From: Microbotryum violaceum
Lineage: Eukaryota
Assembly: GCA_001244265.2 (NCBI GenBank)
Contig: LN717261.1
Location: forward strand, 3,053,591 to 3,117,590
DNA length: 64,000 nt
Direction of reading: 5' to 3'
The notes under the pieces are model-generated. The model saw only the letters and a program-made list of their open reading frames with translations, was not told the DNA's origin and ran no database searches. Below, one piece after another: positions 1 to 64,000 of this stretch; position 1 is the first letter of the stretch, and each line of letters opens with the position of its first letter. The position numbers were made by a program, and so were the translations under genes.

Positions 1-299
1 GATCCGAAGGTGGGATTGGCCTTCAGGACGGCCCGCAGATGCCTCTTGGTGGTGGCGTGCCGAACCACACGACTCCTCGGCATACGTTCCCCGCCACAAT
101 ATAGACACACATAGCCCATACATGAGCGTTGAGGAGCCGAGCAAAGGTCGAACTCTGCGAATGATGACGCCCTCGTAGTGTTAACGACCGAATGTGTGGG
201 ACGGTTGTCAGTCCACTGTTGGCCAGAACTGGAACTGCGCCTCAAACAATACCCACCACGGTCGAGAACATCTTCGGACGCCTTTGTTCGAGGAGACAT
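1..299 (-). CDS. 5' part of a spliced gene with an N-terminal C2H2 (U1/matrin-like) zinc finger, running off the left edge; probably transposon-encoded
   Basis: ATG at 299 (-); a GT..AG intron at about 256-155 joins MSPRTKASEDVLDRE-FDLCSAPQRSCMGYVCLYCGGERMPRSRVVRHATTKRH (CxxC-x12-H-x5-H). Palindromic repeats lie upstream (400-575). Confidence 0.45.
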   Translation of the reverse strand, partial: MSPRTKASEDVLDRGGYCLRRSSSSGQQWTDNRPTHSVVNTTRASSFAEFDLCSAPQRSCMGYVCLYCGGERMPRSRVVRHATTKRHLRAVLKANPTFG

Positions 300-399
300 G
301 ACGTGGCCGTCGCGTTTGTGGGCACAATGGTTGCCCACTTATTCTGGGGCGGGGTGAGGGAATCGGAGAGAGGGTGGGGGCCCCCATGCTTCTCAGTCG

Positions 400-575
400 G
401 GTCTTCGCGCGCTGAGCGCTCAGAGCGCTCAGATGTCATCAGATCTCAGATCTCTGCTCCGAGACTCTCACCGGCGCACGCCAGCCTGCTGAGCAGACTT
501 CAGCTGGCCGCGTGAGGGTGCAGTCTCGACTCATGGCACTGACTCGCTATTGATTACTCGCTGCCTCAGCTGGTA
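400..575. repeat. Cluster of short inverted/direct (G)CTGAG/CTCAG motifs; possible subterminal region of a TIR transposon ending ...CAGCTGGTA
   Basis: gctgagcgctcagagcgctcaga...gctgagcagacttcagctgg...cctcagctggta; no partner end in the window. Confidence 0.3.
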
Positions 576-746
576 CAAATGGACTTTGGACTCTATAAAG
601 CGCGAGCCCTGAAATGTTTCAGCGACCGTGGGATACACTCTCTGCATCGATATGGCTCGGAACAGCGACCGCTCGCGACGTCACGTGCCACTTTTCGGAT
701 GCAGTGACACGCAATTTCCCTATCGGACAAAACTAATGCTACCATA

Positions 747-1128
747 CACCAGGTGGAATAAACCCATACGGCCTACCTCCAGGTTCCGTACACGTAAAAC
801 ATTACCGATCCCGTCTCTTGTGCACTTTAGTGCTCACTTACGTCTCATTGCCGAATGCAATAAGGGTTGAATCTTTACCGCGGCCGCAAAGGCCGTTTTT
901 ACGCTAGCTGTACCGCACGCGTAGGGTCACCGCAAACCGGCGCCCCTACGGACCTGATAACCTAATGTCCATACGGGTACTAGAACGACCCCCTAAGGCA
1001 GCCATAAAAAAGCTTTGCTCTTACAGGAGCTCTATAAAACCGCCTTTCCTAAATTGCAACACCTCCGTAGAGAAGACATACGGGCGGGTCCTGCCACAGG
1101 AAATCCATAAAGTTCGGGCGCGCATGTG
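747..1128. mobile_element. Putative non-autonomous CMC/EnSpm-like element (CAC...GTG ends, TA on both flanks)
   Basis: ta|CACCAGG...GCATGTG|ta; non-coding interior rich in CATA/CGTA/TACG motifs; the right end (ccataa...gcgcgcatgtgta) is the reverse complement of the terminus at 59571. Confidence 0.35.
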
Positions 1129-1129
1129 T

Positions 1130-1260
1130 AACTCAAGTGCGCGAACTCAAGTGCGCTAACTCGGGCGCTCGACTGCGCCAACTCAAGTGCGCTAACTCAA
1201 TTGCGCCAACTCAATTTGGCGCGCGCGAGTTAGCGTTGGCGCAATTGAGTTAGCGCAAGC
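1130..1260. repeat. Array of TGCGC(C/T/G)AACTCA(A) motifs, direct then inverted
   Basis: About 6 direct copies followed by inverted copies (gagttagcg, ttggcgcaattgagttagcgca); same motif as 16123-16186. Confidence 0.7.
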
Positions 1261-1309
1261 GCACCCCCAGCACCGGTACCGCCCCGGCTTTGTGGTGTCC
1301 TCTCGTGTC

Positions 1310-3702
1310 AGGACCCCCGAAAGCCCAGCCTGAGGCGCGTAGGTAAAATCCGCCAAAATCCCCGATTTTGGACCTCATTTGTCCACTAATTTTTGGATGT
1401 TTCGGCCAAAAAGGTCCCCAAAATGTCCAGTCTATCTACGCGCCTCGAAAAATAGCTCTAGAATTGCTTCAAATGCTCTAAAACATCTTCAAAAATCGCG
1501 AAAACGCCGTCCGGACGTTTTTCGCCCGGACCGAATCGCCGGAGCCCGCGCGCGCGTCAGCCGTTTCGGTTCTGCTTCGCCGAGGGCTCCTCACCTGCAC
1601 TTACTGCCTACCTCTTTGACTATGATTTAACGTGGCCATGGTATACATGTAACGTACAACGAGAGGCAAGCTCGATTGCAGTCACTCTGCGAAGCAGTAA
1701 GCTAGCTACCGTGAGGTGTACGAACCAAGTCCAATCGACAGTTGTTCTTCTCCTATGTTGCTGGCACAACTGGCATGTATTATGCCTCGTTTCAACACAA
1801 AGCAGACAAGAGAGCCGATTTTCAAAGGCGTAGCTGACGTGACGTTTCCGTCGATCGACCCAAACGGTGGGATCTTGGCGAATGCCGTGTATTGCCTTGC
1901 TCGCAATTGCATCCGTATCTGGGCAAGAATGGATATTATTGATGAGCACTCCCTGGGCCATATGTGCAGAGCACAATTGCAGCTCACGTCTTTGCGTCTG
2001 TCTTCGATGTACCCTATGTTTTCCGTCTCGTTTGCGGTCGAAAAGCGACTGAAGGCCGTTAGTCCTGTCCAACGAATGGACCTCGCAACTCCTGACACGG
2101 CTTCGAGACGGGCTGTACCCATTGAACGCACAAAGCCTCGGAGGACACTGGAGTGCATTTCACCGTGCTCGGACAATTTTGCTTTTGATGTGGGATCGGA
2201 AACTTGGGAAGTCGAGGTGGTGGTGCCGTGCCTTCCCTTGAGTAGGACAGCTCTGAGGTGGGCACATTGATGTGCCCGACGGTGCTCGATCAAGCTTTTC
2301 GGATCAAGCGCAAGCTGACGAGTGTCGTGACGCAGAAGGGATGGGAGCCGAAGAATTTGAGCCTGTGAAAGAATGCTGGTTCTGTTTAGTGTTGGTACAC
2401 GAAACCAATTGCTTAGATGAACCTACACGACCCGGCAAGTTTGCATTTGCTGTTACAATGACGTCGAGCAGGAAGCGTTCCTCTGCTTGAGCATCGGCCT
2501 CGTCATAGGCCTGCTGAACGGCAAGCCTAGAATCGGAAGAGATGAGTTATCAGCTCAGAGGAGGCTGGTACAGGTCTCATTGCACTCAACTTACGGTGCA
2601 GTATCATTGTTAAGGCCAAGAGCAGCTAAAGAGCGAACAGCGTGTTCAACTGACTTCCGCTCTTCCGGCTCCCGACGAGACCTTTCTCCAAGCCACGTTG
2701 TCCATAGGAAAAGCACGAAAAATAATCCCAATCAACCACGCCATCGAACAGACGAACAACTTGGCTGCTTACCAACGAAATCGAGCCGCGTGTCCAAGAA
2801 TGCGCTACACCCGAGGATCATTGAGGGGTATAGTGCTCCTCAATGAGCAGTGGCAGCAGCACCTCCAGAGCCTTAACGATGAGAGGCTGACTTTCGATGT
2901 CGACACCCAGATAATATTTCCATCTACTTTTGGCTACTGATAACGATCGAACGCATGCGCTCGGCGTAATCTATATGCCGCCAGATCCTTTCGACACCGA
3001 AAGGCAGCCGGTGCCCAGCGATAGCAATTGACCGGTAACCTTGCTTACGCGCCGCAGTAATTGCTCCACGATCCTTGAACTTGTCCGTCCAAGCATCGAG
3101 CGGCCTAGGAAGAGTATCAAACTCGAGAGGCTCGTCTTTCGACCATGAAAGCTGTATCTGGGTGTCTGCAATGGGTTGTCGAAGCGGAAGGCGAGAAGCT
3201 CGAGACACCCTCACGTTCAAGGGTGCCATTCGCTCGAAATCATCGTCAAGAAGCTCGATATCCGGATCGTCTAGATACATTTCGTCGAAGCTGGCTGAAG
3301 CGAGAACGTAGGATAATGACGATGATGGCACAGACGACGCGACGCGGCGGGGGAGGCAAGAGACGGCGCACTAAGACGAGACGGCTCGTTCAACCAGCCA
3401 AGAGGCCTATAATTTCAAAATCGAACCATTAGAGCCCTTGTTGTGAATTCGGTACAGGCCATAGTGTTTCGCGCGCGCTCCGCACGTTCTTGAGGGTCGG
3501 CAAACTCTGGCGTACCAAGCCCAACGTGGCTGAAATGGGCCCAGAGTTGTCCACTGGTACCTACGGGCCTAGGACCCCACCCCCACGGCGCACCCTGATT
3601 TGTCCACCCCCGACTACGCGCCTTCGCGATTTTGGCCCATCTGAAGCCCACAATTTGTCCAGTCGGGCACGACGCGCCTCAGGCCGGGCTTTCGGGGGTC
3701 CT
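1310..3702 (-). mobile_element. Non-autonomous, internally deleted copy (A) of the Ulp1/P-like DNA transposon family, with both TIRs and TSD
   Basis: 31-bp TIRs AGGACCCCCGAAAGCCC(A/G)GCCTGAGGCGCGT at 1310-1340 and 3672-3702; 8-bp TSD CTCGTGTC at 1302-1309 and 3703-3710. ORF 2924-3331(-) is homologous to 17017-17430, and ORF 1706-2293(-) to about 21790-22380. Confidence 0.85.
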
Positions 3703-3816
3703 CTCGTGTCCCTCCCGGCGCCTCATACCTACACAGGCGCACAGCCGCCGCCGCCTCTATTATAGCCACTGCTGTTTGCGCCTGTTTGGTCCTCTTCCAC
3801 CGGGCGACCGAACGCA

Positions 3817-5666
3817 ATGTTCTCAAAGCTTGGCCGTTACGTCGCCGTGCTATGCCTCTACCATATAGCCGCACAGATAGGATCTGTGTCAGCCGACAAG
3901 GTTCTGGTTGTACTCGAGAAAGATCTCGAGCAGCAAGACTATGCGCTCACTTGGAGCTCGCTTGAAGGTGAGCCCCCGCTCGCCCTCCTTAGCTGCAATG
4001 GCCAAACTGCCTGCTCCGCACCATCACGCCTGCGACACGCCACTAGCTTTGTTCCAACATATCCTGAACAGACAGACGCTGACGCTGCTCTTGACGTGGC
4101 CAAACTTGCACAGCTCGAGGGCACGAGCTCTGCTTCCGTGACGCTTCTGAGCGTGCCACGTCGACGCTGGAGGCAAGCCAGTTCCAACACATCCTCTTGT
4201 TCGCGCCGTCGGCGAAACGTGAGTGCTTTCCACCCAGTTCAGAGGCCGGACGACGGACCCTCAGTCTGCGGAAGCATATGCACGCTGTTTCACATCTCGG
4301 GTCAATCTACCCGTCTTGACCCCGGCAGCTTGCTGTTCCGCGCTTGTCCCCCCACCCCCCACCAGGTTCTCGAGGAGGCGGTGGTGGGCTGAATTCGGCC
4401 GAGCTGAGAGCCTGGGACTGACCATTCCACTTGATGGTCGTGTTGCTCGCGCCGATCTAGAGCTTCCGGAGGACTTGAACCCCCAACGTCTCGTGGAATA
4501 CACCCAGCACGGCAAAAACCTGCTCGTGGCGCTTTCGCCGCATGTCTCGGAGTTTTGGCGCGACTTTGCTCGCGAATTCGACCTTGAGTTCGACGATCGC
4601 GGCACTCGAGTCATCGACCACTTCAGTTATGACGTGAGCTTGGACGACGACTCGTCGCATTCGGTCATCGTTGTACCGCTCTCCGGCTGCCGACCCCCCT
4701 TTGTTGCATCCGAGACCGGCGCCGGTCCTCCCGTATTGTATCGAGGTATCGGCCACGCCGTCGGCCGTCGGCCGCTCGCCACGAATATTCTTTACGCTCC
4801 TGTAACATCTTATAGTGGCGATCCATCGGGCGTTGGCAATGTAGCCGACGATGTGCACCTCGCTGGGACGTCTACAGGGCTGGTCACTGCTTTCCAGGCC
4901 AAAAACAACGCTCGCATCACTTTTGTCGGCTCGACAGATGTCTTCTCCGACGTGTTCCAGAGCGCGAGCATTGAATCAAGCAACGGACTCAGGCAAGTGG
5001 ACTTGGCTCTGCCCAGTGTCATTTAGTAGCCCCTGTCAAAAGCTAATGCGCGCGAGACAGGTATCCACGCTCCGGCAATACGGCCTTTCTTTCCGATCTC
5101 ACACGGTGGACGATGCAAGAGACTGGCATCATTCGCATCGATGCTACTCGTCACTATCGCGCGAGCGACGGCCAACGCCAGGATCTCTACCGCATGGGGG
5201 AAGAATTGGTGCGCTAGCTCAGCCCCCCCCCCCTTCGACTTCGCTCAACTGATCGGCCTAATTCGCGAGTCTACAGGCATACGACGTGGATCTTGTCGTC
5301 AAGGACAAGGACACAGATCTGCCCGCCCACCTCGATGATCTGCAACTCGAATTCACGATGCTAGACCCCCACCTCCGTGTCCCGCTGACGATCTCGGGCC
5401 AATCGATTCACGATCGCAAGGGCGAGACCGCAGTACGCTACACGACAAGTTTCCACGCGCCGGACCGCCATGGCGTTTTCGCCCTTCGAGTGGACTATCG
5501 AAGGCCCGGTTGGAGCTTCCTTGATGAGAAGGCGGTAGTATCGGTGGCACCTTCGCGTCACGACGAGTTCGAGCGCTTTATTACTGGTGCTTTGCCCTAC
5601 TACGGTGGTGCTCTTAGCGTCTCCGTAGCGACTCTCGTATTGGTTATTTTGTGGACATTGCAATGA
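3817..5666 (+). CDS. WBP1: Oligosaccharyltransferase subunit Wbp1/OST48 (DDOST), multi-exon
   Basis: Signal peptide then KVLVVLE; motifs FQAKNNARITFVGSTDVFSD, DDLQLEFTMLDPHLR, APDRHGVFALRVDYRRPG, RHDEFERFITGALPYY; C-terminal TM helix; GT-AG introns. Confidence 0.93.
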
Positions 5667-5818
5667 CCCACCACCCAAGGGCTGCGACCCTTCGTCTTCC
5701 CTCGCCCCTACCAAGACCTTATGGTTGCCCGCCAGTGTCCAGAGTTGACAAGGTGTACCATCTCCGGCGAGTCTGTTGCGAATGCACCTGTGTATTTGTT
5801 CGGAGATGCGGAGACCGT

Positions 5819-8800
5819 TCAGATTAGTTCGAAGTGAAGCGCATTGCAACGTATTAGGCGAACGTGTACCCAGTGCCGAGAAACGATGGTAGTGATTGCC
5901 AAGATCGACAGGGTAACTCCGAGCTGGATCTTATTGAAAGAGGGGCTGAGCACGTCGAACGACTTTGATGGTGATGTGCGAGCCCCAAAGAGATCTGCTC
6001 CGATCGCAAGGATCGACGACTCTGATTCTCGATCTCCCGGATAGCTAAGCATGAGCTGGACGTCGGACAGCTGTTCAGGCAAGCACAAGCGCATACAAGA
6101 AAAGGTCAGAGTGCCGTATGCGTACGTCCCCGTGGTGAATACAGACTGACCTCATAGGCCCGAGAAAGCACCCATCTCGGGTTGTTCGGAAGAATGGCCT
6201 CGTAAGGTATGAGTAACTCTTCGAGATCTTCGCGGGTCGGCTGGCGTGTGTGCCTCCGGGGGTCGAGGTGTCGTCGCGGCAAGGCGATGACCTGATTCAT
6301 CGAATTTGCGACTGCGACAATACACATGGTCAGCGTGCAAGTAGTGACATTTCATTGATAGATGCGAAGATACAGTTGCACGCACAGACGGCGCTGAGCG
6401 ACGTGATCCCGAGCCGGGTGCGTGTCAGACCCCGTACCCTCAGTCCGTCAGTCGACAGAAACGACTTGGAGGACACGCTAATGCTGGCAAGATCAGGCCG
6501 CAGTGATGACCTGTCGGCAATTGGAGTAGATTAAATTCATTCCTGAAGTCACAGCAATGCGCGATACCATGGTCGACTCACAAGGAACTTCCGGCTTCGA
6601 TGGCGAAGGACGACGTCTGATGGAAGAGCTCGAGGGAATGCACCCGTGTAAAAGTAGAAGGGTCCCCTTCGGCATAGAGAGTGTAGATGATCCAGTTGTC
6701 GCGCATGGACACAGATATATCTTTTGAAGTGCGGACACCGTCATGCAGCGCTTCGTGCAGGCAGCGCCCACTGGCAGCGTCCAAGATACTCAGCGTCAGC
6801 TGCGAACTTGATTTCGAGATGGCTACCACAGCGACGACGCCATGGTTCAGATACTTGAGTAGCATCGACCGGTCTCCGAGAGCTCGTCCTGGTGACGCCA
6901 CCGCATCTGTGAAAATTAAGTAGGAAAGACATGAGATTTGCTCTCGATGAAGATGTTTGCACCGCCTTTGGGGAGCTTACCTAGCATGCCTCGCACTACG
7001 CGAACAACAGTGTGACCGGCAGGAAGTTTGTATCTCCAGGAGAGGCGCTGAGCACAAGGGCAACGGTCAGTATACCCGATCCATCCACCTCAGGCTCCGA
7101 AAGCGAATAAACTCACGCGCTGTCGGTCACACATTGACCACCCCTCGACTAGGCCATCACCAGCCTTAATCTTGCTCGCACAGCCCGGATTTACGCCACG
7201 GAAGAAAAGACTTGAGGTCGAGCCCTGATGGTGCCGTGGCGGGCGACGGTCCTCGGTAATCTGATGATCCAATTCTTGGCCCGTCTGAGCGTCGAGTGAG
7301 ATCAGAAGCAGGCGATGGTCAGACTTGATGTTCCGGGAGGTGTGAAAGAAGTTCGACCATGTCAGTGTATACAAGGACTGGACGATCGAAGCTGGACCCT
7401 CACCGTTCGGGCCGTTGCATTGACGCGAACAGACGAAGTAGTCCCGGTACCATCAAGATGAGCGAGGAGAATGGTTTCCCATTCGATGCGCCCTTCCAAT
7501 GATACAAAGTACCGCCATACCACTTCACCGTTGTCTTTCGCATCAAGCCCGTGAATGGTCTGAGATCGAGAGGAAACAACAACGGCGAGGGGAGTCGTTG
7601 CCACTTTGCCATTCTGCGACCAGGCATGACGACGAGATCAGCAGGTTTGTCGCAGATGAGCCTTCGCCAAGACTCACAGCCCCATACCGCAGTAGTCTGG
7701 TTATCGGGGACGTTCGGGCCCCGGAAAAGCCGTCTGAGATTTGAACCATGGCTGGCAGATGGTCGATCTCGGCTAGAGCCTCGTCACGAGCCCACGCAAA
7801 GTGTTCATTTTCTCGCACCTGCAGCAGGCCGGACGTTGACGCAAAGCTGATACGACTCGCCACAGAGTAGTCGCGAAGCGGTGCGGTCTCGATCGCAAAC
7901 TTCGCAAGCAGGGAAAGGAGCAAGATTGAACTCGGTGGAGTCAGCGCAGATGGCGAACCTACGAGCCCAGAACGCAGCTTACGCTCAACAGATCGCCAAC
8001 ATCTTCCGGATCGAATTTGAAAGTGTGTCCTGTAATCACCCCTTGAGGCGAGCCTGGAGTGACCATGAGGGAAAATATTTGCACGCTTGCCAGCTGGGTC
8101 CGCAAGTCTGATCAGGGTTGCTGCGTCTCCCACGGCGCGATGAAAGTCAGGGACCTTACCTGGAGAGTCGGAGAGAAGGATAGATGGCCGATGTGGGCCT
8201 CATCCTCGCGATCTACAAAGCCCGAGAACAGCGACGCGAAGGACTGGAGAACGCCATCGTTCGGCCCGGATTCCACTTTCAGTGCCAACTCTTGCAGACG
8301 AGGGCAAAGTGAGTAACGTCACTCACCGAATCGTTCAGGTCCCACAGTTTGGTTAGGGACACTCCGGTCCAACGCAGCACGACAACCGTGCCATCCCGCC
8401 GGTGCGCCAAGAATATGCCACGCCCTGCGAGTCCAACGTTACCCACACTAACGAAATCGGATGAGGTGCCGTCGGCTAGGGCCAGGACGCCCGAGCTCGA
8501 GCTCGCTAATGCGAACCAACGTACTGACGAACCGCCGACCCAGACGAGAGCACCAGAGTCGCTCTTGTCGCTGGAGGATGAGACCGCCAAAGGCATATGG
8601 TCGGCCAATGTCGGCAATTCCACGCGCATAGTATCGCGCAGTAGGTTGCCGGTTGAAGCGTTGTAAATGCGCAAGGAGCCCATGGTTAACTCCCTCTTCG
8701 GCCATGCAAACACGAAAATCTGGTTGGCTTGCGATCTTGCCAGCCGCACGCGGTCCGCTGGATCCCACCTGCTCCGGTGATAGGACGGTTCTTTCAGCCA

Positions 8801-9668
8801 CGGCTGACTCGAATGCATGAAGTCTTTGAGCCAGCTTTTAGCGCAAACAGGCGGCAAAGTTGGGCAAATGACGTACCCCGCAGCCTCGACGTGCCAACCC
8901 TCAGCGCCTGTATCCACGTCCCTGCTTCGCAAGATACCCCGAGCATAACTGACCAAGGTCCGATTAAAACCATCATGGTCCCCCCAGCAAATCGCATCGC
9001 CTGCGAGCTGCGCCGGGCCGAGCACAAAGTCGTCGGCGCCGCTCGTCGGAGACGCCCATCGAAGCTCGCCCGTCGTTGCGTCGACGACTTGCAGGTCGCC
9101 AAGGTCGGCCCGTGACGACACGACGAGACCTAGTGCGGGGAATATCAAGCAATGGATTCAGCATCCAAGATCGATGAAAATGCGGATGCGGATGCTACAT
9201 ACTGTCATCCCCGCAAGCAAAGTAGCTGAGCTTGTGCGCGTGCGGACCGTACAATCGTCGCCATCCTGAAACGAAGATACCGAAGTGCATAACAGATACG
9301 TACGGACATGTACATGTCAAGCTCGCAGGTTAGTGTCGGGTATGCTAGGCGGGGGTGGGGCCACGTAACGAGGTGCTCAAGCCAACGAGACGAGCGACGA
9401 GTGACTGACGGAGAGTGCCATTGGCGGGGTCCAGCGCGGCCAGAATGTTCTTGTTGGTCACAGTGAGCAGGATCGAACGTTTTCGCGAGGATTCGTCGTG
9501 GCTTGCGACGTGCTTGAACTGATGCAGTGGCTCCGCGGTGAAGTCGACGCGCTCGCGAGGGAGGCCGATCTGCACTCGATGCCAGTCTGGCGAAACGAGT
9601 GCGCGGGCCGCCGTCGAGTGCAATACGGTCAGCAGCAGCGGTAGCATCCAGCGCACACGAGGCCACAT
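5819..9668 (-). CDS. EMC1: ER membrane protein complex subunit 1, multi-exon
   Basis: Signal peptide, DWHRVQIGLP, NILAALDPANG; C-terminal LGDRSMLLKYLN, LDPRR..EELLIPY, ESESSILAIGADLFGARTSPSKSFDVLSPSFNK plus a TM helix. Internal exon boundaries approximate. Confidence 0.9.
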
Positions 9669-10379
9669 TTCGGGTCCGACGCAGCGGGCGAGCGAACGAG
9701 CGTGTGTGGCGAGCGCAATGTGGGTGGTTGGAGAGCGGTTGGCAGCGTCGGATAGACACAAGTGGGGCGAGTTGGGTCGAGCGGTGCGCTGCGGAGTGGC
9801 TGCGGTAGGCTGCGGTGCATGCGGTGCGCCTCGCGAGGCCTCGCGCACTCTCGCGCCACAGCTCGCGCCAGCAGCCGCCAAAACAGGAGAGACAGTCGTT
9901 GTCTTCGCACACGACGCACAGACCTACTTTACCAAAGGGTGGTGCTATAGAGACTTCGCAGGCTAGGCACATTGAGGCACCGCCGGACGTCAGAAAGTGC
10001 GTGCAGGAGGCCAGGATGCGGGAAGCCTGAGGATGGAACAGTAAATTTTACGGGCGAAAGTGATGCTGAGATGATGCATAGTATGGGTAGCCAGAGCCCG
10101 GAATCCCAGGAATACAAAACGATGGAGCAATAAGAACAATCGAGGTGAAAGCGTTTCTACTTCCCGAAAGTACAGAGTATCCAGCGCAATCGCGTGAGGT
10201 GGTCGATCGCCGAAATAGTACAAAGTTGTGCTCCGGTGGTTCTCGGGGAGTCGATTCGATTGGCCGCTGCCTGATCACGCCCGACTTGCCTAATCTGCAT
10301 CGGATTGACGCAAACCTTGCCGGGACATGTTCCTACCGCAGTGGCGAGCACCGAGCACTAGACGGCCGACCACCGACGC

Positions 10380-10978
10380 TCATCGTCCTTTCGACGGTCT
10401 AAAGGCGGAGGGTCAAGTCGCAAGTCGCTCAGCAATGCGACTAAGCGTATGGAACCGTCGTTGGCTCACCGTCCTTTGTACGGCTGCCTAGAAGGCGCGA
10501 ACTGCCCGAGTTTGAAGCCGACCATTTCCGGCGTCACATGTACGGAGACGTATTGCTTGCCATTATGCACGAGAAAGCGCATCCTATTGCCCATCCCAGG
10601 CCGACGTAGCACCTCATGCAAGTCAGCGATCTGCCTTCGCGCCAAGGGGACTGAGCACGATGACACACTCGACGTCGATCGACGCCGATTTCGATGTTCC
10701 TAAGGCGACGCACCCGATAAAGTTGGGCAGAATCGTACACGATCTGGCGGTGGTTCGAATCGGCGTGTTCGTTCGCAATGACTCGGCGACATTCGGAAAC
10801 GACGTGAAGAACGGCCCTGCAGGAACACCAAAACGGGGTCGCAGCTTTAGCAATCGCCCAATGCCTGGCGATGCTATCGGATCCCCAAGTTCGCGAACGC
10901 GATCCAGTGAAAGGGGAGTGTTCGGCAGTACTGACCCTTCCATGCCGACCGGGCGAGCATAGCAATCGACGGGCGCAT
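10380..10978 (-). CDS. RSM19: Mitochondrial small-subunit ribosomal protein uS19m, 4 exons
   Basis: Spliced model [92 protein letters not shown], carrying the S19 signature motifs. Confidence 0.9.
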
Positions 10979-11190
10979 CGTTTCCGAGGTCGACGTAAAC
11001 AGAGATGAACACGCAGACAGGTGCGCGATTAAAAGCGCGGGCCCGCGGCAGAACTGACCCGTTCAGCATCACCATGTCTTGATAAAGCTCTACCAAGCTA
11101 AGATTGAATTTCGCGCGCCATCATATACAGCCAGACCACGAGTCAGGGTACCTCATCTGATAAGGCGATCTCGCAAGTATAAGATCTCTA

Positions 11191-11557
11191 TCTACTTTAC
11201 CCTACTAGTTACCCTATTACCCTAACTAACCAGTCAAAAAAAAGTGTCGATGCGCGACCCATGTACCTAAAATCGCTGTTTTCGTCTGTGTTGCGGGCCG
11301 GAGGGCCGCAAGTGGTGAATGTATCAGTATACTTTGAGTCTGCCGCACCTGCCTGTGGTATCGGTGTCCCGGCCAGAAGTCATGTACGACCCTTTCTGCA
11401 TTTTCTGGACCATAAAAGTCGAGCTACAGCCCGACTACAATTTTTGTCGAATTTTGCTATGGCGGGGAACTATCGATCAGTTTGTGTAGGATTTAATGTA
11501 TAGCAAGCCCGTGGGTTTGCATTAAGCTCGAAACCCTCCACTCTCTGGAGGGGCTTG
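11191..11557 (+). mobile_element. Mini non-autonomous Helitron nested in the AcademH-like TIR
   Basis: A|TCTACT start; 5' region homologous to 39209-39510 and 43786-44095; 3' hairpin CCCTCCA-ctctc-TGGAGGG then CTTG|T. Confidence 0.65.
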
Positions 11558-11898
11558 TACCTTATCGGCGCGTTTGGCTGAGTTGCCTATCGAAGTTTGG
11601 CCCAGAAAAGTACCACCTTGCTGTAGCATGGCAAACAAAATCAACCTGTACAATCTGTTTCAATAGGCGCATTCTTGTGCTATTCCTTCGAGCATCTACC
11701 CAAGGGAAGACTCTTGCAAAGCCTATTCATTGAGCTACAGCGGTAAGAAGTCGTTATTTTCGACTTGGAGCTGGCTCGCGCACGGACCCAGAGGGACCGT
11801 TCTTCGCGCCGACGTGAATCAGCCAGCCGCGCCTCACCGGTCTCACCTTCGGTCCACAACGCCAGTCCACGACGTCGCTACCGCCCTCATGATCCACC

Positions 11899-12295
11899 AT
11901 GCCCGTACAAACGCCAACGCCTGTCAAGGGCACACCTCGTTGGTCTCCATCGATTGAGTTCAGAGAGTCGCCCTTATGATCAGCTTCGAGGGCAAAGCCA
12001 ACAACATCAAGGGACCATCACTCAACCAACACAACCCCCAAACTACCTACCCGACGCTCTCGGGCTGCTCACTGCAGATCACAATTAACTCAAAAGATCG
12101 AGTTGACCCAATTGAGTTACGCAAGAAGCTCAGACTCCTCTTAGTCGACAACTTTGGCGTGGACTTCGTCCCCCGGCCAGTGCAAATCGAAGCTCTCGCC
12201 GGACTTTTTCAGCTCGAGCGGTTCAATCGAAATCAGTATGACGCTGTGTTCGTCATTGCTCCAACGGGTTCAGGGAAGAGCTTGATATTTCAAGC
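11899..12295 (+). pseudogene. RecQ-like SF2 helicase 5' fragment
   Basis: PRPVQIEAL...DAVFVIAPTGSGKSLIFQ (Q motif + Walker A); paralog at 33133-33697(-). Confidence 0.7.
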
Positions 12296-13164
12296 CAACG
12301 TCGTCAACCGATCGTTCGCTCTACATGCGAGAGCCATGAGACCGTTATGATGCTGCATAGCATTATTTCTTCGGTTACACGCGAAAACGATCCGACCCAT
12401 TATCGAGCGACAAAGTTGCGGCAAGTCAATAAACGCCATCATCAATTTGACTTTGACCAAGGGGCTGAGCTCAGGCAATAATTACGCACAAATGATACAT
12501 GTTGCTCCTCGAAACACCCCCGTTCTGCATCCGACCCAGAGCTATCCTCTTGAGCGTCCTCCATGTCAACGTCCGTAGAATCCGAGCTGAGTTTGTCGCA
12601 GTTTGATTCTTCGACTGGTGGTGGGTCTCCGCAGTGAGACAAGAGGTTGCGGATGCGTCCACTGATGCAAGAGTTGCTTTCGACGAATGCGTCAAGGCGT
12701 ACGTCAATCTGATCAGATGCCAAGACTTCGGGAGCCATGTCGTGGCTGGAGACGAAGACGGATTTGGTTCGTTTCATCTCTTTCACAATGATTGAGTCAG
12801 ACTGTACAGGTAGGATGCAAGTGTTTAAGAGGTCTTGCCGAGGTCTTGTATCCTGATCTGATATGCTGGAGTGTTACCCACCTGGTTGGCGATCCAATTA
12901 TTGATTAGGCCTCGTGCGTCTGGGCCATCTTCGCGGGCGAGTTGTATGATGAGATCAAGTACATGCTTGAGCTGAGTCCAATCACTGTTGAAGAGCTTTG
13001 TCCTATGATTGTGAACATCATCGTGTTGTGTTGATAGGCTGAAATACCACGAGAGGTATTGACATAGTGAGAGCTTGTGAAGCCGAAACAGGGCGAACAG
13101 ATCCGCTTGAACGGCGGCGATCCTGGCGAGTCGTCGAGTCATAGCGTCTGCGGTTGCGCGTCAT
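12290..13164 (-). pseudogene. N-terminal fragment of an Academ-type (DUF6589-like) transposase
   Basis: CRSIMGRIVFACNRRNNAMQHHNGLMALACRANDRL resembles the conserved NRRxNxxQxxNxLxxLAC motif I recall from fungal DUF6589 proteins; frameshifted and truncated. Confidence 0.55.
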
Positions 13165-13548
13165 TCTGAGATAAGCGCGGTGTTGCACCGAGAACAAGCG
13201 AAGAGCATAGTACCGGGAAGACGAGTGATGCGGAATGCGACGGGAGAGAAACCGATGCGCACACGCCGAAGTGCGGAAGCCGGCGGCTGCAGCAACGTGC
13301 TGCCGCTCGGACCACTCGGGACCAAATTGACCAAATTTACACACTTCAGATCATTATAGCTTCGCCTAGAGATGGGGTATCCTCTTGCGGTAGATCAATA
13401 ACATCTCTGCGTTTTGGATAATTGTAAGTACTTGCCACGCTACAGAGAACCACCCCAAAATGGCCAATTTCGGAGGGCAACTGGGCCAGGCGCGCCGATA
13501 AGTCCTACCCGCGCAACCCTCAATCTGGGCCCGTACCCATGTCGGGAC

Positions 13549-13638
13549 AAGAAAAATAAATAAATAAAAAATAAATAAAAAATAAAAATAAAAAAAATAA
13601 AAGAAAAAAAAAAGAAAAAAAAAAGAAAAAAAGAAAAG

Positions 13639-13716
<78 letters not shown>

Positions 13717-13729
13717 GAAAAGAAAAAAG

Positions 13730-13784
<55 letters not shown>

Positions 13785-13809
13785 GAAAAGAAAAAAGAAA
13801 AGAAAAGAA

Positions 13810-13870
<61 letters not shown>

Positions 13871-14020
13871 AAAAAGAAAGAAAAGAAAGAAAAAGAAAAA
13901 AAAAAAGAAAAAGAAAGAAAGAAAAAGAAAGAAAAAAAGAACAAAAGAACAAAAAAAAAAAAAAAAAAAAAAAAAAAGAAAAAGAAAGAAAAAAGAAAAA
14001 AGAACAAAAAAAAAAAAAAA
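13549..14020 (+). repeat. About 470-bp poly-A/(AAAT)n/(AAAAG)n low-complexity tract
   Basis: Almost entirely A/G on the + strand; source of the spurious poly-Phe ORFs. Confidence 0.97.
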
Positions 14021-14056
14021 GTTGTGACACTTCTGACACTTCTTTTGATGCCAAGC

Positions 14057-15860
14057 TCAGCCATTCAACTCAGCCCTTGTCAGTCCTCTACAGAAACTTC
14101 GTGATTGTGGGTCATTCGGATCCATCTCGTCTGTCAGCCCGAAAGGCTTCCCGCAGTCCAAGCACGCCCCGTCACACTCATGCACCGATCCGTCATCGCT
14201 TAGTTTTGACACCTTGCGTCGACAAGTAGTTTGCCCACATAATCGACAGTGCCTTGCCCCTTTTGTGGTACCCGCGCGCGTCAAAGCGCTGCTCGTGCCC
14301 AAGTCCGCGCTCGAACCAGCGTCGCTCGAGGCAGTTGCAACAAAGGGGAGGATGGATGACGTTGGAGGATTCGAAAAATCGACTTGTACCTCTGTAAGCC
14401 TCCCCAAGACAGGCGGTTTGTGACCGAGTAATGGCTTAGCCGCTAGCATGCTAACATCACGACCGCGGGAGGGATCGGTAAGCAAAGCTTGAATCACTAT
14501 GACGTCGTTCACACCCATGTTCATTGTGGCTTGAGCATTTGCCAGCGACGACCATCTCGGTGCCCATGTATTGACGTGCTCTGGCATCTGTGTGAGGATT
14601 GCGCTTCAGCTCAACATCACCATTCAGTGTGACACAGACGCGACATACTTTGTAAAAATGTCTAGTCCGTTGGCATACTTGTTCCAAAGCTCGGTAATCT
14701 CGAATATCCGACGATTTTGAGGAGCTCCCAGTCGTACCTTGCTTGAGAGATATCTGTATAGCGCTCGTTCGCTGGGTGTATGGACATAAAATACAGCGAA
14801 TCGAGTACCCTGACGTTTCGCTGGCCAGTCGTGGCGAAGCTTGCGATCGGTTGGCAGCCGGCTTTGCATATGCTGTATCGCCGGCGTGTTGTTTTGCAGC
14901 ATAGTTCCGTGGCGACCACTTGACGGGCTCCAAACGCAACGTCCCGCGCTCGACTTGATAGGGCTCGATCAAAAAGCGCATATGCGCTGTTGGCGACTGA
15001 ACAACAGGCACGATGCCGAACGTTTCGGTGGATGGGGTGTAGAGCAGCGGGTTGACTATATCTGACACGGTGGTTGAGTGCCGTGGGAAAACTGCCGAGG
15101 TTTTGCGCCTCAGACGATGTAATTCCACAGTGAGCCAGAGGTCGTAGTGCCCCACGAATGGTTTTCCGGTACGATTGAACGTCCCAACCTGCGAATACAA
15201 GGGATAATGGGTGAGAATGGTTGCCGTTTCTTCGAATTGCGATGGTGGAGTTGGACTGACCGTGAGATTGTGCACTAGCATGTAGTCAGCCATGCACGCA
15301 TTGACATGGCTCGGAGAAACACCAGACTTCGGAAACCGTTGGCGAAGGTTCCGATGGATGCCTCCTTCAAGTCTGTTGGTGTCGCGCTGGCAGAAATATA
15401 AACGGACACCGTCATCCGCCTTTCCATCTGGCCCTCGCAAGGCCCAAGGTCGGTGTACAGCTCGATGCCAACTGGATCCGATACTTGGCCTTTCCGAATC
15501 GCCTCAAGACATCTCTTCGCTGCCTCGTGCGCCGCTTTGTTGAAAAGTGGTTGCTTCGACTTCGCATCGACCGAGCTTCTCAAAGACCTCCCGGACCAAA
15601 GGCTCGAGAATGCCTGGCGGAGGGATCCATCGACGAACGCGTCTCCAAAGCTTCTTATTCCATACCGGCGAACGGACCGCTTCTTCCCACGTCATTCCGA
15701 ATTTTGCTAGGCGAGCCTCCATCAGGAGTCGATCACCCGCATTCGGGATGAAAACCGCATCGGAGAAGGCACGAGCAAAGGCTTTGGCAGCGCCATGTTT
15801 TTTGGACACATAGATCCGGTCAAAGAAATGCCAGAGATCGATTAGAATTTGCACAGCGGT
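14057..15860 (-). pseudogene. C-terminal half of a DDE transposase-like protein (MULE-related; DxxH and TNxxEGxH motifs), frameshifted
   Basis: DLWHFFDRI..KHG..F..AFSDAVF; RRWIPPP; PLFN; GQVSDPVG; LYFCQRDTNRLEGGIH; HNLTVGTFNRTG; Cys-rich C terminus. Confidence 0.55.
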
Positions 15861-16122
15861 ATCGTCTGAGGAAGGGACTAGTGAAAGGGGATGGTTCGAG
15901 ATACATACATCAGCTCCAGCCCCGGCGCCAGGACTGGCGCAAGTCCGTAGTAACTGACCTTTGCTTGTTGCAGCCTTGCCCCAGATAGCTTTGCCAACTG
16001 CTACATTTTACTCCGTGGTATCGGCGCTTCGTTTCCGAAAGAAGCTTGACAGCAGTTGCATCGTAGGATATGGCACGTTGCAGCATGAAGACAAGGGGAT
16101 GGCCGCGTGCCGCGCGCCTGAT

Positions 16123-16186
16123 TGCGCCAACTCAGTGCGCCAACTCAGTGCGCCAACTCAGTGCGCCAACTCAGTGCGCCAACTCA
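16123..16186 (+). repeat. 5 x 13-bp tandem repeat TGCGCCAACTCAG
   Basis: Read directly; no spacers. Confidence 0.95.
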
Positions 16187-16269
16187 AAAGTGCCAATGGT
16201 CTTTTGGGCTTTTGCTGCAAGAATTTGACCCGCCGATTCAGGCTCGCGCGCACGGACCTTCCCTCCCCC

Positions 16270-16434
16270 GTGGATGCTATAGCTGTGCTTCCCACACACG
16301 CGGGCCCACGGGCGGTACTCGCAACGCATGTTCCCTTTTGGGCCTTCACTGCGTTGTCGACGTTTCCCCTAGTGGATGCTATAGCTGTGCTTCCCACACG
16401 CGAGCTCACGGACGGTACTCGCAACGCACGTTCC
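16270..16434 (+). repeat. Two imperfect direct repeats of about 65 bp, 102 bp apart
   Basis: gtggatgctatagctgtgcttcccacac...ggtactcgcaacgca(t/c)gttcc at 16270 and 16372. Confidence 0.85.
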
Positions 16435-16590
16435 TGAAAGGCACGAGATTGCTCTCGAGCCTCACTAGTTCCGAGTCCAAACTAAAAGGATCAAACGGTG
16501 TAATTCGCAGGCGAAGAAAGACTACTAAAAGGACTAAGGTCAAGAGACACGGCGGCGCCGCGCGCGAGGGCAAGCGTGAGGCCGCAGAGG

Positions 16591-19500
16591 AGGACCCCCG
16601 AAAGCCCAGCCGGAGGCGCATTTTTTTTTTGACATTTTGAGGACCCAAAATCCTGAAAATCGTCGAGGCGCATCGCAAAAAAATGACATTTTGGGACGAA
16701 ACACACGTTTCGCCCCCGAGCCGCATGGCCAGATTTTGACATTTTCCCGTGAGTCGGCCCAATTTTGGCCTACCCTGAGCAGCCTACGGCATCGCTTTGG
16801 GCCCGTTTGCCTTCGCTTCGAAACGCGCATCGCGATGCTCGCGCTTGAACAAGTCACTAGCCATTTTCGCTAATCACTTTAGTTCAGTGGCTGTTAGAGA
16901 ATATTAGGGATTAGATACCCCTATCGAGTAAGATAAAAATGACGGGGCCCCTGAGGTTCCGTTCCGCTTCACTTCGTTCTGACACTGGAGCATAGCACGA
17001 CGAAATAATTCCATGCTTGTTTCTTGACGAAGATCAGGACTACTATTTGCACGACGATGACTTTGATCGATTATCGCCGCTCACCAACATGACGGTTGCC
17101 GAGCTCCTCGCCTTCGATGTCGCTCCCGCCGACGCGTCTCTTCACATCGAGTTGTCCAAAGACGAGCCCACCCAGTATTCGACCTTACCCTACCCGACTC
17201 TTCAGACCAGAGACGCGTTTCTCGCTACCGATGCTCTGATCAATGCACGCAAGAAAGGATATCGATCTTTGGCCGTCGGGTCGACGTGTTTGCCGCTCGG
17301 CTATGGTCAGAGTACGACCGAGCAAAAGACGTTCAAAGCTGGGCGCTGCGAGCTCAACGATGGATGGACAAAATTATCGTTATCAACGAAGTCGACCGCA
17401 ACCGTATCGCTGTCGCACGTCGCATACTGAACGGATTGCAATGGCAAGAGCAAGACGGGCTTCTACCATTGCCTCTTCTTGCAAGTGGAACGAGTTTGGT
17501 TTATCTCCTGAGATTCTTAAGTCAGTACACCAATCCTTCAGCTGGCCACTCGTATTCATCTCGTATCTGAGGCAACTTGCTTATTCGCGTCTCTACCCAG
17601 GTCATGATTGGCTCGGTGAAGCCGCAGTGAACTTGTCAATTGAAAGCGTCCTTCGAGCTGGACGAGTGCAGAATTCCGATTTCGAAACATCGTATGGACT
17701 TATACCCTCTACCGTCATCTCCTTGTTAATGGCTCGCCCTCCCGACTCGGATCCTCATTCGGTCTTCAAAGCCTGCTTTTTCGGCCCGCCAAACCAGTAT
17801 CGGAATCTCATCGAGCTAGGCGATTGCATGCGCAACACGCCGACGTCAAAGTCAATCTGGTTTCTACCCCTCTGCTCCAACAGCCATTGGGTCCTGGCCC
17901 GCATCAACATGCACAAGCGGACATGGTCTGTGATCAACTCACTCTCCGCCACTCCGATCACCGCGGCTACTCGGACGGCCGTCCTTACGCTATTCAAATT
18001 TCTGAAGCTGGACATCAGAAACGAGTTCCCTCATACTCCTAAGGCGGAACAACAGGAAGACAGCTACTCGTGCGGGCCGGCTACGATCAATGCAGTGGAG
18101 ACGGAGGTGCTCGGGATTGGGTCATTCAACGCAGCGCGCGCTCACATGTCACGGCTCCGTCAATTCTGTCGTTTATCCTCTCTGGTTGGTGCTGTCGAGG
18201 ATCCCAAAGAAATCGAATCCATCGTTGCCACGGGCGCAAAATCAAAGGCAAAGTCTGGGAGGGGATCCGCTGCCGGAACACTGAGCAGCAAGAGCACGTC
18301 GGCAGAGTCCGGCAAGGCAGCGACAATCAAGCCAACAAACCAACGAGTCGCATCATCCTCAAAGAACCCGCCAACTTCTCGACTCCAAACGACCTTCACC
18401 AAGGCATCGAAGCCGACGAAAGCTCGAGAGCTCACCCCGAGGAGCATACGACGTGGGCTCGCGACCATCCGCCTCTTTTCAGGAGGCTTGCTGAAAAAGT
18501 CGAAGATCTTTGCCCGGGATCGAATGTCAACGTCAACAATCCAAAATACGTGCGGTGTGGACGATGTTATGTCTTGGTGCCAATGGCGGCCTTGCTGTGC
18601 AAGGCACGATTTGAATTACATCTCGGCAATAAGAAGTGTGTCAACCTCCAACCCATCAGCAATTTTCTTCAGACCTATCGCCTGTGGCTCAACTGCTCCC
18701 AGCCCCTCGCTAGGACCGTGCCCCGGCCTTACGTCTGAAACGGCGATACATTGTCTTTCATCAACTGCGGCGCAGGGTGGCGGGGCCCCTCCTCGACGGA
18801 CGCTTTGTTTGCGCCTCTATCCCAAAATTGGTAAACGACCAATGACGGAGCTCGAGAGGAAGGAGGTGGACAAATTGGAAGCAAATGAATGGAAGTGGCG
18901 CAACGATCATCGAGCACCGCGCATCATCAGTGTGAATTGTTGCAAGTATAGCGCTCGAGATTCGATCAACAAGGACGGACCAAGCTTACCGTGTGAAGAA
19001 TACGCGAAGCTTCCTAAGAATTCATCCTGTCGAGCAGCTCTTCGACATCAATATGCTGCTGGCGCAACTCGCAAATACACAACAAGAAATATGTCGCGGG
19101 CGATACACTTCTCTCGGCCATCTACCGGCGACATCATGGACTAGAATAGATCCTGGATGACAACAGTCAAGGGACCGTGTATCTACGATTCGCGCAAGGT
19201 GTGGCCTCAGGAGAATTTGACGGAGCGAACATCTTGGAGGGATTGGTGAAAGCGGCTACGGTCAAGCACGATCGGATGGTCAAGGGCAAATCAATGCGAG
19301 GCTTTGTGCGGTCCGAAGCGCTGCGTGACTTCGATCAAGCCATGGCGCTGGCGTCTCCAATGGCTCTGAGAGTACTGCAGGCTACAATCGGCGCATCCAC
19401 AAGCCGAAAACTGCAGTGAGTACCGTCATTCTTTCGTTCTTCCAATTCAACCTCATACTGAATGATCGAGGTGCTTGCAGAATGGACCAAGCGACATCAG

Positions 19501-22500
19501 GCAGGATGCGCCTCGGCCTCGACAAGTCCAACATGGATCGTGTCTGCGCCAAACTCGAAGCAGACGACCTAACGTTCAATTTACACGTAGAAGACACGAA
19601 GTGTCGATCCAGGATGCGAACCACTCCATACTACTCAGAAGACCTCAGTTTAGAGCGCGAACTACGTACGAAGGGCATATTCCGCCACGAGCTGATCGGA
19701 TCAATTGGTCCGCCACGCATCTACGAAACTCCGGGTGAACTCCCTCATATGTTCAGCGGACCTGACCCCCGGTTGCTGGAACCAAAGTGAGTGACAATGA
19801 TTCTTTTAAGTTTGTACTTCATTTCCACGAGGCTTTAACATGTGTCGCCTCTTCATTCAGATCCGAGCTTACATGATAGCACCGAACGATGTTGGCTCCC
19901 CAGCACAGGTGTTTGCCGCTTTTGTGATCGGCGAAACTACGAACGCGGAGGACGCGACCGAACAGTTACATTCAGTGATACAAGAGTTAATAAAACGTTG
20001 CGTCGCACAACTTCTGGTATCCATCTCCGCAGATGGTGCGGCAAGCGAGGGTGTGCTGCAACGTAATGTTGCCGTCCTTCTGCGCGATCAGGGTGGCGCT
20101 ATTGCTCAAACCGGATCAAGGAACGCGTCATCATACACCCTCCCCTCCCCAGATCCGGACGGAGTGTTTCCTGAGATCATTATATCGACCGTCAACGTCG
20201 CGGGAACGCCGATAGTCTTCTGTCGGGACGAAAAACACCTGGCCAAATGTCTGAGGAACGCTATCGACTCTGGAGCAAGATTGCTGTCCGGTGATCTCGG
20301 ATGCATTGCCTACCAGGATATGCTCACTATCCTGGAAGGAATGGAGTCGCGTCGTACTCTGTCTCGTCGTGATGTGGTCGGGCGTGATCGTCAAGACGAC
20401 AATGCAACACATCGGGCATTCTCCAAGGCGACGCTCGAACTCGTAACCGAACTCGCTGAAGACAAAAAACTCGACCCCGATGCGGTCGTATACCTATTCC
20501 TATGTGGCGAGTTACACGATGCCATCCAGAATCGGTCGCTTCAGCCCCTTGAACGTATCAGGATGTTGCTCGTTGTCAGGTATACGTTCGAAGCGTGGTA
20601 TAACTTCGCCCGAAGTCGTCCAGGATATAGCTCGCACTCGTTCCTCGCCAAAGAAACGCTTGATGGGGTCAGGAAGATGGTTGACTCAACGATTGCTCTC
20701 GTCCGCAACTATCGAGATTTTTGGCCGAAGGAATCGTTCATTCCCTGGCGGCATGGCACAGAAATGGTGGAGCACTTCTTCGGGGGTATACGCCAGATTG
20801 TAAAGGAGTTCGATGCTCTAGAGTTCTTGCAGGTGCGTTCTTCATGAATCAATCTAATCTATACAGTAGTCAACCCGGCTAGAATCCGACAGGCAACTGG
20901 CAAAGTCACTGCACTCTTGGAGCTCATGAGGAAGTTTAAGACCGAGGCGGCGGGATCACGTCAAGGCTACCATCATACCTACAACGACCTCGACGATCTT
21001 GACCTTGTTGCGATGCGAACGTACCCCAGTGATGGCGACATCTCTCTCACCAGTTTTGCAGCGGCAAATACTGCGCGTGAACTGCTTTCAGGTTTACGCA
21101 TGTGGGAGCCTGTGCAACGCATCGCGTCCAACAGACGCAACCAAGGTCCGCAACCTGACATACTCGTCGAGGACGTACTCGCCCGTGGCACAACAGTTCA
21201 AGGTATGGAGTTGCGAACGAGTTGGTCTATAAGTGATGCGTATCTGACACGGGATACCATGCCCACTTGAAGTAGATCTTGAAGACCATCATCCTACCAA
21301 GGAAGATCAAGGTCTGCTCCGCACCGAATTGCTGGATTCTGCTCTTGATGGCATGCGGCGTAGCACGTGCCAAGGTGTTGTGAAACCAGACCCAAACGAG
21401 CGGGAAGCTGTCGACCGTGCAATTCGATCGCTTGCAGCTCTGGACTTTGACGTTGAGGCAGCCTTGTGAGTGGACACTTCTTTGTGCCACGTGCGCTGAA
21501 GCGTTCTTCTACCTTTTAATCCGGACCTCATATTGCTCTCCTTTCTCATTGGCCAGATTCGACGTGCAAATCGCTTACGACGAAGCTGATAGACAAGCTG
21601 AGGAACGCTACGTACTCGAGACCATTGAGAAGGCAAACAGCTCATTACGTCCAATCGTGCGTCTACCAAGCTCAACTAGCGTAATTTCGATCTGAGCTCA
21701 TGCATCTTCGGTACTATACAGCCTACACACTTGAAGCTTCCGCCTCTTGTTGATGCTCGCGATACCAGTTCCTCGCTGAACTGGGCCAGCTTGATTGCCC
21801 ATCGAGCTGCTCATGAGTGTAGCCACCTCAGAGCTGTTCTACTCAAAGGGAGGCCAATGTAATTGAGCGACACAAGTCGCGGAGAGGCAGGCTTAAAGAT
21901 TAGCAATACAGAGCAAGGACGCAGTGCAGTACATTCACGCGTCTTGAAAGGGTTGGTGCAGTCCACGGGACCATCTCGCTTCGAAGACATTGCGGGCACC
22001 GCAAGGAGCTTTCGCTGGACTGGAGGTGGCCAGGTGGCCCGAGCGCTCACAACAAGCGAGATTCAGAAGAACGCCTATATTGAGGATGGCCGCATTCAAG
22101 TGAGTTGTTGCTGAATTTAGGAACGAAAGCAACTGGATCTAATGTTTTGCTGGTCCTATACTTTTAGGAAAAGCTCCCTGAGAGAGACAAGCAGTATGGA
22201 GCGCTAGCACAACGCTGTCCTCATTTTGGATCGCTTGACGGAGCTGTAACCGCTGCCACACCATTGGAGATTAGATCTCTGATCTGCCTTGGCCTCAAGT
22301 TTGGCATGCATTCACTCAGCGGCGATCAAACTGTTTATGGAGAAGAAGCGCTGTCTATCGGAATTGGTACGTTGTTTTGAGTGGCAGTTGAGGAAGTTCT
22401 CGTTTGACACAAGTCTTGTGTCCTACAGTGCGACACATCTACAGCAGAGTGACAACAAACCACTGCAACCAAGACACGCTTGCCTTGTTGGTTCTACTCT

Positions 22501-23085
22501 CAAATGTCGTCGTACAGGAGCTTCGCCTCATCAAGAAAACATGCTATTCCACACACCTCATTGATGGTACTATGCCGTTCCGCATGATTGATGGTCGACA
22601 GGTCATCGAGTCATTAGGCCCGTCAACGACTACATATCGTTCAACCACGGACCTTACCTCATGTTACCCGGACGAGCGCCTAATCAGCACGAGCGCACAT
22701 GCCGAGCAAAGATTTGCCGCCCTTCGGAGCGTGCCCGGCCTGCGAGATGCCGCCGGCAGAACCTCTACAAGCCGCACAAATGCCACCGCGGAAACAAGGA
22801 GCTCAACTTCAGCAAAAAGGAAGTCTGCCAACGAAACAGCGAGCCAGCCAGCAAAGCAAGGAAGGCTTGTTTGAAGCGTGGAGCCACGCGCAACACCAGC
22901 CGAAGCGACGCGCGCCGCAAGCCACTTTCGATAGGCCGCCGCGCGCCCGCAAACGCTCGGAACGCGTTTTCGAGGACTTTTGAGCGATTTTTGGAGCATG
23001 TACAACACATTTTGATCATATTTCCGAGGCGCATGCGAAATTTTGACATTTTGGGGCCAAAATAGGATTAAAAACTTTGACAAAA
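16591..23085 (+). mobile_element. Near full-length copy (B) of the Ulp1/P-like DNA transposon; right TIR lost at a Helitron insertion
   Basis: Left TIR AGGACCCCCGAAAGCCCAGCCGGAGGCGC at 16591; 22900-23085 is homologous to the reverse complement of the subterminal region 1370-1560 of copy A. Confidence 0.8.
16939..22874 (+). pseudogene. Spliced Ulp1-like protease + zinc-finger + P-superfamily-type DDE transposase gene, with several frameshifts
   Basis: ATG 16939 with an intron ending 16995, in frame with 17017. Protease motifs HWVLARI (17885), INSL, QQEDSYSCG (C 18071). Transposase motifs VEDTK (D 19593), ISADG (D 20032), DEKHLAKCLRN (20227), TEMVEHFFGGIR (E 20770). Confidence 0.75.
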
Positions 23086-26000
23086 CCAGTGGGAACCCGT
23101 TAAATTAACGGGAGGATGAAAATTAAATAGCAGAATCGTGATCTCAGTTGAAGGTAAAACACACAATACAAAGGACAACTTCAAAACTATTCCCCATTCA
23201 TTGCTCTGAGAACAGAGCGGAATACTGGGTTTGGGGTCGCGGTGGCTGCCGCTGCCGCTCGATCAACGGCTTGTAGGTCGTCGTCATCATCGGCGGGGTC
23301 GCGAGAGGGCAGTAGCACCTTGATTCGATCAACACTCATGGCTCGAGACAATGCCACATACAGCTGCCCATGAGTGAAGACGGGATGTAGGGAGAGATCG
23401 ACGCCAACACGATCGAGTGATTGACCTTGGGCTTTGTTGATCGTCATGGCCAAGGCAACGCGAAGCGGGAATTGGAGCCGGCGCATAGTGAAACCAAGTT
23501 GGCGACTGCCAGTCGCATTTGTCTCAAGTCGCACGCGAGGGATGAAGACCGTGGCGCCCGCTCGACCTCCGGTCAAGATGATGGCTTGAATGACTCTCGA
23601 TCTTGCGTGCGACACGATCAGGCGGGTACCGTTGCAGAGGCCCGCGTCTGGGTCCAAATTGCGAAAAAGAACGACGGGGATCCCTTCCTTGAGACGCAAG
23701 TGATGCGCGGGGAAGTTGGGTGGGTTGATTGAATGTAGATACTCTGGCGAAATCAGTTCCGGCGCCATTCCACCCCCAGTATCGCCTGCCTCAACGACCT
23801 CGTCTGCGCTGCGATACTCGATGTAGTCGCCATTGAACTCTTCCAGCAGCTTGGCATTGATGCGATCGACCGTTGCATTATGCGGAGCTAGGATTGCCTG
23901 ACGTGAGAACAGCTGAATCAGGTCTTCGAAGGACTCCTTGTTCACGGTCCTTAAACCGGGGTAGACAAAGTTGATCAACCCTTCGGCCGTTCTTTGACCG
24001 TCCGGAAGCAGCAGGTAATCAGGCAGCTGCGAAACGGATAGAAGGGGTCTTAGTGTCGGTTGGTTGGGTAAAAGAGGGGAGCCAAACGTACTGCAATCTT
24101 GTCGTATGGGTGCATGTTGGCAGTTCCATCTCCCACGGTGAGTAGCCATTCCGCAAAGTCGCGCGTTCGAGCCAATTGAGCCTCGTCCATCGCATCAGCG
24201 TTCGAGCTGAGACGCATGTTCTCGGTAAGTCGCAAGACACGAACGTCGCGCCAGAAGTCTGCCTTGATGAGGGATGCATCGACGATTTGACCGGGAGTTC
24301 CTTTGGGAACGACAGGAAGGCACTGGCGAAAGTCCCCTACAAATTGGAAACCTCGTTAGCATGCCGCTGTTCAGAGCGGAGGCGGAAGAGCCCAACTGAC
24401 CCGCAAAGATCATTGTCACCCGCCGAAGTGCTCCTCGGTCTCTCGGAGATCACGCAGTAAACGGTCGACAGCTTCCACCGCGAATCGATGCGCCATTGGG
24501 GCTTCATCCCAAATGATGTGGTGGTACGCAGCATCAGCGCGAGATCACTCTCCCTGTCGACTGGACACGTCGAGGTTGGCAAGGTGTCGAGTGGGATTCG
24601 AAAAGTTGAATGCGCCGTGTGTCCTCCCTTGAGAAGCAACGCCGCTACTCCGGACGACGCCACCGCAATCGCTTGGTCGCCTCGAGCTCGCACAGTATCG
24701 AGAAGGGCATTTTCCACAAAAGTCTTGCCAGTACCCCCAGGTGCTAGCAGGAAAAACACATGCTGCGGCCCAAGGTTGTTGTCGCGCATCTGATCGACGA
24801 CATCGAGCTCGACCGCGCGAAGACACTCGTCAAATGCAATTCGTTGGTCGTGGTTCAGACGGGCATGCGCCGCTTCGGCATCTTGCGCGCATTGCTGGCG
24901 ATCAAAACGAGGAAGCCGTTCCTCGAGACGATCAAACAGCCGCACTTCGTCCTCGGTCAGCTCGGGAAGATCAAAGAAGGCCAAAGTTCGATCGTTTGCC
25001 GCAAGGAGGAGACGAATCTTGTTGAGGGTCCACAGGCGGATGGTTTGATCGTTGACGGGCACGTCTTCATAGCGTTCGATGTGATAACGGGCATCGTCGC
25101 TAAGAGAAGCAGTGACGATCCAGCAAAGCTGGTGGGTTGGCAACCGTCGCATGGATGAGCATGAACACGAATAATCGGCGTAGTTGGTCACCGGTTTCGA
25201 TCTGTGCAGCTTCCCTGAGATAGATGTGATGCTCGCCATCGTCGGCGAGAAGTCCGCGAGCGGCGCAAGCGGCGCGATAGGAAGGATACACGACGTCTTC
25301 GAATACGAGCAGGTCCGCAAACGATGTCGGGCCCATGACGACCTCGAGGAGCAGTCTGAGGTAAAAGCGCTCCCCACTACGCAGTGGGACGGTGTAGATT
25401 CGTCCAATGACATTGCGATCATGGACTCGGCGTTTCCAGCGCAACTTCTCCTTATTCCAGGAGTAGTAGCGCGGCACATTCGTGTAGAGCAACGTGGTAG
25501 TGAGCTCGCCGTCGGGAGCTGCAGCGCACAGGTCAAAGAAGCCGGTCAGTTTGGAGCGAGTGGGCGGAGTGTCGAGGGGCAGCGGTTCATTGGGATTGAT
25601 CTGCACAGATTGTTGATTCTCCAGATGGACCGGTAGTCGATTGACGGGTGGCCACACTCTACCGACCGAGAATCTGAATAGGCGGTGACCCGCTTCTGGA
25701 GCACTGATGTAGCGACCTTCGACGAACTCGTTGATCTCATCTCGAACCGGTTCGTCCTCGCGAGCCCCTTCACCGTTCGCTGCACGCTCAACACGCGCCA
25801 CAGCTCGATCCGGACCTTTGCACACATACTTGAAGAGGTACTTGATCGCGCCGATCGTTGTCACAGCCTCCACATTGATATGCGCATTGTATTTGGCGCA
25901 GAGATAAGGCGAGTACGGCACGCAGTCACCATCGTTGTAGATAACACCCCCTTGACAACGGCGTGGCGAAAGCGTCGGCGATACAACGGGTAGCCTTCAG

Positions 26001-28281
26001 GGTGCATGCGGGTGTGGGGGTTCTGTTCGCGAGGAAAATGGTGCTTGCACCTCGGATTACCGTACTTGTCCTTCTCCATGCAGGGCTGAGTCGAGTTTCC
26101 GCCACACTTGCCATGCAGCATGTGCTTTGTGACGGTCTCGTGGAGATCAGGATAGCGCGAAGGATCGGGTATCTCGGCCGAGATCATCTTGTCGATCGCT
26201 TCCGTCGACAAAGGATGATCGTCCGGCGCGAGGGTGATGAGGATATGGGCATGTGGCAGGCCCCGCTTCTGATACTCATTCACATGTGTATGCGTCAGAA
26301 CCACGCCAAAACAGCCTGCACGTTGCTTGTTGCCAAAAACGTCATCGCAGAGTCGGTTCAGCTTGGCTTCAAACACTCGTGCAATGAGATCCGGACGGTT
26401 GCATGCTTTGTCGTTCGGCCCCAGTGCAGCCTTGATTTCCGGTCATTCGGGGTTGCACGTCACCGTGATGAACAGCGAAGGCTTTCCATATTTGACGACG
26501 CAAGCCATCGCATCTTGGTAGCGCTGCGTGATCTCGCGCGGACTATTCTTGAACGTCGAGCCCAAAATCACCGAACGTCCAATTTGATCCGGGGTCAGGC
26601 CGTTGGCAACAGCGTCGGTGATGCCTTGGGCCGTGGTGAGGCGCAGACTTTCTTGATGCAACCGGATGCAGTTGAGTCGATCGGTCTCGACTTGGGAGTA
26701 TCCGTCAATCACGAACTCGAGGAAGAGACGCTGGGTGACATGCGGAATGGAGAAGTAGTCGTCGCGTTCGTGCAAGTGATATGCAAAGTATTGGGAACGC
26801 GAAACTCGGGTTGATCCACCTCGACCCCTCTTGTTTGATCTTCGTCCTAGATTTTCGAACAATTTATGTCAGTCTGAGGGTGCGTCTCAACAGAGAGGTA
26901 TATGAGAATGAGCCGAAGACGCTTAGCTTACGTTCACCATCACCATTCTCTTCGTCCTCCTCGTCGCCTTCATCCTCATCGTCCTCCTCTTCGTCTTCTT
27001 CATCTGGACCAAGGCCGTCAAGTAGCTCGCGCAATTGGACACCATTGTCAATCTGCTCTCGGTTTCTGGCGATGGGCGGCCCAGCTTGGTCGAACCCGCA
27101 AAGAGGAATGTTGGGGTGGAAGCCATCTTCCCCTGCAGGAAAAAGTAGTGGGTAACGGAGAGGCATCACGGACGGATGGAGCGAGCTAACGACTTGGTAC
27201 TTGGGCCGACCCTCGGGACATCGAGCACCGTGCACCTGGAGAATAAGGTCTTGACGTCCACGATCTCCCGTGTTGGTGTCGGAATCGCAGATAAGCATCG
27301 CCATTTCCGTGCTCGACGTAGGAAGGTTGTGGGTGCGTCGGTCTCGGCCTGGTGGTAGGCAGAGGCGCAGGACCCACTCTTTGGCCGTATCCCAACCCGC
27401 GCGGGCTTTGGCCGATGCGAACTCACTCACAAAGCGATTGCCGGTGCGCAACATGGACTCGAGCTTGGTCAAAGTAGATCGTTGCATGTGACTGTCTGCG
27501 CTGTCGGGTCCTTGAAGTCGTGTGTCGGTGGCCTCGGCCGGGTCGATCAGCCATGTCTGGGCAAAGGCTGGGCGTTGATTCACGGCAGGGATCAGGGCAC
27601 CGAGTCGATGATAGAGGCGGCCAAACACGCGAAACACGGGGGGTCCTAGCGTGCCCACTTGAGTTTGGTCCCAGAGGGCAGCGAGCGAAGTGAACGACAA
27701 CGCGTTGTTGTACGACCGGGCATTCTCGCGGAATGCTTTAGCTTCTGTGTGGGTGGGTAGAACAGTTCAGCATGTGGGTCTACTGCAGACGAACGTTGTT
27801 GGACGGAGCAACTGACCGCTATCCGAGCCTTGAAGAAGCTGCCGATACTCGAGATTGGGCTGGGGAGGGCGAGGTAGCCGCACCTTGCCTTGCGAGCAGC
27901 ACGCGCTGAAGTGTCTGGTCGACTTGGACCTTTCGCACTCCCAGTGCCGAGCCTTGCAGTGGGTGCACACGGCCGTCTGGGGCCGAGGTCGTCGCGGATC
28001 GAAACGTGGGCTTGAGGGGTTTCAGCGCGATTCGAGCCCGGCGCACTCGCCTTTGCGGAGGAGGTGGTGGTGGGGCGAGCCCAGCGTCGAGTTGGCCATC
28101 GCGCTGACCACGCTGTCCGTTCTGCACAGCTGCACGGCGGGCTCGTATACGTGTCGCAATGCCAAGATCGGTTGAATTGTTGTCATGACGCGCCGGGGGC
28201 TGATTCTGTTGATCGGAGCGGGACGAAGAGGAGGGTCGAGCCGCGGGGCGCCCAGCAGCGGGCGCTCGAGCAGGCCCATGG
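23086..28281 (-). mobile_element. Autonomous-type Helitron, degenerate; 5' end replaced by a copia element
   Basis: 3' hairpin CCCGTTAA-t-TTAACGGG followed by CTGG|T ending at 23086; Rep and Pif1 coding sequence inside. Confidence 0.93.
23187..28200 (-). pseudogene. Helitron Rep(HUH endonuclease)-Pif1 helicase
   Basis: CTHCKARHW..CCSQGKV zinc finger; YGKPSLFITVTCNPE; EYQKRGLPHAHIL; KYLFKYVCKGPD; APGGTGKT; QFPLRVALAMTINKAQGQS; HGQLYVALSR. In-frame stop at 26443 plus frameshifts; start approximate. Confidence 0.92.
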
Positions 28282-28488
28282 TGTCATCGTGTACACTACA
28301 TTGCAGGGGCGCTCTCAACTCCAGCATACGGAGATTGGGGGATGGGAACTCGGGCGCGCTCGGACCTCTTTAGATTCTGACTTCGATTACCCGAGGCAGC
28401 GACTAGCGCGGCTCTCCCTCTCTTTTCCCTTAACGTTCCCTATCCTCTTCTACTCGGCATCTTCGTTTGCTCACTGCGCTGCTCCTCA
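28282..28488 (+). repeat. 5' LTR (207 bp, single copy of the internal 57-bp unit)
   Basis: TGTCA...CTCA; matches 31264-31470. Confidence 0.9.
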
Positions 28489-31263
28489 TAGGTTATGAGC
28501 CCCAACCGACCTACCAGCTCAGAGCACGCAAGCTTCGACGAGCTTCCACCGCCTTCCACCGCGAGCGTTCACCCACCCGGCCAACCCCCGCTGGCCCGCG
28601 CCGTCATGTCGTCGTCTTCTGCTGCACCCACTGCAGAGGAATTCAAGGCTCTTATCCAACAAGCCCTCGACGTTCATGGTCGTGACAACCACTCTTCCTC
28701 GTCCTAACCCCCTGACACCACCACCGAGACCGCCTCCGTCCCGCGTGTCCCCGCTGCCACCTCGATCACGTTCGAGGCGGTCAACCGACCGACTGAAGGA
28801 CGAAGCAACCTACCCGCGGTGGCATCGCGCACTAAAAGCGTTAGTGCCCACACCCATCTGCTCGTATCTACAGACGGGAAACTTCCCCGCTGAATGGTCC
28901 ATCGCAACTCAGGACCAGTGGAAGGACTACGTACGAAGCGTCCTCTTCAACTCGCTGCACCCATCCATTCAAGACGTCTACCAAGAAGACGACACCCCCT
29001 CTCAAGTCTACATCACTCTGAAGGAGCGCTACTCGCCTCGGGACGCCCAGGCGTACGCCAAACTCATCCAGCGATTCTGGTCGATGCCCCAGATTCCGCT
29101 TTCCTCCAAGGACGATTTTGACAAGCACCTCAACCACGATCTCGATCTCGCCAGAGAGATTCGTCAAGGGAACCTCGACATTGAACAAGTGCTTGTCGCC
29201 GCTCGCCTCTTCAGTACCAACTTCAACGACGGTCTCGATCCTTGGCGCGAGACATTCCTTCAACTGCACCAGGGAAAGAACAGGCTTCCTTCCCTCGAGG
29301 AGACGATGAAATTGATGCGTGTTGCAGCGCACAACATTATCGACAAACGCCCTTCCGCGTATGTCTCGAACTCGGACAAGTCGGGGACCCCACCCGGCCC
29401 GTGCCCCGCTTGCAAGACTGGCCCCCTGCACTGGCTCCGTGAGTGCACCGATGAGGATGCGAAGAAGCGATTCTTCTCCAGACCCCGGCCCAATCGCTCC
29501 AAGCAGAACGCGAACGCCAAGCCGCCGGCTCAAGCTCGCCTCGCTGTTGCCTCGGACGACCCCGGCGAGATCTCGGAGACGGCCCCAGCGTCTCCTTCGC
29601 GGCTACTTCTTTCCTCTCGGTCACGTCGGACTCGCCTAGCCTCCTCCTCGACTCTGCCGCCAGTCATCACATGGTCAACGACTCAACTGCCTTCGTCGAG
29701 CTGCACAACACTCCTCGTGTGCAGATTGGCGGCGTAGGGGGGCGCTTTCTTCGCACGGCACGGGTGTCATCGAGCTCGTCGCTTCAACAGGCAATCGCAT
29801 TCGCCTGTCCAACGTCTTCTTCGTTCCGGGCTGTCCCGCGAATCTCATCTCCGTATTCGCGCTCATCAACGACGGCATCACGGCTTCATTCACCGAAGAC
29901 GGACGAGTCTCGCTGGACAGGGGGGGTAAGCGCGTCTGCACGGGTTCGGCCAAATCCGACCGACTCTTCCACTTGGATGCCCATCTATGTACGCACACCG
30001 CTCTCATCGCCGCTCGTACCCCCAAGGTCTCACTGCTGACCCTTCACTGCCGCCTTGGTCACTGCTCTCTTCCCACCCTCAGGAAGCTGGCCAAAAGCGA
30101 TCAGGTGAAGGGTATTGAGTGGACTTATAGCGACGATGATTGCAGTGGTTTCAAATGTGATGCATGCATGGCTTCCAAGGCGCACAAACTACCTTTCCCT
30201 ATGTCCGAGTCTCACGCTGCACTTCCCCTCGGGCTGGTTCACTCGGACCTACTCATGTTCCCTGAGCCTTCCGTGAGCGGCCGACGCTACCTGATCACCT
30301 TCATCGACGACTTCTCGCGCAAAGCTTGGGCCTTCCCACTCCTCCGCAAAAGCGACGCACTGACTGCCCTTCAGCGCTGGAAGGCCGAAGTCGAGAACGC
30401 CTCCGGGGCCAAGATCAAAACACTGCGTTCCGACAACGGTGGCGAGTACACTGCTTTCAACAAGTTTTGCGCCGAGCAAGGGATTCGTCGCGACAAGTCG
30501 GTGCCGTACACGCCCGAACAGAACGGGCGCGCCGAGCGACTTAATCGATCGATCGTAGAGGGCGTCTTGGCTCTGCTCCACGGCTCCGGTCTCCCGGCCC
30601 ACCTCTGGGAAGAAGCGACGCAGTACTATCTCGACTGCAAGAACCTCACGCCACACGCAGGGATCGACGGCGGTGTACCAGATGCGATCTGGCACGGCAT
30701 TTCCCTAAGACCTCTCACGACTGCGCACGTTCGGCTGCCGCGCCTGGGCCACCGTCCCACAGCATGAACGCACCAAACTAGAACCAAAGGGGATCCCACT
30801 GATCTTTGTGGGTTATGACCAACATGCCAAAGCGTATCGATTATACGATCCTGACACCCAGTGTACTCGCATCGGTCGCAACGTCACGTTCGTGGAGACC
30901 GAGTTCCCTGCCGCCGCGCGACAAGTCTGCGAGCCCGAACCGCCCTCACTCGCCCCTACGACCGTGCTGCACCCCGTCCTGGCGCCAGCTTCGGTACCAG
31001 CCGTTCCTGTCACACCTCCAACTTCAGCGTCGCCCACGCCGTCGCCTGACATATCCGTCGAACCGTCGCCTAACATATCCGTCGAACCGTCGCCCGCGGC
31101 CTCGCTCACATCGTCTGCATCATCCGACTCGTCTGACTCCAACTCGGTGAGCGACACGCCCTGCCCGTCACCACCGCAAGGCATCGACTTGCCGGGTAAG
31201 ATTCTCAAGCTCGAACGATCCATCTACGGGCTCAAGCAGGCTAGACGCATCTGGAACGACGAG

Positions 31264-31549
31264 TGTCATCGTGTACACTACATTGCAGGGGCGCTCTCAA
31301 CTCCAGCATACGGAGATTGGGGGATGGGAACTCGGGCGCGCTCGGACCTCTTTAGATTCTGACTTCGATTACCCGAGGCAGCGACTAGCGCGGCTCTCCC
31401 TCTCTTTTCCCTTAACGTTCCCTATCCTCTTCTACTCGGCATCTTCGTTTGCTCACTGCGCTGCTCCTCATAGGTTAGTGTAATACATTTCGAACGTTCC
31501 CTATCCTCTTCTACTCGGCATCTTCGTTTGCTCACTGCGCTGCTCCTCA
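31264..31549 (+). repeat. 3' LTR (286 bp) with a 57-bp internal direct repeat
   Basis: Repeat copies at 31414-31470 and 31493-31549, separated by TAG|GTTAGT... Confidence 0.9.
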
Positions 31550-31667
31550 TACTCTTATGCGCGTATGCGTCCCTCTGCGCATCTTATGCACCGTTAAGCG
31601 CTGTTAAGCGCGCGTAATCTCGGGCGAATCCTTAAGCGGGTTCGCGCGCGTGGCCATTTTGCTGTTG

Positions 31668-32680
31668 GATGTCCCGATGGTCGGCCCAAGTACCAAGTCG
31701 TTAGCTCGCTCCATCCGTCCGCGATGCCTCTCCGTTACCCACTACTTTTTCCTGCAGGGGAAGATGGCTTCCACCCCAACATTCCTCTTTGCGGGGTTCC
31801 ACCAAGCCAGGCCGCCAATCGCCAGAAACTGAGAGCAGATCGACAATGGTGTCCAATTGCGCGAGGTACTTGCCGGTCTCGGTCTGGATGACGAAGACGA
31901 ACAGAAGGACGAAGACGGCGAGGAAGGGGACGAAGAGAATGGTCATTGTGAACGTACGCGTCTTCGGCTCTTTCTCTGAGGCTCCATTCTGTCTAAGGCG
32001 CAAGCACAGACTGACATTGAACTTTTGAACACCTAGGATGAAGGTCAGGTAAAGGGGTCGAGGTGGCGAGTCTCGCGTTCACAATGTTTTGCGCGCTACT
32101 TGCCAAAGGCGACGAGTACTTTTCAATCCCGCATTGCACCCAACGTCCCTTCCTGGAGTTTGTGATTTACGGATATACTCCCAAGTCGAGACCGATCGAC
32201 TCAACACATCCGGTTGCATCAAGAGAGCCTACGCCTCACCAAGACCCAAGGCATCAACGGCTTGACCCCGAACCAAATTGGACGTTCGATGACCTTGGGC
32301 TCGACGTTCAAGAATAGACCGCGCGACATCATGTGGCAGCGATACCAAATTGCGATGGCGTGCGTTGTCAATCATGGAAAGCCTCCGCTGCTCATCACGA
32401 TGACGTACGACCCTGAATTACCGGAAATCAAGGCTGCACTGGGGCCGAACGACAAAGCATGCAACCGTCCGGATCTCATTGCACAAGTGTTTGAAGCCAA
32501 TCCGGTAACAAGCGACATGCAGGCTGTTTTGGCGATGAATGTAGGATGAATGTATTTTGTTTCTTTGCTGTGCTTCGTGTTGTGTTTTTCTAACCTCTGA
32601 GCTGAAATCATGTAGACTGTTCGGTTATCCTGCTATTTTTTGAATTTGATCCTCCCGTGAATTTAACGGGTTCCCACTGG
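31668..32680 (+). mobile_element. 5'-truncated non-autonomous Helitron (deleted subfamily)
   Basis: Homologous to about 26320-27220 (reverse complement), then jumps to the 3' end; hairpin and CTGG|T at 32680. Confidence 0.88.
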
Positions 32681-34146
32681 TTCAAATCAAGAAACAAAAG
32701 GGTTCAACTCACATGTATAGGACGATGGCCAGAGCGTGCAAGCACGCCTTCGACTCGTAGAAAGAAAGGCTGGAGAGTTCGTTCTCAGTGAGTAGCTCGA
32801 GTCGTGGACGGTCGCCATGCATACCGGAAGTCGAGATCTCGTCTGGAATTGTGTCGTCTTGCTCCGGATTGCTCGCTGCGCCTCTTATACGTGCGTCCCT
32901 CCGAGGCTCCAGAAAAGTGATCCCCCTCCTCGACCCTTGCGCTGAATATTGTCCTCAACAGTGGTCCGACCGTATTGAGTCACAGTCTGAACACCAGGCC
33001 AATGTATCCTAGGACCCAGGGCAGATGTCAAACAGGAGGTCAAACGGTACATACAATCATAATGAAGGAGATCTGATCGTGTGATTGGGGTCGTCCAACT
33101 GCCTGTACAGCTCGCCGTCTCTCCAGGTCTCCTCAGATACCACAACCGCTTTCTTTCCCTTTCGATTGAGAGTGGCAGCCTGAAAGAAGCATGTGACTGC
33201 GGAAATCAGCACGGATGTCGCTCCAGCAAGCCCAGTCGGCAGAAAAACTCACCTGATGATTGCTCAGTGCATTCAGGGGACTGAAAACAATGGTGACGGT
33301 CCGGCGTCCATAAATGAGATACATTGCTTCGAAAATAACACTTTTGCCTGAACCTGTTGGCGCTCTGACAAACACAGCGTCATATCGATCCCGGTGCCCA
33401 AATTGGTCGAGTTTGAAAAGTGCAGCAATGGCCTCGATCTGCACAGGCCGGGGGATAGAGTCCTCGCCAAGACTTTCGCCCAGAATAACTTTGACCTTCT
33501 TGCGTCATTCACTGGAATCTCGTCGGTCCTCGTGAGTCAAACGTGGCCTCCAGTGACCAAGAACGGTTGTCGGATTGGTTGAATGATTCGGGTCGTAGGA
33601 CTGGCCCTTGAAGCTGATCGCAAGGGAGACGCCCTGAACTCAATTGATGGATGTCGACAGGCGGTCTCCTAACCGGCCTGGGTGTTTGTACCGACATGGC
33701 TCGTCATGAGGGGAGGTGTGATGTTGAGTGGAGGAGAGAGAGGACGCGTGAGGCGCGGCCGGGCTCAAGTGACCTGGATCTATGCAGCCTTTGACGCGGG
33801 CTGGACTACGACTGGTCCGTGCGCCGACCTGCGTCTCGTTCGGAACCAGTTGATTCAAGCTGCTGTAGCGAGATGATCAAGCGTTTCTAGACTTCAAGCT
33901 TGGGTGAAGCCTCATCAATATTGGTCAAGTAAATACTCATTCCTCCAGTTTTCAGATAGCACCAATATATGTCATGCTACAGCAAGGGGCACTTTTCAGG
34001 GCCAAAATTTCGGAGGGCAACTGGGCCAGACTGGGCCGAGCGCGCAGATAACTCCCACCTCCCAGAAGGATGGGCGTCGAGCTTAGCGCAGACCCATTTG
34101 TTGCCCAAACGGCGGCCCAAGTGCGGCCCATAGCCCATACTGCATA
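32681..34146 (-). mobile_element. Second AcademH-like remnant: RecQ-like helicase pseudogene plus terminal region
   Basis: QIEAI..APTGSGKSVIFE..VFSPLNAL; TSALG..WPGVQTVTQYG..QRKGRGG (helicase motifs V-VI). 33970-34050 matches the TIR at 11561-11635 and 13430-13502. Confidence 0.65.
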
Positions 34147-34386
34147 GGCCTCGAGCGAACTCTAGCCAACCCGGACTCTCTCGGACGGGAGAAGGTAGCG
34201 TGTCGGAGACTGAGTCGGTCCCATTCAACGCTGTCCCCCCGTGGTCCTATGGCCCAGCGGCGTGTCTTGCCCATAGACGAATCAGCACTGCCGGACCGGA
34301 GTGTGCAAGTCGGAACGCCGACCCAACTCGACCCGACCCCAAGATACCCACCCATTCGACGCTCTATCCTCTCGCGGCTCAATCCG

Positions 34387-37028
34387 ATGTTTAAGTCTCG
34401 ACGAAGCTCGCGCTTGGTGCTGACGACCGCCTGGCAACTCGCCGCGTCGACCGCCGTGGTTCGCTCGATCCGCTCGACCCTGCTGCTCCAGTCACGTCTA
34501 GCGGCTGCCGAGCTCGTTCGAAGCACCCCCGTGCCACTGGTGCGAGACGATTCGGCTGCGGTGCGCAAGCCCGTTTCCGAGGCTCGTCCCCACCCGTCTC
34601 AGCGACGTCATGCGCAGCGACCCATCACACTGCCACTGCCACTGTCGGAGGCGCCGACGACTAGGACGACAGCATCGCCAAGTTCCGATGGCGTGCGCGA
34701 TCATGCGTCAGGCTTTTCGAACGAGCTCGCCGGTCACGCTCCTGAGGACCCCCACAAGCACGCCACTCGTCGCACTCGAGCGCCGCGCCGCCAGTCCCAG
34801 AGCGAGGTCGTGATTCTCAATTCGAGTATGGACCCCGCTTCAGCGACAACCTCGGTATGGCCACCGTCGCCATCGCCACTTGGCGACAAGCTGTCGCAGA
34901 CCCTACCCTCACCTCCGATGGAGCCCATAATCTCTTCCGGTCACCACGCCGAGCGACAGCACGCGAGGCCTCACAGCGCGCTCGACGGCCAAAACTTGGC
35001 AAGGCCGGCCGAGCCGCAGTCACCCTGCCGTCTCGATCAGCAAGCGACAGACGACGGGGCAAATTCTGTTCAACGGCACGGAGAATTTTCCCCTTGTTCC
35101 CCACACTCTGACGACATCAGCCACCCCATTCAAGCGTCACCGAGTCCCATGACGCCAGGTCCCTCGGACCGCCCGGGCTCGGCGCCGCGGGCGATGAAGG
35201 CATCCAAAGTGCCGGCCTCTCAGCTCGGCCGGCTACTACACTATGGAGGTAAGTGGAATGCCCAAGCATACCAGCGAGCGTGGCGGATCAATCTCGCCAG
35301 CTACGCTTTTTAAAAGCTGATGTCGTGGCTTACTGAACCCACCTGTGAAAGGTCTCGCTGCTGGTCTGGGGTTTGGCGCCGCATCCGAGGCGATCAAACG
35401 CGTCTCCTTTGGTTCAAAGGAAAGCGATCGCGCAAGCTCCCTGTTCATGAGCGAATCCAACGTACGCCGGCTTGTTGACAAGCTCTCGAGGATGCGAGGT
35501 GCCGCGCTCAAGCTCGGGCAATTCATGAGTATACAAGGTGACGACCGTTCACGTACTACTGAACGAATGTTGTGCGTTCCTGACACTTCCGGGACCACAG
35601 ACGCGAGAATGCTACCCGAGCAAGTAGAAGATATTTTGAAGCAAGTCCAAAACAGCGCCAACTACATGCCTTTCGATCAGACCGAGGTGCGCAATCTGCA
35701 GCTAAGTCCACAGACCGAACGATGTTCTTCGTTGACCGCTTCCCTCCCCTTGTCGTCCTTCAGCAAGTTTTGGCGAGTACTCTGGGAACCGACTGGCGTA
35801 CGCACTTTGATGACTTCGATATGGTCCCCTTTGCCGCTGCATCGATTGGCCAGGTCCACTCCGCACGGTTGTCTAGTCGATCCCCCTTTGCGGCTCAATA
35901 CCCACCTTCGATGCGTGTGGCAATCAAAGTGCAGTTTCCGGGGGTGCGGGCTTCCATCAAAAGTGATCTCGCCAACCTCAAATGGATGCTAATGGCGAGC
36001 TCTGTACTGCCCCGAGGACTATTCCTCGAGAATACGATCAAGGTGATGGAGCGCGAACTGGATGACGAATGCGATTACGTGCGCGAAGCGCATTGCGGCA
36101 CCAGGATGCGAGATCTCTTGTTCGAGTATGGCATGAGTGCTCGCTTTGGAGCTCCAAGGGTTGTCGACGAGCTATGTGGGTCCATGGTACTCACTACGGA
36201 GTTTGTAAAGGGCGTGCCCTTGGGCGAAGTTGTCTCAGAATCTCAGCGCGTCCGGAATGAGGTGAGCGTCGTGGCAGCCGACGGTACCCGAGTTGAGCAG
36301 ATCTCAATCGCTCAGCTGCTGCTTCTCTCGCAGGTTGGCGAAAGCTTGCTTCACCTTTGTCTGATGGAACTTTTGCAATTCAAGTTCATGCAAACCGATC
36401 CCAATTGGAGCAATTTTTTGTACGACCGAGACTCCGCCAAGGTTTGTTCTTTACCTAGTCCCGCGTACAGAGCTTCAGGACTCAACACGATTGGCTTCGA
36501 AGCCTCTCAGATTCAATTGATCGACTTCGGCGCCACTAGAGAATACTCTGACGACTTCGTGCAGAAGTTTCGTGCTCTATTGCTCGCGGCCGTACATGAG
36601 GACGAAACGGAGTGCTTGAGCGTCTCACGGGAACTAGGCTACTTGAAAGGAGAGGAAAGCGAGGTAGATTCATTTCATCTTTGCTTGGAGTGCTAAGAAG
36701 GAACTTGACGGAGCACTGAACCCGTGTTATGTTTGAGCAGGACATGGTTAGAGCCCACTTAGCCTCGCTTTTAGCATTGGGGGTGCCCTTCCGCTCCTCC
36801 TCGCCAACACCTTTTCCCTTCGACAATCTCGGACCTGCGATCACCTCGACTATTCGGGAACACATCCCCGTGATGCTCAAATCTCGCTCACGGCCTCCCC
36901 CCACGGAGACGTACAGTCTCAATCGCAAACTCAGCGGCGTGTTCCTGCTGTGCGAGCGCTTAGGTAGTCACGTCAATGCGCGTGGCTTGTTGGATGATGG
37001 TCTTGCCATACATCCTAAGGCCACTTGA
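34387..37028 (+). CDS. COQ8: ABC1/COQ8 atypical mitochondrial kinase, multi-exon
   Basis: KVPASQLGRLLHYGG; LSRMRGAALKLGQFMSIQ; PFAAASIGQVH; VAIKVQFPGV; MQTDPNWSNF; LIDFGATREY; PPPTETYSLNRKLSGVFLLC. Start could instead be 34249. Confidence 0.94.
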
Positions 37029-37524
37029 CTAGTCGGATTGACACTCTGTACTATTGTCTCCGCCGAAGAGAGCATGGCAGGCAGCTAGAGAGTCATTGTT
37101 TTGTTAGCCATTCGCTGGAGTGTACCCGCAGTGATGAGCTGGGAGCACTGTTTCAGGACAGATGTATGGGTCAGGGGAGGGGGTGCTCTCGTCATTGGAA
37201 TTCCACACAAACAATCATTGGCTAAGCTGCGGAATGCTACGATGCAGAACGCTCTCGTGTGCTGATGTTGGCGCTTGAGTATTGGAAGCCCGTGACTCGC
37301 GTGACCCGGCCCGTGATGACTTGCAAATTCACCGTCTAGAGCGTGCGCTCCACTCTGCGACAGAGCGACCAAAGGAGTGAAAATACAATCAGTCAATGAG
37401 TGGAGTCTGTCGGAGCCTGTGCACCGGATAGACTTACAAAGCAGCCCCTGGCTCAAGCGAGATCTTCGGCCCCCTAAACAATTGTCAAATTGGTTCGAAA
37501 TGGACGTCGGCTCGCCGCTCGGGC

Positions 37525-37716
37525 TCAAACGATGGCGCATTGTGGCAGGGTGTAGGTCGCCTTGGGGTAGGCGGCAACGACACATTGGGGAAGAGTGTAT
37601 GTGGCTTTAGGGTATGCCGCGACGACGCACTGGGGAAGGGTGTAGGTGGCTTTGGGGTAAGCAGCAGTCGTTGTGACAGGGGCTTCGGCGGTGAGCGAGA
37701 ATTGAACAGGGGCCAT
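37525..37716 (-). CDS. Lipopeptide mating-pheromone precursor with three tandem CAAX-terminated repeats
   Basis: MAPVQFSLTAEAPVTTTAA-YPKATYTLPQC-VVAA-YPKATYTLPQC-VVAA-YPKATYTLPQC-AIV*; the repeat cores differ only at synonymous positions; same layout as rhodotorucine A (RHA) precursors. Confidence 0.88.
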   Translation of the reverse strand: MAPVQFSLTAEAPVTTTAAYPKATYTLPQCVVAAYPKATYTLPQCVVAAYPKATYTLPQCAIV

Positions 37717-38138
37717 TGAGATGTTAGTATTGAGGCTGGAGGTGTAGAAGGAGTGTCGAAATGACTTGAGCAGAGAGAATGGAATGGATTGGATTGGAAG
37801 AGAGGAACAGAAGAGCACACCTCGAAGACGGCGAAATCTTGTAGCGCAGCCGACCGGCCTTCCCTTTCAGACGCGCGGCGTGCCCCATTATCGTTCGCGC
37901 GCGTCAAAGAAGAAAGGGGAGATCAGGCGCGCGAGCAGTGTCTCGCGGAAGGAGGCCTGTGGCACGGCGAAGTAGAGCTAAGTCAAGCTTGCGCTCCTCA
38001 ATGCTCATGTATCTGTGCGAATGGGACAAAGACAACACTATAATGGGAACTTTGTTCCGGCTTGCCTTGGCGAGGACACGACTCGTATTATGCCCTGGAC
38101 CATTGCCTACCTATAGTGCCTATTTGAGTTCAACTTAG

Positions 38139-38553
38139 TGTAAGGCAGGTTTTCTTCTTTCTTATAGAAACTGTTCATCATATTGCCCCCAATTTCGTTC
38201 CCTTTGATCGGCCTGCGGAAGAACTAGATGGAAGTCGACGATGGTCACACAAACCGCCCGCGAGATGCGAGATACGGGCGGTTCTCACCCCGATACTTGG
38301 GCCACGAGTGCCGAGTGCCCCAGCCAAGCAGTTGCCCCCCCCCCCCCCCCCCCCCCGCCCCCCTCCCTCCCTCCCAAGAGACAGGAGACGAACGAGAGAG
38401 AGAAGGAGAGAGAAGGAGAAAGAGAAAGGAAAAGTGAGCAATGTACTAACGACAGGAGGCCCACCCCGCACCCACCTCCCAACTCGGTCGAGACAAAGAC
38501 TGGAGAACGACTGCGCAACCCCCCTGACCAGCGTAAGTCTATGCTCAGTCACA
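38139..38553. mobile_element. Possible solo LTR
   Basis: TGTAA...TCACA termini with poly-C and GA-rich tracts; flanking pentamers differ (CTTAG/GCGAG). Confidence 0.3.
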
Positions 38554-39135
38554 GCGAGACGCACTCATATTCCCACCTAGGGAGTCCCAGGCTCCTCAAC
38601 GCCGACTTCATGTTTGTATCTGCTGATCCCTCCCTTGACTCAGAACCCCGAAGCCAAAGAGGCCACCGTCGAGTCAACGCCAATTCACGAGCCGCTCCAT
38701 GAGGGGGGCGATCGAGCCCAGCCGTTACTGCACTCTCCCGCCCCTTGCTCCTCCTGCCCTCAAGTACCATGTTAGAAACAATAATCAGGTGAAGGACGGT
38801 ACAACCATCTATTCCTGACAAGGGGCGTCTTGCGACGCAATCGGCGGTGACACGATTGAAGACGGCCACTACTCGACACTGTATGTAACGCTTCTTTGAC
38901 CTAACCAAGCTCAAGGCGAAGTTCAGCGGACAGGAAGGGGCGGGCAGGACGATTGAGATTTTCACGGGGATGGTCTTGGAGATTGGAGACGATCCGCAGT
39001 GGGCAAATGGAGGATGCAAAAGCACGGGACGAGGTTGGAGAGCGTAAAGAGGAGGTGGGTGGTATCAGAGAGGAGATGAGGAAGTTGGGATTGAGCCCAA
39101 CGTCGTGTCAATCGTTCCTCTGGTAACTCAACGTG

Positions 39136-42100
39136 CCTACTTTACTAGTTTCCATACCCGTTTCCTTAAAAATATCTTAAGCTAACTTAAACTATCCTTA
39201 GAACTATATTACTACCTCTATATATATAAAAAGGTCGATCCGCGACCATGTACCTAAAATCGCTATTTTTGACTGTGTTGCGGCCCTCTGGGCCGCCTAT
39301 AGTGAATGCACCAGTACAGTATTGGGTCTGCCGCACCTGCCTGTATTATTGGCGTCCCGACCAGAAGTCATGTACGACCTTTTTCGCATTTTCTGCACCA
39401 TAAAAGTCGAGCTACAGCCCGAGGAAAATTTTTGTTGATTTTTGGCAGGGTGCGCAACTATTGAGCAGTTTGTGTGGGATTTAATGCATAGCAAGCGCGT
39501 GGGTTTGCATGACACTTCTTCTACAGAGCTCAGAGGTTGTCCCGCTGTCTTTGCGGGCGCGGCTTACGGATGCGCCGTCAATCACGTGATGTGTATTGTT
39601 TACAACGCGACACCGGTTTTAGGGGCTGAACAACAACAGGATCTTCCAGGGGCTGTAAATAGTCCCGCGATACTCTCTCTAATTCTTTCCTTTCCCTCCC
39701 ACTCACCGAATTTTTGTGACAACCGCGCCGAGTCTGGCGCGAGGATAGCGTACCGCCGTGCCATGGGAGACCATGGGCCTGCTCGAGCTTACTCGAGCGC
39801 CTGCTGCTTGGCCCGCTGCTCGACTCTCCTCTTTGTCCCGCTCCGATCAACAGAATCAGCTCCCCGCGCACAATGACAACCACTCGACCGATCTTGGTAT
39901 TACGACCCGTATAAGCGTCCGCCGTACAGCTTTGTAGAACGGACGGCGTGGTCAGCGCGAGGGCCCGATGGCCGATCCGACGCTGAGCTCGCCCCACCAC
40001 CACCTCTTCCTGCGCAGAGGCAAGTGCGCAGGCCTCGAATCGCGCTCAAACCCCTCAAGCCCCACGTTTCGATCCGCGATGGCCTCGGCCCGCAGACGGC
40101 CGTGTGCACCCACTGCAAGGCTCGGCACTGGGAGTGCGAAAGGTCCAAGTCGACCAGACACTTCAGCGCGTGCTGCTCGCAAGGCAAGGTGCGGCTACCT
40201 CGCCCTCCCCAGCCCAATCTCGAGTATCGGCAGCTTCTTCAAGGCTCGGATAGCGGTCAGTTGCTCCGTCCAACAACGTTCGTCTGCAGTAGACCCACAT
40301 GCTGAACTGTTCTACCCACCCACACAGAAGCTAAAGCATTCCGCGAGAATGCCCGGTCGTACAACAACTTGAACGCGCTGTCTTCACTTCGCTCGCTGCC
40401 CACTTTGACCAGACTCGACTAGGCACTCAAGGACCCCGCATGTTTCGGATATTTCGACGCCTTTACCATCGACTCGGCGCCTCTCAGCGCCCTGATTCCT
40501 GCCGTCAATCAGCGCCCAACCTTTGCCAAAACATGGCTCATATGCCCGGCCGAGGCCACCGACACTCAACTTGGACCCGACGGCGCAGACAGTCGCATAC
40601 AAAGATCTACTTTGACCAAGCTCGATTCTACGTTGCGTACCGGCAATCGCTTGGTGAGGGAACTTGCATCAACCAAAGCTCGCGCAGGTTAGGCCAAAGA
40701 GTGGGTCCTGCGCCTCTGCCTACCACCTTGCCGAGACCGACGCACCCACAACCTTCCTACGTCGAGCACCGAAATGGCGATGCTTATCTGGAATTCCGAC
40801 ACCAACACGGGAGATCGTGGACCTCAAGACCTTATTCTCCAGGTGCACGGTGATCGATGTCCCAATGGTCGGCCCAAGTACCAAATCGTTAGCTCGCTCC
40901 ATCCGTCTGCGATGCCTCTCCGTTACCCACTACTCTTCCCCGCAGAGGAAGATAGCTTTCACCTCAACATTCCTCTTTGCGCGTTCAACCAATTTGGGCC
41001 ACTCTTTACCAAAAGACCGCGACGAGGAGGAAGGGGACGCAGAGAATGGTGATGGTGAACGTAAGCCCTTTCGGCTCTTTCTCTGATGTTCCATTCTGCC
41101 GAAGGCGCAAGCACAGACTGACATTGAACTTTTGAACACCTAGGACGAAGGTCAAGTAAAGGGGTCGAGGTGGCGAGTCTCGCGTTCACAATTCTTTGCG
41201 CACTACTTGCCAAACGCGACGAGCACTTCTCAATCCCGCATTGCACCCAACGTGCCTTCCTGGCGTTCGTGATGACGGATACGCCCAGGTCGAGACCGAT
41301 CGACTCAACTTACCTCCAGTTGGATCAAGGAAAACCTCCGCCTCACCACGGGCCAAGGCATCATCAGCTTGACCCCGGATCAAGTTGGATGTTCGGTGAT
41401 TTTGGGCTCAACGTTCAAGAATAGACCGCGCGAGAGCACGCAGCGTTAACAAGATGATATGACGCGTGCGTCGTAAAATATGGAAAGCCTTCGTTGTTCA
41501 TCACGGTGACGTGCCACCCCGAATGGCCTGAAATCAAGGCTGCACTGGGACCGAACGACCAAGCATGCAACCGACCGGAACTCATTGCACGAGCGTTTGA
41601 AGCCAAGTTGAACCGACTCTGCGACAACGACGTTTTTGGCAACAAGCAACGGGCAGGCTGTTTGGCCGATGAATGGAGAACTGTTTCTTTGCTGTACTTC
41701 GTAGTGTGCTTATTTAACCTCTGTTGAAATCATGTAGACTGTTCAATTGTGCTGCTATTTGAATTTCACCCTCCCGTTAATTTAACGGGTTCCCACTGGT
41801 AATAAAAAACCCCTTAAAACTATCCTTAAAACTAGATAATAAAAACCGTCCTGAGACAAAGACAAACCACGTGGTGTGACGTCGTAGGCAGCTCTCGGTG
41901 CAGCGTCCCAGCTAGCTAGCGCTGTTTCAGACCGTTTCGCCTACGTTCGCCGAGTTCCATTGAATAGCACGTGACTCTCTGTGTCCCGAAGCAGACTCTT
42001 TTGCGTGTCTACCACGTCGACGTCAAAGAACGTCAGAGAACGGGAGACAAACCACGTGGCGACTGACCGTTTCGTCCACGTTCGTCGAGGTTCCATTTTC

Positions 42101-43782
42101 CATCAAAGCAGCCTGGCACATGACCCTCTGCTTCGGGCTTCACTCCACGGCGTTCCGCGGCCTTCCGCGAAATTCTATGAGTCCGGTATAAACTGAGGCG
42201 CAGGCTTCTCCATCTTTCTCCCTCCTGCTCTTCACATCTTACCCAACGCACCTCATCCCATCGCCACCTCGAGCGCGCGACATCCGAAGCGGTCGTCGTG
42301 GAAGGTCTGCAACGAATACGGGATCAAGAAATGGCTGCCACATGAAGAATAGCTACGAATTCGAGTAAGTAACTTCATGGACTGTGCTCTTGGTGTGGGA
42401 GTGTTCAGAAGCTTACGGAAAACTATCGAGCAGAAATTCCCTTCAACACGTCCTCTTTGAATGTCAACCCTCGAGTTGTTTCTTTACCGTCAGCTGGTGA
42501 CACTGCATGCGTGAGTTATCCCTTGACATGACTGTGCAGTCTTGGATATGACGGAAAAACTGATACGAAAAACAGACATTGAAAGTCAGTGAAACAGCGG
42601 AAGGATTGATTTCGTACGGTTGAGAATCCGGGTCATCGGCACACCAAATGTGAGTCTTCACTGCCATTGCTACAGATGGACAACAGCAAGAATACTGATA
42701 GTTGTAACGAATCACGCAAGAAAACAGGCTCTGGTCGCGTGACTTGCGGCTCACCATCCCGTGGCAGATCCTCAACGGCTCGGTTCGGTGGAGTGACCGT
42801 CGTGTAGGCAGGTATGTGCCAATCTTTCAAAAGCAAGGCGCAGCTTGGGCAGCATGACTGACTGGCCGGTTGGACTGTAACATCACAGGGGATCCGAAGC
42901 AATGCCTTCCCGTTATTCCCAAGTCATCGCCTGCACAAATCGTCGATGCTCGCATCATGAATGCTGACTTCTGCGGGGTTCTCTCTGTAAGTAGTAGTCC
43001 TGGCCTGACCTTTAGACCCTATACTAACAACGGCACGGTGCGAGCGCAGACCAACAATGCGTCTTCTGGCTTCTGGCCGCTGCAGACCGCATGACCGAAA
43101 CTGAACAGGCAAAGGCACAGCGCTTTGCAGATTGGCTCTTCGGAGTTGGAGACGGGTCGGCGAACGAAACAGAAGACTATCGCGTTCCCACATGAGCTTT
43201 TCCTGCCGGCGACCACAAGGAACAGCTCCGAGTTGATCAGACACGTATATCCCGTCCCCGCGCTCAAACTGGACAATATGTCAATGGGAAAAAAAGTCGA
43301 ATACTTCCGAGAGCGAGCAAAACTGATGCCCAAAAAATTCGCAGGTGGATCACATCAACCACATGGTGCTCGACCTGCTGCCGGGTGACGCTCAAACCTT
43401 CTACAGCGCGGATTTGGACGCCTTTGTCGCGGTGGATGTCGCCGCACAGTCACCGATTGCACTGCGTCCACTGCCGGAGGATCAACTTCGTCCAATGCAT
43501 CCACCGCCTGTGAACGCTGCGATCTCTCGAAGGTCTTAAGGTCAGCAAAGACGTCGTCAACGGGAAAGGCTTGAGCGAGAGCGTTCCGTTCCGGTCCCGC
43601 ACATTTTTCTGCCCGACCCTCCCCTTTGCCAAATCACGACGAATCAGTCCACCTCCAGGAGATCAGGGCAAAATGAATGTGCATAGATGAAAGCAGCATA
43701 GAACCGTAGCCATCTGCAATAAAGTAACAGAACTGCTGATTCTCAATGTGAGGTGGCGCGCGGAGCGCGCCGCCGAACCTAG
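39136..43782 (+). mobile_element. Older Helitron (different family) hosting a nested Helitron; Pif1 remnants
   Basis: Pif1 fragments [20 protein letters not shown] and [15 protein letters not shown] at 42780-43430; 3' hairpin GGCGCGC-gga-GCGCGCC then CTAG|T at 43782. The AT-rich 5' tandem motif is continuous across 39208/41800. Confidence 0.7.
39209..41799 (+). mobile_element. Complete non-autonomous Helitron (deleted subfamily) inserted between A and T
   Basis: A|TTACTACCTC start; Rep N-terminal region homologous to 26320-28281; hairpin and CTGG|T end. Confidence 0.88.
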
Positions 43783-43785
43783 TTA

Positions 43786-44305
43786 TTACTACCTCCATAA
43801 AAATAAAAAGGTGAGTTAAGGAATGTACCTAAAATCGCTGTTTTTAACGAGGTTGCGGCCTGGAGGGCCGCCTGTGGTGGATGTACCAGCATACTGTTGT
43901 GTCTGCCGCACCTGCCTGTGGTGTTGGGGTTCCGATCAGAAGTCATGTACAAGCCCTATGTTGACTTTTGTATTTTCCGCGCCGTTCCAACGAAGCTACA
44001 GCGCTCCCAGTATTTTCTTTCTTTTCTTCGCTGACATAAAACAATGCTTCCACTCATATGGTATTTAATGAACCGCAAGCGCGTGGCTTTGCACGATACT
44101 GCTCCTACAGCAGAGCTCTGCCTGACGCGCAAGGCGAGGGCTGGCGTCTGTCACGTGATGCGGTGCGCCGGCGGTGGAGTGTCATTCCGGCATTCGACCA
44201 GCGGCATTAGGGGCTGAACAACAAATCAAACCACGTAAATAATCCTGCGCCACTCCCTCGAACCTTTCCTTTCTCCCTCCCACTCTCATCCAATTTTAGT
44301 GACAC
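43786..44305 (+). mobile_element. Helitron 5'-end fragment
   Basis: A|TTACTACCTC start; colinear with 39209-39720. Confidence 0.75.
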
Positions 44306-44309
44306 TCAT

Positions 44310-45146
44310 TCAAGAACAAACCTTCGCTACTATGCCCCGGTCCCAAGGTCGCCAGGGACTCAGGGTGGCGTGCGAGGTGCTCGCGCAGGACTTGCACGCC
44401 GGGGCGACGGGGCAATCCTTACGGACGTGAGCCGCGGAACGGCAGAAGACGCAGTTGCGCATGCCACCGGTGATCCTCAGTGGGATTCGCTCGGTGAGAC
44501 CGTCACGAGCAATAGAAAGTGAGGCAGGGGGCAAAACATCTACATCCTTAAGGGCAAGGATAAAGCCGTACACCCCAGAGATGTGTTTCGTCTTTCCAAT
44601 GTATTGGATGCGACGACGGAGGACCGTGCCATAGGCAGCGATCTGCTCATCGAATAGGCAGAGGCCCTCGGGGTCGGAGAAAAAGCCCGTAAGGGTGCAT
44701 TGTACAACACCTCCTCTAGTAGAGCTGTAAAGCTTCTCGACTTTGCACAGAGTCTTGCCAACAGTGAGGCCGTTGGCCACCAGGGTGTCGAGATCGGCGG
44801 CCTTGGGAAAGCGGAGGCCGCGCTGACCCTTGATGACGCATGGCATTGCGCCGGTAAGGCCAGGGTAGTATTTGTCAAGCGCGAGGAGGACTTGCTCGAC
44901 CGAGGTTGAGGGTGGGGTGTTGATGATGACACAATTCTCGATGTTGTGCATCAGTGGATGGGCGGCGACGGCAGTCGAGGCGTTGGCGGTGGCGTTTCCG
45001 TGCTTCGCAGCGGAGCGGGCGCCGACCGCGGCGGAGTATGATTTGGTGGTGGTGGCGGGGGCTTGGCCGGGGGGATCGGGAGGGTCAGGGCGAAGAGGTG
45101 GTATAGCAGCATGGCTGGCGTTGTTGGTGTTGTTTCTGTTGTCCAT
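44310..45146 (-). pseudogene. Non-LTR retrotransposon (LINE) ORF1 / gag-like protein, 3'-truncated
   Basis: PDPPDPP and SYSAAV N-terminus; CCHC knuckle CVFCRSAAHVRKDC and a partial second knuckle CKSCASTSH; no ORF2 follows. Confidence 0.65.
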
Positions 45147-45408
45147 CCAATAGGAGTTTCGACGGCACTGGTGGATTGAAAAAGATGAGACTCCTTTCCT
45201 TTAATAAAACGAGCGGGCACGAATTCCAGGCGAAGCTAATCGCCCTTCCTTGGGCCCCCCATTAGAGTGCACAGAGTAAAAAATAAGTCGGTGGCAGAAC
45301 CAGAGGATTAATAGGCTCAATACAACCAAGCAATTGTTGCATACTCCTGAGCCGTATGGGGTAACTGCGTTGGGTAAGCCCTCAACGACGCTCGGCGTGC
45401 GCCATTAT

Positions 45409-45560
45409 TAGGGGCCACTTTGATAGTTTTTCATAGCTAACTATCCCAACTATAGTTATTTAACTAACTATTGGGTCATAGTTGATAGTTAGATAGTTAT
45501 GGCTGGAAGGTGGGATTTTACACATAGTCAACTAGCTAACTATGGAGCAACTAAGCTTAA
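45409..45560. repeat. Probable TIR-transposon terminus (hAT-like TAGGGG start) with many ATAGTT/AACTAT subterminal motifs
   Basis: About 10 copies of the motif in both orientations; no partner end found. Confidence 0.4.
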
Positions 45561-46802
45561 GCGTAGCCTCGCCGCCTGCTCGGCAAGGTCTGCCAACCCG
45601 GTGACTCGTCAAAAGGCCACGAGTGCGTCTCTAGAGACGACGACAGCCTCGTTTGAAAAGAGGTGAGCAAGTAGTACGTGGGCTGGAGCCAGCGTCTTCA
45701 CACGGCCACGCATGCGACCCTGCCAGGCTCAACCAGATGCATGATCTCAAGGACCTGGCTCCTCGATGCGGAGAGTAGAAGAATCAATTTGGATTGTGGA
45801 TTGTCAAATATAAGGGAAGACATAGGATACAACATGAAGTCGGAATCGAGCGCGGGTCGAGCAATGATGATGGCGCAGAGGAAAAGCTTCGCAACCACGG
45901 CCCAACCACCGCAATCGATCGCTTGCAACCTGGACTGAACAAAGCCAACGTATACAGTGTCAGCATCATGCGTCAAAGTTAACGATTCAAATCGTATGAG
46001 TTCCCTTTCTCCTTCATCAGTAAAGAACGGGGGGTGACGATGAGCTCAGTTTAAACTAGCTGATTCGAACGTTTCTCAACAGGCCACCTTCCCCCCCAAA
46101 AGGAGGAAGGTGTTCGTGATGTCCCTATCAAGGCATGATTGTCGTCATAGCTCGGCGTATAACTGGGTTTGGATGAGTGACTTACCGTGTGGGATGTGGG
46201 TGGATGGGAGGAGAGAGGGGCGGTCGCTTTCGTTTCTTCGTCGAGCCAGCCGTCGATTTTACTGGTCGAAACGGATCTGCGAGAGAAACCCGTGATGGGG
46301 ACGATTGGCTATGTCCTAACTTTTGGGGTAGGAATCCTTTGCTTCAAAATTCTCGTGGTGCTTATTGAAGCCGGAAATTACGGAAACGAAATTCCAACAG
46401 GCCGCACGCCGGCTGCGGGCTATGGGAGCTGGAGGAACTGCGAGATTAGCTTAATGGTTAAAACACCTACTTCACGTAGGGGCTAGTAGCCCGCTCATGG
46501 AAATATGCTGGCTCAGCGTGCTGTCCTCCGGGACTTCTGACCCGGAACCGCTTGGCCTCTGTGCACATAGTTGAGCGTTGTAGGTTGTCGATTGGGCCCC
46601 CTCGACCCCACAGCAGAGCCTGGCCGGCGGTCGCCACCGAGAGGACAAGGGGTCAACTCTCCAAAGCCGCTTGCACAGTGATTTTAGCGAGAGGTGATGT
46701 CATGTTGCAGCGGGGCTCGAGAAACCGAAAGGGACCGTGTCGTAACTAACAACTTGGTCACTATTGAAATGTATCAAAGTGAGAAAGAGACATTAGAGTG
46801 TA

Positions 46803-48851
46803 CCAGTGGGAACCCGTTAAATTAACGGGAGTATCAAATTCAAAAAAAAAGCAGGATAATCGAACAGTCTACATGATCTCAGCGCAGAGGTTAAGAATAT
46901 ACAATACGAAATACAGCAAAGAAACGAAATACATTCATTCTACATTCATCGCCGAAACAGCCTGCATGTCGCTTGTTGCCGGACTTGGCTTCAAACAATT
47001 GTGCAGTGAGATCCGGACGGTTGCCCGCTTTGTCATTCGGTCCCAGTGCAGCCATGATCTCCGGTGATTCGGGGTCGTACGTCATCGTGATGAGCAGCGG
47101 AGGCTTTCCATGTTTGACAGCGCACGTCATCGCATCCTGGTCTCGCTGCGTGATGTCGCAATTTGGTTCGGGGTCAAGCCGTTGAAGCCTTGGGTCGTGG
47201 TGAGGCGTAGGTTCTCTTGATGCAACCGGATGTGTTGAGTCAATCGGTCTTGACTTGGGAGTACATCCGTAAATCACAAACTCCAGGAAGGGACGTTGGT
47301 TGCAATGCGGAATTGAGAAGTAATCGTCGCGTTTGGCAAGTAGTGCGCAAAGAATTGTGAACGCGATACTCACCACCTCGACCCGTTTGCTTGACCTTCG
47401 TCCTAGGTGTTCAAAAGTTCAATGTCAGTCTGTGCTTGCGCCTTAGACAGAATGGAGCCTCAGGGAAAGAGCCGAAGACGCGTACGTTCGCCATCACCAT
47501 CCTCTTCGTCCCCTTCCTCGCCGTCTTCATCCTCATTGTCGCGGTCTTCGTCCTCCTGTTCGTCTTCGTCATCCAGACCAAGACCGGCAAGTACCTCGCG
47601 CAATTGGACACCATTGTCGATCTGCTCTCGGTTTCTGGCGATTGGCGGCCCGGCTTGGTCGAACCCGCAAAGAGGAATGTTGGGGTGGAAGCCATCTTCC
47701 CCTGCAGGAAAAAGTAGTGGGTAACGGAGAGGCATCACGGACGGATGGAGCGAGCTAACGACTTGGTACTTGGGCCGACCATCGGGACATCGATCACCGT
47801 GCACCTGGAGAATAAGGTCTTGACGTCCACGATCTCCCGTGTTGGTGTCGGAATCGCAGATAAGCATCGCCATTTCCGTGCTCGACGTAGGAAGGTTGTG
47901 GGTGCGTCGGTCTCGGCCTGGTGGTAGGCAGAGGCGCAGGACCCACTCTTTGGCCGTATCCCAACCCGCGCGGGCTTTGGCCGATGCGAACTCACTCACA
48001 AAGCGATTGCCGGTGCGCAACATGGACTCGAGCTTGGTCAAAGTAGATCGTTGCATGTGACTGTCTGCGCTGTCGGGTCCTTGAAGTCGTGTGTCGGTGG
48101 CCTCGGCCGGGTCGATCAGCCATGTCTGGGCAAAGGCTGGGCGTTGATTCACGGCAGGGATCAGGGCACCGAGTCGATGATAGAGGCGGCCAAACACGCG
48201 AAACACGGGGGGTCCTAGCGTGCCCACTTGAGTTTGGTCCCAGAGGGCAGCGAGCGAAGTGAACGACAACGCGTTGTTGTACGACCGGGCATTCTCGCGG
48301 AATGCTTTAGCTTCTGTGTGGGTGGGTAGAACAGTTCAGCATGTGGGTCTACTGCAGACGAACGTTGTTGGACGGAGCAACTGACCGCTATCCGAGCCTT
48401 GAAGAAGCTGCCGATACTCGAGATTGGGCTGGGGAGGGCGAGGTAGCCGCACCTTGCCTTGCGAGCAGCACGCGCTGAAGTGTCTGGTCGACTTGGACCT
48501 TTCGCACTCCCAGTGCCGAGCCTTGCAGTGGGTGCACACGGCCGTCTGGGGGCCGAGGTCGTCGCGGATCGAAACGTGGGCTTGAGGGGTTTCAGCGCGA
48601 TTCGAGCCCGGCGCACTCGCCTTTGCGGAGGAGGTGGTGGTGGGGCGAGCCCAGCGTCGAGTTGGCCATCGCGCTGACCACGCTGTCCGTTCTGCACAGC
48701 TGCACGGCGGGCTCGTATACGTGTCGCAATGCCAAGATCGGTTGAATTGTTGTCATGACGCGCCGGGGTCTGATTCTGTTGATCGGAGCGGGACGAAGAG
48801 GAGGGTCGAGCCGCGGGGCGCCCAGCAGCGGGCGCTCGAGCAGGCCCATGG
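46803..48851 (-). mobile_element. Non-autonomous (chimeric) Helitron, 5'-truncated
   Basis: Hairpin and CTGG|T at 46803; 46803-47650 resembles 31668-32680, while 47650-48851 is near-identical to about 27075-28281. Confidence 0.9.
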
Positions 48852-48857
48852 TAGGAG

Positions 48858-50703
48858 AGGACCCATGAAAGCCCAGCCTGAGGCGCGTAGGTAAAATTCG
48901 GGAAAATCGCTGATTTTGGACCTCATTTGTCCACCATTTTTTGGAATTTTCGCCCAAAAAAGTCCTCAAAATGTCCAGTCCATCTACGCGCCTCAAAAAA
49001 TAGCTCTAGGATTTTTTGCTCTAAAACATTTCCAAAAATCGCGAAAACGCCGTCCGGACGTTTTTCGCTCGGGCCGAATCGGCGGAGCACGCGCACGTGT
49101 CAGCCAGTTCGGTTCTGCTTGGCTGAGGCTTGCTGCCTTCCTTTTTGACCCTACATCTTTCACACCCTTCATTTGATTATTCAAGGACACAGAAGCGTTC
49201 CTTAATCCGTTGCAGCGTCGAAGAAAACAGAACCTTACCTCAGCCTGCTGGCTTAAGTCGAAGACACGCTCCCCGAGGTATGCGACTGAATCCTGGGGTG
49301 CGAGAGTGAGGGCGGGCGTTGAGGATGATTCCAAGGATTGAATAATTTGTCGAGCATCGAGTCCAAAGAAGCGAGTCGTGCCGTCAATCATATGCGTTGA
49401 ATAACGGCCCTTGCTCACAAGTCGCCATTCTTGGAGGACGACATTCGAGATAATGGGAGGGAGTCGGTCTCCGCTCTGTCGCAATGATTTGACGTGGTCT
49501 TGGCATACATGTAACGTACTACGAGAGGTAAAATCGATGCCAGTCACTCTGCAAAGCAGTAAGCTAGCTACAGTGAGCTGTACGAACTAAGTCCAATGGA
49601 CAATTGTTCTTCTCCTATGTTGCTGGCGTCACAACTGCCAGGTATGATGCTTCGTTTCAATCCGAAGCAGACAAGAGAGCCGATTTTCAAAGGCATGGCT
49701 GACGTGACGTTTCCGTCAATCGACCCAAACGTTGGGATCTTGGCGAATACCATGTATTGCCTTGCTCGCAATTGCATCCGTACCTAGGCAGAAATGAACA
49801 TTATTGATGAGCACTCTCTGGGCCATATGTGCACAGCACACAATTGTGGCTCACTTCTTTACGTCCCTCTTCGATGTATCCTATGTTGTCTGTCTCGTTG
49901 CGGTCGAATAGCGACTGAACGTCCCTTGTTCTGTCCAACGAAGGGACCTTGCAACTCCTGACACGGTTTCGAGACGGGCTGCACCCATTGAACGCACAAA
50001 GCCTCGGAGGACACTGGAGTGCATTTCACCGTGCTCGGACAATTTTGCTTTTGATGTGGGATCGGAAACTTGGGAAGTCGAGGTGGTGGTGCCGTGCCTT
50101 CCCTTGAGTAGGACAGCTCTGAGGTGGGCACATTGATGTGCCCGACGGTGCTCGATCAAGCTTTTCGGATCAAGCGCAAGCTGACGAGTGTCGTGACGCA
50201 GAAGGGATGGGAGCCGAAGAATTTGAGCCTGTGAAAGAGTGCTGGTTCTGTTTAGTGGTTCTGCAAGAAGACAGTTGCTACTTAAATGAACCTACACGAC
50301 CTGGCAAGCTTTCATTTGCTGTCTCAATGGCGTCGAGTAGAAAGCGTTCCTCTGCTTGAGCATCGACCGCGTCATAGGCCTGCTGAATGGCAAGCCTAGA
50401 ATTGGAAGATACGTATCATCAGCTCGGAGGAGACTGGTAGGTCTCAAGCACTCAAATTACAGTGCAGCATCATTGTCAAGGCCAAGAGCAGCTAAAGAGC
50501 GAACAGCGTTTTCAACTGACTTCCGCTCTTTCGGGTCCAGCACGACGAGACCTTTCTCCAAGCCACGTTGTCCATAGAAAAAGCACGAAAAATAATCCCA
50601 ATCAACCACGCCATCGGACAGACGAACAATTTGGCTGCTTACCAACGGAATCGAGCCGCGTGTGCAAGAATGCACTACACCCGAGGATCATTGAGGGGGT
50701 ATA
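48858..50703 (-). mobile_element. Truncated copy (C) of the Ulp1/P-like transposon (3' part only)
   Basis: TIR AGGACCCATGAAAGCCCAGCCTGAGGCGCGT at 48858; colinear with 1310-2832; retains the C-terminal coding region (48993-49547) partly deleted in copy A. Confidence 0.85.
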
Positions 50704-53700
50704 CGTACGCGCGAGTGCAAGAGGGCCTGAGAATTTGATAGGCCTGATCCCGCGCGTGACAAACTGGGTCTTTTCCTCATGTTTGGCTCTGCATCGGATC
50801 AGGTGTGTACTTCGCGTATTCATGCCTCAATGTGTTAAATGATTAACTCTGACGTTTGGCTCTGCATCGGATCAGTCCATTGTTCAACTTGGTAGCGTCT
50901 GTCCCTGCCGTAAGGCAAACAAACCCTCGCACGACTAGACTAGATCGATCAACCATCACGCCTCGTCACGGCTCTCGCCGCACCCATGCCGCAAATCAAT
51001 GTCGCCTCCACCAAGGCCATACTCGGACCCTGTTTCGGCAAGATTAATGCCGGCAATTGGTCGCTTGCCAAAGAGCAACTGGAGATGGCACTCGAGAGCG
51101 ACAAGCATCTCGTCCCACTTCAAACGGTCACTCCCCTGCCCACGATGCTCACGTTCCACGCCTTCACCAAAGACTCCGTCCTCGATGCAGTAGGCTAGTA
51201 CAACCACCAGCAATCTTATCATCAAGCCAAGGCCAAGCAGGCGGTGACCATCAAGAGTGCAAAGGCTCATCTGATGATGTGTGTGGGCCAGGCGACTCGA
51301 GTCGGTCTTCGCCGCGACCTCGAGCACCGTCGACCGCAGCGCATGCCTCGTTGAGCTGGTCACCATGCTCCAGTTTGTCATCGGCGACGACTTCGAGACT
51401 TGGCTTGCCACCTTCCGAGCGACCGTCAATGCGATCAACAACGCGGTCAAGCACGCCCAACCCTCGACGGCGCCGTGTGGGTGCGACCCCGACCCTTTGC
51501 ACCCGATGATCGTCCGGGACTGGCTGTGCAACCTGATGCCCGAAGCCTACGCTCTCACTATCAACGCACTCGGCGACAATGTTGACATCGGAAAGATGGA
51601 GCAGGTGTTAGGCTGTTCGGCACTTAGTGATCACACCCGGCGCGAGCAGGCCCAAGCTCTCGTGGCCCGTCTTAATCCCGCACCTGCGTCTTCGGCACCG
51701 CTCGCTAACCGCCTGTCGCAGCGCCGCAGCGGCCCAGGCTCGCGCGACCCACCGTACCAGCCACACGGGACCGCACCTCAACGCGCGCAAACTTCACAAA
51801 ATCGCCAAGTGGCCATCCGTAGTCTCGAAGAGAGGCCGGCTTGGTCTCTTCCCGACCCAATGTTTCTTGTGTTACAAGGATGGTCACCTTGCGACCGCTT
51901 GCACGGTTCTCGACCACCTCCGCATCAAGTCCAAGGTTGACATGTTGAAGGAATACAGCATCCCCGTCACGTTGGAGCAAGCTCGCGCGCTTGTGCACAA
52001 CACTCTCAACCAGGAGGAGCACACCAAGGCTTTGGCGGCGCACGCGCAGTTGGCCCAATTTGACGACAATGACAACAAGACAATGGAGGCTTCCGCGGCC
52101 AGCTGGCACATCAGGATTTCGGGCGAGGACACCGAGCAGTGTTTCAACATCGACGCGGCAACTCCGTTCCTGCTCAACTCGGGTGCCACGAGGCACATGA
52201 CGACGAGGCTCAACCTCCTTCACGACTATTGCCCATCCCCGACCAATTGCCGCGTCCGTGTCACCGGCGCAATCGGTTCCGGAGGTTTTGCGAGCGGCAC
52301 CGGCTCCCTGCGTTTCTCGACCGGTGGCAAAGACATGGTTCTCCGCGATGTTCTTCATGCCCCTGGCCTCGAAGCGGAGCTTGTTTCTCTTCATTGCCTC
52401 ATCGAGGATGGTTATGGCGTACGCGTCACATCGGCATCCGAGACGCGCGGCCTCATAGTCTCTCACGGCAACGTCGAAGCCCACTTCCAACTTCGCAACA
52501 AGCAATTCGTCCTCAAGGCAAGTCCCCTCGCACCCACTCTCCTCCGTGATTCTGCGCTTAACGTCGCCCTATCTCCCTCCGCAGATCTGTCACTCTGGCA
52601 CGGTCGCTTGGGACATGGTGGGGTTAAAGCAGTGTTGGCGTGCGGGAGAGCGGGGTCGATTGGGTTGAATACTGCTGCTGTAACGCCGGACTCGATCCAA
52701 CTCGTCAAAACCTGTGTTCCCTGTCATTTGGGAAAAAATGTTGCGCAACGATCCCACGCTGCCGCAACGCACCGCGCAACCGCTCCCTTGAGTCGAGTCT
52801 TCATGGACCTTTGGGGTCCCGGTCCAGTTGTTTTCCTCTCAGGTCATCGCTACCTTTGCGGTGGTACGGATGAGTATTCTCGTTATCGCTGGCTCCGTGG
52901 TATCACAGCGAAGAGCGACGCAACACGTGCGATTCAGGACCTCGTTGCGTTCTCATGCGTTCAGTACCCTGGCTCGTCGTTTTGAACGCTCGTGCCCGAC
53001 CGCGGTGGGGAATTTGTCAACAAGCAGTTGGACGGCTGGCTTGCGTCACGGGGTGTTGTACATGAGCTATCAGCGCCATACAAACACGGTCAGATGGGCT
53101 TGCAGAAACGTTCCTGGCGCTCAATCTTTGACAAGGTCCGCACCTCTTTGGCCCAATCCGGCCTGCCACTCTTCCTCTGGGAAGGAGCTGCCCACGCCGC
53201 CGTGTACGCCCTCAACCTGACGGCAACCCCTGTGCTCAACAACTTGACTTCAGACTTAGTCCTACACGCCTCCGGTGACCCCGTGGCCGAACACCGTCGC
53301 CCACACGGATCCCGCCTCCGTGTTTGGGGCTGCCGGGCGCTCGTCCCACTACTGCCGGAACAGCGCGGGCACAAGCTCACGCCCCGGTCTCGTCTCGTCA
53401 CTGCTTCTTTGTTGGCTACTCGCAGACGTCTCAAGCCTGGCGTTTTTACGACCCCGCTCGCCGCAAAGTGTTCGAGTCGTCTCAAGCCACCTTCTTCAAA
53501 CAGGAATTCGGCCGGCCGCACAACGCAATGGAGATGCGGACGCTACGACAATAGACCAGTCCTATGCACAACAACAGTTCGTCCATCGCCGCGGCTCCCA
53601 AAGACACCATCGACAACAACGATACAATTTCTGAGGACTCGCTGCCCCTTCTCAGTCCGCCCCATGTGTCCGTCGCCAAGCAGCCTGTGCCTCCTGTCCA

Positions 53701-55896
53701 CGGCACAGCACCACCACCGCAGGGGCTCGCCTTCAACAACCCGGGACCAGCCTGGTCAGCTCCGCTCGGCAATCGATCATCTCGTAATCGCGGACCTCCA
53801 GAGCGCCTTGGCAACTTCACAATGGCGGCAACAGCCGTCACCAAGTTCGCCGCCGACAAGGCGCACACCGTCAAAATCATCGACTTTGAATGGGCCTTCT
53901 GTTGAGTTGACACTTGAGGAGTACGCTCTGCAGGCTACATGAGCGCGAGCGCGCGCAGGCTTTCTCTTAGCTTCCTTCTGATTTGAGCGTTCTAACGTAT
54001 TGAACCACCTCGAATCAGGTCAGTAGTATTCACAGTATCATTGCAATAGTTGAATGAGCATTCTAACATATTGAACCACCTCGAATCAGACGCCGAGATT
54101 CTAGACCTTCACCACCCGCCCAAGCCCCGACGCCCCGACTTATTGGGAAGCGATGTTGAGTAAGGACCGGGAAATGTGGCTCCTGGCGATCGAGACCAAA
54201 AAGGCCGCGCTCGCAGCAAAGGGGACGTTCTCTTCGCCGCTCTTCAATCTGCCACCCGTCACACCCATCATCAAGAGCAAATGGGTCCTCGCAATCAAAC
54301 GCGACAGCGAAGGCCGCATTGAGAAATACAAGGCTCGTCTCGTTGCTCGCGGCGATATGCAAAAGGCTGGCCGCAATTACAAGGAAACCTTCTCGCCCAC
54401 CGGTCGCGCCGCTTCACACCGGCTCCTGCTCGCTTTGGCTGTCGAGAATGAGTGGGAAACCCGCCAATTTGATGTCTCTTCTGCATACCTCAATGGGTAA
54501 ATGGGTGATTTTGTCGTTCACATGGAGCTCCCAGACACGTCAGTTGTCCGCTTGTACAAAACCCTCTACGGCCTGTGTCAAGCAGGTCGGGAGTGGTACA
54601 AGGTCTTCGCGGGCTGGATCGAGTCAATGGGTTTTGTCCGCACCGAAAGCAATCACGCTGTATTTGTCAAGTCCGAAGGGGCGCGCAACCTGTTCCTTTC
54701 CATCCACGTCGACGGCGGCCTGCTTACCGGTGATGGCGACCTCGATGGCTTCATCCAACAACTCAAATCTCGTTTCGACGCGAAAAGCTCCGACAAGGCG
54801 ACCTTCTTCCTCGGTCAACGCATTCTCCGGGATGGCAAGACGGGTGCAGTGATCGTTCACCAGCCCCACTTAATCTCATCAATCCTGGAAGACCACGACA
54901 TGGCGGGATGCAGTTCGAGGTCGACACCAATCTCGCTCTACAAGTCACACCCGCGTAAGGACATCACTTTCGACGCTTCGACAAAGCCGTACCGCACAAT
55001 CGTCGGCAAATTCCTCTTCCTCAGCGGAACCACGCGGCCTGACATTGCCTTCGCGGTATCAAAGGTTGCATCACATTGCAACAACTTTTCGCAACAAGAT
55101 TGGGAGGCTTTGTTGCACATCCTCCGATACCTCAAGGGAACCCAAGACATCGGACTTCTGTTCCGCAAGGCGGAGGGTGCTCCTCTCCTCAAGGGCTTTG
55201 TTGACGCCGATCACGGAGCGGACCCGGAGACTCGTCAAAGTGTCACAGGTTTTGTGTTCCTTTGCGCGGGTGGCGCGGTCTCGTGGATGTCCAAGCGACA
55301 GGCGCTTGTCACCGTATCCAGCACCGAGGCCGAGTACGTTGCTATGTTGTTTGCTGCGCGCGAGGGCATCTGGCTTCGTCGCTTCCTTGCCGAGCTCGGC
55401 TTTGCCCAGAGCGAACCAACAAAGCTTCATGGCGACAACCAGTCGGAAATCCAGCTCGCCAAACACCCGGCCTTCCATGCTCGTACTAAGCACATCGGCA
55501 TCCACTTTCACTTCATCCGAGACCACATTGCCGAGGGTACGATTGAGATGGTCTGGATTCCCACGAACATGATGGCGGCGGACGTCTTGACCAAAGGGCT
55601 CGGGTTGCGAAAGCACTGGGATTTTGTACACGCAATGGGTTTGGTAGATGCATCGCGTGAAGGGGCGAGTTGGAAGGAGCGAAGAGCGGTCGAGGAGGTC
55701 TGTGCGGCGTACGCGCGAGTGCAAGAGGGCCTGAATAGAATTTGATGGGCCTGATCCCGCGCGTGACAGACTGGGTCTTTTCCTCACGTTTGGCTCTGCA
55801 TCGGATCAGGTGTGTACTTCGCGTATTCATGCCTCAAGGTGTTGAATGATTAACTCTGACGTTTGGCTCTGCATCGGATCAGTCCATTGTTCAACT
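50704..55896 (+). mobile_element. Ty1/copia LTR retrotransposon, near full-length but degenerate
   Basis: 5' LTR 50704-50889 (lacks about 40 bp) and 3' LTR 55668-55896; PBS TGGTAGCG (tRNA-iMet-like); purine tract GAAGGGGCG; protease LLNSGATRHM; integrase WHGRLGH..FMDLWG..DRGGEF; RT YKARLVARG, LYGLCQAG, HVDG; RNaseH FVDAD..SSTEAEY..ADVLTKGL. Confidence 0.95.
53900..54105 (+). mobile_element. Solo LTR (206 bp) inserted in the copia pol gene, with a 5-bp TSD
   Basis: CCTTC at 53895-53899 and 54106-54110; removal restores the frame FEWAFTTRPSPDAPTYWEAM; ends TGTTG...TAGA. Confidence 0.85.
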
Positions 55897-56003
55897 CCCA
55901 CTTTAACCAACCCAGAAAATAGCAAGTTCTCATCCCCACCCTCGACCCTCGATTATCTCATTGTTTCGGCGTCTGACTCCCACTATTCGTATTCCCCATC
56001 GAG

Positions 56004-59000
56004 CTATCGCTCGTACCCCTCACACCCCTCGAAAAAGGGAACACAGGCCCCCGTCCCTCCTCCCCCATTCGCAGGTGATGGTGCTCTCCCCGTCGCCGTC
56101 ATTGAAGAAGGTTCCGAGATCGAAGCACCCGAGAGGGATCCTGTCACTCGCGGCCGAATTGGTGCCGATGTTCGAGAGGATGAAGTTGTCCCCAAGGTGA
56201 TTGTCGAATGATATGTCGATTGACCCTGATAAAACTCCGCCTCATTCCCTTCGGCTTCCGAAAACGACGCCCTCCTTTTCTGATTAACAGGGAACGTCGC
56301 CGACCCCGGCGAAACAAGCGACGAGAGGATGTCCGAAAACGAACCCGTAAAATCGGTCGGTGCTTGATGCCTCAACTTGTCCAACGGTCCTCCACTTCTT
56401 GCCGAGGGCGAAACAAGATAGGGACTTCCAGGTTGGGAGGGGGATCCATTACCTTCTTCAATGTAATCGTCCATCCCTTCGAGGGTGACGAGCGATTTCC
56501 TCTTCTCGCGCAGGATTGCCTTCTTGGTCGCTTGTCGACGACTTGCAGTGGCGTTGGAGAAAACGGGCAAGAGGTAGCGCTCATCCAGCACGGTGAACCA
56601 TTGACCGTCCCTCCATACTCGCGTGTTGTCCCCTTCCCCTGCGGTGGCGGCGGCTCCTGTCCCAGCTTTGGACACCGAAGGCAAGACGTCCCCTTCGGAA
56701 TCCGAGCCGCTGTCCCGTGACGAATGGGAAGGCGATGAGGGTCCTTTGAAGGATCCATGCGGATGCAATGTCCCCCCCATCTTTGGTACTGAAGAAGGTG
56801 GTGTGGTGGAAACCACCGACTTCAACGCCATCCGATCACTGTACGGCGAATCCATCGCCGACACCACCCCCTCCTCCTCTTCATTGCGTCCTGCATGCCC
56901 ATTTCCACCAAACTTGCGACTGTTCGGCAAACTCCTCCTCGCTTTGTGAGTCGCCAATCCAGCGGCCTTGTTCCATCCGGCTGCGGATCGAGTTCCCTCA
57001 ATATCGCCTTCCCCGTTGTTAGTTATCGCGTACCCAGCTCCACCTTCATCATCCGAGCTCTCGGGATCATCATCCTCGACGCCGGTTCGAATGCCAAGAA
57101 TTTCAATCATCCTCCCGATCGTGCCACCAAAGACGACGACGGTCAACACGACCGAGACCAGTACTGTCGTTCGTAAGGCGATGGCGTTGGGTCCTTTCAT
57201 CCCTTCGGCCAAAGCGACACCGACGGCTCCTCGGAGCCCGGCCCAGAAGAGCATCATCTGGTACGAGTGAGGCAGCTCATCGGCCCGGTTGCCGCGCGCT
57301 TTGAAGAATACGTTGATGCCTTTGGAGATGGGGAAGACGGCGCAGTAACGAGCGATGCAAACGGCGAACTGCGTGAGCATGCACGCCACTAGGGTCAGTC
57401 CTCTACGTCTTGAAGTTATAGGGACACGGGACACAGCACGCACTGCAGTGACGAGGATGAACATGGGTTTGTACACGAGCTGCGTTTGGGTGAACAAGCT
57501 TAGTCCGAGGTAGATGAAGATAAAGTTCTCGCTCAGTTGCGCGAGTGAGCCAAACATGTAACGCGACGTGCGTTGGGTCCGATGCGACATGTTGTGGTAC
57601 GCGTAGTGCTTGAGCGTGATCCCGCAGAAAAGGAGAGAGACGATGCCTGCCGCATGTATCACGGATTCAGCCTGCATAGCCAGCGATGTGATGAGTCTGA
57701 TGCGAAGAAACTCACCACTCATAGTCACGGCGTTGGAGAAGAAGTAACTCGTGTACGCGATCAAGAAGACGAGACAACTTTCAATTTCCGTGTAGCGACC
57801 TGTGCGCGAATGGACTCTCACAAGGTCAGCACGCGCTGCAACAGCGCCGTCAGAGCTCCGTTCAACGGACCCAATTCGGAATGCTTGAGCATCAACGAGC
57901 ACGCCAGACCAAAGACGACACCGAGCAACATGGACACGCAGAAGGTGAGCAGAAAAATGCCGACGCCGTGGAAGAAGGAGAGCACATGTATTTTTTCTCC
58001 GTGAAATTGGGATAGCGTTCTGTGCGCGGCCCCGCGATTGTGAAATCAGCTCGAGAACGCAGCAGACTTTGGACCCGTTTCAGACCACTCACTCGAACAT
58101 GACGATGGCGACGGCGTCATTGAGGATGCTCTCGCCAAAGATAACCGAGTAGAGCTTGGGGTCGACGTGAAGCGCATTGAAGATGGCCAGAATCGTGACC
58201 GGGTCCGTGGCAGAGAGGGTCGAACCAAACTGGAGACATTCGATGATGTTCAAGGATAGACCCTCGAGTCCGAGGAGCGAATAGATGTAGACGATGACTC
58301 TGTAGCACGGAGGAGAGAGGGGTGAGCCAAACATTTTTGCGGGTGGCTGAGGTGAAGAACAAGGCTGACCCGAGTACGACGGCCGAGATAAAGGTCCCGG
58401 CAAAAGCAAAGGTGATGATGACGCCAAAGTTGCGAAAAAAGTTTTCCTGTTGCCCACAAAAACATCAGGGATTGGATCTGCAAGCGATTTTTTGATCCAA
58501 CGACGGAGGCGACGAACCTGCTTGAGCTGATAGCCCGAGTTGAGGATGATGGGTGGGAGCAGTACGTTGAGCAGGATGGTGCTCTTGAACGAGATCATGG
58601 TCTGGATGACGTTGCCCGGTGCGAGTCGTACGAGCAGACCGACACACATGCCTGGGGAGGGGACCATGTGAGGTCGCAGTCAGGAAGCGGCAAAGCGAAA
58701 GTAGCTTGTAGCTGGCGATGATGCTGTGGAACTGACCTGCAAACATGGCAACGATAGTTTCATGGATGGAGCGAATCCTTCGAATCTTGAGGTAGTACGA
58801 CACCCAAAAGGACAGGATGAGGAGCAAGAGCACCTGAGCGGGAGCGGGAGCAGGAGCAGGGGAGATGGGGACCAAGCGGAGGTCAGGCATGCTGAGCAAG
58901 ACGAATACGCTCCAACGGGTGATTAGCGAAGTGCATCTGCACGATGTGTTTCTGTCGTCCAGTCGTCGTCGGGTCGGCTGGACTGCGCAGCGTGTGCTGC

Positions 59001-59170
59001 GGCTGACCGTCTGCGCCCTTGCAACCACGGGTAGGCCAGAAACCAACCGACGAACGTACCAGTAACAAAGCCCTCGAACTCCACAGCTCCTCTGTCTCTG
59101 GATCGAGCTCGGGCATGGTGCTGATCGGAGTGGTCGGCACTTTGGCCAGGCCCCCGTTCGGGCTCGACAT
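56004..59170 (-). CDS. NHX1: Endosomal/prevacuolar Na+(K+)/H+ exchanger, multi-exon
   Basis: IHETIVAMFAG; LLPPIILNSGY; FGSTLSATDPVTILAIF; IFGESILNDAVAIV; HYAYHNMS; FWAGLRGAVGVALA. Confidence 0.94.
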
Positions 59171-59572
59171 CGTCACTCGTCACTGGTGAGCAGACGGTTA
59201 GTAGTGGTGGGGCGACTTGAGCGTGCTGAGAGCTCAGAGACGAGAGATGTAACTGAGCTGAGTTGCAGAGGTGCTTGCTCGACCGAGACGGTTATCGCAG
59301 TGAGCCTGCTCGCTTGGAGGTGACAAGGGGATGATGGATGGTGACGTGCGCAGCTGGGCGACCAGTCCACAACGCGCTGACGACGACGAGAAACACCACA
59401 GATGACTATCGACCTGGTGTTGAGACCAAAATATCGATTCGTCTCTAGCGGATCAGTAGGCGATCTCCAGTCGTGCAGTGGCCGTGCCTCACTAATCGGT
59501 GGCTCGTAGTGACGCGTCGCCAACAGAGCGCGCGGAATAGAGCAAAACCGAGTGCTTGAGTAGGCTTGCGTA

Positions 59573-59939
59573 CACATGCGCGCGCGCAAATTATGGGGGG
59601 CATAAGGCAGCTTTTGCCCTATGAGGCCCGTAGGGCAAGTTTCGGGATTCCATAAGGCATTTTGTAATGCCTCGATAAGAATGAGATCCTTAAGGCCTCC
59701 GTAGGGCTTCCCTAGCGCCTCCCTACGGCGAGGCCATAAGGATTTCCCCCTAGCGCGCGCATACGGTCACCGTAGTGCTTTCATACGGCGGCCATCGGGA
59801 AAGTCCTTCAGGCATCGGGGTTGGGGAGCCCTATGGCGGCCGTCGTCCAGCCATATGGGACCGATAGGGATCGTTTTATGGCTCTTAAGGACGGGCCATA
59901 TGGCACACGCAGGGATGCCGTACGGGCTCGATGAGGTCG
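59573..59939. mobile_element. Partial non-autonomous element related to 747-1128
   Basis: ta|CACATGCGCGCGCG...TTATGG terminus; interior rich in CATA/CGTA/TACG motifs. Confidence 0.35.
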
Positions 59940-60303
59940 CACTACAGTAGAATAAATCTGCTGCAATACGGAAGCCATGGTTGTCCGCCCAAGAGTCGCG
60001 TTCGGTCGCAGATAGTACTTCGGTCTACAGGGCTGATCATTGTACAGTGGGTTTCCACCCTTGTCACACGACTATCCCTGAAGCTCGTTAGAGCTGAAGG
60101 TTTCGTTTCCAAAAATGGTGGGGGGGTCCCAGCCTCGAAAATGATGCTATTTTGAGATTTTATTGGACGAAATGGCCGAAATACCCCGCACGCGCGTGGC
60201 TGTTGAAGTCCCATAGGAGAGCCCGATTTCAGCGCCGATCGGTTTGAACAATGCTCCCCCGGATAGGAGGACCCCGGCTAAGCGCGCCGATCATTTTGTA
60301 GTA
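59940..60303. mobile_element. Possible small CACTA element
   Basis: CACTACAG start and TGTAGTA near 60303 (one mismatch to TGTAGTG); no TSD. Confidence 0.25.
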
Positions 60304-60988
60304 CTGCCTTGTTCTAACTTGGACCGAGTTTCCTCGCATCTCTAAGACAGGCTATTACACAACCGCCGTCATGTCATGCTTTCTGATCTTGTACACCTCC
60401 GCACTATCGAGGTCAGCCCACTGCAGTGCACAGCGTTCGAATTTCGGCAACGTGTTAAGCCTCGCGTCCACCACTAGCGACAGCCGATCCTCCCGCCGCA
60501 CCGATCAAGCACAGTATGTGTATTCCGGTCCGCTCTTACGCAACAGTCCAGTGTCAGCACTCGATGATGTGGTTGACAAATGCAGTCTTGGGCAGCTCGT
60601 GCGCAGCAGCATCAACTTCAGCATGGATCTCCTGGAGCTTTTTGGGGCGCATCACGTGAAAGGATACTCCAGGAGGAACCCGCTTGCGGAAGAGCTATCC
60701 CTACAAGCGCTCCTTTAGTCGTGCGATCCCCACTGTAATGCTTGTTCAAATGGGTATGTTTTTAGAAGGCAACAAGCGAAGCGGCGAGTCCCGTGACTCG
60801 GCCACGTCGTCATTGCTTCTCCGACTATAGAGCATACGCATCAAAACCTATTGACGTGCTTCGAGCCTGACTGAACGAGGGAAGTCCAGACGAACCGCGA
60901 GAACGACGTCTCAGGGACTGACTCTAAACAAACGCTGCACAGACGTCCACCGCTGCATCCCGAACCCGCACAAGAAGATCCCGGTAAA

Positions 60989-62760
60989 GTGACATCGCAT
61001 TTTGCGCCAGCATCCGATCAGTTCAAGACAGAGAACCGTTCTGAATGGAATGATTACTTCAGCGACGCTCGTTCCCGTCTCTTCTGCTGCCTGGTGTGTT
61101 CCGAGAGAGTGTTTGGGCATAACGTCCGATGGGTGCCTGAAGACGACATCAAGGGTGAGGGATCAGGGAGTTGGAGATTAACCAACTCTACACTACGGAC
61201 GGACCTCCGACTTACGATTTTTCAGCTTGACGGGGCGCGCTCATCCATCCCCGACCTCTCCATCGACCGAGCGACTCTTTAATCGATCAGATCGCGTACT
61301 CGCCGACGAACAACACGCTTCAGTGCTCGCTCTGTCCAGATTGCTTCAAACGACTATTCTTACCACAGGGCCACCAACTAAGCCCCCTCGGTCGTTGAGC
61401 AACGATTTTATCCCGCACTGGATCACGTCTCCGCTGATGTCCGAGATTGCTTCTCCAACGCGAGTCAGCTTGAGCACCTCGTCACTGCGCGCGCCAGAGC
61501 CTACAAGATCGTGTACAAGCTAACTCGTTTCCGATATCCCGAAAGCGCAACAAGAACCTACGTGCGAAAACACCCTCATCTTCAGCCAGAACACCGCTTC
61601 GTTCACCGATGTACTGCCCATGTCAGTCGAGGAACTCGCTGACAGTGTGTTTGCATTTTATTCTGCGGAGGGAGCTCCAACCTTGCGGAGCTGGACAAGT
61701 GTCGACCCGTGATCGTGAAGCAGAGTCGGATCCACAAGATGCTCAGGTGGTTGATCAATGAAAGCAAGAATTCGGCGCACTCTGCCGTCTCCTTTGATGG
61801 CGATTGCACAGCTCGTTCGACGCAGTTCCGGCCCGGGTGCGCTCAACCCGACCTCTCCAGCTTCTACGGCGGTTTCAGCTTTCACTTCGATTTCGGCTTC
61901 CGTCTGGGTTGCTCCCCAAGTATCGGATCGACAAATCGCGGATGGAGACGGTCTCGTGCCCGACGTAGTTTTGGCGAATGTGGTGACCGCAGAGACAGTG
62001 GAACCAACATCATCGCTCTTTGAAGGCTACGCAACAACGCACTGCATAACGACTCTGATGAACCAGTATTCGAACACGTCCATGTGCCGCCACCCCTACC
62101 GACGAACCAATTCACTCATGACTGCTCTTTGAGAAAGCTCTCCGTTATCTCAACCAGGACAAGCCCACCTATGTCATTCCGACAGGCGACGCCCCTTTGT
62201 GGGAACTCTCGGACGAGCTCGTGCTCTCAAAGCTGTGGCCACACCTCGATCCATTTGGTCTCATCGATTTCTGTGTCGAGCGCAACCTCAAGATTTCTCT
62301 GGACGAGCAAGTCAACCATTTGTTCAATTTATACGACAGCGATTTCGATGCGACCCGTCTTTCCCATTCATCGTCTCGAACATGCTCCGCCGACGAGAAG
62401 TGTTTCGCCAACTCGCTTTTCGGGTCCCCAAAGAGAAGGTGGCTCGAATCGGAGCAGCACTGCTCGAAATCGACATGGATGTTGTGTCCGAAATGATAAA
62501 AAAATCGAGGACACCAAAAGGTACAAGGCAACAACAGAAGCAGAGAAGCATATCAACCGTATTATGGCGGAATTGCACAGTGTCGGAGACAAAATTCACG
62601 GCACAACTGCGCAAATGCTCGACATGAGGAATTAGATCCGCGGAAAAGTCAACGCGTTCGGTATGTACACCTTCTTCCGTCACCGTCAACCAGGCAGATT
62701 TACACTCACCGTTGCGATGACGAGGTATCTCAGCTTTGGGCGCATCAAGGACAAGATTCT
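60989..62760 (+). pseudogene. Degenerate N-terminal half of a Helitron2/Helentron-type Rep-helicase (DUF6570-like + Helitron_like_N)
   Basis: CLVCSE..CPDCFKRL..PPRSLSN; VLPMSVEEL; VKQSRIHKMLRWL; LWPHLDPFG..R.ISLDEQVNHL; RFRCDPSFPFIVSNMLRR; IHGT..MRN.IRG..FG..VTVNQADLHSP; many frameshifts. Confidence 0.6.
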
Positions 62761-63264
62761 CGACCAAGCAGATACCGTTTAGGCCAACGACAAAAATTCA
62801 TCTAATCGTGGGTTGTAACGCTATTCCCACTGTGAAAGATCTGTGGGGAATACTGACACTCCTTGCCATTTGATTCCCATGTCTCTCAGCGGTGGACACA
62901 TTCACCACGCCTAGCGAGGCCATCTCGCGCCCAAGTCGCTCCCGGAAGTCCCGATCTCTCAACATCAACTGAAATCACTTCTTACAGCTGACTTCGGTGA
63001 GCGCGCGATGTGGGTCCCCAACGCTGACGACCACATGCGAACACAAACTCGTCCAGACGCGCACTGTGACATGGGCGATGTCGAGTGATCTCAGCTTATG
63101 CATTTACGCCCCGGCTCGGGCTCGATCTCGTTGTCTGCAAGGTTCATTAACGTTTGGCACATTTACACGCCTCATTCATGTGAACCGAACTGACTCGGGA
63201 ACTCGGTGCTGCATACCCGATCCATGAAACGTATTTAGTAATACTAGCTGACGCTGTCAGTCGG

Positions 63265-63565
63265 TGTTATGTACTCCGTCAGAGGTTCAGGGACCCGTCG
63301 CCCCTTCCGGGGGCGCGTTAATGTTTTCTTGCATTCTCAAGCTCAACATCGCGTACGTGGCCGAGCAGCCTCCGAGCAGCCTCCGAGGGGCCACTCGGTC
63401 TCTCAGTGCTTGTCTGCGGCTTGCGGGTGGCTCCGGCCGTGCCCGGGGGCGGGGGCTGAGACCGACCGGTTGTGAGAGAGGAGGCGAGAGGAGGCGAGAG
63501 GAGCCAGCTGGAGCGGCCCTGGCGCTTTCGCGGAGCCCCGCCCTCTCTTTGCTGCCCATGTGACA
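63265..63565. mobile_element. Possible solo LTR
   Basis: TGTTA...TGACA ends and internal short tandem repeats (ccgagcagcct, gagaggaggc); no TSD. Confidence 0.3.
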
Positions 63566-64000
63566 ATCCCGGGCACAACACGCCCCTCGACAGCCAACAC
63601 GATGTCCGTTCAGTTGAGGGACTTGGAACAAGTCATGGAGAAGGGTGGGTGCTAACGACGTCATGGTTCCCGGCCGACCTGGGTGGTAGGGACTCCTTGC
63701 GGCACTCGGACCCCCGCCCAGCCGCCGGCTCGCAGTCGCGTTGACGCGAACACTTTCATCATGTCATCATCCTCATCGTCATCATCCACAGACTTTGTAT
63801 TAGTACACAAGCGTGCCCGATTCGTCGCATCCCCGGTATCCCTTCCCCAGGCAGAACGTGCGCCGATCTACTCTCGTTGCTCCGGAATCACGCGATCGGC
63901 CAGGAGCTGACCCCCTTGCGAACATAGATGATGATCATCGTCGTTTTTCTCAGATCCCACAAACGCCGGGTCGGCGTGCAAGAGCTGGACGACATGCTTG

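What the first reader, a model, noticed from the sequence alone, without database searches (positions are those of the whole stretch)
16591..23085. P-element-type transposon in a basidiomycete: THAP-less transposase fused to a Ulp1-like protease
Seen in the sequence: one spliced gene with a Ulp1/C48-like protease (HW..., QQEDSYSCG), a CxxC..H..C finger, and then VEDTK / ISADG / DEKHLAKCLRN / VEHFFGGIR. Known: these parallel the P-element/THAP9 motifs FDEMK, VSDxG, DxxHLxKxxRN and ENFFGxIR, and Ulp1 cargo is mostly associated with MULE and some other superfamilies rather than P. Inference: this is a distinct fungal P-like lineage in which the protease replaces THAP, perhaps removing SUMO/Ubl marks involved in silencing. 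Such ORFs are likely annotated as hypothetical proteins. I cannot confirm novelty without a search.
Basis: partly seen in the sequence, partly recalled or inferred. Interest (0 to 1): 0.88.

Follow-up and report, generated by a model that had tools for sequence, protein, structure and literature searches.

The report
Decayed fungal P-type transposon with Ulp1 protease
This is a broken copy of a cut-and-paste transposon, related to the fruit-fly P element, whose transposase is fused to a SUMO-protease-like domain; the family is widespread in mushrooms, yeasts and smut fungi but is annotated there only as hypothetical proteins.

Summary

**P-type core.** An AlphaFold model of a 62%-identical relative matches the Drosophila P element transposase far better than anything else: Z 27.4 with 395 residues aligned, against 12.4 for the next entry.

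**Real mobility.** An internally deleted sister copy at 1310-3702 has 31-bp inverted repeats and a perfect 8-bp target duplication.

**Ulp1 fusion.** Ulp1/C48 lies in the same exon as the zinc modules and the start of the transposase HTH. It was found in 21 of 28 long homologues by Pfam. A relative's model matches yeast Ulp1.

**No THAP.** THAP was not detected. Two conserved Cys/His modules sit where a DNA-binding domain is expected, so the protease is an addition, not a replacement.

**This copy is dead.**
- The start codon is lost.
- It carries five frame-breaking indels and two in-frame stops.
- The 3' inverted repeat is cut off by a Helitron at 23085.

**Prior art.** P elements with 8-bp duplications in rust fungi have been in Repbase since 2011 (PMC3164196). 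My searches found no description of the Ulp1 fusion or its wide spread. I rate it a new variant of a known kind.

The parts
16591..16621 (+). 5' terminal inverted repeat (31 bp) of the main copy.
   Evidence: The same 21-nt core occurs at 1310(+), 3702(-) and 48858(+): 4 matches against 0.00 expected. A contig of another genome joins 23084 to the reverse complement of 16621-16591.
16613..16695 (+). Two subterminal direct repeats, GAGGCGCAT...TGACATTTTGRG. Candidate transposase-binding sites (inference).
   Evidence: 5 and 9 matches in the window against 0.57 and 1.82 expected. Nearly all lie at ends of these elements.
17005..17520 (+). Exon 1, the N-terminal conserved region. The start codon position reads ATA here and ATG in other copies. 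There is a 10-nt deletion at 17291.
   Evidence: P0152 residue 1 aligns at 17005. A>G at 17007 and +10 nt after 17291 are seen in other copies. ATA was read. The GT..AG intron 17521-17600 was read.
17601..19415 (+). Exon 2: Ulp1 domain, Ser/Lys-rich linker, two zinc modules and the start of the HTH. It is broken by indels at 18434, 18663 and 19079 and by TAG at 19147-19149.
   Evidence: tblastn of P0152/P0002; indels relative to other copies; stop read.
17843..18163 (+). Ulp1/Peptidase_C48 catalytic domain. His in SNSHW, Asn at the Asp position (INSL), and Gln and Cys in QQEDSYSCG.
   Evidence: Pfam E 3.4e-5, 24.2 bits against cut-off 20.7. H, D, Q and C are invariant or nearly so in 28 homologues. 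The relative P0019's model matches 1euv_A at E 2e-5, TM 0.55.
18556..18639 (+). Zinc module 1, Cx2Cx17Hx5C. It lies in another frame than the flanking ORF in this copy.
   Evidence: The family pattern is [C/H]x2C..Hx3C. The relative's model shows two strands plus a helix at pLDDT 85-88.
18716..19012 (+). Zinc module 2 (PCPGLT...GGG...W.N.H...C...PCxxC). The last Cys is mutated to Tyr here.
   Evidence: A family HMM finds it in 48 of 48 proteins with at least 700 aa before the core.
19481..19786 (+). Exon 3: end of the HTH and the first RNase H strand, with the (D/E)D of VEDTK at 19590-19595. There is a 1-nt deletion at 19765.
   Evidence: Introns 19416-19480 and 19787-19860 are GT..AG. In the model, D138/D139 lie on strand 1.
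19861..20832 (+). Exon 4: RNase H core with the second Asp (ISADG, D at 20032-20034), the all-helical P-type insertion domain starting at DEKHLAKCLRN (20227), and the Glu helix EMVEHFFGGIR (20761-20793).
   Evidence: Open frame 19810-20847. 584 cluster representatives at E<=1e-3. Fold match to 6p5a. Residue positions against secondary structure.
20893..22874 (+). Exons 5-10, the C-terminal conserved region. Exons: 20893-21202, 21276-21465, 21557-21656, 21722-22099, 22168-22366, 22429-22874. TAA at 21860-21862.
   Evidence: GT..AG introns read. tblastn of P0152, P0158, P0161 and P0164. Stop read.
23026..23084 (+). 3' subterminal repeat and the last retained base of the element. The 3' inverted repeat is missing.
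   Evidence: In another genome the inverted repeat follows 23084 directly. No minus-strand match near the main copy was found in the window.
23085..28282 (-). Inserted Helitron (Pif1-type helicase), not part of the element. Its 3' end has a hairpin plus CTGG.
   Evidence: Pfam PIF1 and Pif1_2B. The same terminus occurs at four places in the window: 23085, 32681, 41800 and 46802.
1310..3702 (-). Internally deleted sister copy (2393 bp) of a related subfamily. It has 31-bp inverted repeats with 1 mismatch and a perfect 8-bp target duplication, CTCGTGTC, at 1302-1309 and 3703-3710.
48858..50703 (-). Truncated third copy: 3' inverted repeat plus C-terminal exons only, about 90% identical to the small copy.

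Best explanation
Window 16591-23084 is a decayed, 3'-truncated copy of an autonomous cut-and-paste DNA transposon of the P superfamily. Intact copies are about 6.5 kb, with 31-bp inverted repeats.

The single multi-exon gene would encode about 1,750 aa in intact copies. Its parts, in order, are:
- an N-terminal conserved region;
- a Ulp1/C48 cysteine-protease domain;
- a disordered linker;
- two Cys/His zinc modules;
- a P-type HTH;
- an RNase H-like DDE core split by an all-helical, P-type insertion domain;
- a long C-terminal region.

**Shown:** the fold, the domain order, the inverted repeats, the 8-bp target duplication in a sister copy, internal-deletion derivatives, and the decay of this copy.

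**Inferred:**
- The zinc modules and the HTH bind the subterminal repeats and the inverted repeats.
- The DDE core excises the element and inserts it with an 8-bp stagger, as in the P element, possibly with GTP as cofactor.
- The Ulp1 domain removes SUMO or another ubiquitin-like modifier from a chromatin or repair factor, or from the transposase itself.
For: **Fold.** The AlphaFold model of P0001 (62% identical to window ORF 19810-20847; pLDDT about 90 over residues 20-545) matches 6p5a_A. Foldseek gives E 7.1e-13 and target TM 0.67. VIA-align gives Z 27.4, rmsd 3.7 and 395 of 442 residues aligned, against 12.4 for the next entry.

**Catalytic positions.** D138/D139 lie on strand 1, D261 directly follows strand 4, and E504/E507 lie on the helix after the insertion domain. 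These residues are invariant in 28 homologues.

**Weak but colinear Pfam hits.** Tnp_P_element HTH hits 6 of 40 and 2 of 28 members, best E 1.4e-5. TNP-like_RNaseH_N hits 3 of 40. The ESM Atlas's nearest clusters are P transposases, score 0.92.

**Ends.** The inverted-repeat core occurs 4 times against 0 expected. A perfect 8-bp duplication flanks the deleted copy. In another genome the 3' inverted repeat follows 23084 directly, and deletion joints 17080>22492 and 17242>22205 are seen.

**Fusion.**
- Peptidase_C48 hits the window ORF.
- It hits 21 of 28 long homologues.
- A family HMM finds the Ulp1 region in 48 of 48 proteins with at least 700 aa before the core; 28 of those were training rows.
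- The P0019 model matches both the P transposase and yeast Ulp1.
Against: - No Pfam P-family model reaches its curated cut-off on any member I looked at individually. The best was 22.9 bits against a cut-off of 23.
- A profile of 40 members finds no P transposase among PDB sequences, so the link rests on predicted structure.
- The structure is of relatives, not of the window's own broken protein.
- No target duplication can be read for the main copy because its 3' end is missing.
- In all Microbotryum copies seen, the Ulp1 triad Asp is Asn, so the protease may be weakened there.
- There is no transcript evidence. The runs laid behaved as DNA contigs.
- GTP use and the protease substrate are untested.
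Confidence: 0.85

Rival explanations
1. It is a hAT-superfamily element. hAT elements also make 8-bp duplications, often carry BED-type zinc fingers and have an insertion domain in the RNase H fold.
For: There is an 8-bp duplication. Zinc module 1 has a Cx2C..Hx3-5C pattern that I recall as BED-like. Hermes appears among the fold matches.
Against: Hermes scores only Z 9.9 with rmsd 7.0 and 288 residues aligned, against Z 27.4, rmsd 3.7 and 395 aligned for the P transposase. No hAT dimerisation domain or zf-BED Pfam hit appears in the 40 + 28 members. The only transposase families hit are P families.
Confidence: 0.04
2. The protease and the transposase are two neighbouring genes that gene finders have merged.
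For: There is no RNA evidence. The gene models of relatives are automatic, and some are clearly forced around frameshifts.
Against: The Ulp1 domain, both zinc modules and the first part of the HTH lie in one uninterrupted exon, 17601-19415. The window's own 634-aa open frame links Ulp1 to zinc module 2. The same order is predicted in genomes of many genera.
Confidence: 0.05
3. It is a domesticated host gene of P-transposase origin, like THAP9, rather than a mobile element.
For: Relatives are annotated as ordinary proteins. Catalytic residues are conserved across distant fungi.
Against: Three copies lie in one 64-kb window. There are inverted repeats, a target duplication and internal-deletion derivatives, and the termini have higher contig depth than the interior. 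Copies carry frameshifts and stops.
Confidence: 0.03
4. The Ulp1 domain is a self-processing protease that cuts the polyprotein, for example at the long disordered linker. On this view it is not a deSUMOylase acting on host factors.
For: A 160-aa linker with pLDDT below 50 separates Ulp1 from the rest in the P0019 model. Poxvirus core proteases of the same fold, which process viral proteins, are among the fold matches.
Against: The best fold matches are Ulp1 and SENP enzymes bound to SUMO. No cleavage site is known.
Confidence: 0.2

Closest known systems
Drosophila P element transposase (PDB 6p5a/6pe2) and the P superfamily, including THAP9.
   Same: It shares the HTH, the RNase H core with D, D and E at the canonical positions, and an all-helical insertion domain between strand 5 and helix 4. 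It also shares 31-bp inverted repeats, an 8-bp target duplication and internal-deletion derivatives. The P element values come from PMC7776569, passages read.
   Different: No THAP domain was found; Cys/His modules take its place. An N-terminal Ulp1 protease is fused. The protein is about twice as long (about 1,750 aa, against 87 kDa for the P transposase). Sequence identity is 13-14%, and the Pfam P models stay below their cut-offs. GTP binding was not tested.
Repbase fungal P elements of rust fungi (P-1_PSt, P-1_MLP, P-2_MLP, P-N1_MLP, P-N2_MLP).
   Same: They are basidiomycete P-superfamily elements with 8-bp duplications and non-autonomous derivatives (PMC3164196, passages read). A Melampsora larici-populina protein (P0128) is in the family found here.
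   Different: I could not see the Repbase entries, so I do not know whether they carry Ulp1 or are the same lineage. P0128 (1083 aa) has only about 300 aa before the core and shows no Ulp1. A survey of 1,730 fungal genomes reported P as 'single occurrences', 11 with a domain (PMC5751038, Table 1 read). Here 584 cluster representatives match.
Ulp1-carrying transposons of other superfamilies: MULE/Kaonashi, Ginger1 and oomycete Cryptons.
   Same: A C48/Ulp1 domain is encoded by, or fused to, the transposase. Its role in transposition is unknown (PMC2836005 and PMC3212892, passages read).
   Different: In Ginger1 the protease is C-terminal to an integrase-type transposase. In Cryptons the enzyme is a tyrosine recombinase. 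Here the protease is N-terminal to a P-type transposase.

Membership tests
P superfamily of DNA transposons | RNase H-like DDE core with the P-type helical insertion domain and a preceding HTH. | tested here: met
   The model of relative P0001 against 6p5a_A gives Z 27.4, with 395 of 442 residues aligned and model 41-538 against chain 137-565. The next entry scores 12.4. Foldseek E is 7.1e-13.
P superfamily of DNA transposons | 8-bp target-site duplication. | tested here: met
   CTCGTGTC lies at 1302-1309 and 3703-3710, flanking the deleted sister copy. This cannot be read for the main copy because its 3' end is missing.
P superfamily of DNA transposons | Terminal inverted repeats. | tested here: met
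   The sister copy has 31 bp with 1 mismatch. In another genome the main copy's 5' repeat is found inverted directly after 23084.
P superfamily of DNA transposons | Sequence match to the Pfam P transposase models (PF12017, PF21787, PF21788, PF21789) at curated cut-offs. | tested here: inconclusive
   PF12017 hits 6 of 40 and 2 of 28 members, and PF21787 hits 3 of 40. The hits are colinear. The best one I looked at individually scores 22.9 bits against a cut-off of 23. The window ORFs have no hit.
P superfamily of DNA transposons | [quoted passage not shown] | tested here: not met
   There is no THAP hit in 40 members at E<=1 or in 28 members at E<=0.01. THAP is stated to be restricted to animals (PMC7776569), so I treat it as a feature of the animal branch, not of the superfamily.
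P superfamily of DNA transposons | GTP as cofactor. | not testable with these tools
   Only the fold of the insertion domain is shared. The binding residues were not compared.
Peptidase C48 (Ulp1/SENP) | Ulp1 catalytic-domain fold and profile match. | tested here: met
   The window ORF scores 24.2 bits against cut-off 20.7. 21 of 28 homologues match, best E 1e-13. The P0019 model against 1euv_A gives E 2e-5 and TM 0.55.
Peptidase C48 (Ulp1/SENP) | His-Asp-Cys triad plus the oxyanion Gln. | tested here: inconclusive
   H, Q and C are present in the window. Q and C are invariant, and H and D are at least 90% conserved, in 28 homologues. The window and the Microbotryum relatives have Asn at the Asp position.
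BED-type zinc finger | Profile match to zf-BED. | tested here: not met
   No Pfam zf-BED hit. The ESM Atlas gave nothing for the region. Only the spacing of the Cys/His ligands and a strand-strand-helix prediction resemble it. The resemblance is from recall.

The most novel reading that the evidence does not exclude
An ancient P-superfamily clade spans the Basidiomycota, and its transposase is obligatorily fused to an active Ulp1-type deSUMOylase. The protease would be part of the transposition mechanism. It could strip SUMO from silencing or repair factors at the element, or regulate the transposase itself. In this clade zinc modules take the place of THAP. The clade has been missed by domain-based surveys of fungal transposons.
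Probability: 0.3. Interest if true: 0.75.

Novelty: new variant of a known kind. Interest (0 to 1): 0.55.

Why it matters
P elements are a textbook system, yet they are thought of as animal elements with a THAP domain, and fungal surveys list P as a rarity.

This work shows a large basidiomycete family: 584 cluster representatives, drawn from smuts, rusts, yeasts and mushrooms. It has the P fold, inverted repeats and 8-bp duplications, but a different DNA-binding head and a conserved, fused Ulp1 protease.

That gives a tractable case for asking why unrelated transposons (MULE, Ginger, Crypton and now P) repeatedly acquire SUMO-type proteases.

It also explains many 'hypothetical' or 'ubiquitin-like protease' genes of 1,500-2,000 aa in fungal annotations.

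Tried and rejected
- **No whole genome.** None is held for the window, so copy number and intact copies could not be surveyed.
- **PDB by sequence.** phmmer with the window ORF and a profile of 40 members both found nothing relevant.
- **Word-based homologue search.** It returned only 3 and 12 hits and added little.
- **ESM Atlas on the zinc region.** Nothing useful; best score 0.77.
- **RNA evidence.** No RNA holder was listed. The four runs laid behaved as unspliced DNA contigs, so they say nothing on splicing or expression.
- **The missing 3' inverted repeat.** I looked for it elsewhere in the window, beyond the Helitron. No minus-strand match was found apart from the small copy's.
- **Zinc modules.** I did not obtain a single-domain fold for them. 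In the 946-aa model the search list is filled by the transposase and Ulp1 matches, so their fold class remains open.
- **Earlier notes of this scan.** Nothing turned up.
- **Literature.** Searches for P plus Ulp1 in fungi found no description of the fusion. Supplements and Repbase itself could not be seen.
- **KDZ/CACTA reading.** I considered it at the outset and dropped it: no such Pfam hit appeared, and the fold is P-type.
Full report
**Observation**

- SNSHW at 17876-17890 and QQEDSYSCG at 18050-18076, in the 634-aa open frame 17240-19144.
- A Cx2Cx17Hx5C finger at 18556-18639.
- VEDTK at 19587-19601.
- ISADG, DEKHLAKCLRN and EMVEHFFGGIR at 20023, 20227 and 20761, in the 345-aa open frame 19810-20847.

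The 634-aa frame hits Pfam Peptidase_C48 above its curated cut-off (E 3.4e-5, 24.2 bits against 20.7). The other frames hit nothing in Pfam.

**The transposase core is P-type**

The 345-aa frame finds 584 cluster representatives at E<=1e-3 among 1.84 billion proteins. Many are 1,400-2,000 aa long, with the match at about residues 800-1,300. The ESM Atlas puts the frame nearest to clusters of P transposases, score 0.92.

I aligned 40 homologues (A1) and folded the first, P0001, a Microbotryum lychnidis-dioicae protein that is 62% identical to the window frame. The model has pLDDT about 90 over residues 20-545.

Fold searches gave these matches:

| Target | Foldseek E | VIA-align Z |
|---|---|---|
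| P element transposase 6p5a_A | 7.1e-13 (target TM 0.67) | 27.4 (rmsd 3.7, 395 of 442 residues, model 41-538 on chain 137-565) |
| P element transposase 6pe2_A | 8.6e-13 (target TM 0.69) | 26.7 |
| Transib | 1.7e-2 (6pqx_A, rank 34) | 12.4 |
| Tn5 | not in the Foldseek rows shown | 11.4 |
| RAG1 | about 1e-3 | 11.0 |
| Hermes (hAT) | 3.5e-4 | 9.9 |

The conserved acidic residues sit where an RNase H transposase needs them:
- D138/D139 lie on strand 1.
- D261 comes straight after strand 4.
- E504/E507 lie on the helix that follows an all-helical insertion domain, residues 327-500.

These residues are invariant in 28 long homologues. The insertion domain starts with the QDSKH..KT.RN motif, which corresponds to DEKHLAKCLRN in the window.

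At the sequence level the link is weak but specific:
- Tnp_P_element HTH hits 6 of 40 and 2 of 28 members, best E 1.4e-5.
- TNP-like_RNaseH_N hits 3 of 40.
- The hits are at the expected positions but just under the cut-offs, for example 22.9 bits against 23.
- A profile search of PDB sequences found nothing.

**It is a mobile element with P-like ends**

The sequence AGGACCCCCGAAAGCCC(A/G)GCC occurs four times in the window, at 1310(+), 3702(-), 16591(+) and 48858(+). None is expected by chance.

The pair at 1310 and 3702 bounds a 2,393-bp element on the minus strand. It keeps only the N-terminal and C-terminal coding pieces. It has 31-bp inverted repeats with one mismatch. It is flanked by a perfect 8-bp direct repeat, CTCGTGTC, at 1302-1309 and 3703-3710.

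The Drosophila P element has 31-bp repeats, 8-bp duplications and internal-deletion derivatives (PMC7776569, passages read).

The main copy starts with the repeat at 16591-16621. A contig of another genome joins 23084 directly to the reverse complement of 16621-16591. Intact copies are therefore about 6,525 bp. The same run set shows deletion joints 17080>22492 and 17242>22205.

A composite subterminal motif, GAGGCGCAT...TGACATTTTGRG, occurs twice behind the 5' repeat and once before the 3' end. I take these to be candidate binding sites (inference).

A third, truncated copy lies at 48858-50703 on the minus strand.

**The Ulp1 protease is part of the same gene**

From GT..AG introns in phase and tblastn of Microbotryum proteins, I read ten exons from 17005 to 22874. 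A further possible 45-nt intron inside exon 1, near 17400, is left open.

Exon 2 (17601-19415) alone holds the Ulp1 domain, a Ser/Lys-rich linker, both zinc modules and the start of the HTH. The protease and the transposase head therefore cannot be separate genes unless there is an internal promoter.

Evidence that this architecture is general:
- Among 28 long homologues from many genera, 21 hit Peptidase_C48, best E 1e-13.
- With HMMs built from those 28, the Ulp1 region and zinc module 2 are found in 48 of 48 proteins that have at least 700 aa before the core. Zinc module 1 and the N-terminal region are each found in 44 of 48. 28 of the 48 were training rows.
- A model of P0001's relative P0019 (946 aa) matches both the P transposase (E 2.3e-7) and yeast Ulp1 1euv_A (E 2e-5, TM 0.55, 20% identity).

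The Ulp1 Gln and Cys are invariant, and the His and Asp are at least 90% conserved. In the window and in the Microbotryum relatives the Asp is Asn.

**THAP is absent but not replaced by the protease**

No THAP hit occurs in the 40 + 28 members scanned. Between Ulp1 and the HTH lie two conserved modules:
- [C/H]x2C-x17-Hx3-5C. It is predicted as two strands and a helix at pLDDT 85-88.
- PCPGLT...GGG...W.N.H...C...PCxxC.

The first recalls a BED-type finger in ligand spacing. That is my recollection only; no zf-BED hit was found. I infer that these modules, not the protease, do the job THAP does in animals.

**This copy is dead**

Relative to contigs of other copies, the window has these lesions:
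- ATA for ATG at 17005-17007.
- A 10-nt deletion at 17291.
- Single-base indels at 18434, 18663, 19079 and 19765.
- TAG at 19147-19149 and TAA at 21860-21862.
- Substitutions such as the first D of DDTK changed to E, and a zinc-ligand Cys changed to Tyr.

The two indels at 18434 and 18663 put the finger in a different frame from its flanks, although the flanking frame stays open.

At 23085 a Helitron 3' end abuts the element. It has a hairpin, CCCGTTAA.TTAACGGG, then CTGG. The same terminus occurs at four places in the window: 23085, 32681, 41800 and 46802. The 3' repeat is not elsewhere in the window.

Several M. silenes-dioicae gene models switch frame between 20376 and 20478, where the window is intact. 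Those copies are therefore broken too, but elsewhere.

**Distribution and prior knowledge**

Named members come from these genera:
- Smuts, rusts and yeasts: Microbotryum, Phenoliferia, Naganishia, Melampsora.
- Agaricomycetes: Schizophyllum, Steccherinum, Artomyces, Cylindrobasidium, Hohenbuehelia, Pleurotus, Amylostereum, Trametes, Phanerochaete, Ceratobasidium, Psilocybe, Sistotremastrum, Coniophora, Mycena, Marasmius.

All are annotated as hypothetical or 'ubiquitin-like protease' proteins, apart from one Marasmius protein named as a methionine-tRNA ligase. A tree of 69 full-length cores shows a deep radiation; 94 partial rows were left out.

What is already in print:
- P elements in rust fungi, with 8-bp duplications, were reported and deposited in Repbase in 2011 (PMC3164196, passages read).
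- A survey of 1,730 fungal genomes lists P as 'only Pucciniales & Allomyces' in Repbase, with 11 domain-bearing copies (PMC5751038, Table 1 read).
- Ulp1 domains are known in MULE, Ginger1 and Crypton elements (PMC2836005 and PMC3212892, passages read).

My literature searches found no account of a P-Ulp1 fusion. Repbase and paper supplements could not be checked, and they may hold it.

**Verdict**

This is a decayed copy of a P-superfamily transposon whose transposase is fused to a Ulp1-type protease and lacks THAP. Three of its parts do not: that the protease replaces THAP, that this copy is an intact gene, and the degree of novelty.

Noticed in passing
window 23085-28282 (- strand); related pieces at 31668-32684, 39792-41800 and 46799-48852: A Helitron family with a Pif1-type helicase. 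All four 3' ends share a hairpin plus CTGG followed by T. One copy inserted exactly between the P-like element's interior and its 3' inverted repeat. Another ends 5 bp from the inverted repeat of the third P-like copy.
   Followed up: partly
window 28281-28495 and 31263-31477: Two 215-bp direct repeats that are 100% identical, with open frames between them. They look like the LTRs of a very young retrotransposon nested beside the Helitron.
   Followed up: no
window 16123-16186 and 1130-1215: A 13-bp tandem repeat (TGCGCCAACTCAG, 4.9 copies) lies about 400 bp outside the main copy's 5' end. A similar repeat lies just outside the small copy's 3' end. This may be a preferred target or another repeat family.
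   Followed up: no
window 13552-14020: A 469-nt A-rich tract (period 22, mostly A) in a low-GC stretch (GC 0.43, AT skew 0.35). It may be the tail of a non-LTR retroelement.
   Followed up: no
window 14457-15503 (- strand): A 348-aa open frame with no Pfam hit, just outside the element's 5' end. It remains unidentified.
   Followed up: partly
window 51278-55805: Copia-type polyprotein frames (Pol_BBD hit). They lie next to the truncation point of the third P-like copy.
   Followed up: no
window 20376-20478, against proteins P0002, P0152, P0154, P0158 and P0164: Five Microbotryum silenes-dioicae gene models all change reading frame here, whereas the window and the wider family stay in one frame. 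Those copies seem to share a frameshift that the gene finder bridged.
   Followed up: partly

What the first reader, a model, noticed from the sequence alone, without database searches (positions are those of the whole stretch)
53984..54089. Intron-like segment bracketed by a direct repeat inside LTRs, seen in three unrelated LTR families
Solo LTR: 35-bp repeat ending CAG|GTCAGT...CTAAC...repeat-CAG (segment 54019-54089, 71 nt). Copia 2 LTRs: 24-bp repeat ending CAG|GTGTGT...CTGAC...repeat-CAG (50803-50875 and 55810-55882, 73 nt). Copia 1 LTR: 57-bp repeat-TAG|GTTAGT...repeat (79 nt from 31474, with the acceptor AG supplied by the PBS junction in a 5'-LTR context). The sequences are unrelated but the layout is the same, and the sizes are typical of short fungal introns. 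Inference: the 5' copy is spliced; strong-stop DNA carrying repeat 1 then anneals to repeat 2 at the unspliced RNA 3' end and regenerates the intron each cycle. This would give a retroelement a heritable intron, useful where mRNA accumulation depends on splicing, as reported for some basidiomycetes.
Basis: partly seen in the sequence, partly recalled or inferred. Interest (0 to 1): 0.88.

Follow-up and report, generated by a model that had tools for sequence, protein, structure and literature searches.

The report
Self-renewing leader intron in copia LTRs
Several fungal copia retrotransposons carry, inside each long terminal repeat, a host-like intron bracketed by a direct repeat, laid out so that reverse transcription could rebuild the intron after splicing; splicing itself has not yet been shown.

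Summary
The solo LTR (53900-54105), both Copia-2 LTRs and the long Copia-1 LTR each carry a 71-79 nt GT..AG segment. Its upstream flank is repeated as its own 3' end. Length, donor, branch site and acceptor match 11 host introns that RNA contigs validate in this window.

The families are not unrelated. The solo and Copia-2 LTRs align, and the layout recurs in three metagenome copia elements (L001, L004, L008). These form one RT clade with Copia-2. Ten or so evaluable elements outside the clade lack the layout.

- The repeats evolve in concert: near-identical within an LTR, about 60% identical between families.
- In L004 and L008 the upstream repeat holds an extra intron that the downstream copy lacks exactly at GT..AG. 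The downstream copy therefore looks like a copy of the spliced leader.

In the anticodon-loop-PBS lineage the acceptor AG is completed only by the first PBS base, so only the 5' copy could splice.

No RNA junction was seen. The single read-laying run showed 15 of 84 joints, so this test is inconclusive. Start site, poly(A) site and function are inferred. I found no published description. Confidence 0.6, interest 0.8.

The parts
53900..54105 (+). Solo LTR (206 bp) nested in the Copia-2 pol gene; target duplication CCTTC at 53895-53899 and 54106-54110
   Evidence: A contig of run X18 joins 53894 to 54106, which is the empty site (table 8).
53984..54018 (+). Solo LTR repeat 1: predicted exon 1 / R, ends in CAG; a pyrimidine-rich tract lies just upstream
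54019..54089 (+). Solo LTR intron-like segment, 71 nt (GTCAGT, CTAAC 23 nt from the end, CAG). Its last 35 nt (54055-54089) are repeat 2.
54090..54105 (+). Solo LTR 16-nt tail after repeat 2 (predicted U5)
   Evidence: inference
50704..50889 (+). Copia-2 5' LTR, followed by the PBS TGGTAGCGTC at 50890-50899
50781..50802 (+). Copia-2 5' LTR repeat 1 (22 nt exact)
50803..50875 (+). Copia-2 5' LTR intron-like segment, 73 nt (GTGTGT, CTGAC 23 nt from the end, CAG). Repeat 2 is 50854-50875, followed by a 14-nt U5-like tail at 50876-50889.
50890..55707 (+). Copia-2 internal region (gag, protease, integrase, RT-RNase H), interrupted by the solo LTR
   Evidence: Pfam hits Pol_BBD, SH3_retrovirus and RVT_2. 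Best protein relatives are Microbotryum polyproteins.
55708..55896 (+). Copia-2 3' LTR (95.8% identical to the 5' LTR). Repeat 1 is 55786-55809, the intron-like segment 55810-55882 and repeat 2 55859-55882.
28282..28490 (+). Copia-1 5' LTR, short form: one copy of the 59-nt repeat (28432-28490), directly followed by the PBS GGTTATGAGCCCC
31264..31551 (+). Copia-1 long-form LTR abutting a truncated RT. Repeat 1 is 31414-31472, the spacer G+GTTAGT... is 31473-31492 and repeat 2 is 31493-31551. The first 215 bp are 100% identical to the 5' LTR plus the first PBS bases.

Best explanation
These LTRs belong to a clade of basidiomycete Ty1/copia retrotransposons whose LTR reads: U3, exon 1 (which is R), intron-specific spacer, a second copy of exon 1, then U5 of 0-16 nt.

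Proposed cycle:
1. Transcription starts at the 5' edge of repeat 1. That edge follows a pyrimidine-rich tract.
2. In the 5' LTR the segment from the GT after repeat 1 to the AG ending repeat 2 is removed as an ordinary short intron. The leader becomes repeat 1 joined to U5/PBS. This has the same sequence as repeat 2 joined to U5/PBS in the DNA.
3. At the RNA 3' end the same segment cannot be spliced. The RNA ends at or near repeat 2. In the anticodon-loop-PBS lineage the acceptor AG exists only when the PBS G follows the LTR.
4. Minus-strand strong-stop DNA copied from the spliced leader anneals to the terminal repeat 2 and is extended through the spacer, repeat 1 and U3. Both progeny LTRs regain the intron, and repeat 2 is overwritten by repeat 1 in each cycle.
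5. Landing on repeat 1 instead gives short, intron-less LTRs as by-products.

Shown here: the layout, its host-like splice signals, its conservation, the concerted evolution of the repeats, and the intron-less downstream copy in L004/L008.

Inferred: splicing in vivo, the start and poly(A) sites, the choice of landing site, and the benefit. The likely benefit is splicing-dependent mRNA accumulation or export. A second possible benefit is removal of a poly(A) signal from the 5' copy.
For: 1. Host-like intron signals. Eleven introns in this window are validated by joints in RNA-like runs X10 and X18. They are 65-85 nt long, mostly with GTNNGT-type donors, YTNAY branch sites mostly 18-28 nt from the end, and YAG acceptors. 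The LTR segments are 71, 73 and 79 nt, with donors GTCAGT, GTGTGT and GTTAGT and branch A at 23, 23 and 18 nt.

2. The repeat edges coincide with the splice sites. This is far beyond chance.

3. The layout recurs elsewhere.
- L001: repeat 48-68, GTGAGC..CTGAC..CAG at 69-148, a 10-nt U5, PBS at 159.
- L004 and L008 also carry it.
- Copia-2, L001, L004 and L008 form one RT-RNase H group (support 82/88). Its two deep sub-clades each have 100/100 support.
- The other 14 tree rows show no such layout.

4. Concerted evolution.
- Solo versus Copia-2 repeats: 18 of 29 identical between families; 28 of 29 and 25-26 of 29 within an LTR.
- By eye on the alignment, all 8 family-specific differences in the 22-nt core are shared by both copies.
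- L004 versus L008: A 15 of 26 and B 8 of 18 between families; 37 of 38 and 39 of 41 within (37/38 is my correction of an off-by-one slice, read).

5. Processed copy. In L004 the LTR reads A1 (1775-1798), i1 (1799-1851; GTTAGT..CTAAC..TAG), B1 (1852-1865), spacer, then A2B2 contiguous (1883-1920). L008 is built the same way. If i1 were not spliced before reverse transcription, homogenisation would copy i1 into the downstream unit.

6. The acceptor is completed only by the PBS G. L004 has ..ACA + GGTTATGAG. The L008 and Copia-1 3' LTRs are followed by C.

7. The Copia-1 5' LTR is exactly the predicted short form.

8. The last 20 nt before repeat 1 are 65-100% pyrimidine in 5 of 6 families, against a window mean of 50%.

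9. In Cryptococcus neoformans, removing introns greatly reduces mRNA accumulation for most tested genes (PMC3744415, abstract start in the listing).
Against: - No spliced junction was seen. Start and poly(A) sites are unmapped.
- The second donors in L004 and L008 (GTATAT, GTACCT) lack the usual G at position 5.
- U3 would be only about 77-85 nt in Copia-2 and the solo LTR. That is short for a promoter.
- L001 has no pyrimidine tract before repeat 1.
- The Copia-1 copy is irregular. Its RT is truncated at 31262/31263 and no target duplication was found on either reading. Its long LTR could therefore be a product of rearrangement.
- In the simple one-intron layout, deletion between the direct repeats gives the same short form as splicing.
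- Only three outside loci carry the layout. All three are metagenome contigs of unknown host.
- Gene conversion or repeated re-duplication could also homogenise the repeats.
Confidence: 0.6

Rival explanations
1. The intron is real and is spliced, but only in a messenger form. The packaged genomic RNA is the unspliced transcript, as in retroviruses. The intron is then inherited passively, with R equal to repeat 1 + spacer + repeat 2. On this view the flanking repeats are a relic of how the intron arose, or serve splicing or strand transfer in some other way. Reverse transcription of spliced RNA happens only now and then.
For: - Unspliced RNA would rebuild the same LTR without any special step (established LTR replication logic).
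- The splice signals are good.
- Occasional reverse transcription of spliced RNA would be enough to create the intron-less downstream copy in L004/L008 once.
Against: - A single old event does not explain why repeats stay 96-100% identical within LTRs while families differ by about 40%.
- It does not explain why the same layout, with repeat edges exactly at both splice sites, is kept in both deep sub-clades.
Confidence: 0.2
2. There is no splicing. Transcription starts at repeat 2, which alone is R. Repeat 1 and the spacer are part of U3, for example a duplicated initiator or enhancer piece. The GT..AG signals carry no function.
For: - This is the standard LTR plan and needs no new mechanism.
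- Duplications in U3 are common in retroviruses (recalled).
- U3 would then be a more usual 150-170 nt.
- No junction was displayed.
Against: - It does not explain donor, branch site and acceptor placed exactly at the repeat edges in every carrier.
- It does not explain concerted evolution of a U3 piece with R.
- It does not explain the downstream unit that lacks i1 exactly at GT..AG.
- Only the flank is repeated, not the spacer, so this is not a head-to-tail enhancer duplication.
Confidence: 0.08
3. The repeats are slippage or template-switch duplications made during strand transfer, or local rearrangements. Their resemblance to introns is coincidence.
For: - Direct-repeat gain and loss during reverse transcription is well known (recalled).
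- The Copia-1 copy is clearly rearranged.
Against: - About 0.025 coincidences are expected, against 4 strict and 8 relaxed hits, all on the sense strand of copia LTRs.
- The signals are conserved across families whose LTR sequences have otherwise diverged.
Confidence: 0.05

Closest known systems
Penelope-like elements (intron in the pseudo-LTR 5' UTR)
   Same: A retroelement keeps a short spliceosomal intron in the terminal-repeat part of its 5' UTR across rounds of retrotransposition. Penelope's pLTR holds the start site and a 75-bp 5'-UTR intron, and PLEs are called highly unusual for retaining introns (PMC8557442, passages read).
   Different: PLEs have a telomerase-like RT and a GIY-YIG endonuclease, use target-primed reverse transcription, and the paper calls the reason for retention unknown. 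Here the RT is Ty1/copia. Replication is tRNA-primed with strand transfers. The layout itself suggests how retention works.
Split-intron retroviral vectors (Ismail et al. 2000, as described in PMC3182074)
   Same: Reverse transcription is used to assemble a leader intron in the provirus. [quoted passage not shown]
   Different: The vector is engineered. Its intron is built once and spans the packaging signal, so spliced RNA cannot be packaged. Here the design is natural, the intron lies wholly inside the LTR upstream of the PBS, and spliced RNA would stay replication-competent.
Retroviruses with the major splice donor in R (deltaretroviruses, foamy viruses), and HIV-1 suppression of the 5' poly(A) site by the downstream donor
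   Same: A donor lies in the repeated leader, and the 5' and 3' copies of one LTR sequence behave differently (recalled, not from a call).
   Different: Those acceptors lie far downstream, splicing yields subgenomic mRNAs, and the genome is the unspliced RNA. None has the acceptor inside the LTR or a duplicated R.
DIRS-type retroelements with internal complementary regions
   Same: An extra internal copy of terminal sequence lets reverse transcription rebuild element ends that the template RNA lacks (recalled, not from a call).
   Different: DIRS elements use a tyrosine recombinase and split or inverted repeats. No intron is involved.
Spliced LTR retrotransposons (Drosophila copia gag mRNA, BARE, Ogre)
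   Same: Copia or gypsy elements that the host spliceosome processes (recalled, not from a call).
   Different: Their introns lie in the internal region. Splicing yields non-genomic mRNAs, and the introns persist only because unspliced RNA is the template.

Membership tests
Ty1/copia LTR retrotransposon (Pseudoviridae) | Polyprotein with the domain order protease, integrase, RT, RNase H | tested here: met
   Pfam hits Pol_BBD, gag_pre-integrs, rve, SH3_retrovirus and RVT_2, in that order, in Copia-1 and Copia-2. The best relatives are copia polyproteins of Microbotryum.
Ty1/copia LTR retrotransposon (Pseudoviridae) | Direct LTRs with a tRNA primer-binding site next to the 5' LTR | tested here: met
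   LTR pairs are 50704-50889 / 55708-55896 (95.8% identical) and 28281-28495 / 31263-31477 (100%). TGGTAGCG follows the Copia-2 LTR and GGTTATGAGCC follows the Copia-1 LTR. That these match the initiator tRNA-Met 3' end and anticodon loop is recalled. PMC10886601 reports anticodon-loop PBSs, including tRNA-iMet, in fungal LTR elements. There is no tRNA gene in the window to check against.
Ty1/copia LTR retrotransposon (Pseudoviridae) | 5-bp target-site duplication | tested here: inconclusive
   Met for the solo LTR (CCTTC). Not found for Copia-1 or Copia-2, whose flanks are rearranged.
U2-type GT-AG spliceosomal intron | Donor, branch site, acceptor and length within the host's range | tested here: met
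   Compared with 11 RNA-validated introns of this window.
U2-type GT-AG spliceosomal intron | Removed from RNA in vivo | tested here: inconclusive
   One search printed 15 of 84 joints, none at the LTRs. Even the joint 53894>54106, which is visible in table 8, is missing from table 5.
Tandem enhancer/U3 duplication of retroviral LTRs | Head-to-tail duplication of a whole unit | tested here: not met
   Only the 22-59 nt flank is repeated; the spacer is single. Tandem Repeats Finder reports no array at these sites.
Intron created by tandem duplication of an AGGT-containing segment | Both repeat copies are followed by the same GT... sequence | tested here: not met
   In the solo LTR, Copia-2 and L001, copy 2 is followed by ACGCCG, TCCATT and GGCCGC, not by the donor. 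In Copia-1 and L004, copy 2 in a 5' context is followed by GGT of the PBS, so this origin stays possible there.
Penelope-like elements | Telomerase-like RT with a GIY-YIG endonuclease | tested here: not met
   Only RVT_2 and rve (copia) domains were found.

The most novel reading that the evidence does not exclude
A whole clade of basidiomycete Ty1/copia elements, reaching from Microbotryum-like smuts to Agaricomycete-like hosts, replicates through a spliced genomic RNA. It keeps one or two leader introns by carrying an intron-less copy of exon 1 at the very end of the LTR. That copy serves both as the intron's 3' end and as the landing pad for strong-stop DNA. The 3' copy is made unspliceable by design, because its acceptor is completed only by U5 or the PBS. 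The intron gives the parasite the splicing mark that these hosts demand for mRNA accumulation, or protects it from surveillance of intron-less or badly spliced RNA. In the anticodon-loop-PBS lineage the donor (GTTAGT) may itself descend from a duplicated PBS start (GTTATG).
Probability: 0.45. Interest if true: 0.9.

Novelty: new variant of a known kind. Interest (0 to 1): 0.8.

Why it matters
Retroelements copy themselves through RNA, so a spliced intron should be lost. Known exceptions either use unspliced RNA as the genome or, like Penelope elements, are unexplained.

This layout offers a simple and testable way for an LTR element to own a heritable intron that can be spliced in every transcript. 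If confirmed:
- It would add a new rule to LTR anatomy: R duplicated around an intron.
- It would explain how copia elements stay expressed in fungi where introns are needed for mRNA accumulation.
- It would bear on how splicing-linked genome defence sees transposons.
- It would improve LTR annotation, because such LTRs have two Rs.
- It would suggest compact intron-bearing leaders for expression constructs in basidiomycetes.

Tried and rejected
RNA evidence:
- One search listed no RNA holder.
- laid X18, X20, X10 and X1 on 44101-64000. X10 and X18 behave as RNA: they show seven CT..AC joints in the Na+/H+ exchanger gene.
- No joint at 50802/50876, 54018/54090 or 55809/55883 appears among the 15 joints printed, and 69 more were not shown.
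- The region I chose was too wide and the cap is one call, so this cannot be told either way.

Sources that gave nothing:
- No genome is held for this window.
- A single-protein scan of metagenome contigs found nothing.
- A scan of viral contigs found nothing.
- Earlier-findings look-ups were empty.
- The protein Atlas gave no taxonomy.
- Rfam found nothing in the LTRs.
- There are no tRNA genes in the window.
- The bacterial promoter/terminator scan does not apply to a fungus.
- Pfam gave nothing useful on neighbouring repeat ORFs.
- I looked for target duplications for Copia-1 and Copia-2 and found none.

Models considered and rejected:
- Start at repeat 2 with the poly(A) site after repeat 1: progeny would lose the spacer.
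- Head-to-tail enhancer duplication: the spacer is not duplicated.
- AGGT tandem-duplication origin for the Copia-2 lineage: copy 2 is not followed by the donor.
- A small-RNA gene in the LTR, as in Helenus or Cassandra elements: no Rfam match.

Literature: searches found no paper describing an LTR-internal intron bracketed by a duplicated R. This is a held library, not all of the literature. I did not open supplements or the Microbotryum transposon papers (PMC5381629 and PMC4469406, seen in the search listing only). Their repeat libraries could hold consensus LTRs that bear on this.
Full report
**What is there**

The window is a transposon-rich stretch of a fungal genome. The best relatives of its copia polyprotein are Microbotryum proteins, at 59-87% identity. 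No whole genome is held for it.

Three LTR sets matter here.

- Copia-2 has LTRs at 50704-50889 and 55708-55896, 95.8% identical. The sequence TGGTAGCGTC follows the 5' LTR, and copia domains lie between the LTRs.
- A 206-bp solo LTR sits at 53900-54105 inside the Copia-2 pol gene. It is flanked by the duplication CCTTC. A contig of run X18 joins 53894 to 54106, which is the empty site (table 8).
- Copia-1 has a 5' LTR at 28282-28490 followed by GGTTATGAGCCCC. A second LTR at 31264-31551 abuts a truncated RT.

That these two primer-binding sites match the 3' end and the anticodon loop of initiator tRNA-Met is recalled. PMC10886601 (passages) reports anticodon-loop sites, including tRNA-iMet, in fungal LTR elements.

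**The observation**

| LTR | Repeat 1 | Repeat 2 | Identity | Intron-like segment |
|---|---|---|---|---|
| Solo | 53984-54018 | 54055-54089 | 33 of 35 | 54019-54089, 71 nt |
| Copia-2 5' | 50781-50802 | 50854-50875 | 22 of 22 | 50803-50875, 73 nt |
| Copia-2 3' | 55786-55809 | 55859-55882 | 24 of 24 | 55810-55882, 73 nt |
| Copia-1 long | 31414-31472 | 31493-31551 | 59 of 59 | GTTAGT from 31474, 79 nt if a G follows |

**Are the segments intron-like for this host?**

Two of the four laid runs (X10, X18) behave as RNA. They carry joints that cut out ten minus-strand segments and one plus-strand segment in this window.

- Those 11 introns are 65-85 nt long.
- Their donors are mostly GTNNGT-like, their branch sites are YTNAY mostly 18-28 nt from the end, and their acceptors are YAG.
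- The LTR segments have donors GTCAGT, GTGTGT and GTTAGT.
- Their branch sites are CTAAC, CTGAC and CTCAC, at 23, 23 and 18 nt from the end.
- Their acceptors are CAG, CAG and TAG.

**Chance**

- I examined 72 exact direct repeats of at least 12 nt, spaced 40-160 nt, on both strands of the window plus 20 fetched loci (216,031 bases). Eight have GT after copy 1 and AG ending copy 2. All eight lie on the sense strand of copia LTRs.
- Of 2547 intron-like GT..AG segments, 2543 share at most 7 nt between the upstream flank and the intron's 3' end. Four share 25-35 nt, and those are the LTR segments.
- About 0.025 such coincidences are expected.
- Ordinary host introns do not have this repeat.

**The families are related, and the layout is conserved**

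- The solo and Copia-2 LTRs align through repeat, spacer and repeat.
- An alignment-based scan of metagenome contigs gave 16 loci. A scan of genome contigs gave 4.
- Three of these 20 loci carry the layout.
  - L001: repeat 48-68, GTGAGC..CTGAC..CAG at 69-148, a 10-nt tail, then TGGTAGCGCC at 159.
  - L004.
  - L008.
- In an RT-RNase H tree of 18 rows, Copia-2, L001, L004 and L008 form one group (support 82/88). It has two deep sub-clades, each with 100/100 support.
- I left L012, L015 and L016 out of the tree because their matches were under 150 residues. Copia-1 has no RT to place.
- Elements outside the group whose LTRs could be read show no such layout. These are L003/L002, L005, L009, L017, L019 and L020, two of which share the Copia-1 type of primer site.
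- Named relatives of L004 are Agaricomycete proteins at 55-58% identity.
- The Copia-1 integrase is 34% identical to the L004 lineage and 31% to the Copia-2 lineage.

**Concerted evolution**

| Comparison | Between families | Within one LTR |
|---|---|---|
| Solo versus Copia-2 repeats | 18 of 29 | 28 of 29; 25-26 of 29 |
| L004 versus L008, unit A | 15 of 26 | see next row |
| L004 versus L008, unit B | 8 of 18 | 37 of 38 (L004) and 39 of 41 (L008), A+B together |

The 37 of 38 is my correction of an off-by-one slice in that call, read. By eye on the alignment, all 8 family-specific differences in the 22-nt core are shared by both copies. Something therefore keeps copying one repeat onto the other.

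**The telling case**

In L004 the LTR reads as follows:

- A1 at 1775-1798.
- i1 at 1799-1851, 53 nt, with GTTAGT, CTAAC and TAG.
- B1 at 1852-1865.
- A 17-nt spacer starting with GT.
- A2B2, contiguous, at 1883-1920.

The last G of B2 is the first base of the primer site.

L008 is built the same way: A1 at 1285-1308, i1 of 51 nt, B1, a 16-nt spacer, then A2B2 ending at 1434.

The downstream unit is therefore the upstream unit minus a segment bounded by GT..AG. No direct repeat could explain that as a deletion, because both CTGAG words are kept in L004. If the repeats are homogenised by reverse transcription, i1 must be removed from the RNA first.

**Only the 5' copy could splice**

- In Copia-1, L004 and L008 the LTR ends in ..CA, and the acceptor AG is completed by the G that starts the primer site.
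- The 3' LTRs of L008 and Copia-1 are followed by C.
- In Copia-2, the solo LTR and L001 the acceptor lies 10-16 nt before the LTR end. If that point is the R/U5 border, the RNA ends there and has no downstream exon. This step is inferred.

**Mechanism**

- The LTR is U3, exon 1 (which is R), spacer, exon-1 copy, U5.
- A spliced leader is collinear with the LTR's end.
- Strong-stop DNA made from the spliced leader can land on the terminal copy and be extended through the spacer and repeat 1. This rebuilds the intron and overwrites repeat 2.
- The 5' edge of the repeat should then be the start site. In 5 of 6 families the 20 nt before it are 65-100% pyrimidine, against a window mean of 50%. That such tracts precede fungal start sites is recalled.
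- Landing on repeat 1 would give short LTRs. The Copia-1 5' LTR is exactly that form. That copy is rearranged, however, and deletion between the repeats would give the same result.
- The L008 spacer holds AATAAA about 40 nt before the LTR end. Splicing might therefore also remove a poly(A) signal from the 5' copy. This is speculation.

**What is missing**

- No junction read was seen.
- The start site and poly(A) site are unmapped.
- The second donors of L004 and L008 are weak.
- U3 would be short.
- Only three outside loci carry the layout.
- The function is unknown. Splicing-dependent mRNA accumulation is reported for Cryptococcus neoformans (PMC3744415, abstract start), but it has not been tested for this host.

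**Comparison with what is known**

- The nearest natural case is the Penelope 5'-UTR intron in its pseudo-LTR. Its retention is called unexplained (PMC8557442, passages).
- The nearest engineered case is the split-intron retroviral vector (PMC3182074, passage).
- Five searches of the held library found no description of this layout.

**Verdict**

The mechanism has good comparative support but no RNA proof, and 'unrelated families' is wrong.
- This is a new variant of LTR retrotransposon design.
- Confidence in the mechanism is 0.6. Interest is 0.8.

Noticed in passing
window 31473-31479 and 28491-28497; L004 1799-1804 and 1921-1926: In the anticodon-loop-PBS lineage the first donor (G|GTTAGT) resembles the start of the primer site (G|GTTATGAG) that follows the second repeat. 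The intron may have begun as a duplicated 'R + PBS start' whose PBS copy mutated into a donor.
   Followed up: partly
window 50704-50720, 53940-53960; L001 1-20: A GCGCGAG-containing motif lies about 75-80 nt upstream of the donor in the U3 of Copia-2, the solo LTR and L001. It could be a shared promoter element.
   Followed up: no
window 28282-31551: Copia-1 is irregular. Its RT is cut off at 31262/31263 and joined directly to the first base of a long-form LTR. There is no target duplication. The two LTRs are 100% identical over 215 bp. The flanks are inverted copies of another repeat family (26363-28282 versus 31668-32500).
   Followed up: partly
window 49400-50700 (minus strand), with a copy at 1310-2832: A repeated, intron-containing transcribed unit. 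RNA-like run X10 shows minus-strand joints 49781>49853, 50227>50295 and 50394>50460 at high depth. There is a 90% identical copy at 1622-2832. The sampled ORFs gave no Pfam hit.
   Followed up: partly
window 13552-14020: An A-rich tract of about 470 nt (period-22 A-rich units), unusual for this 55% G+C sequence.
   Followed up: no
window 26300-28280, 39792-41666, 46800-48850, 31668-32684: Four copies, in both orientations, of a repeat family 82-94% identical to each other. Its long ORFs have no clear Pfam domain apart from a weak CENP-B dimerisation hit below the cut-off. One copy is the insertion site of Copia-1.
   Followed up: partly
L004 103-3260: Two copia elements lie in tandem and share a single LTR (pol end, LTR at 1677-1919, then PBS and gag of the next copy).
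   Followed up: no
window 53996-54003 versus 54067-54074: The two mismatches between the solo-LTR repeats are both G-to-A changes at CG dinucleotides in copy 2. This fits decay after insertion from an originally perfect 35-nt repeat.
   Followed up: no
L017-L020: Copia elements sit in contigs labelled as bacterial metagenome-assembled genomes. This is likely eukaryotic contamination of those bins.
   Followed up: no
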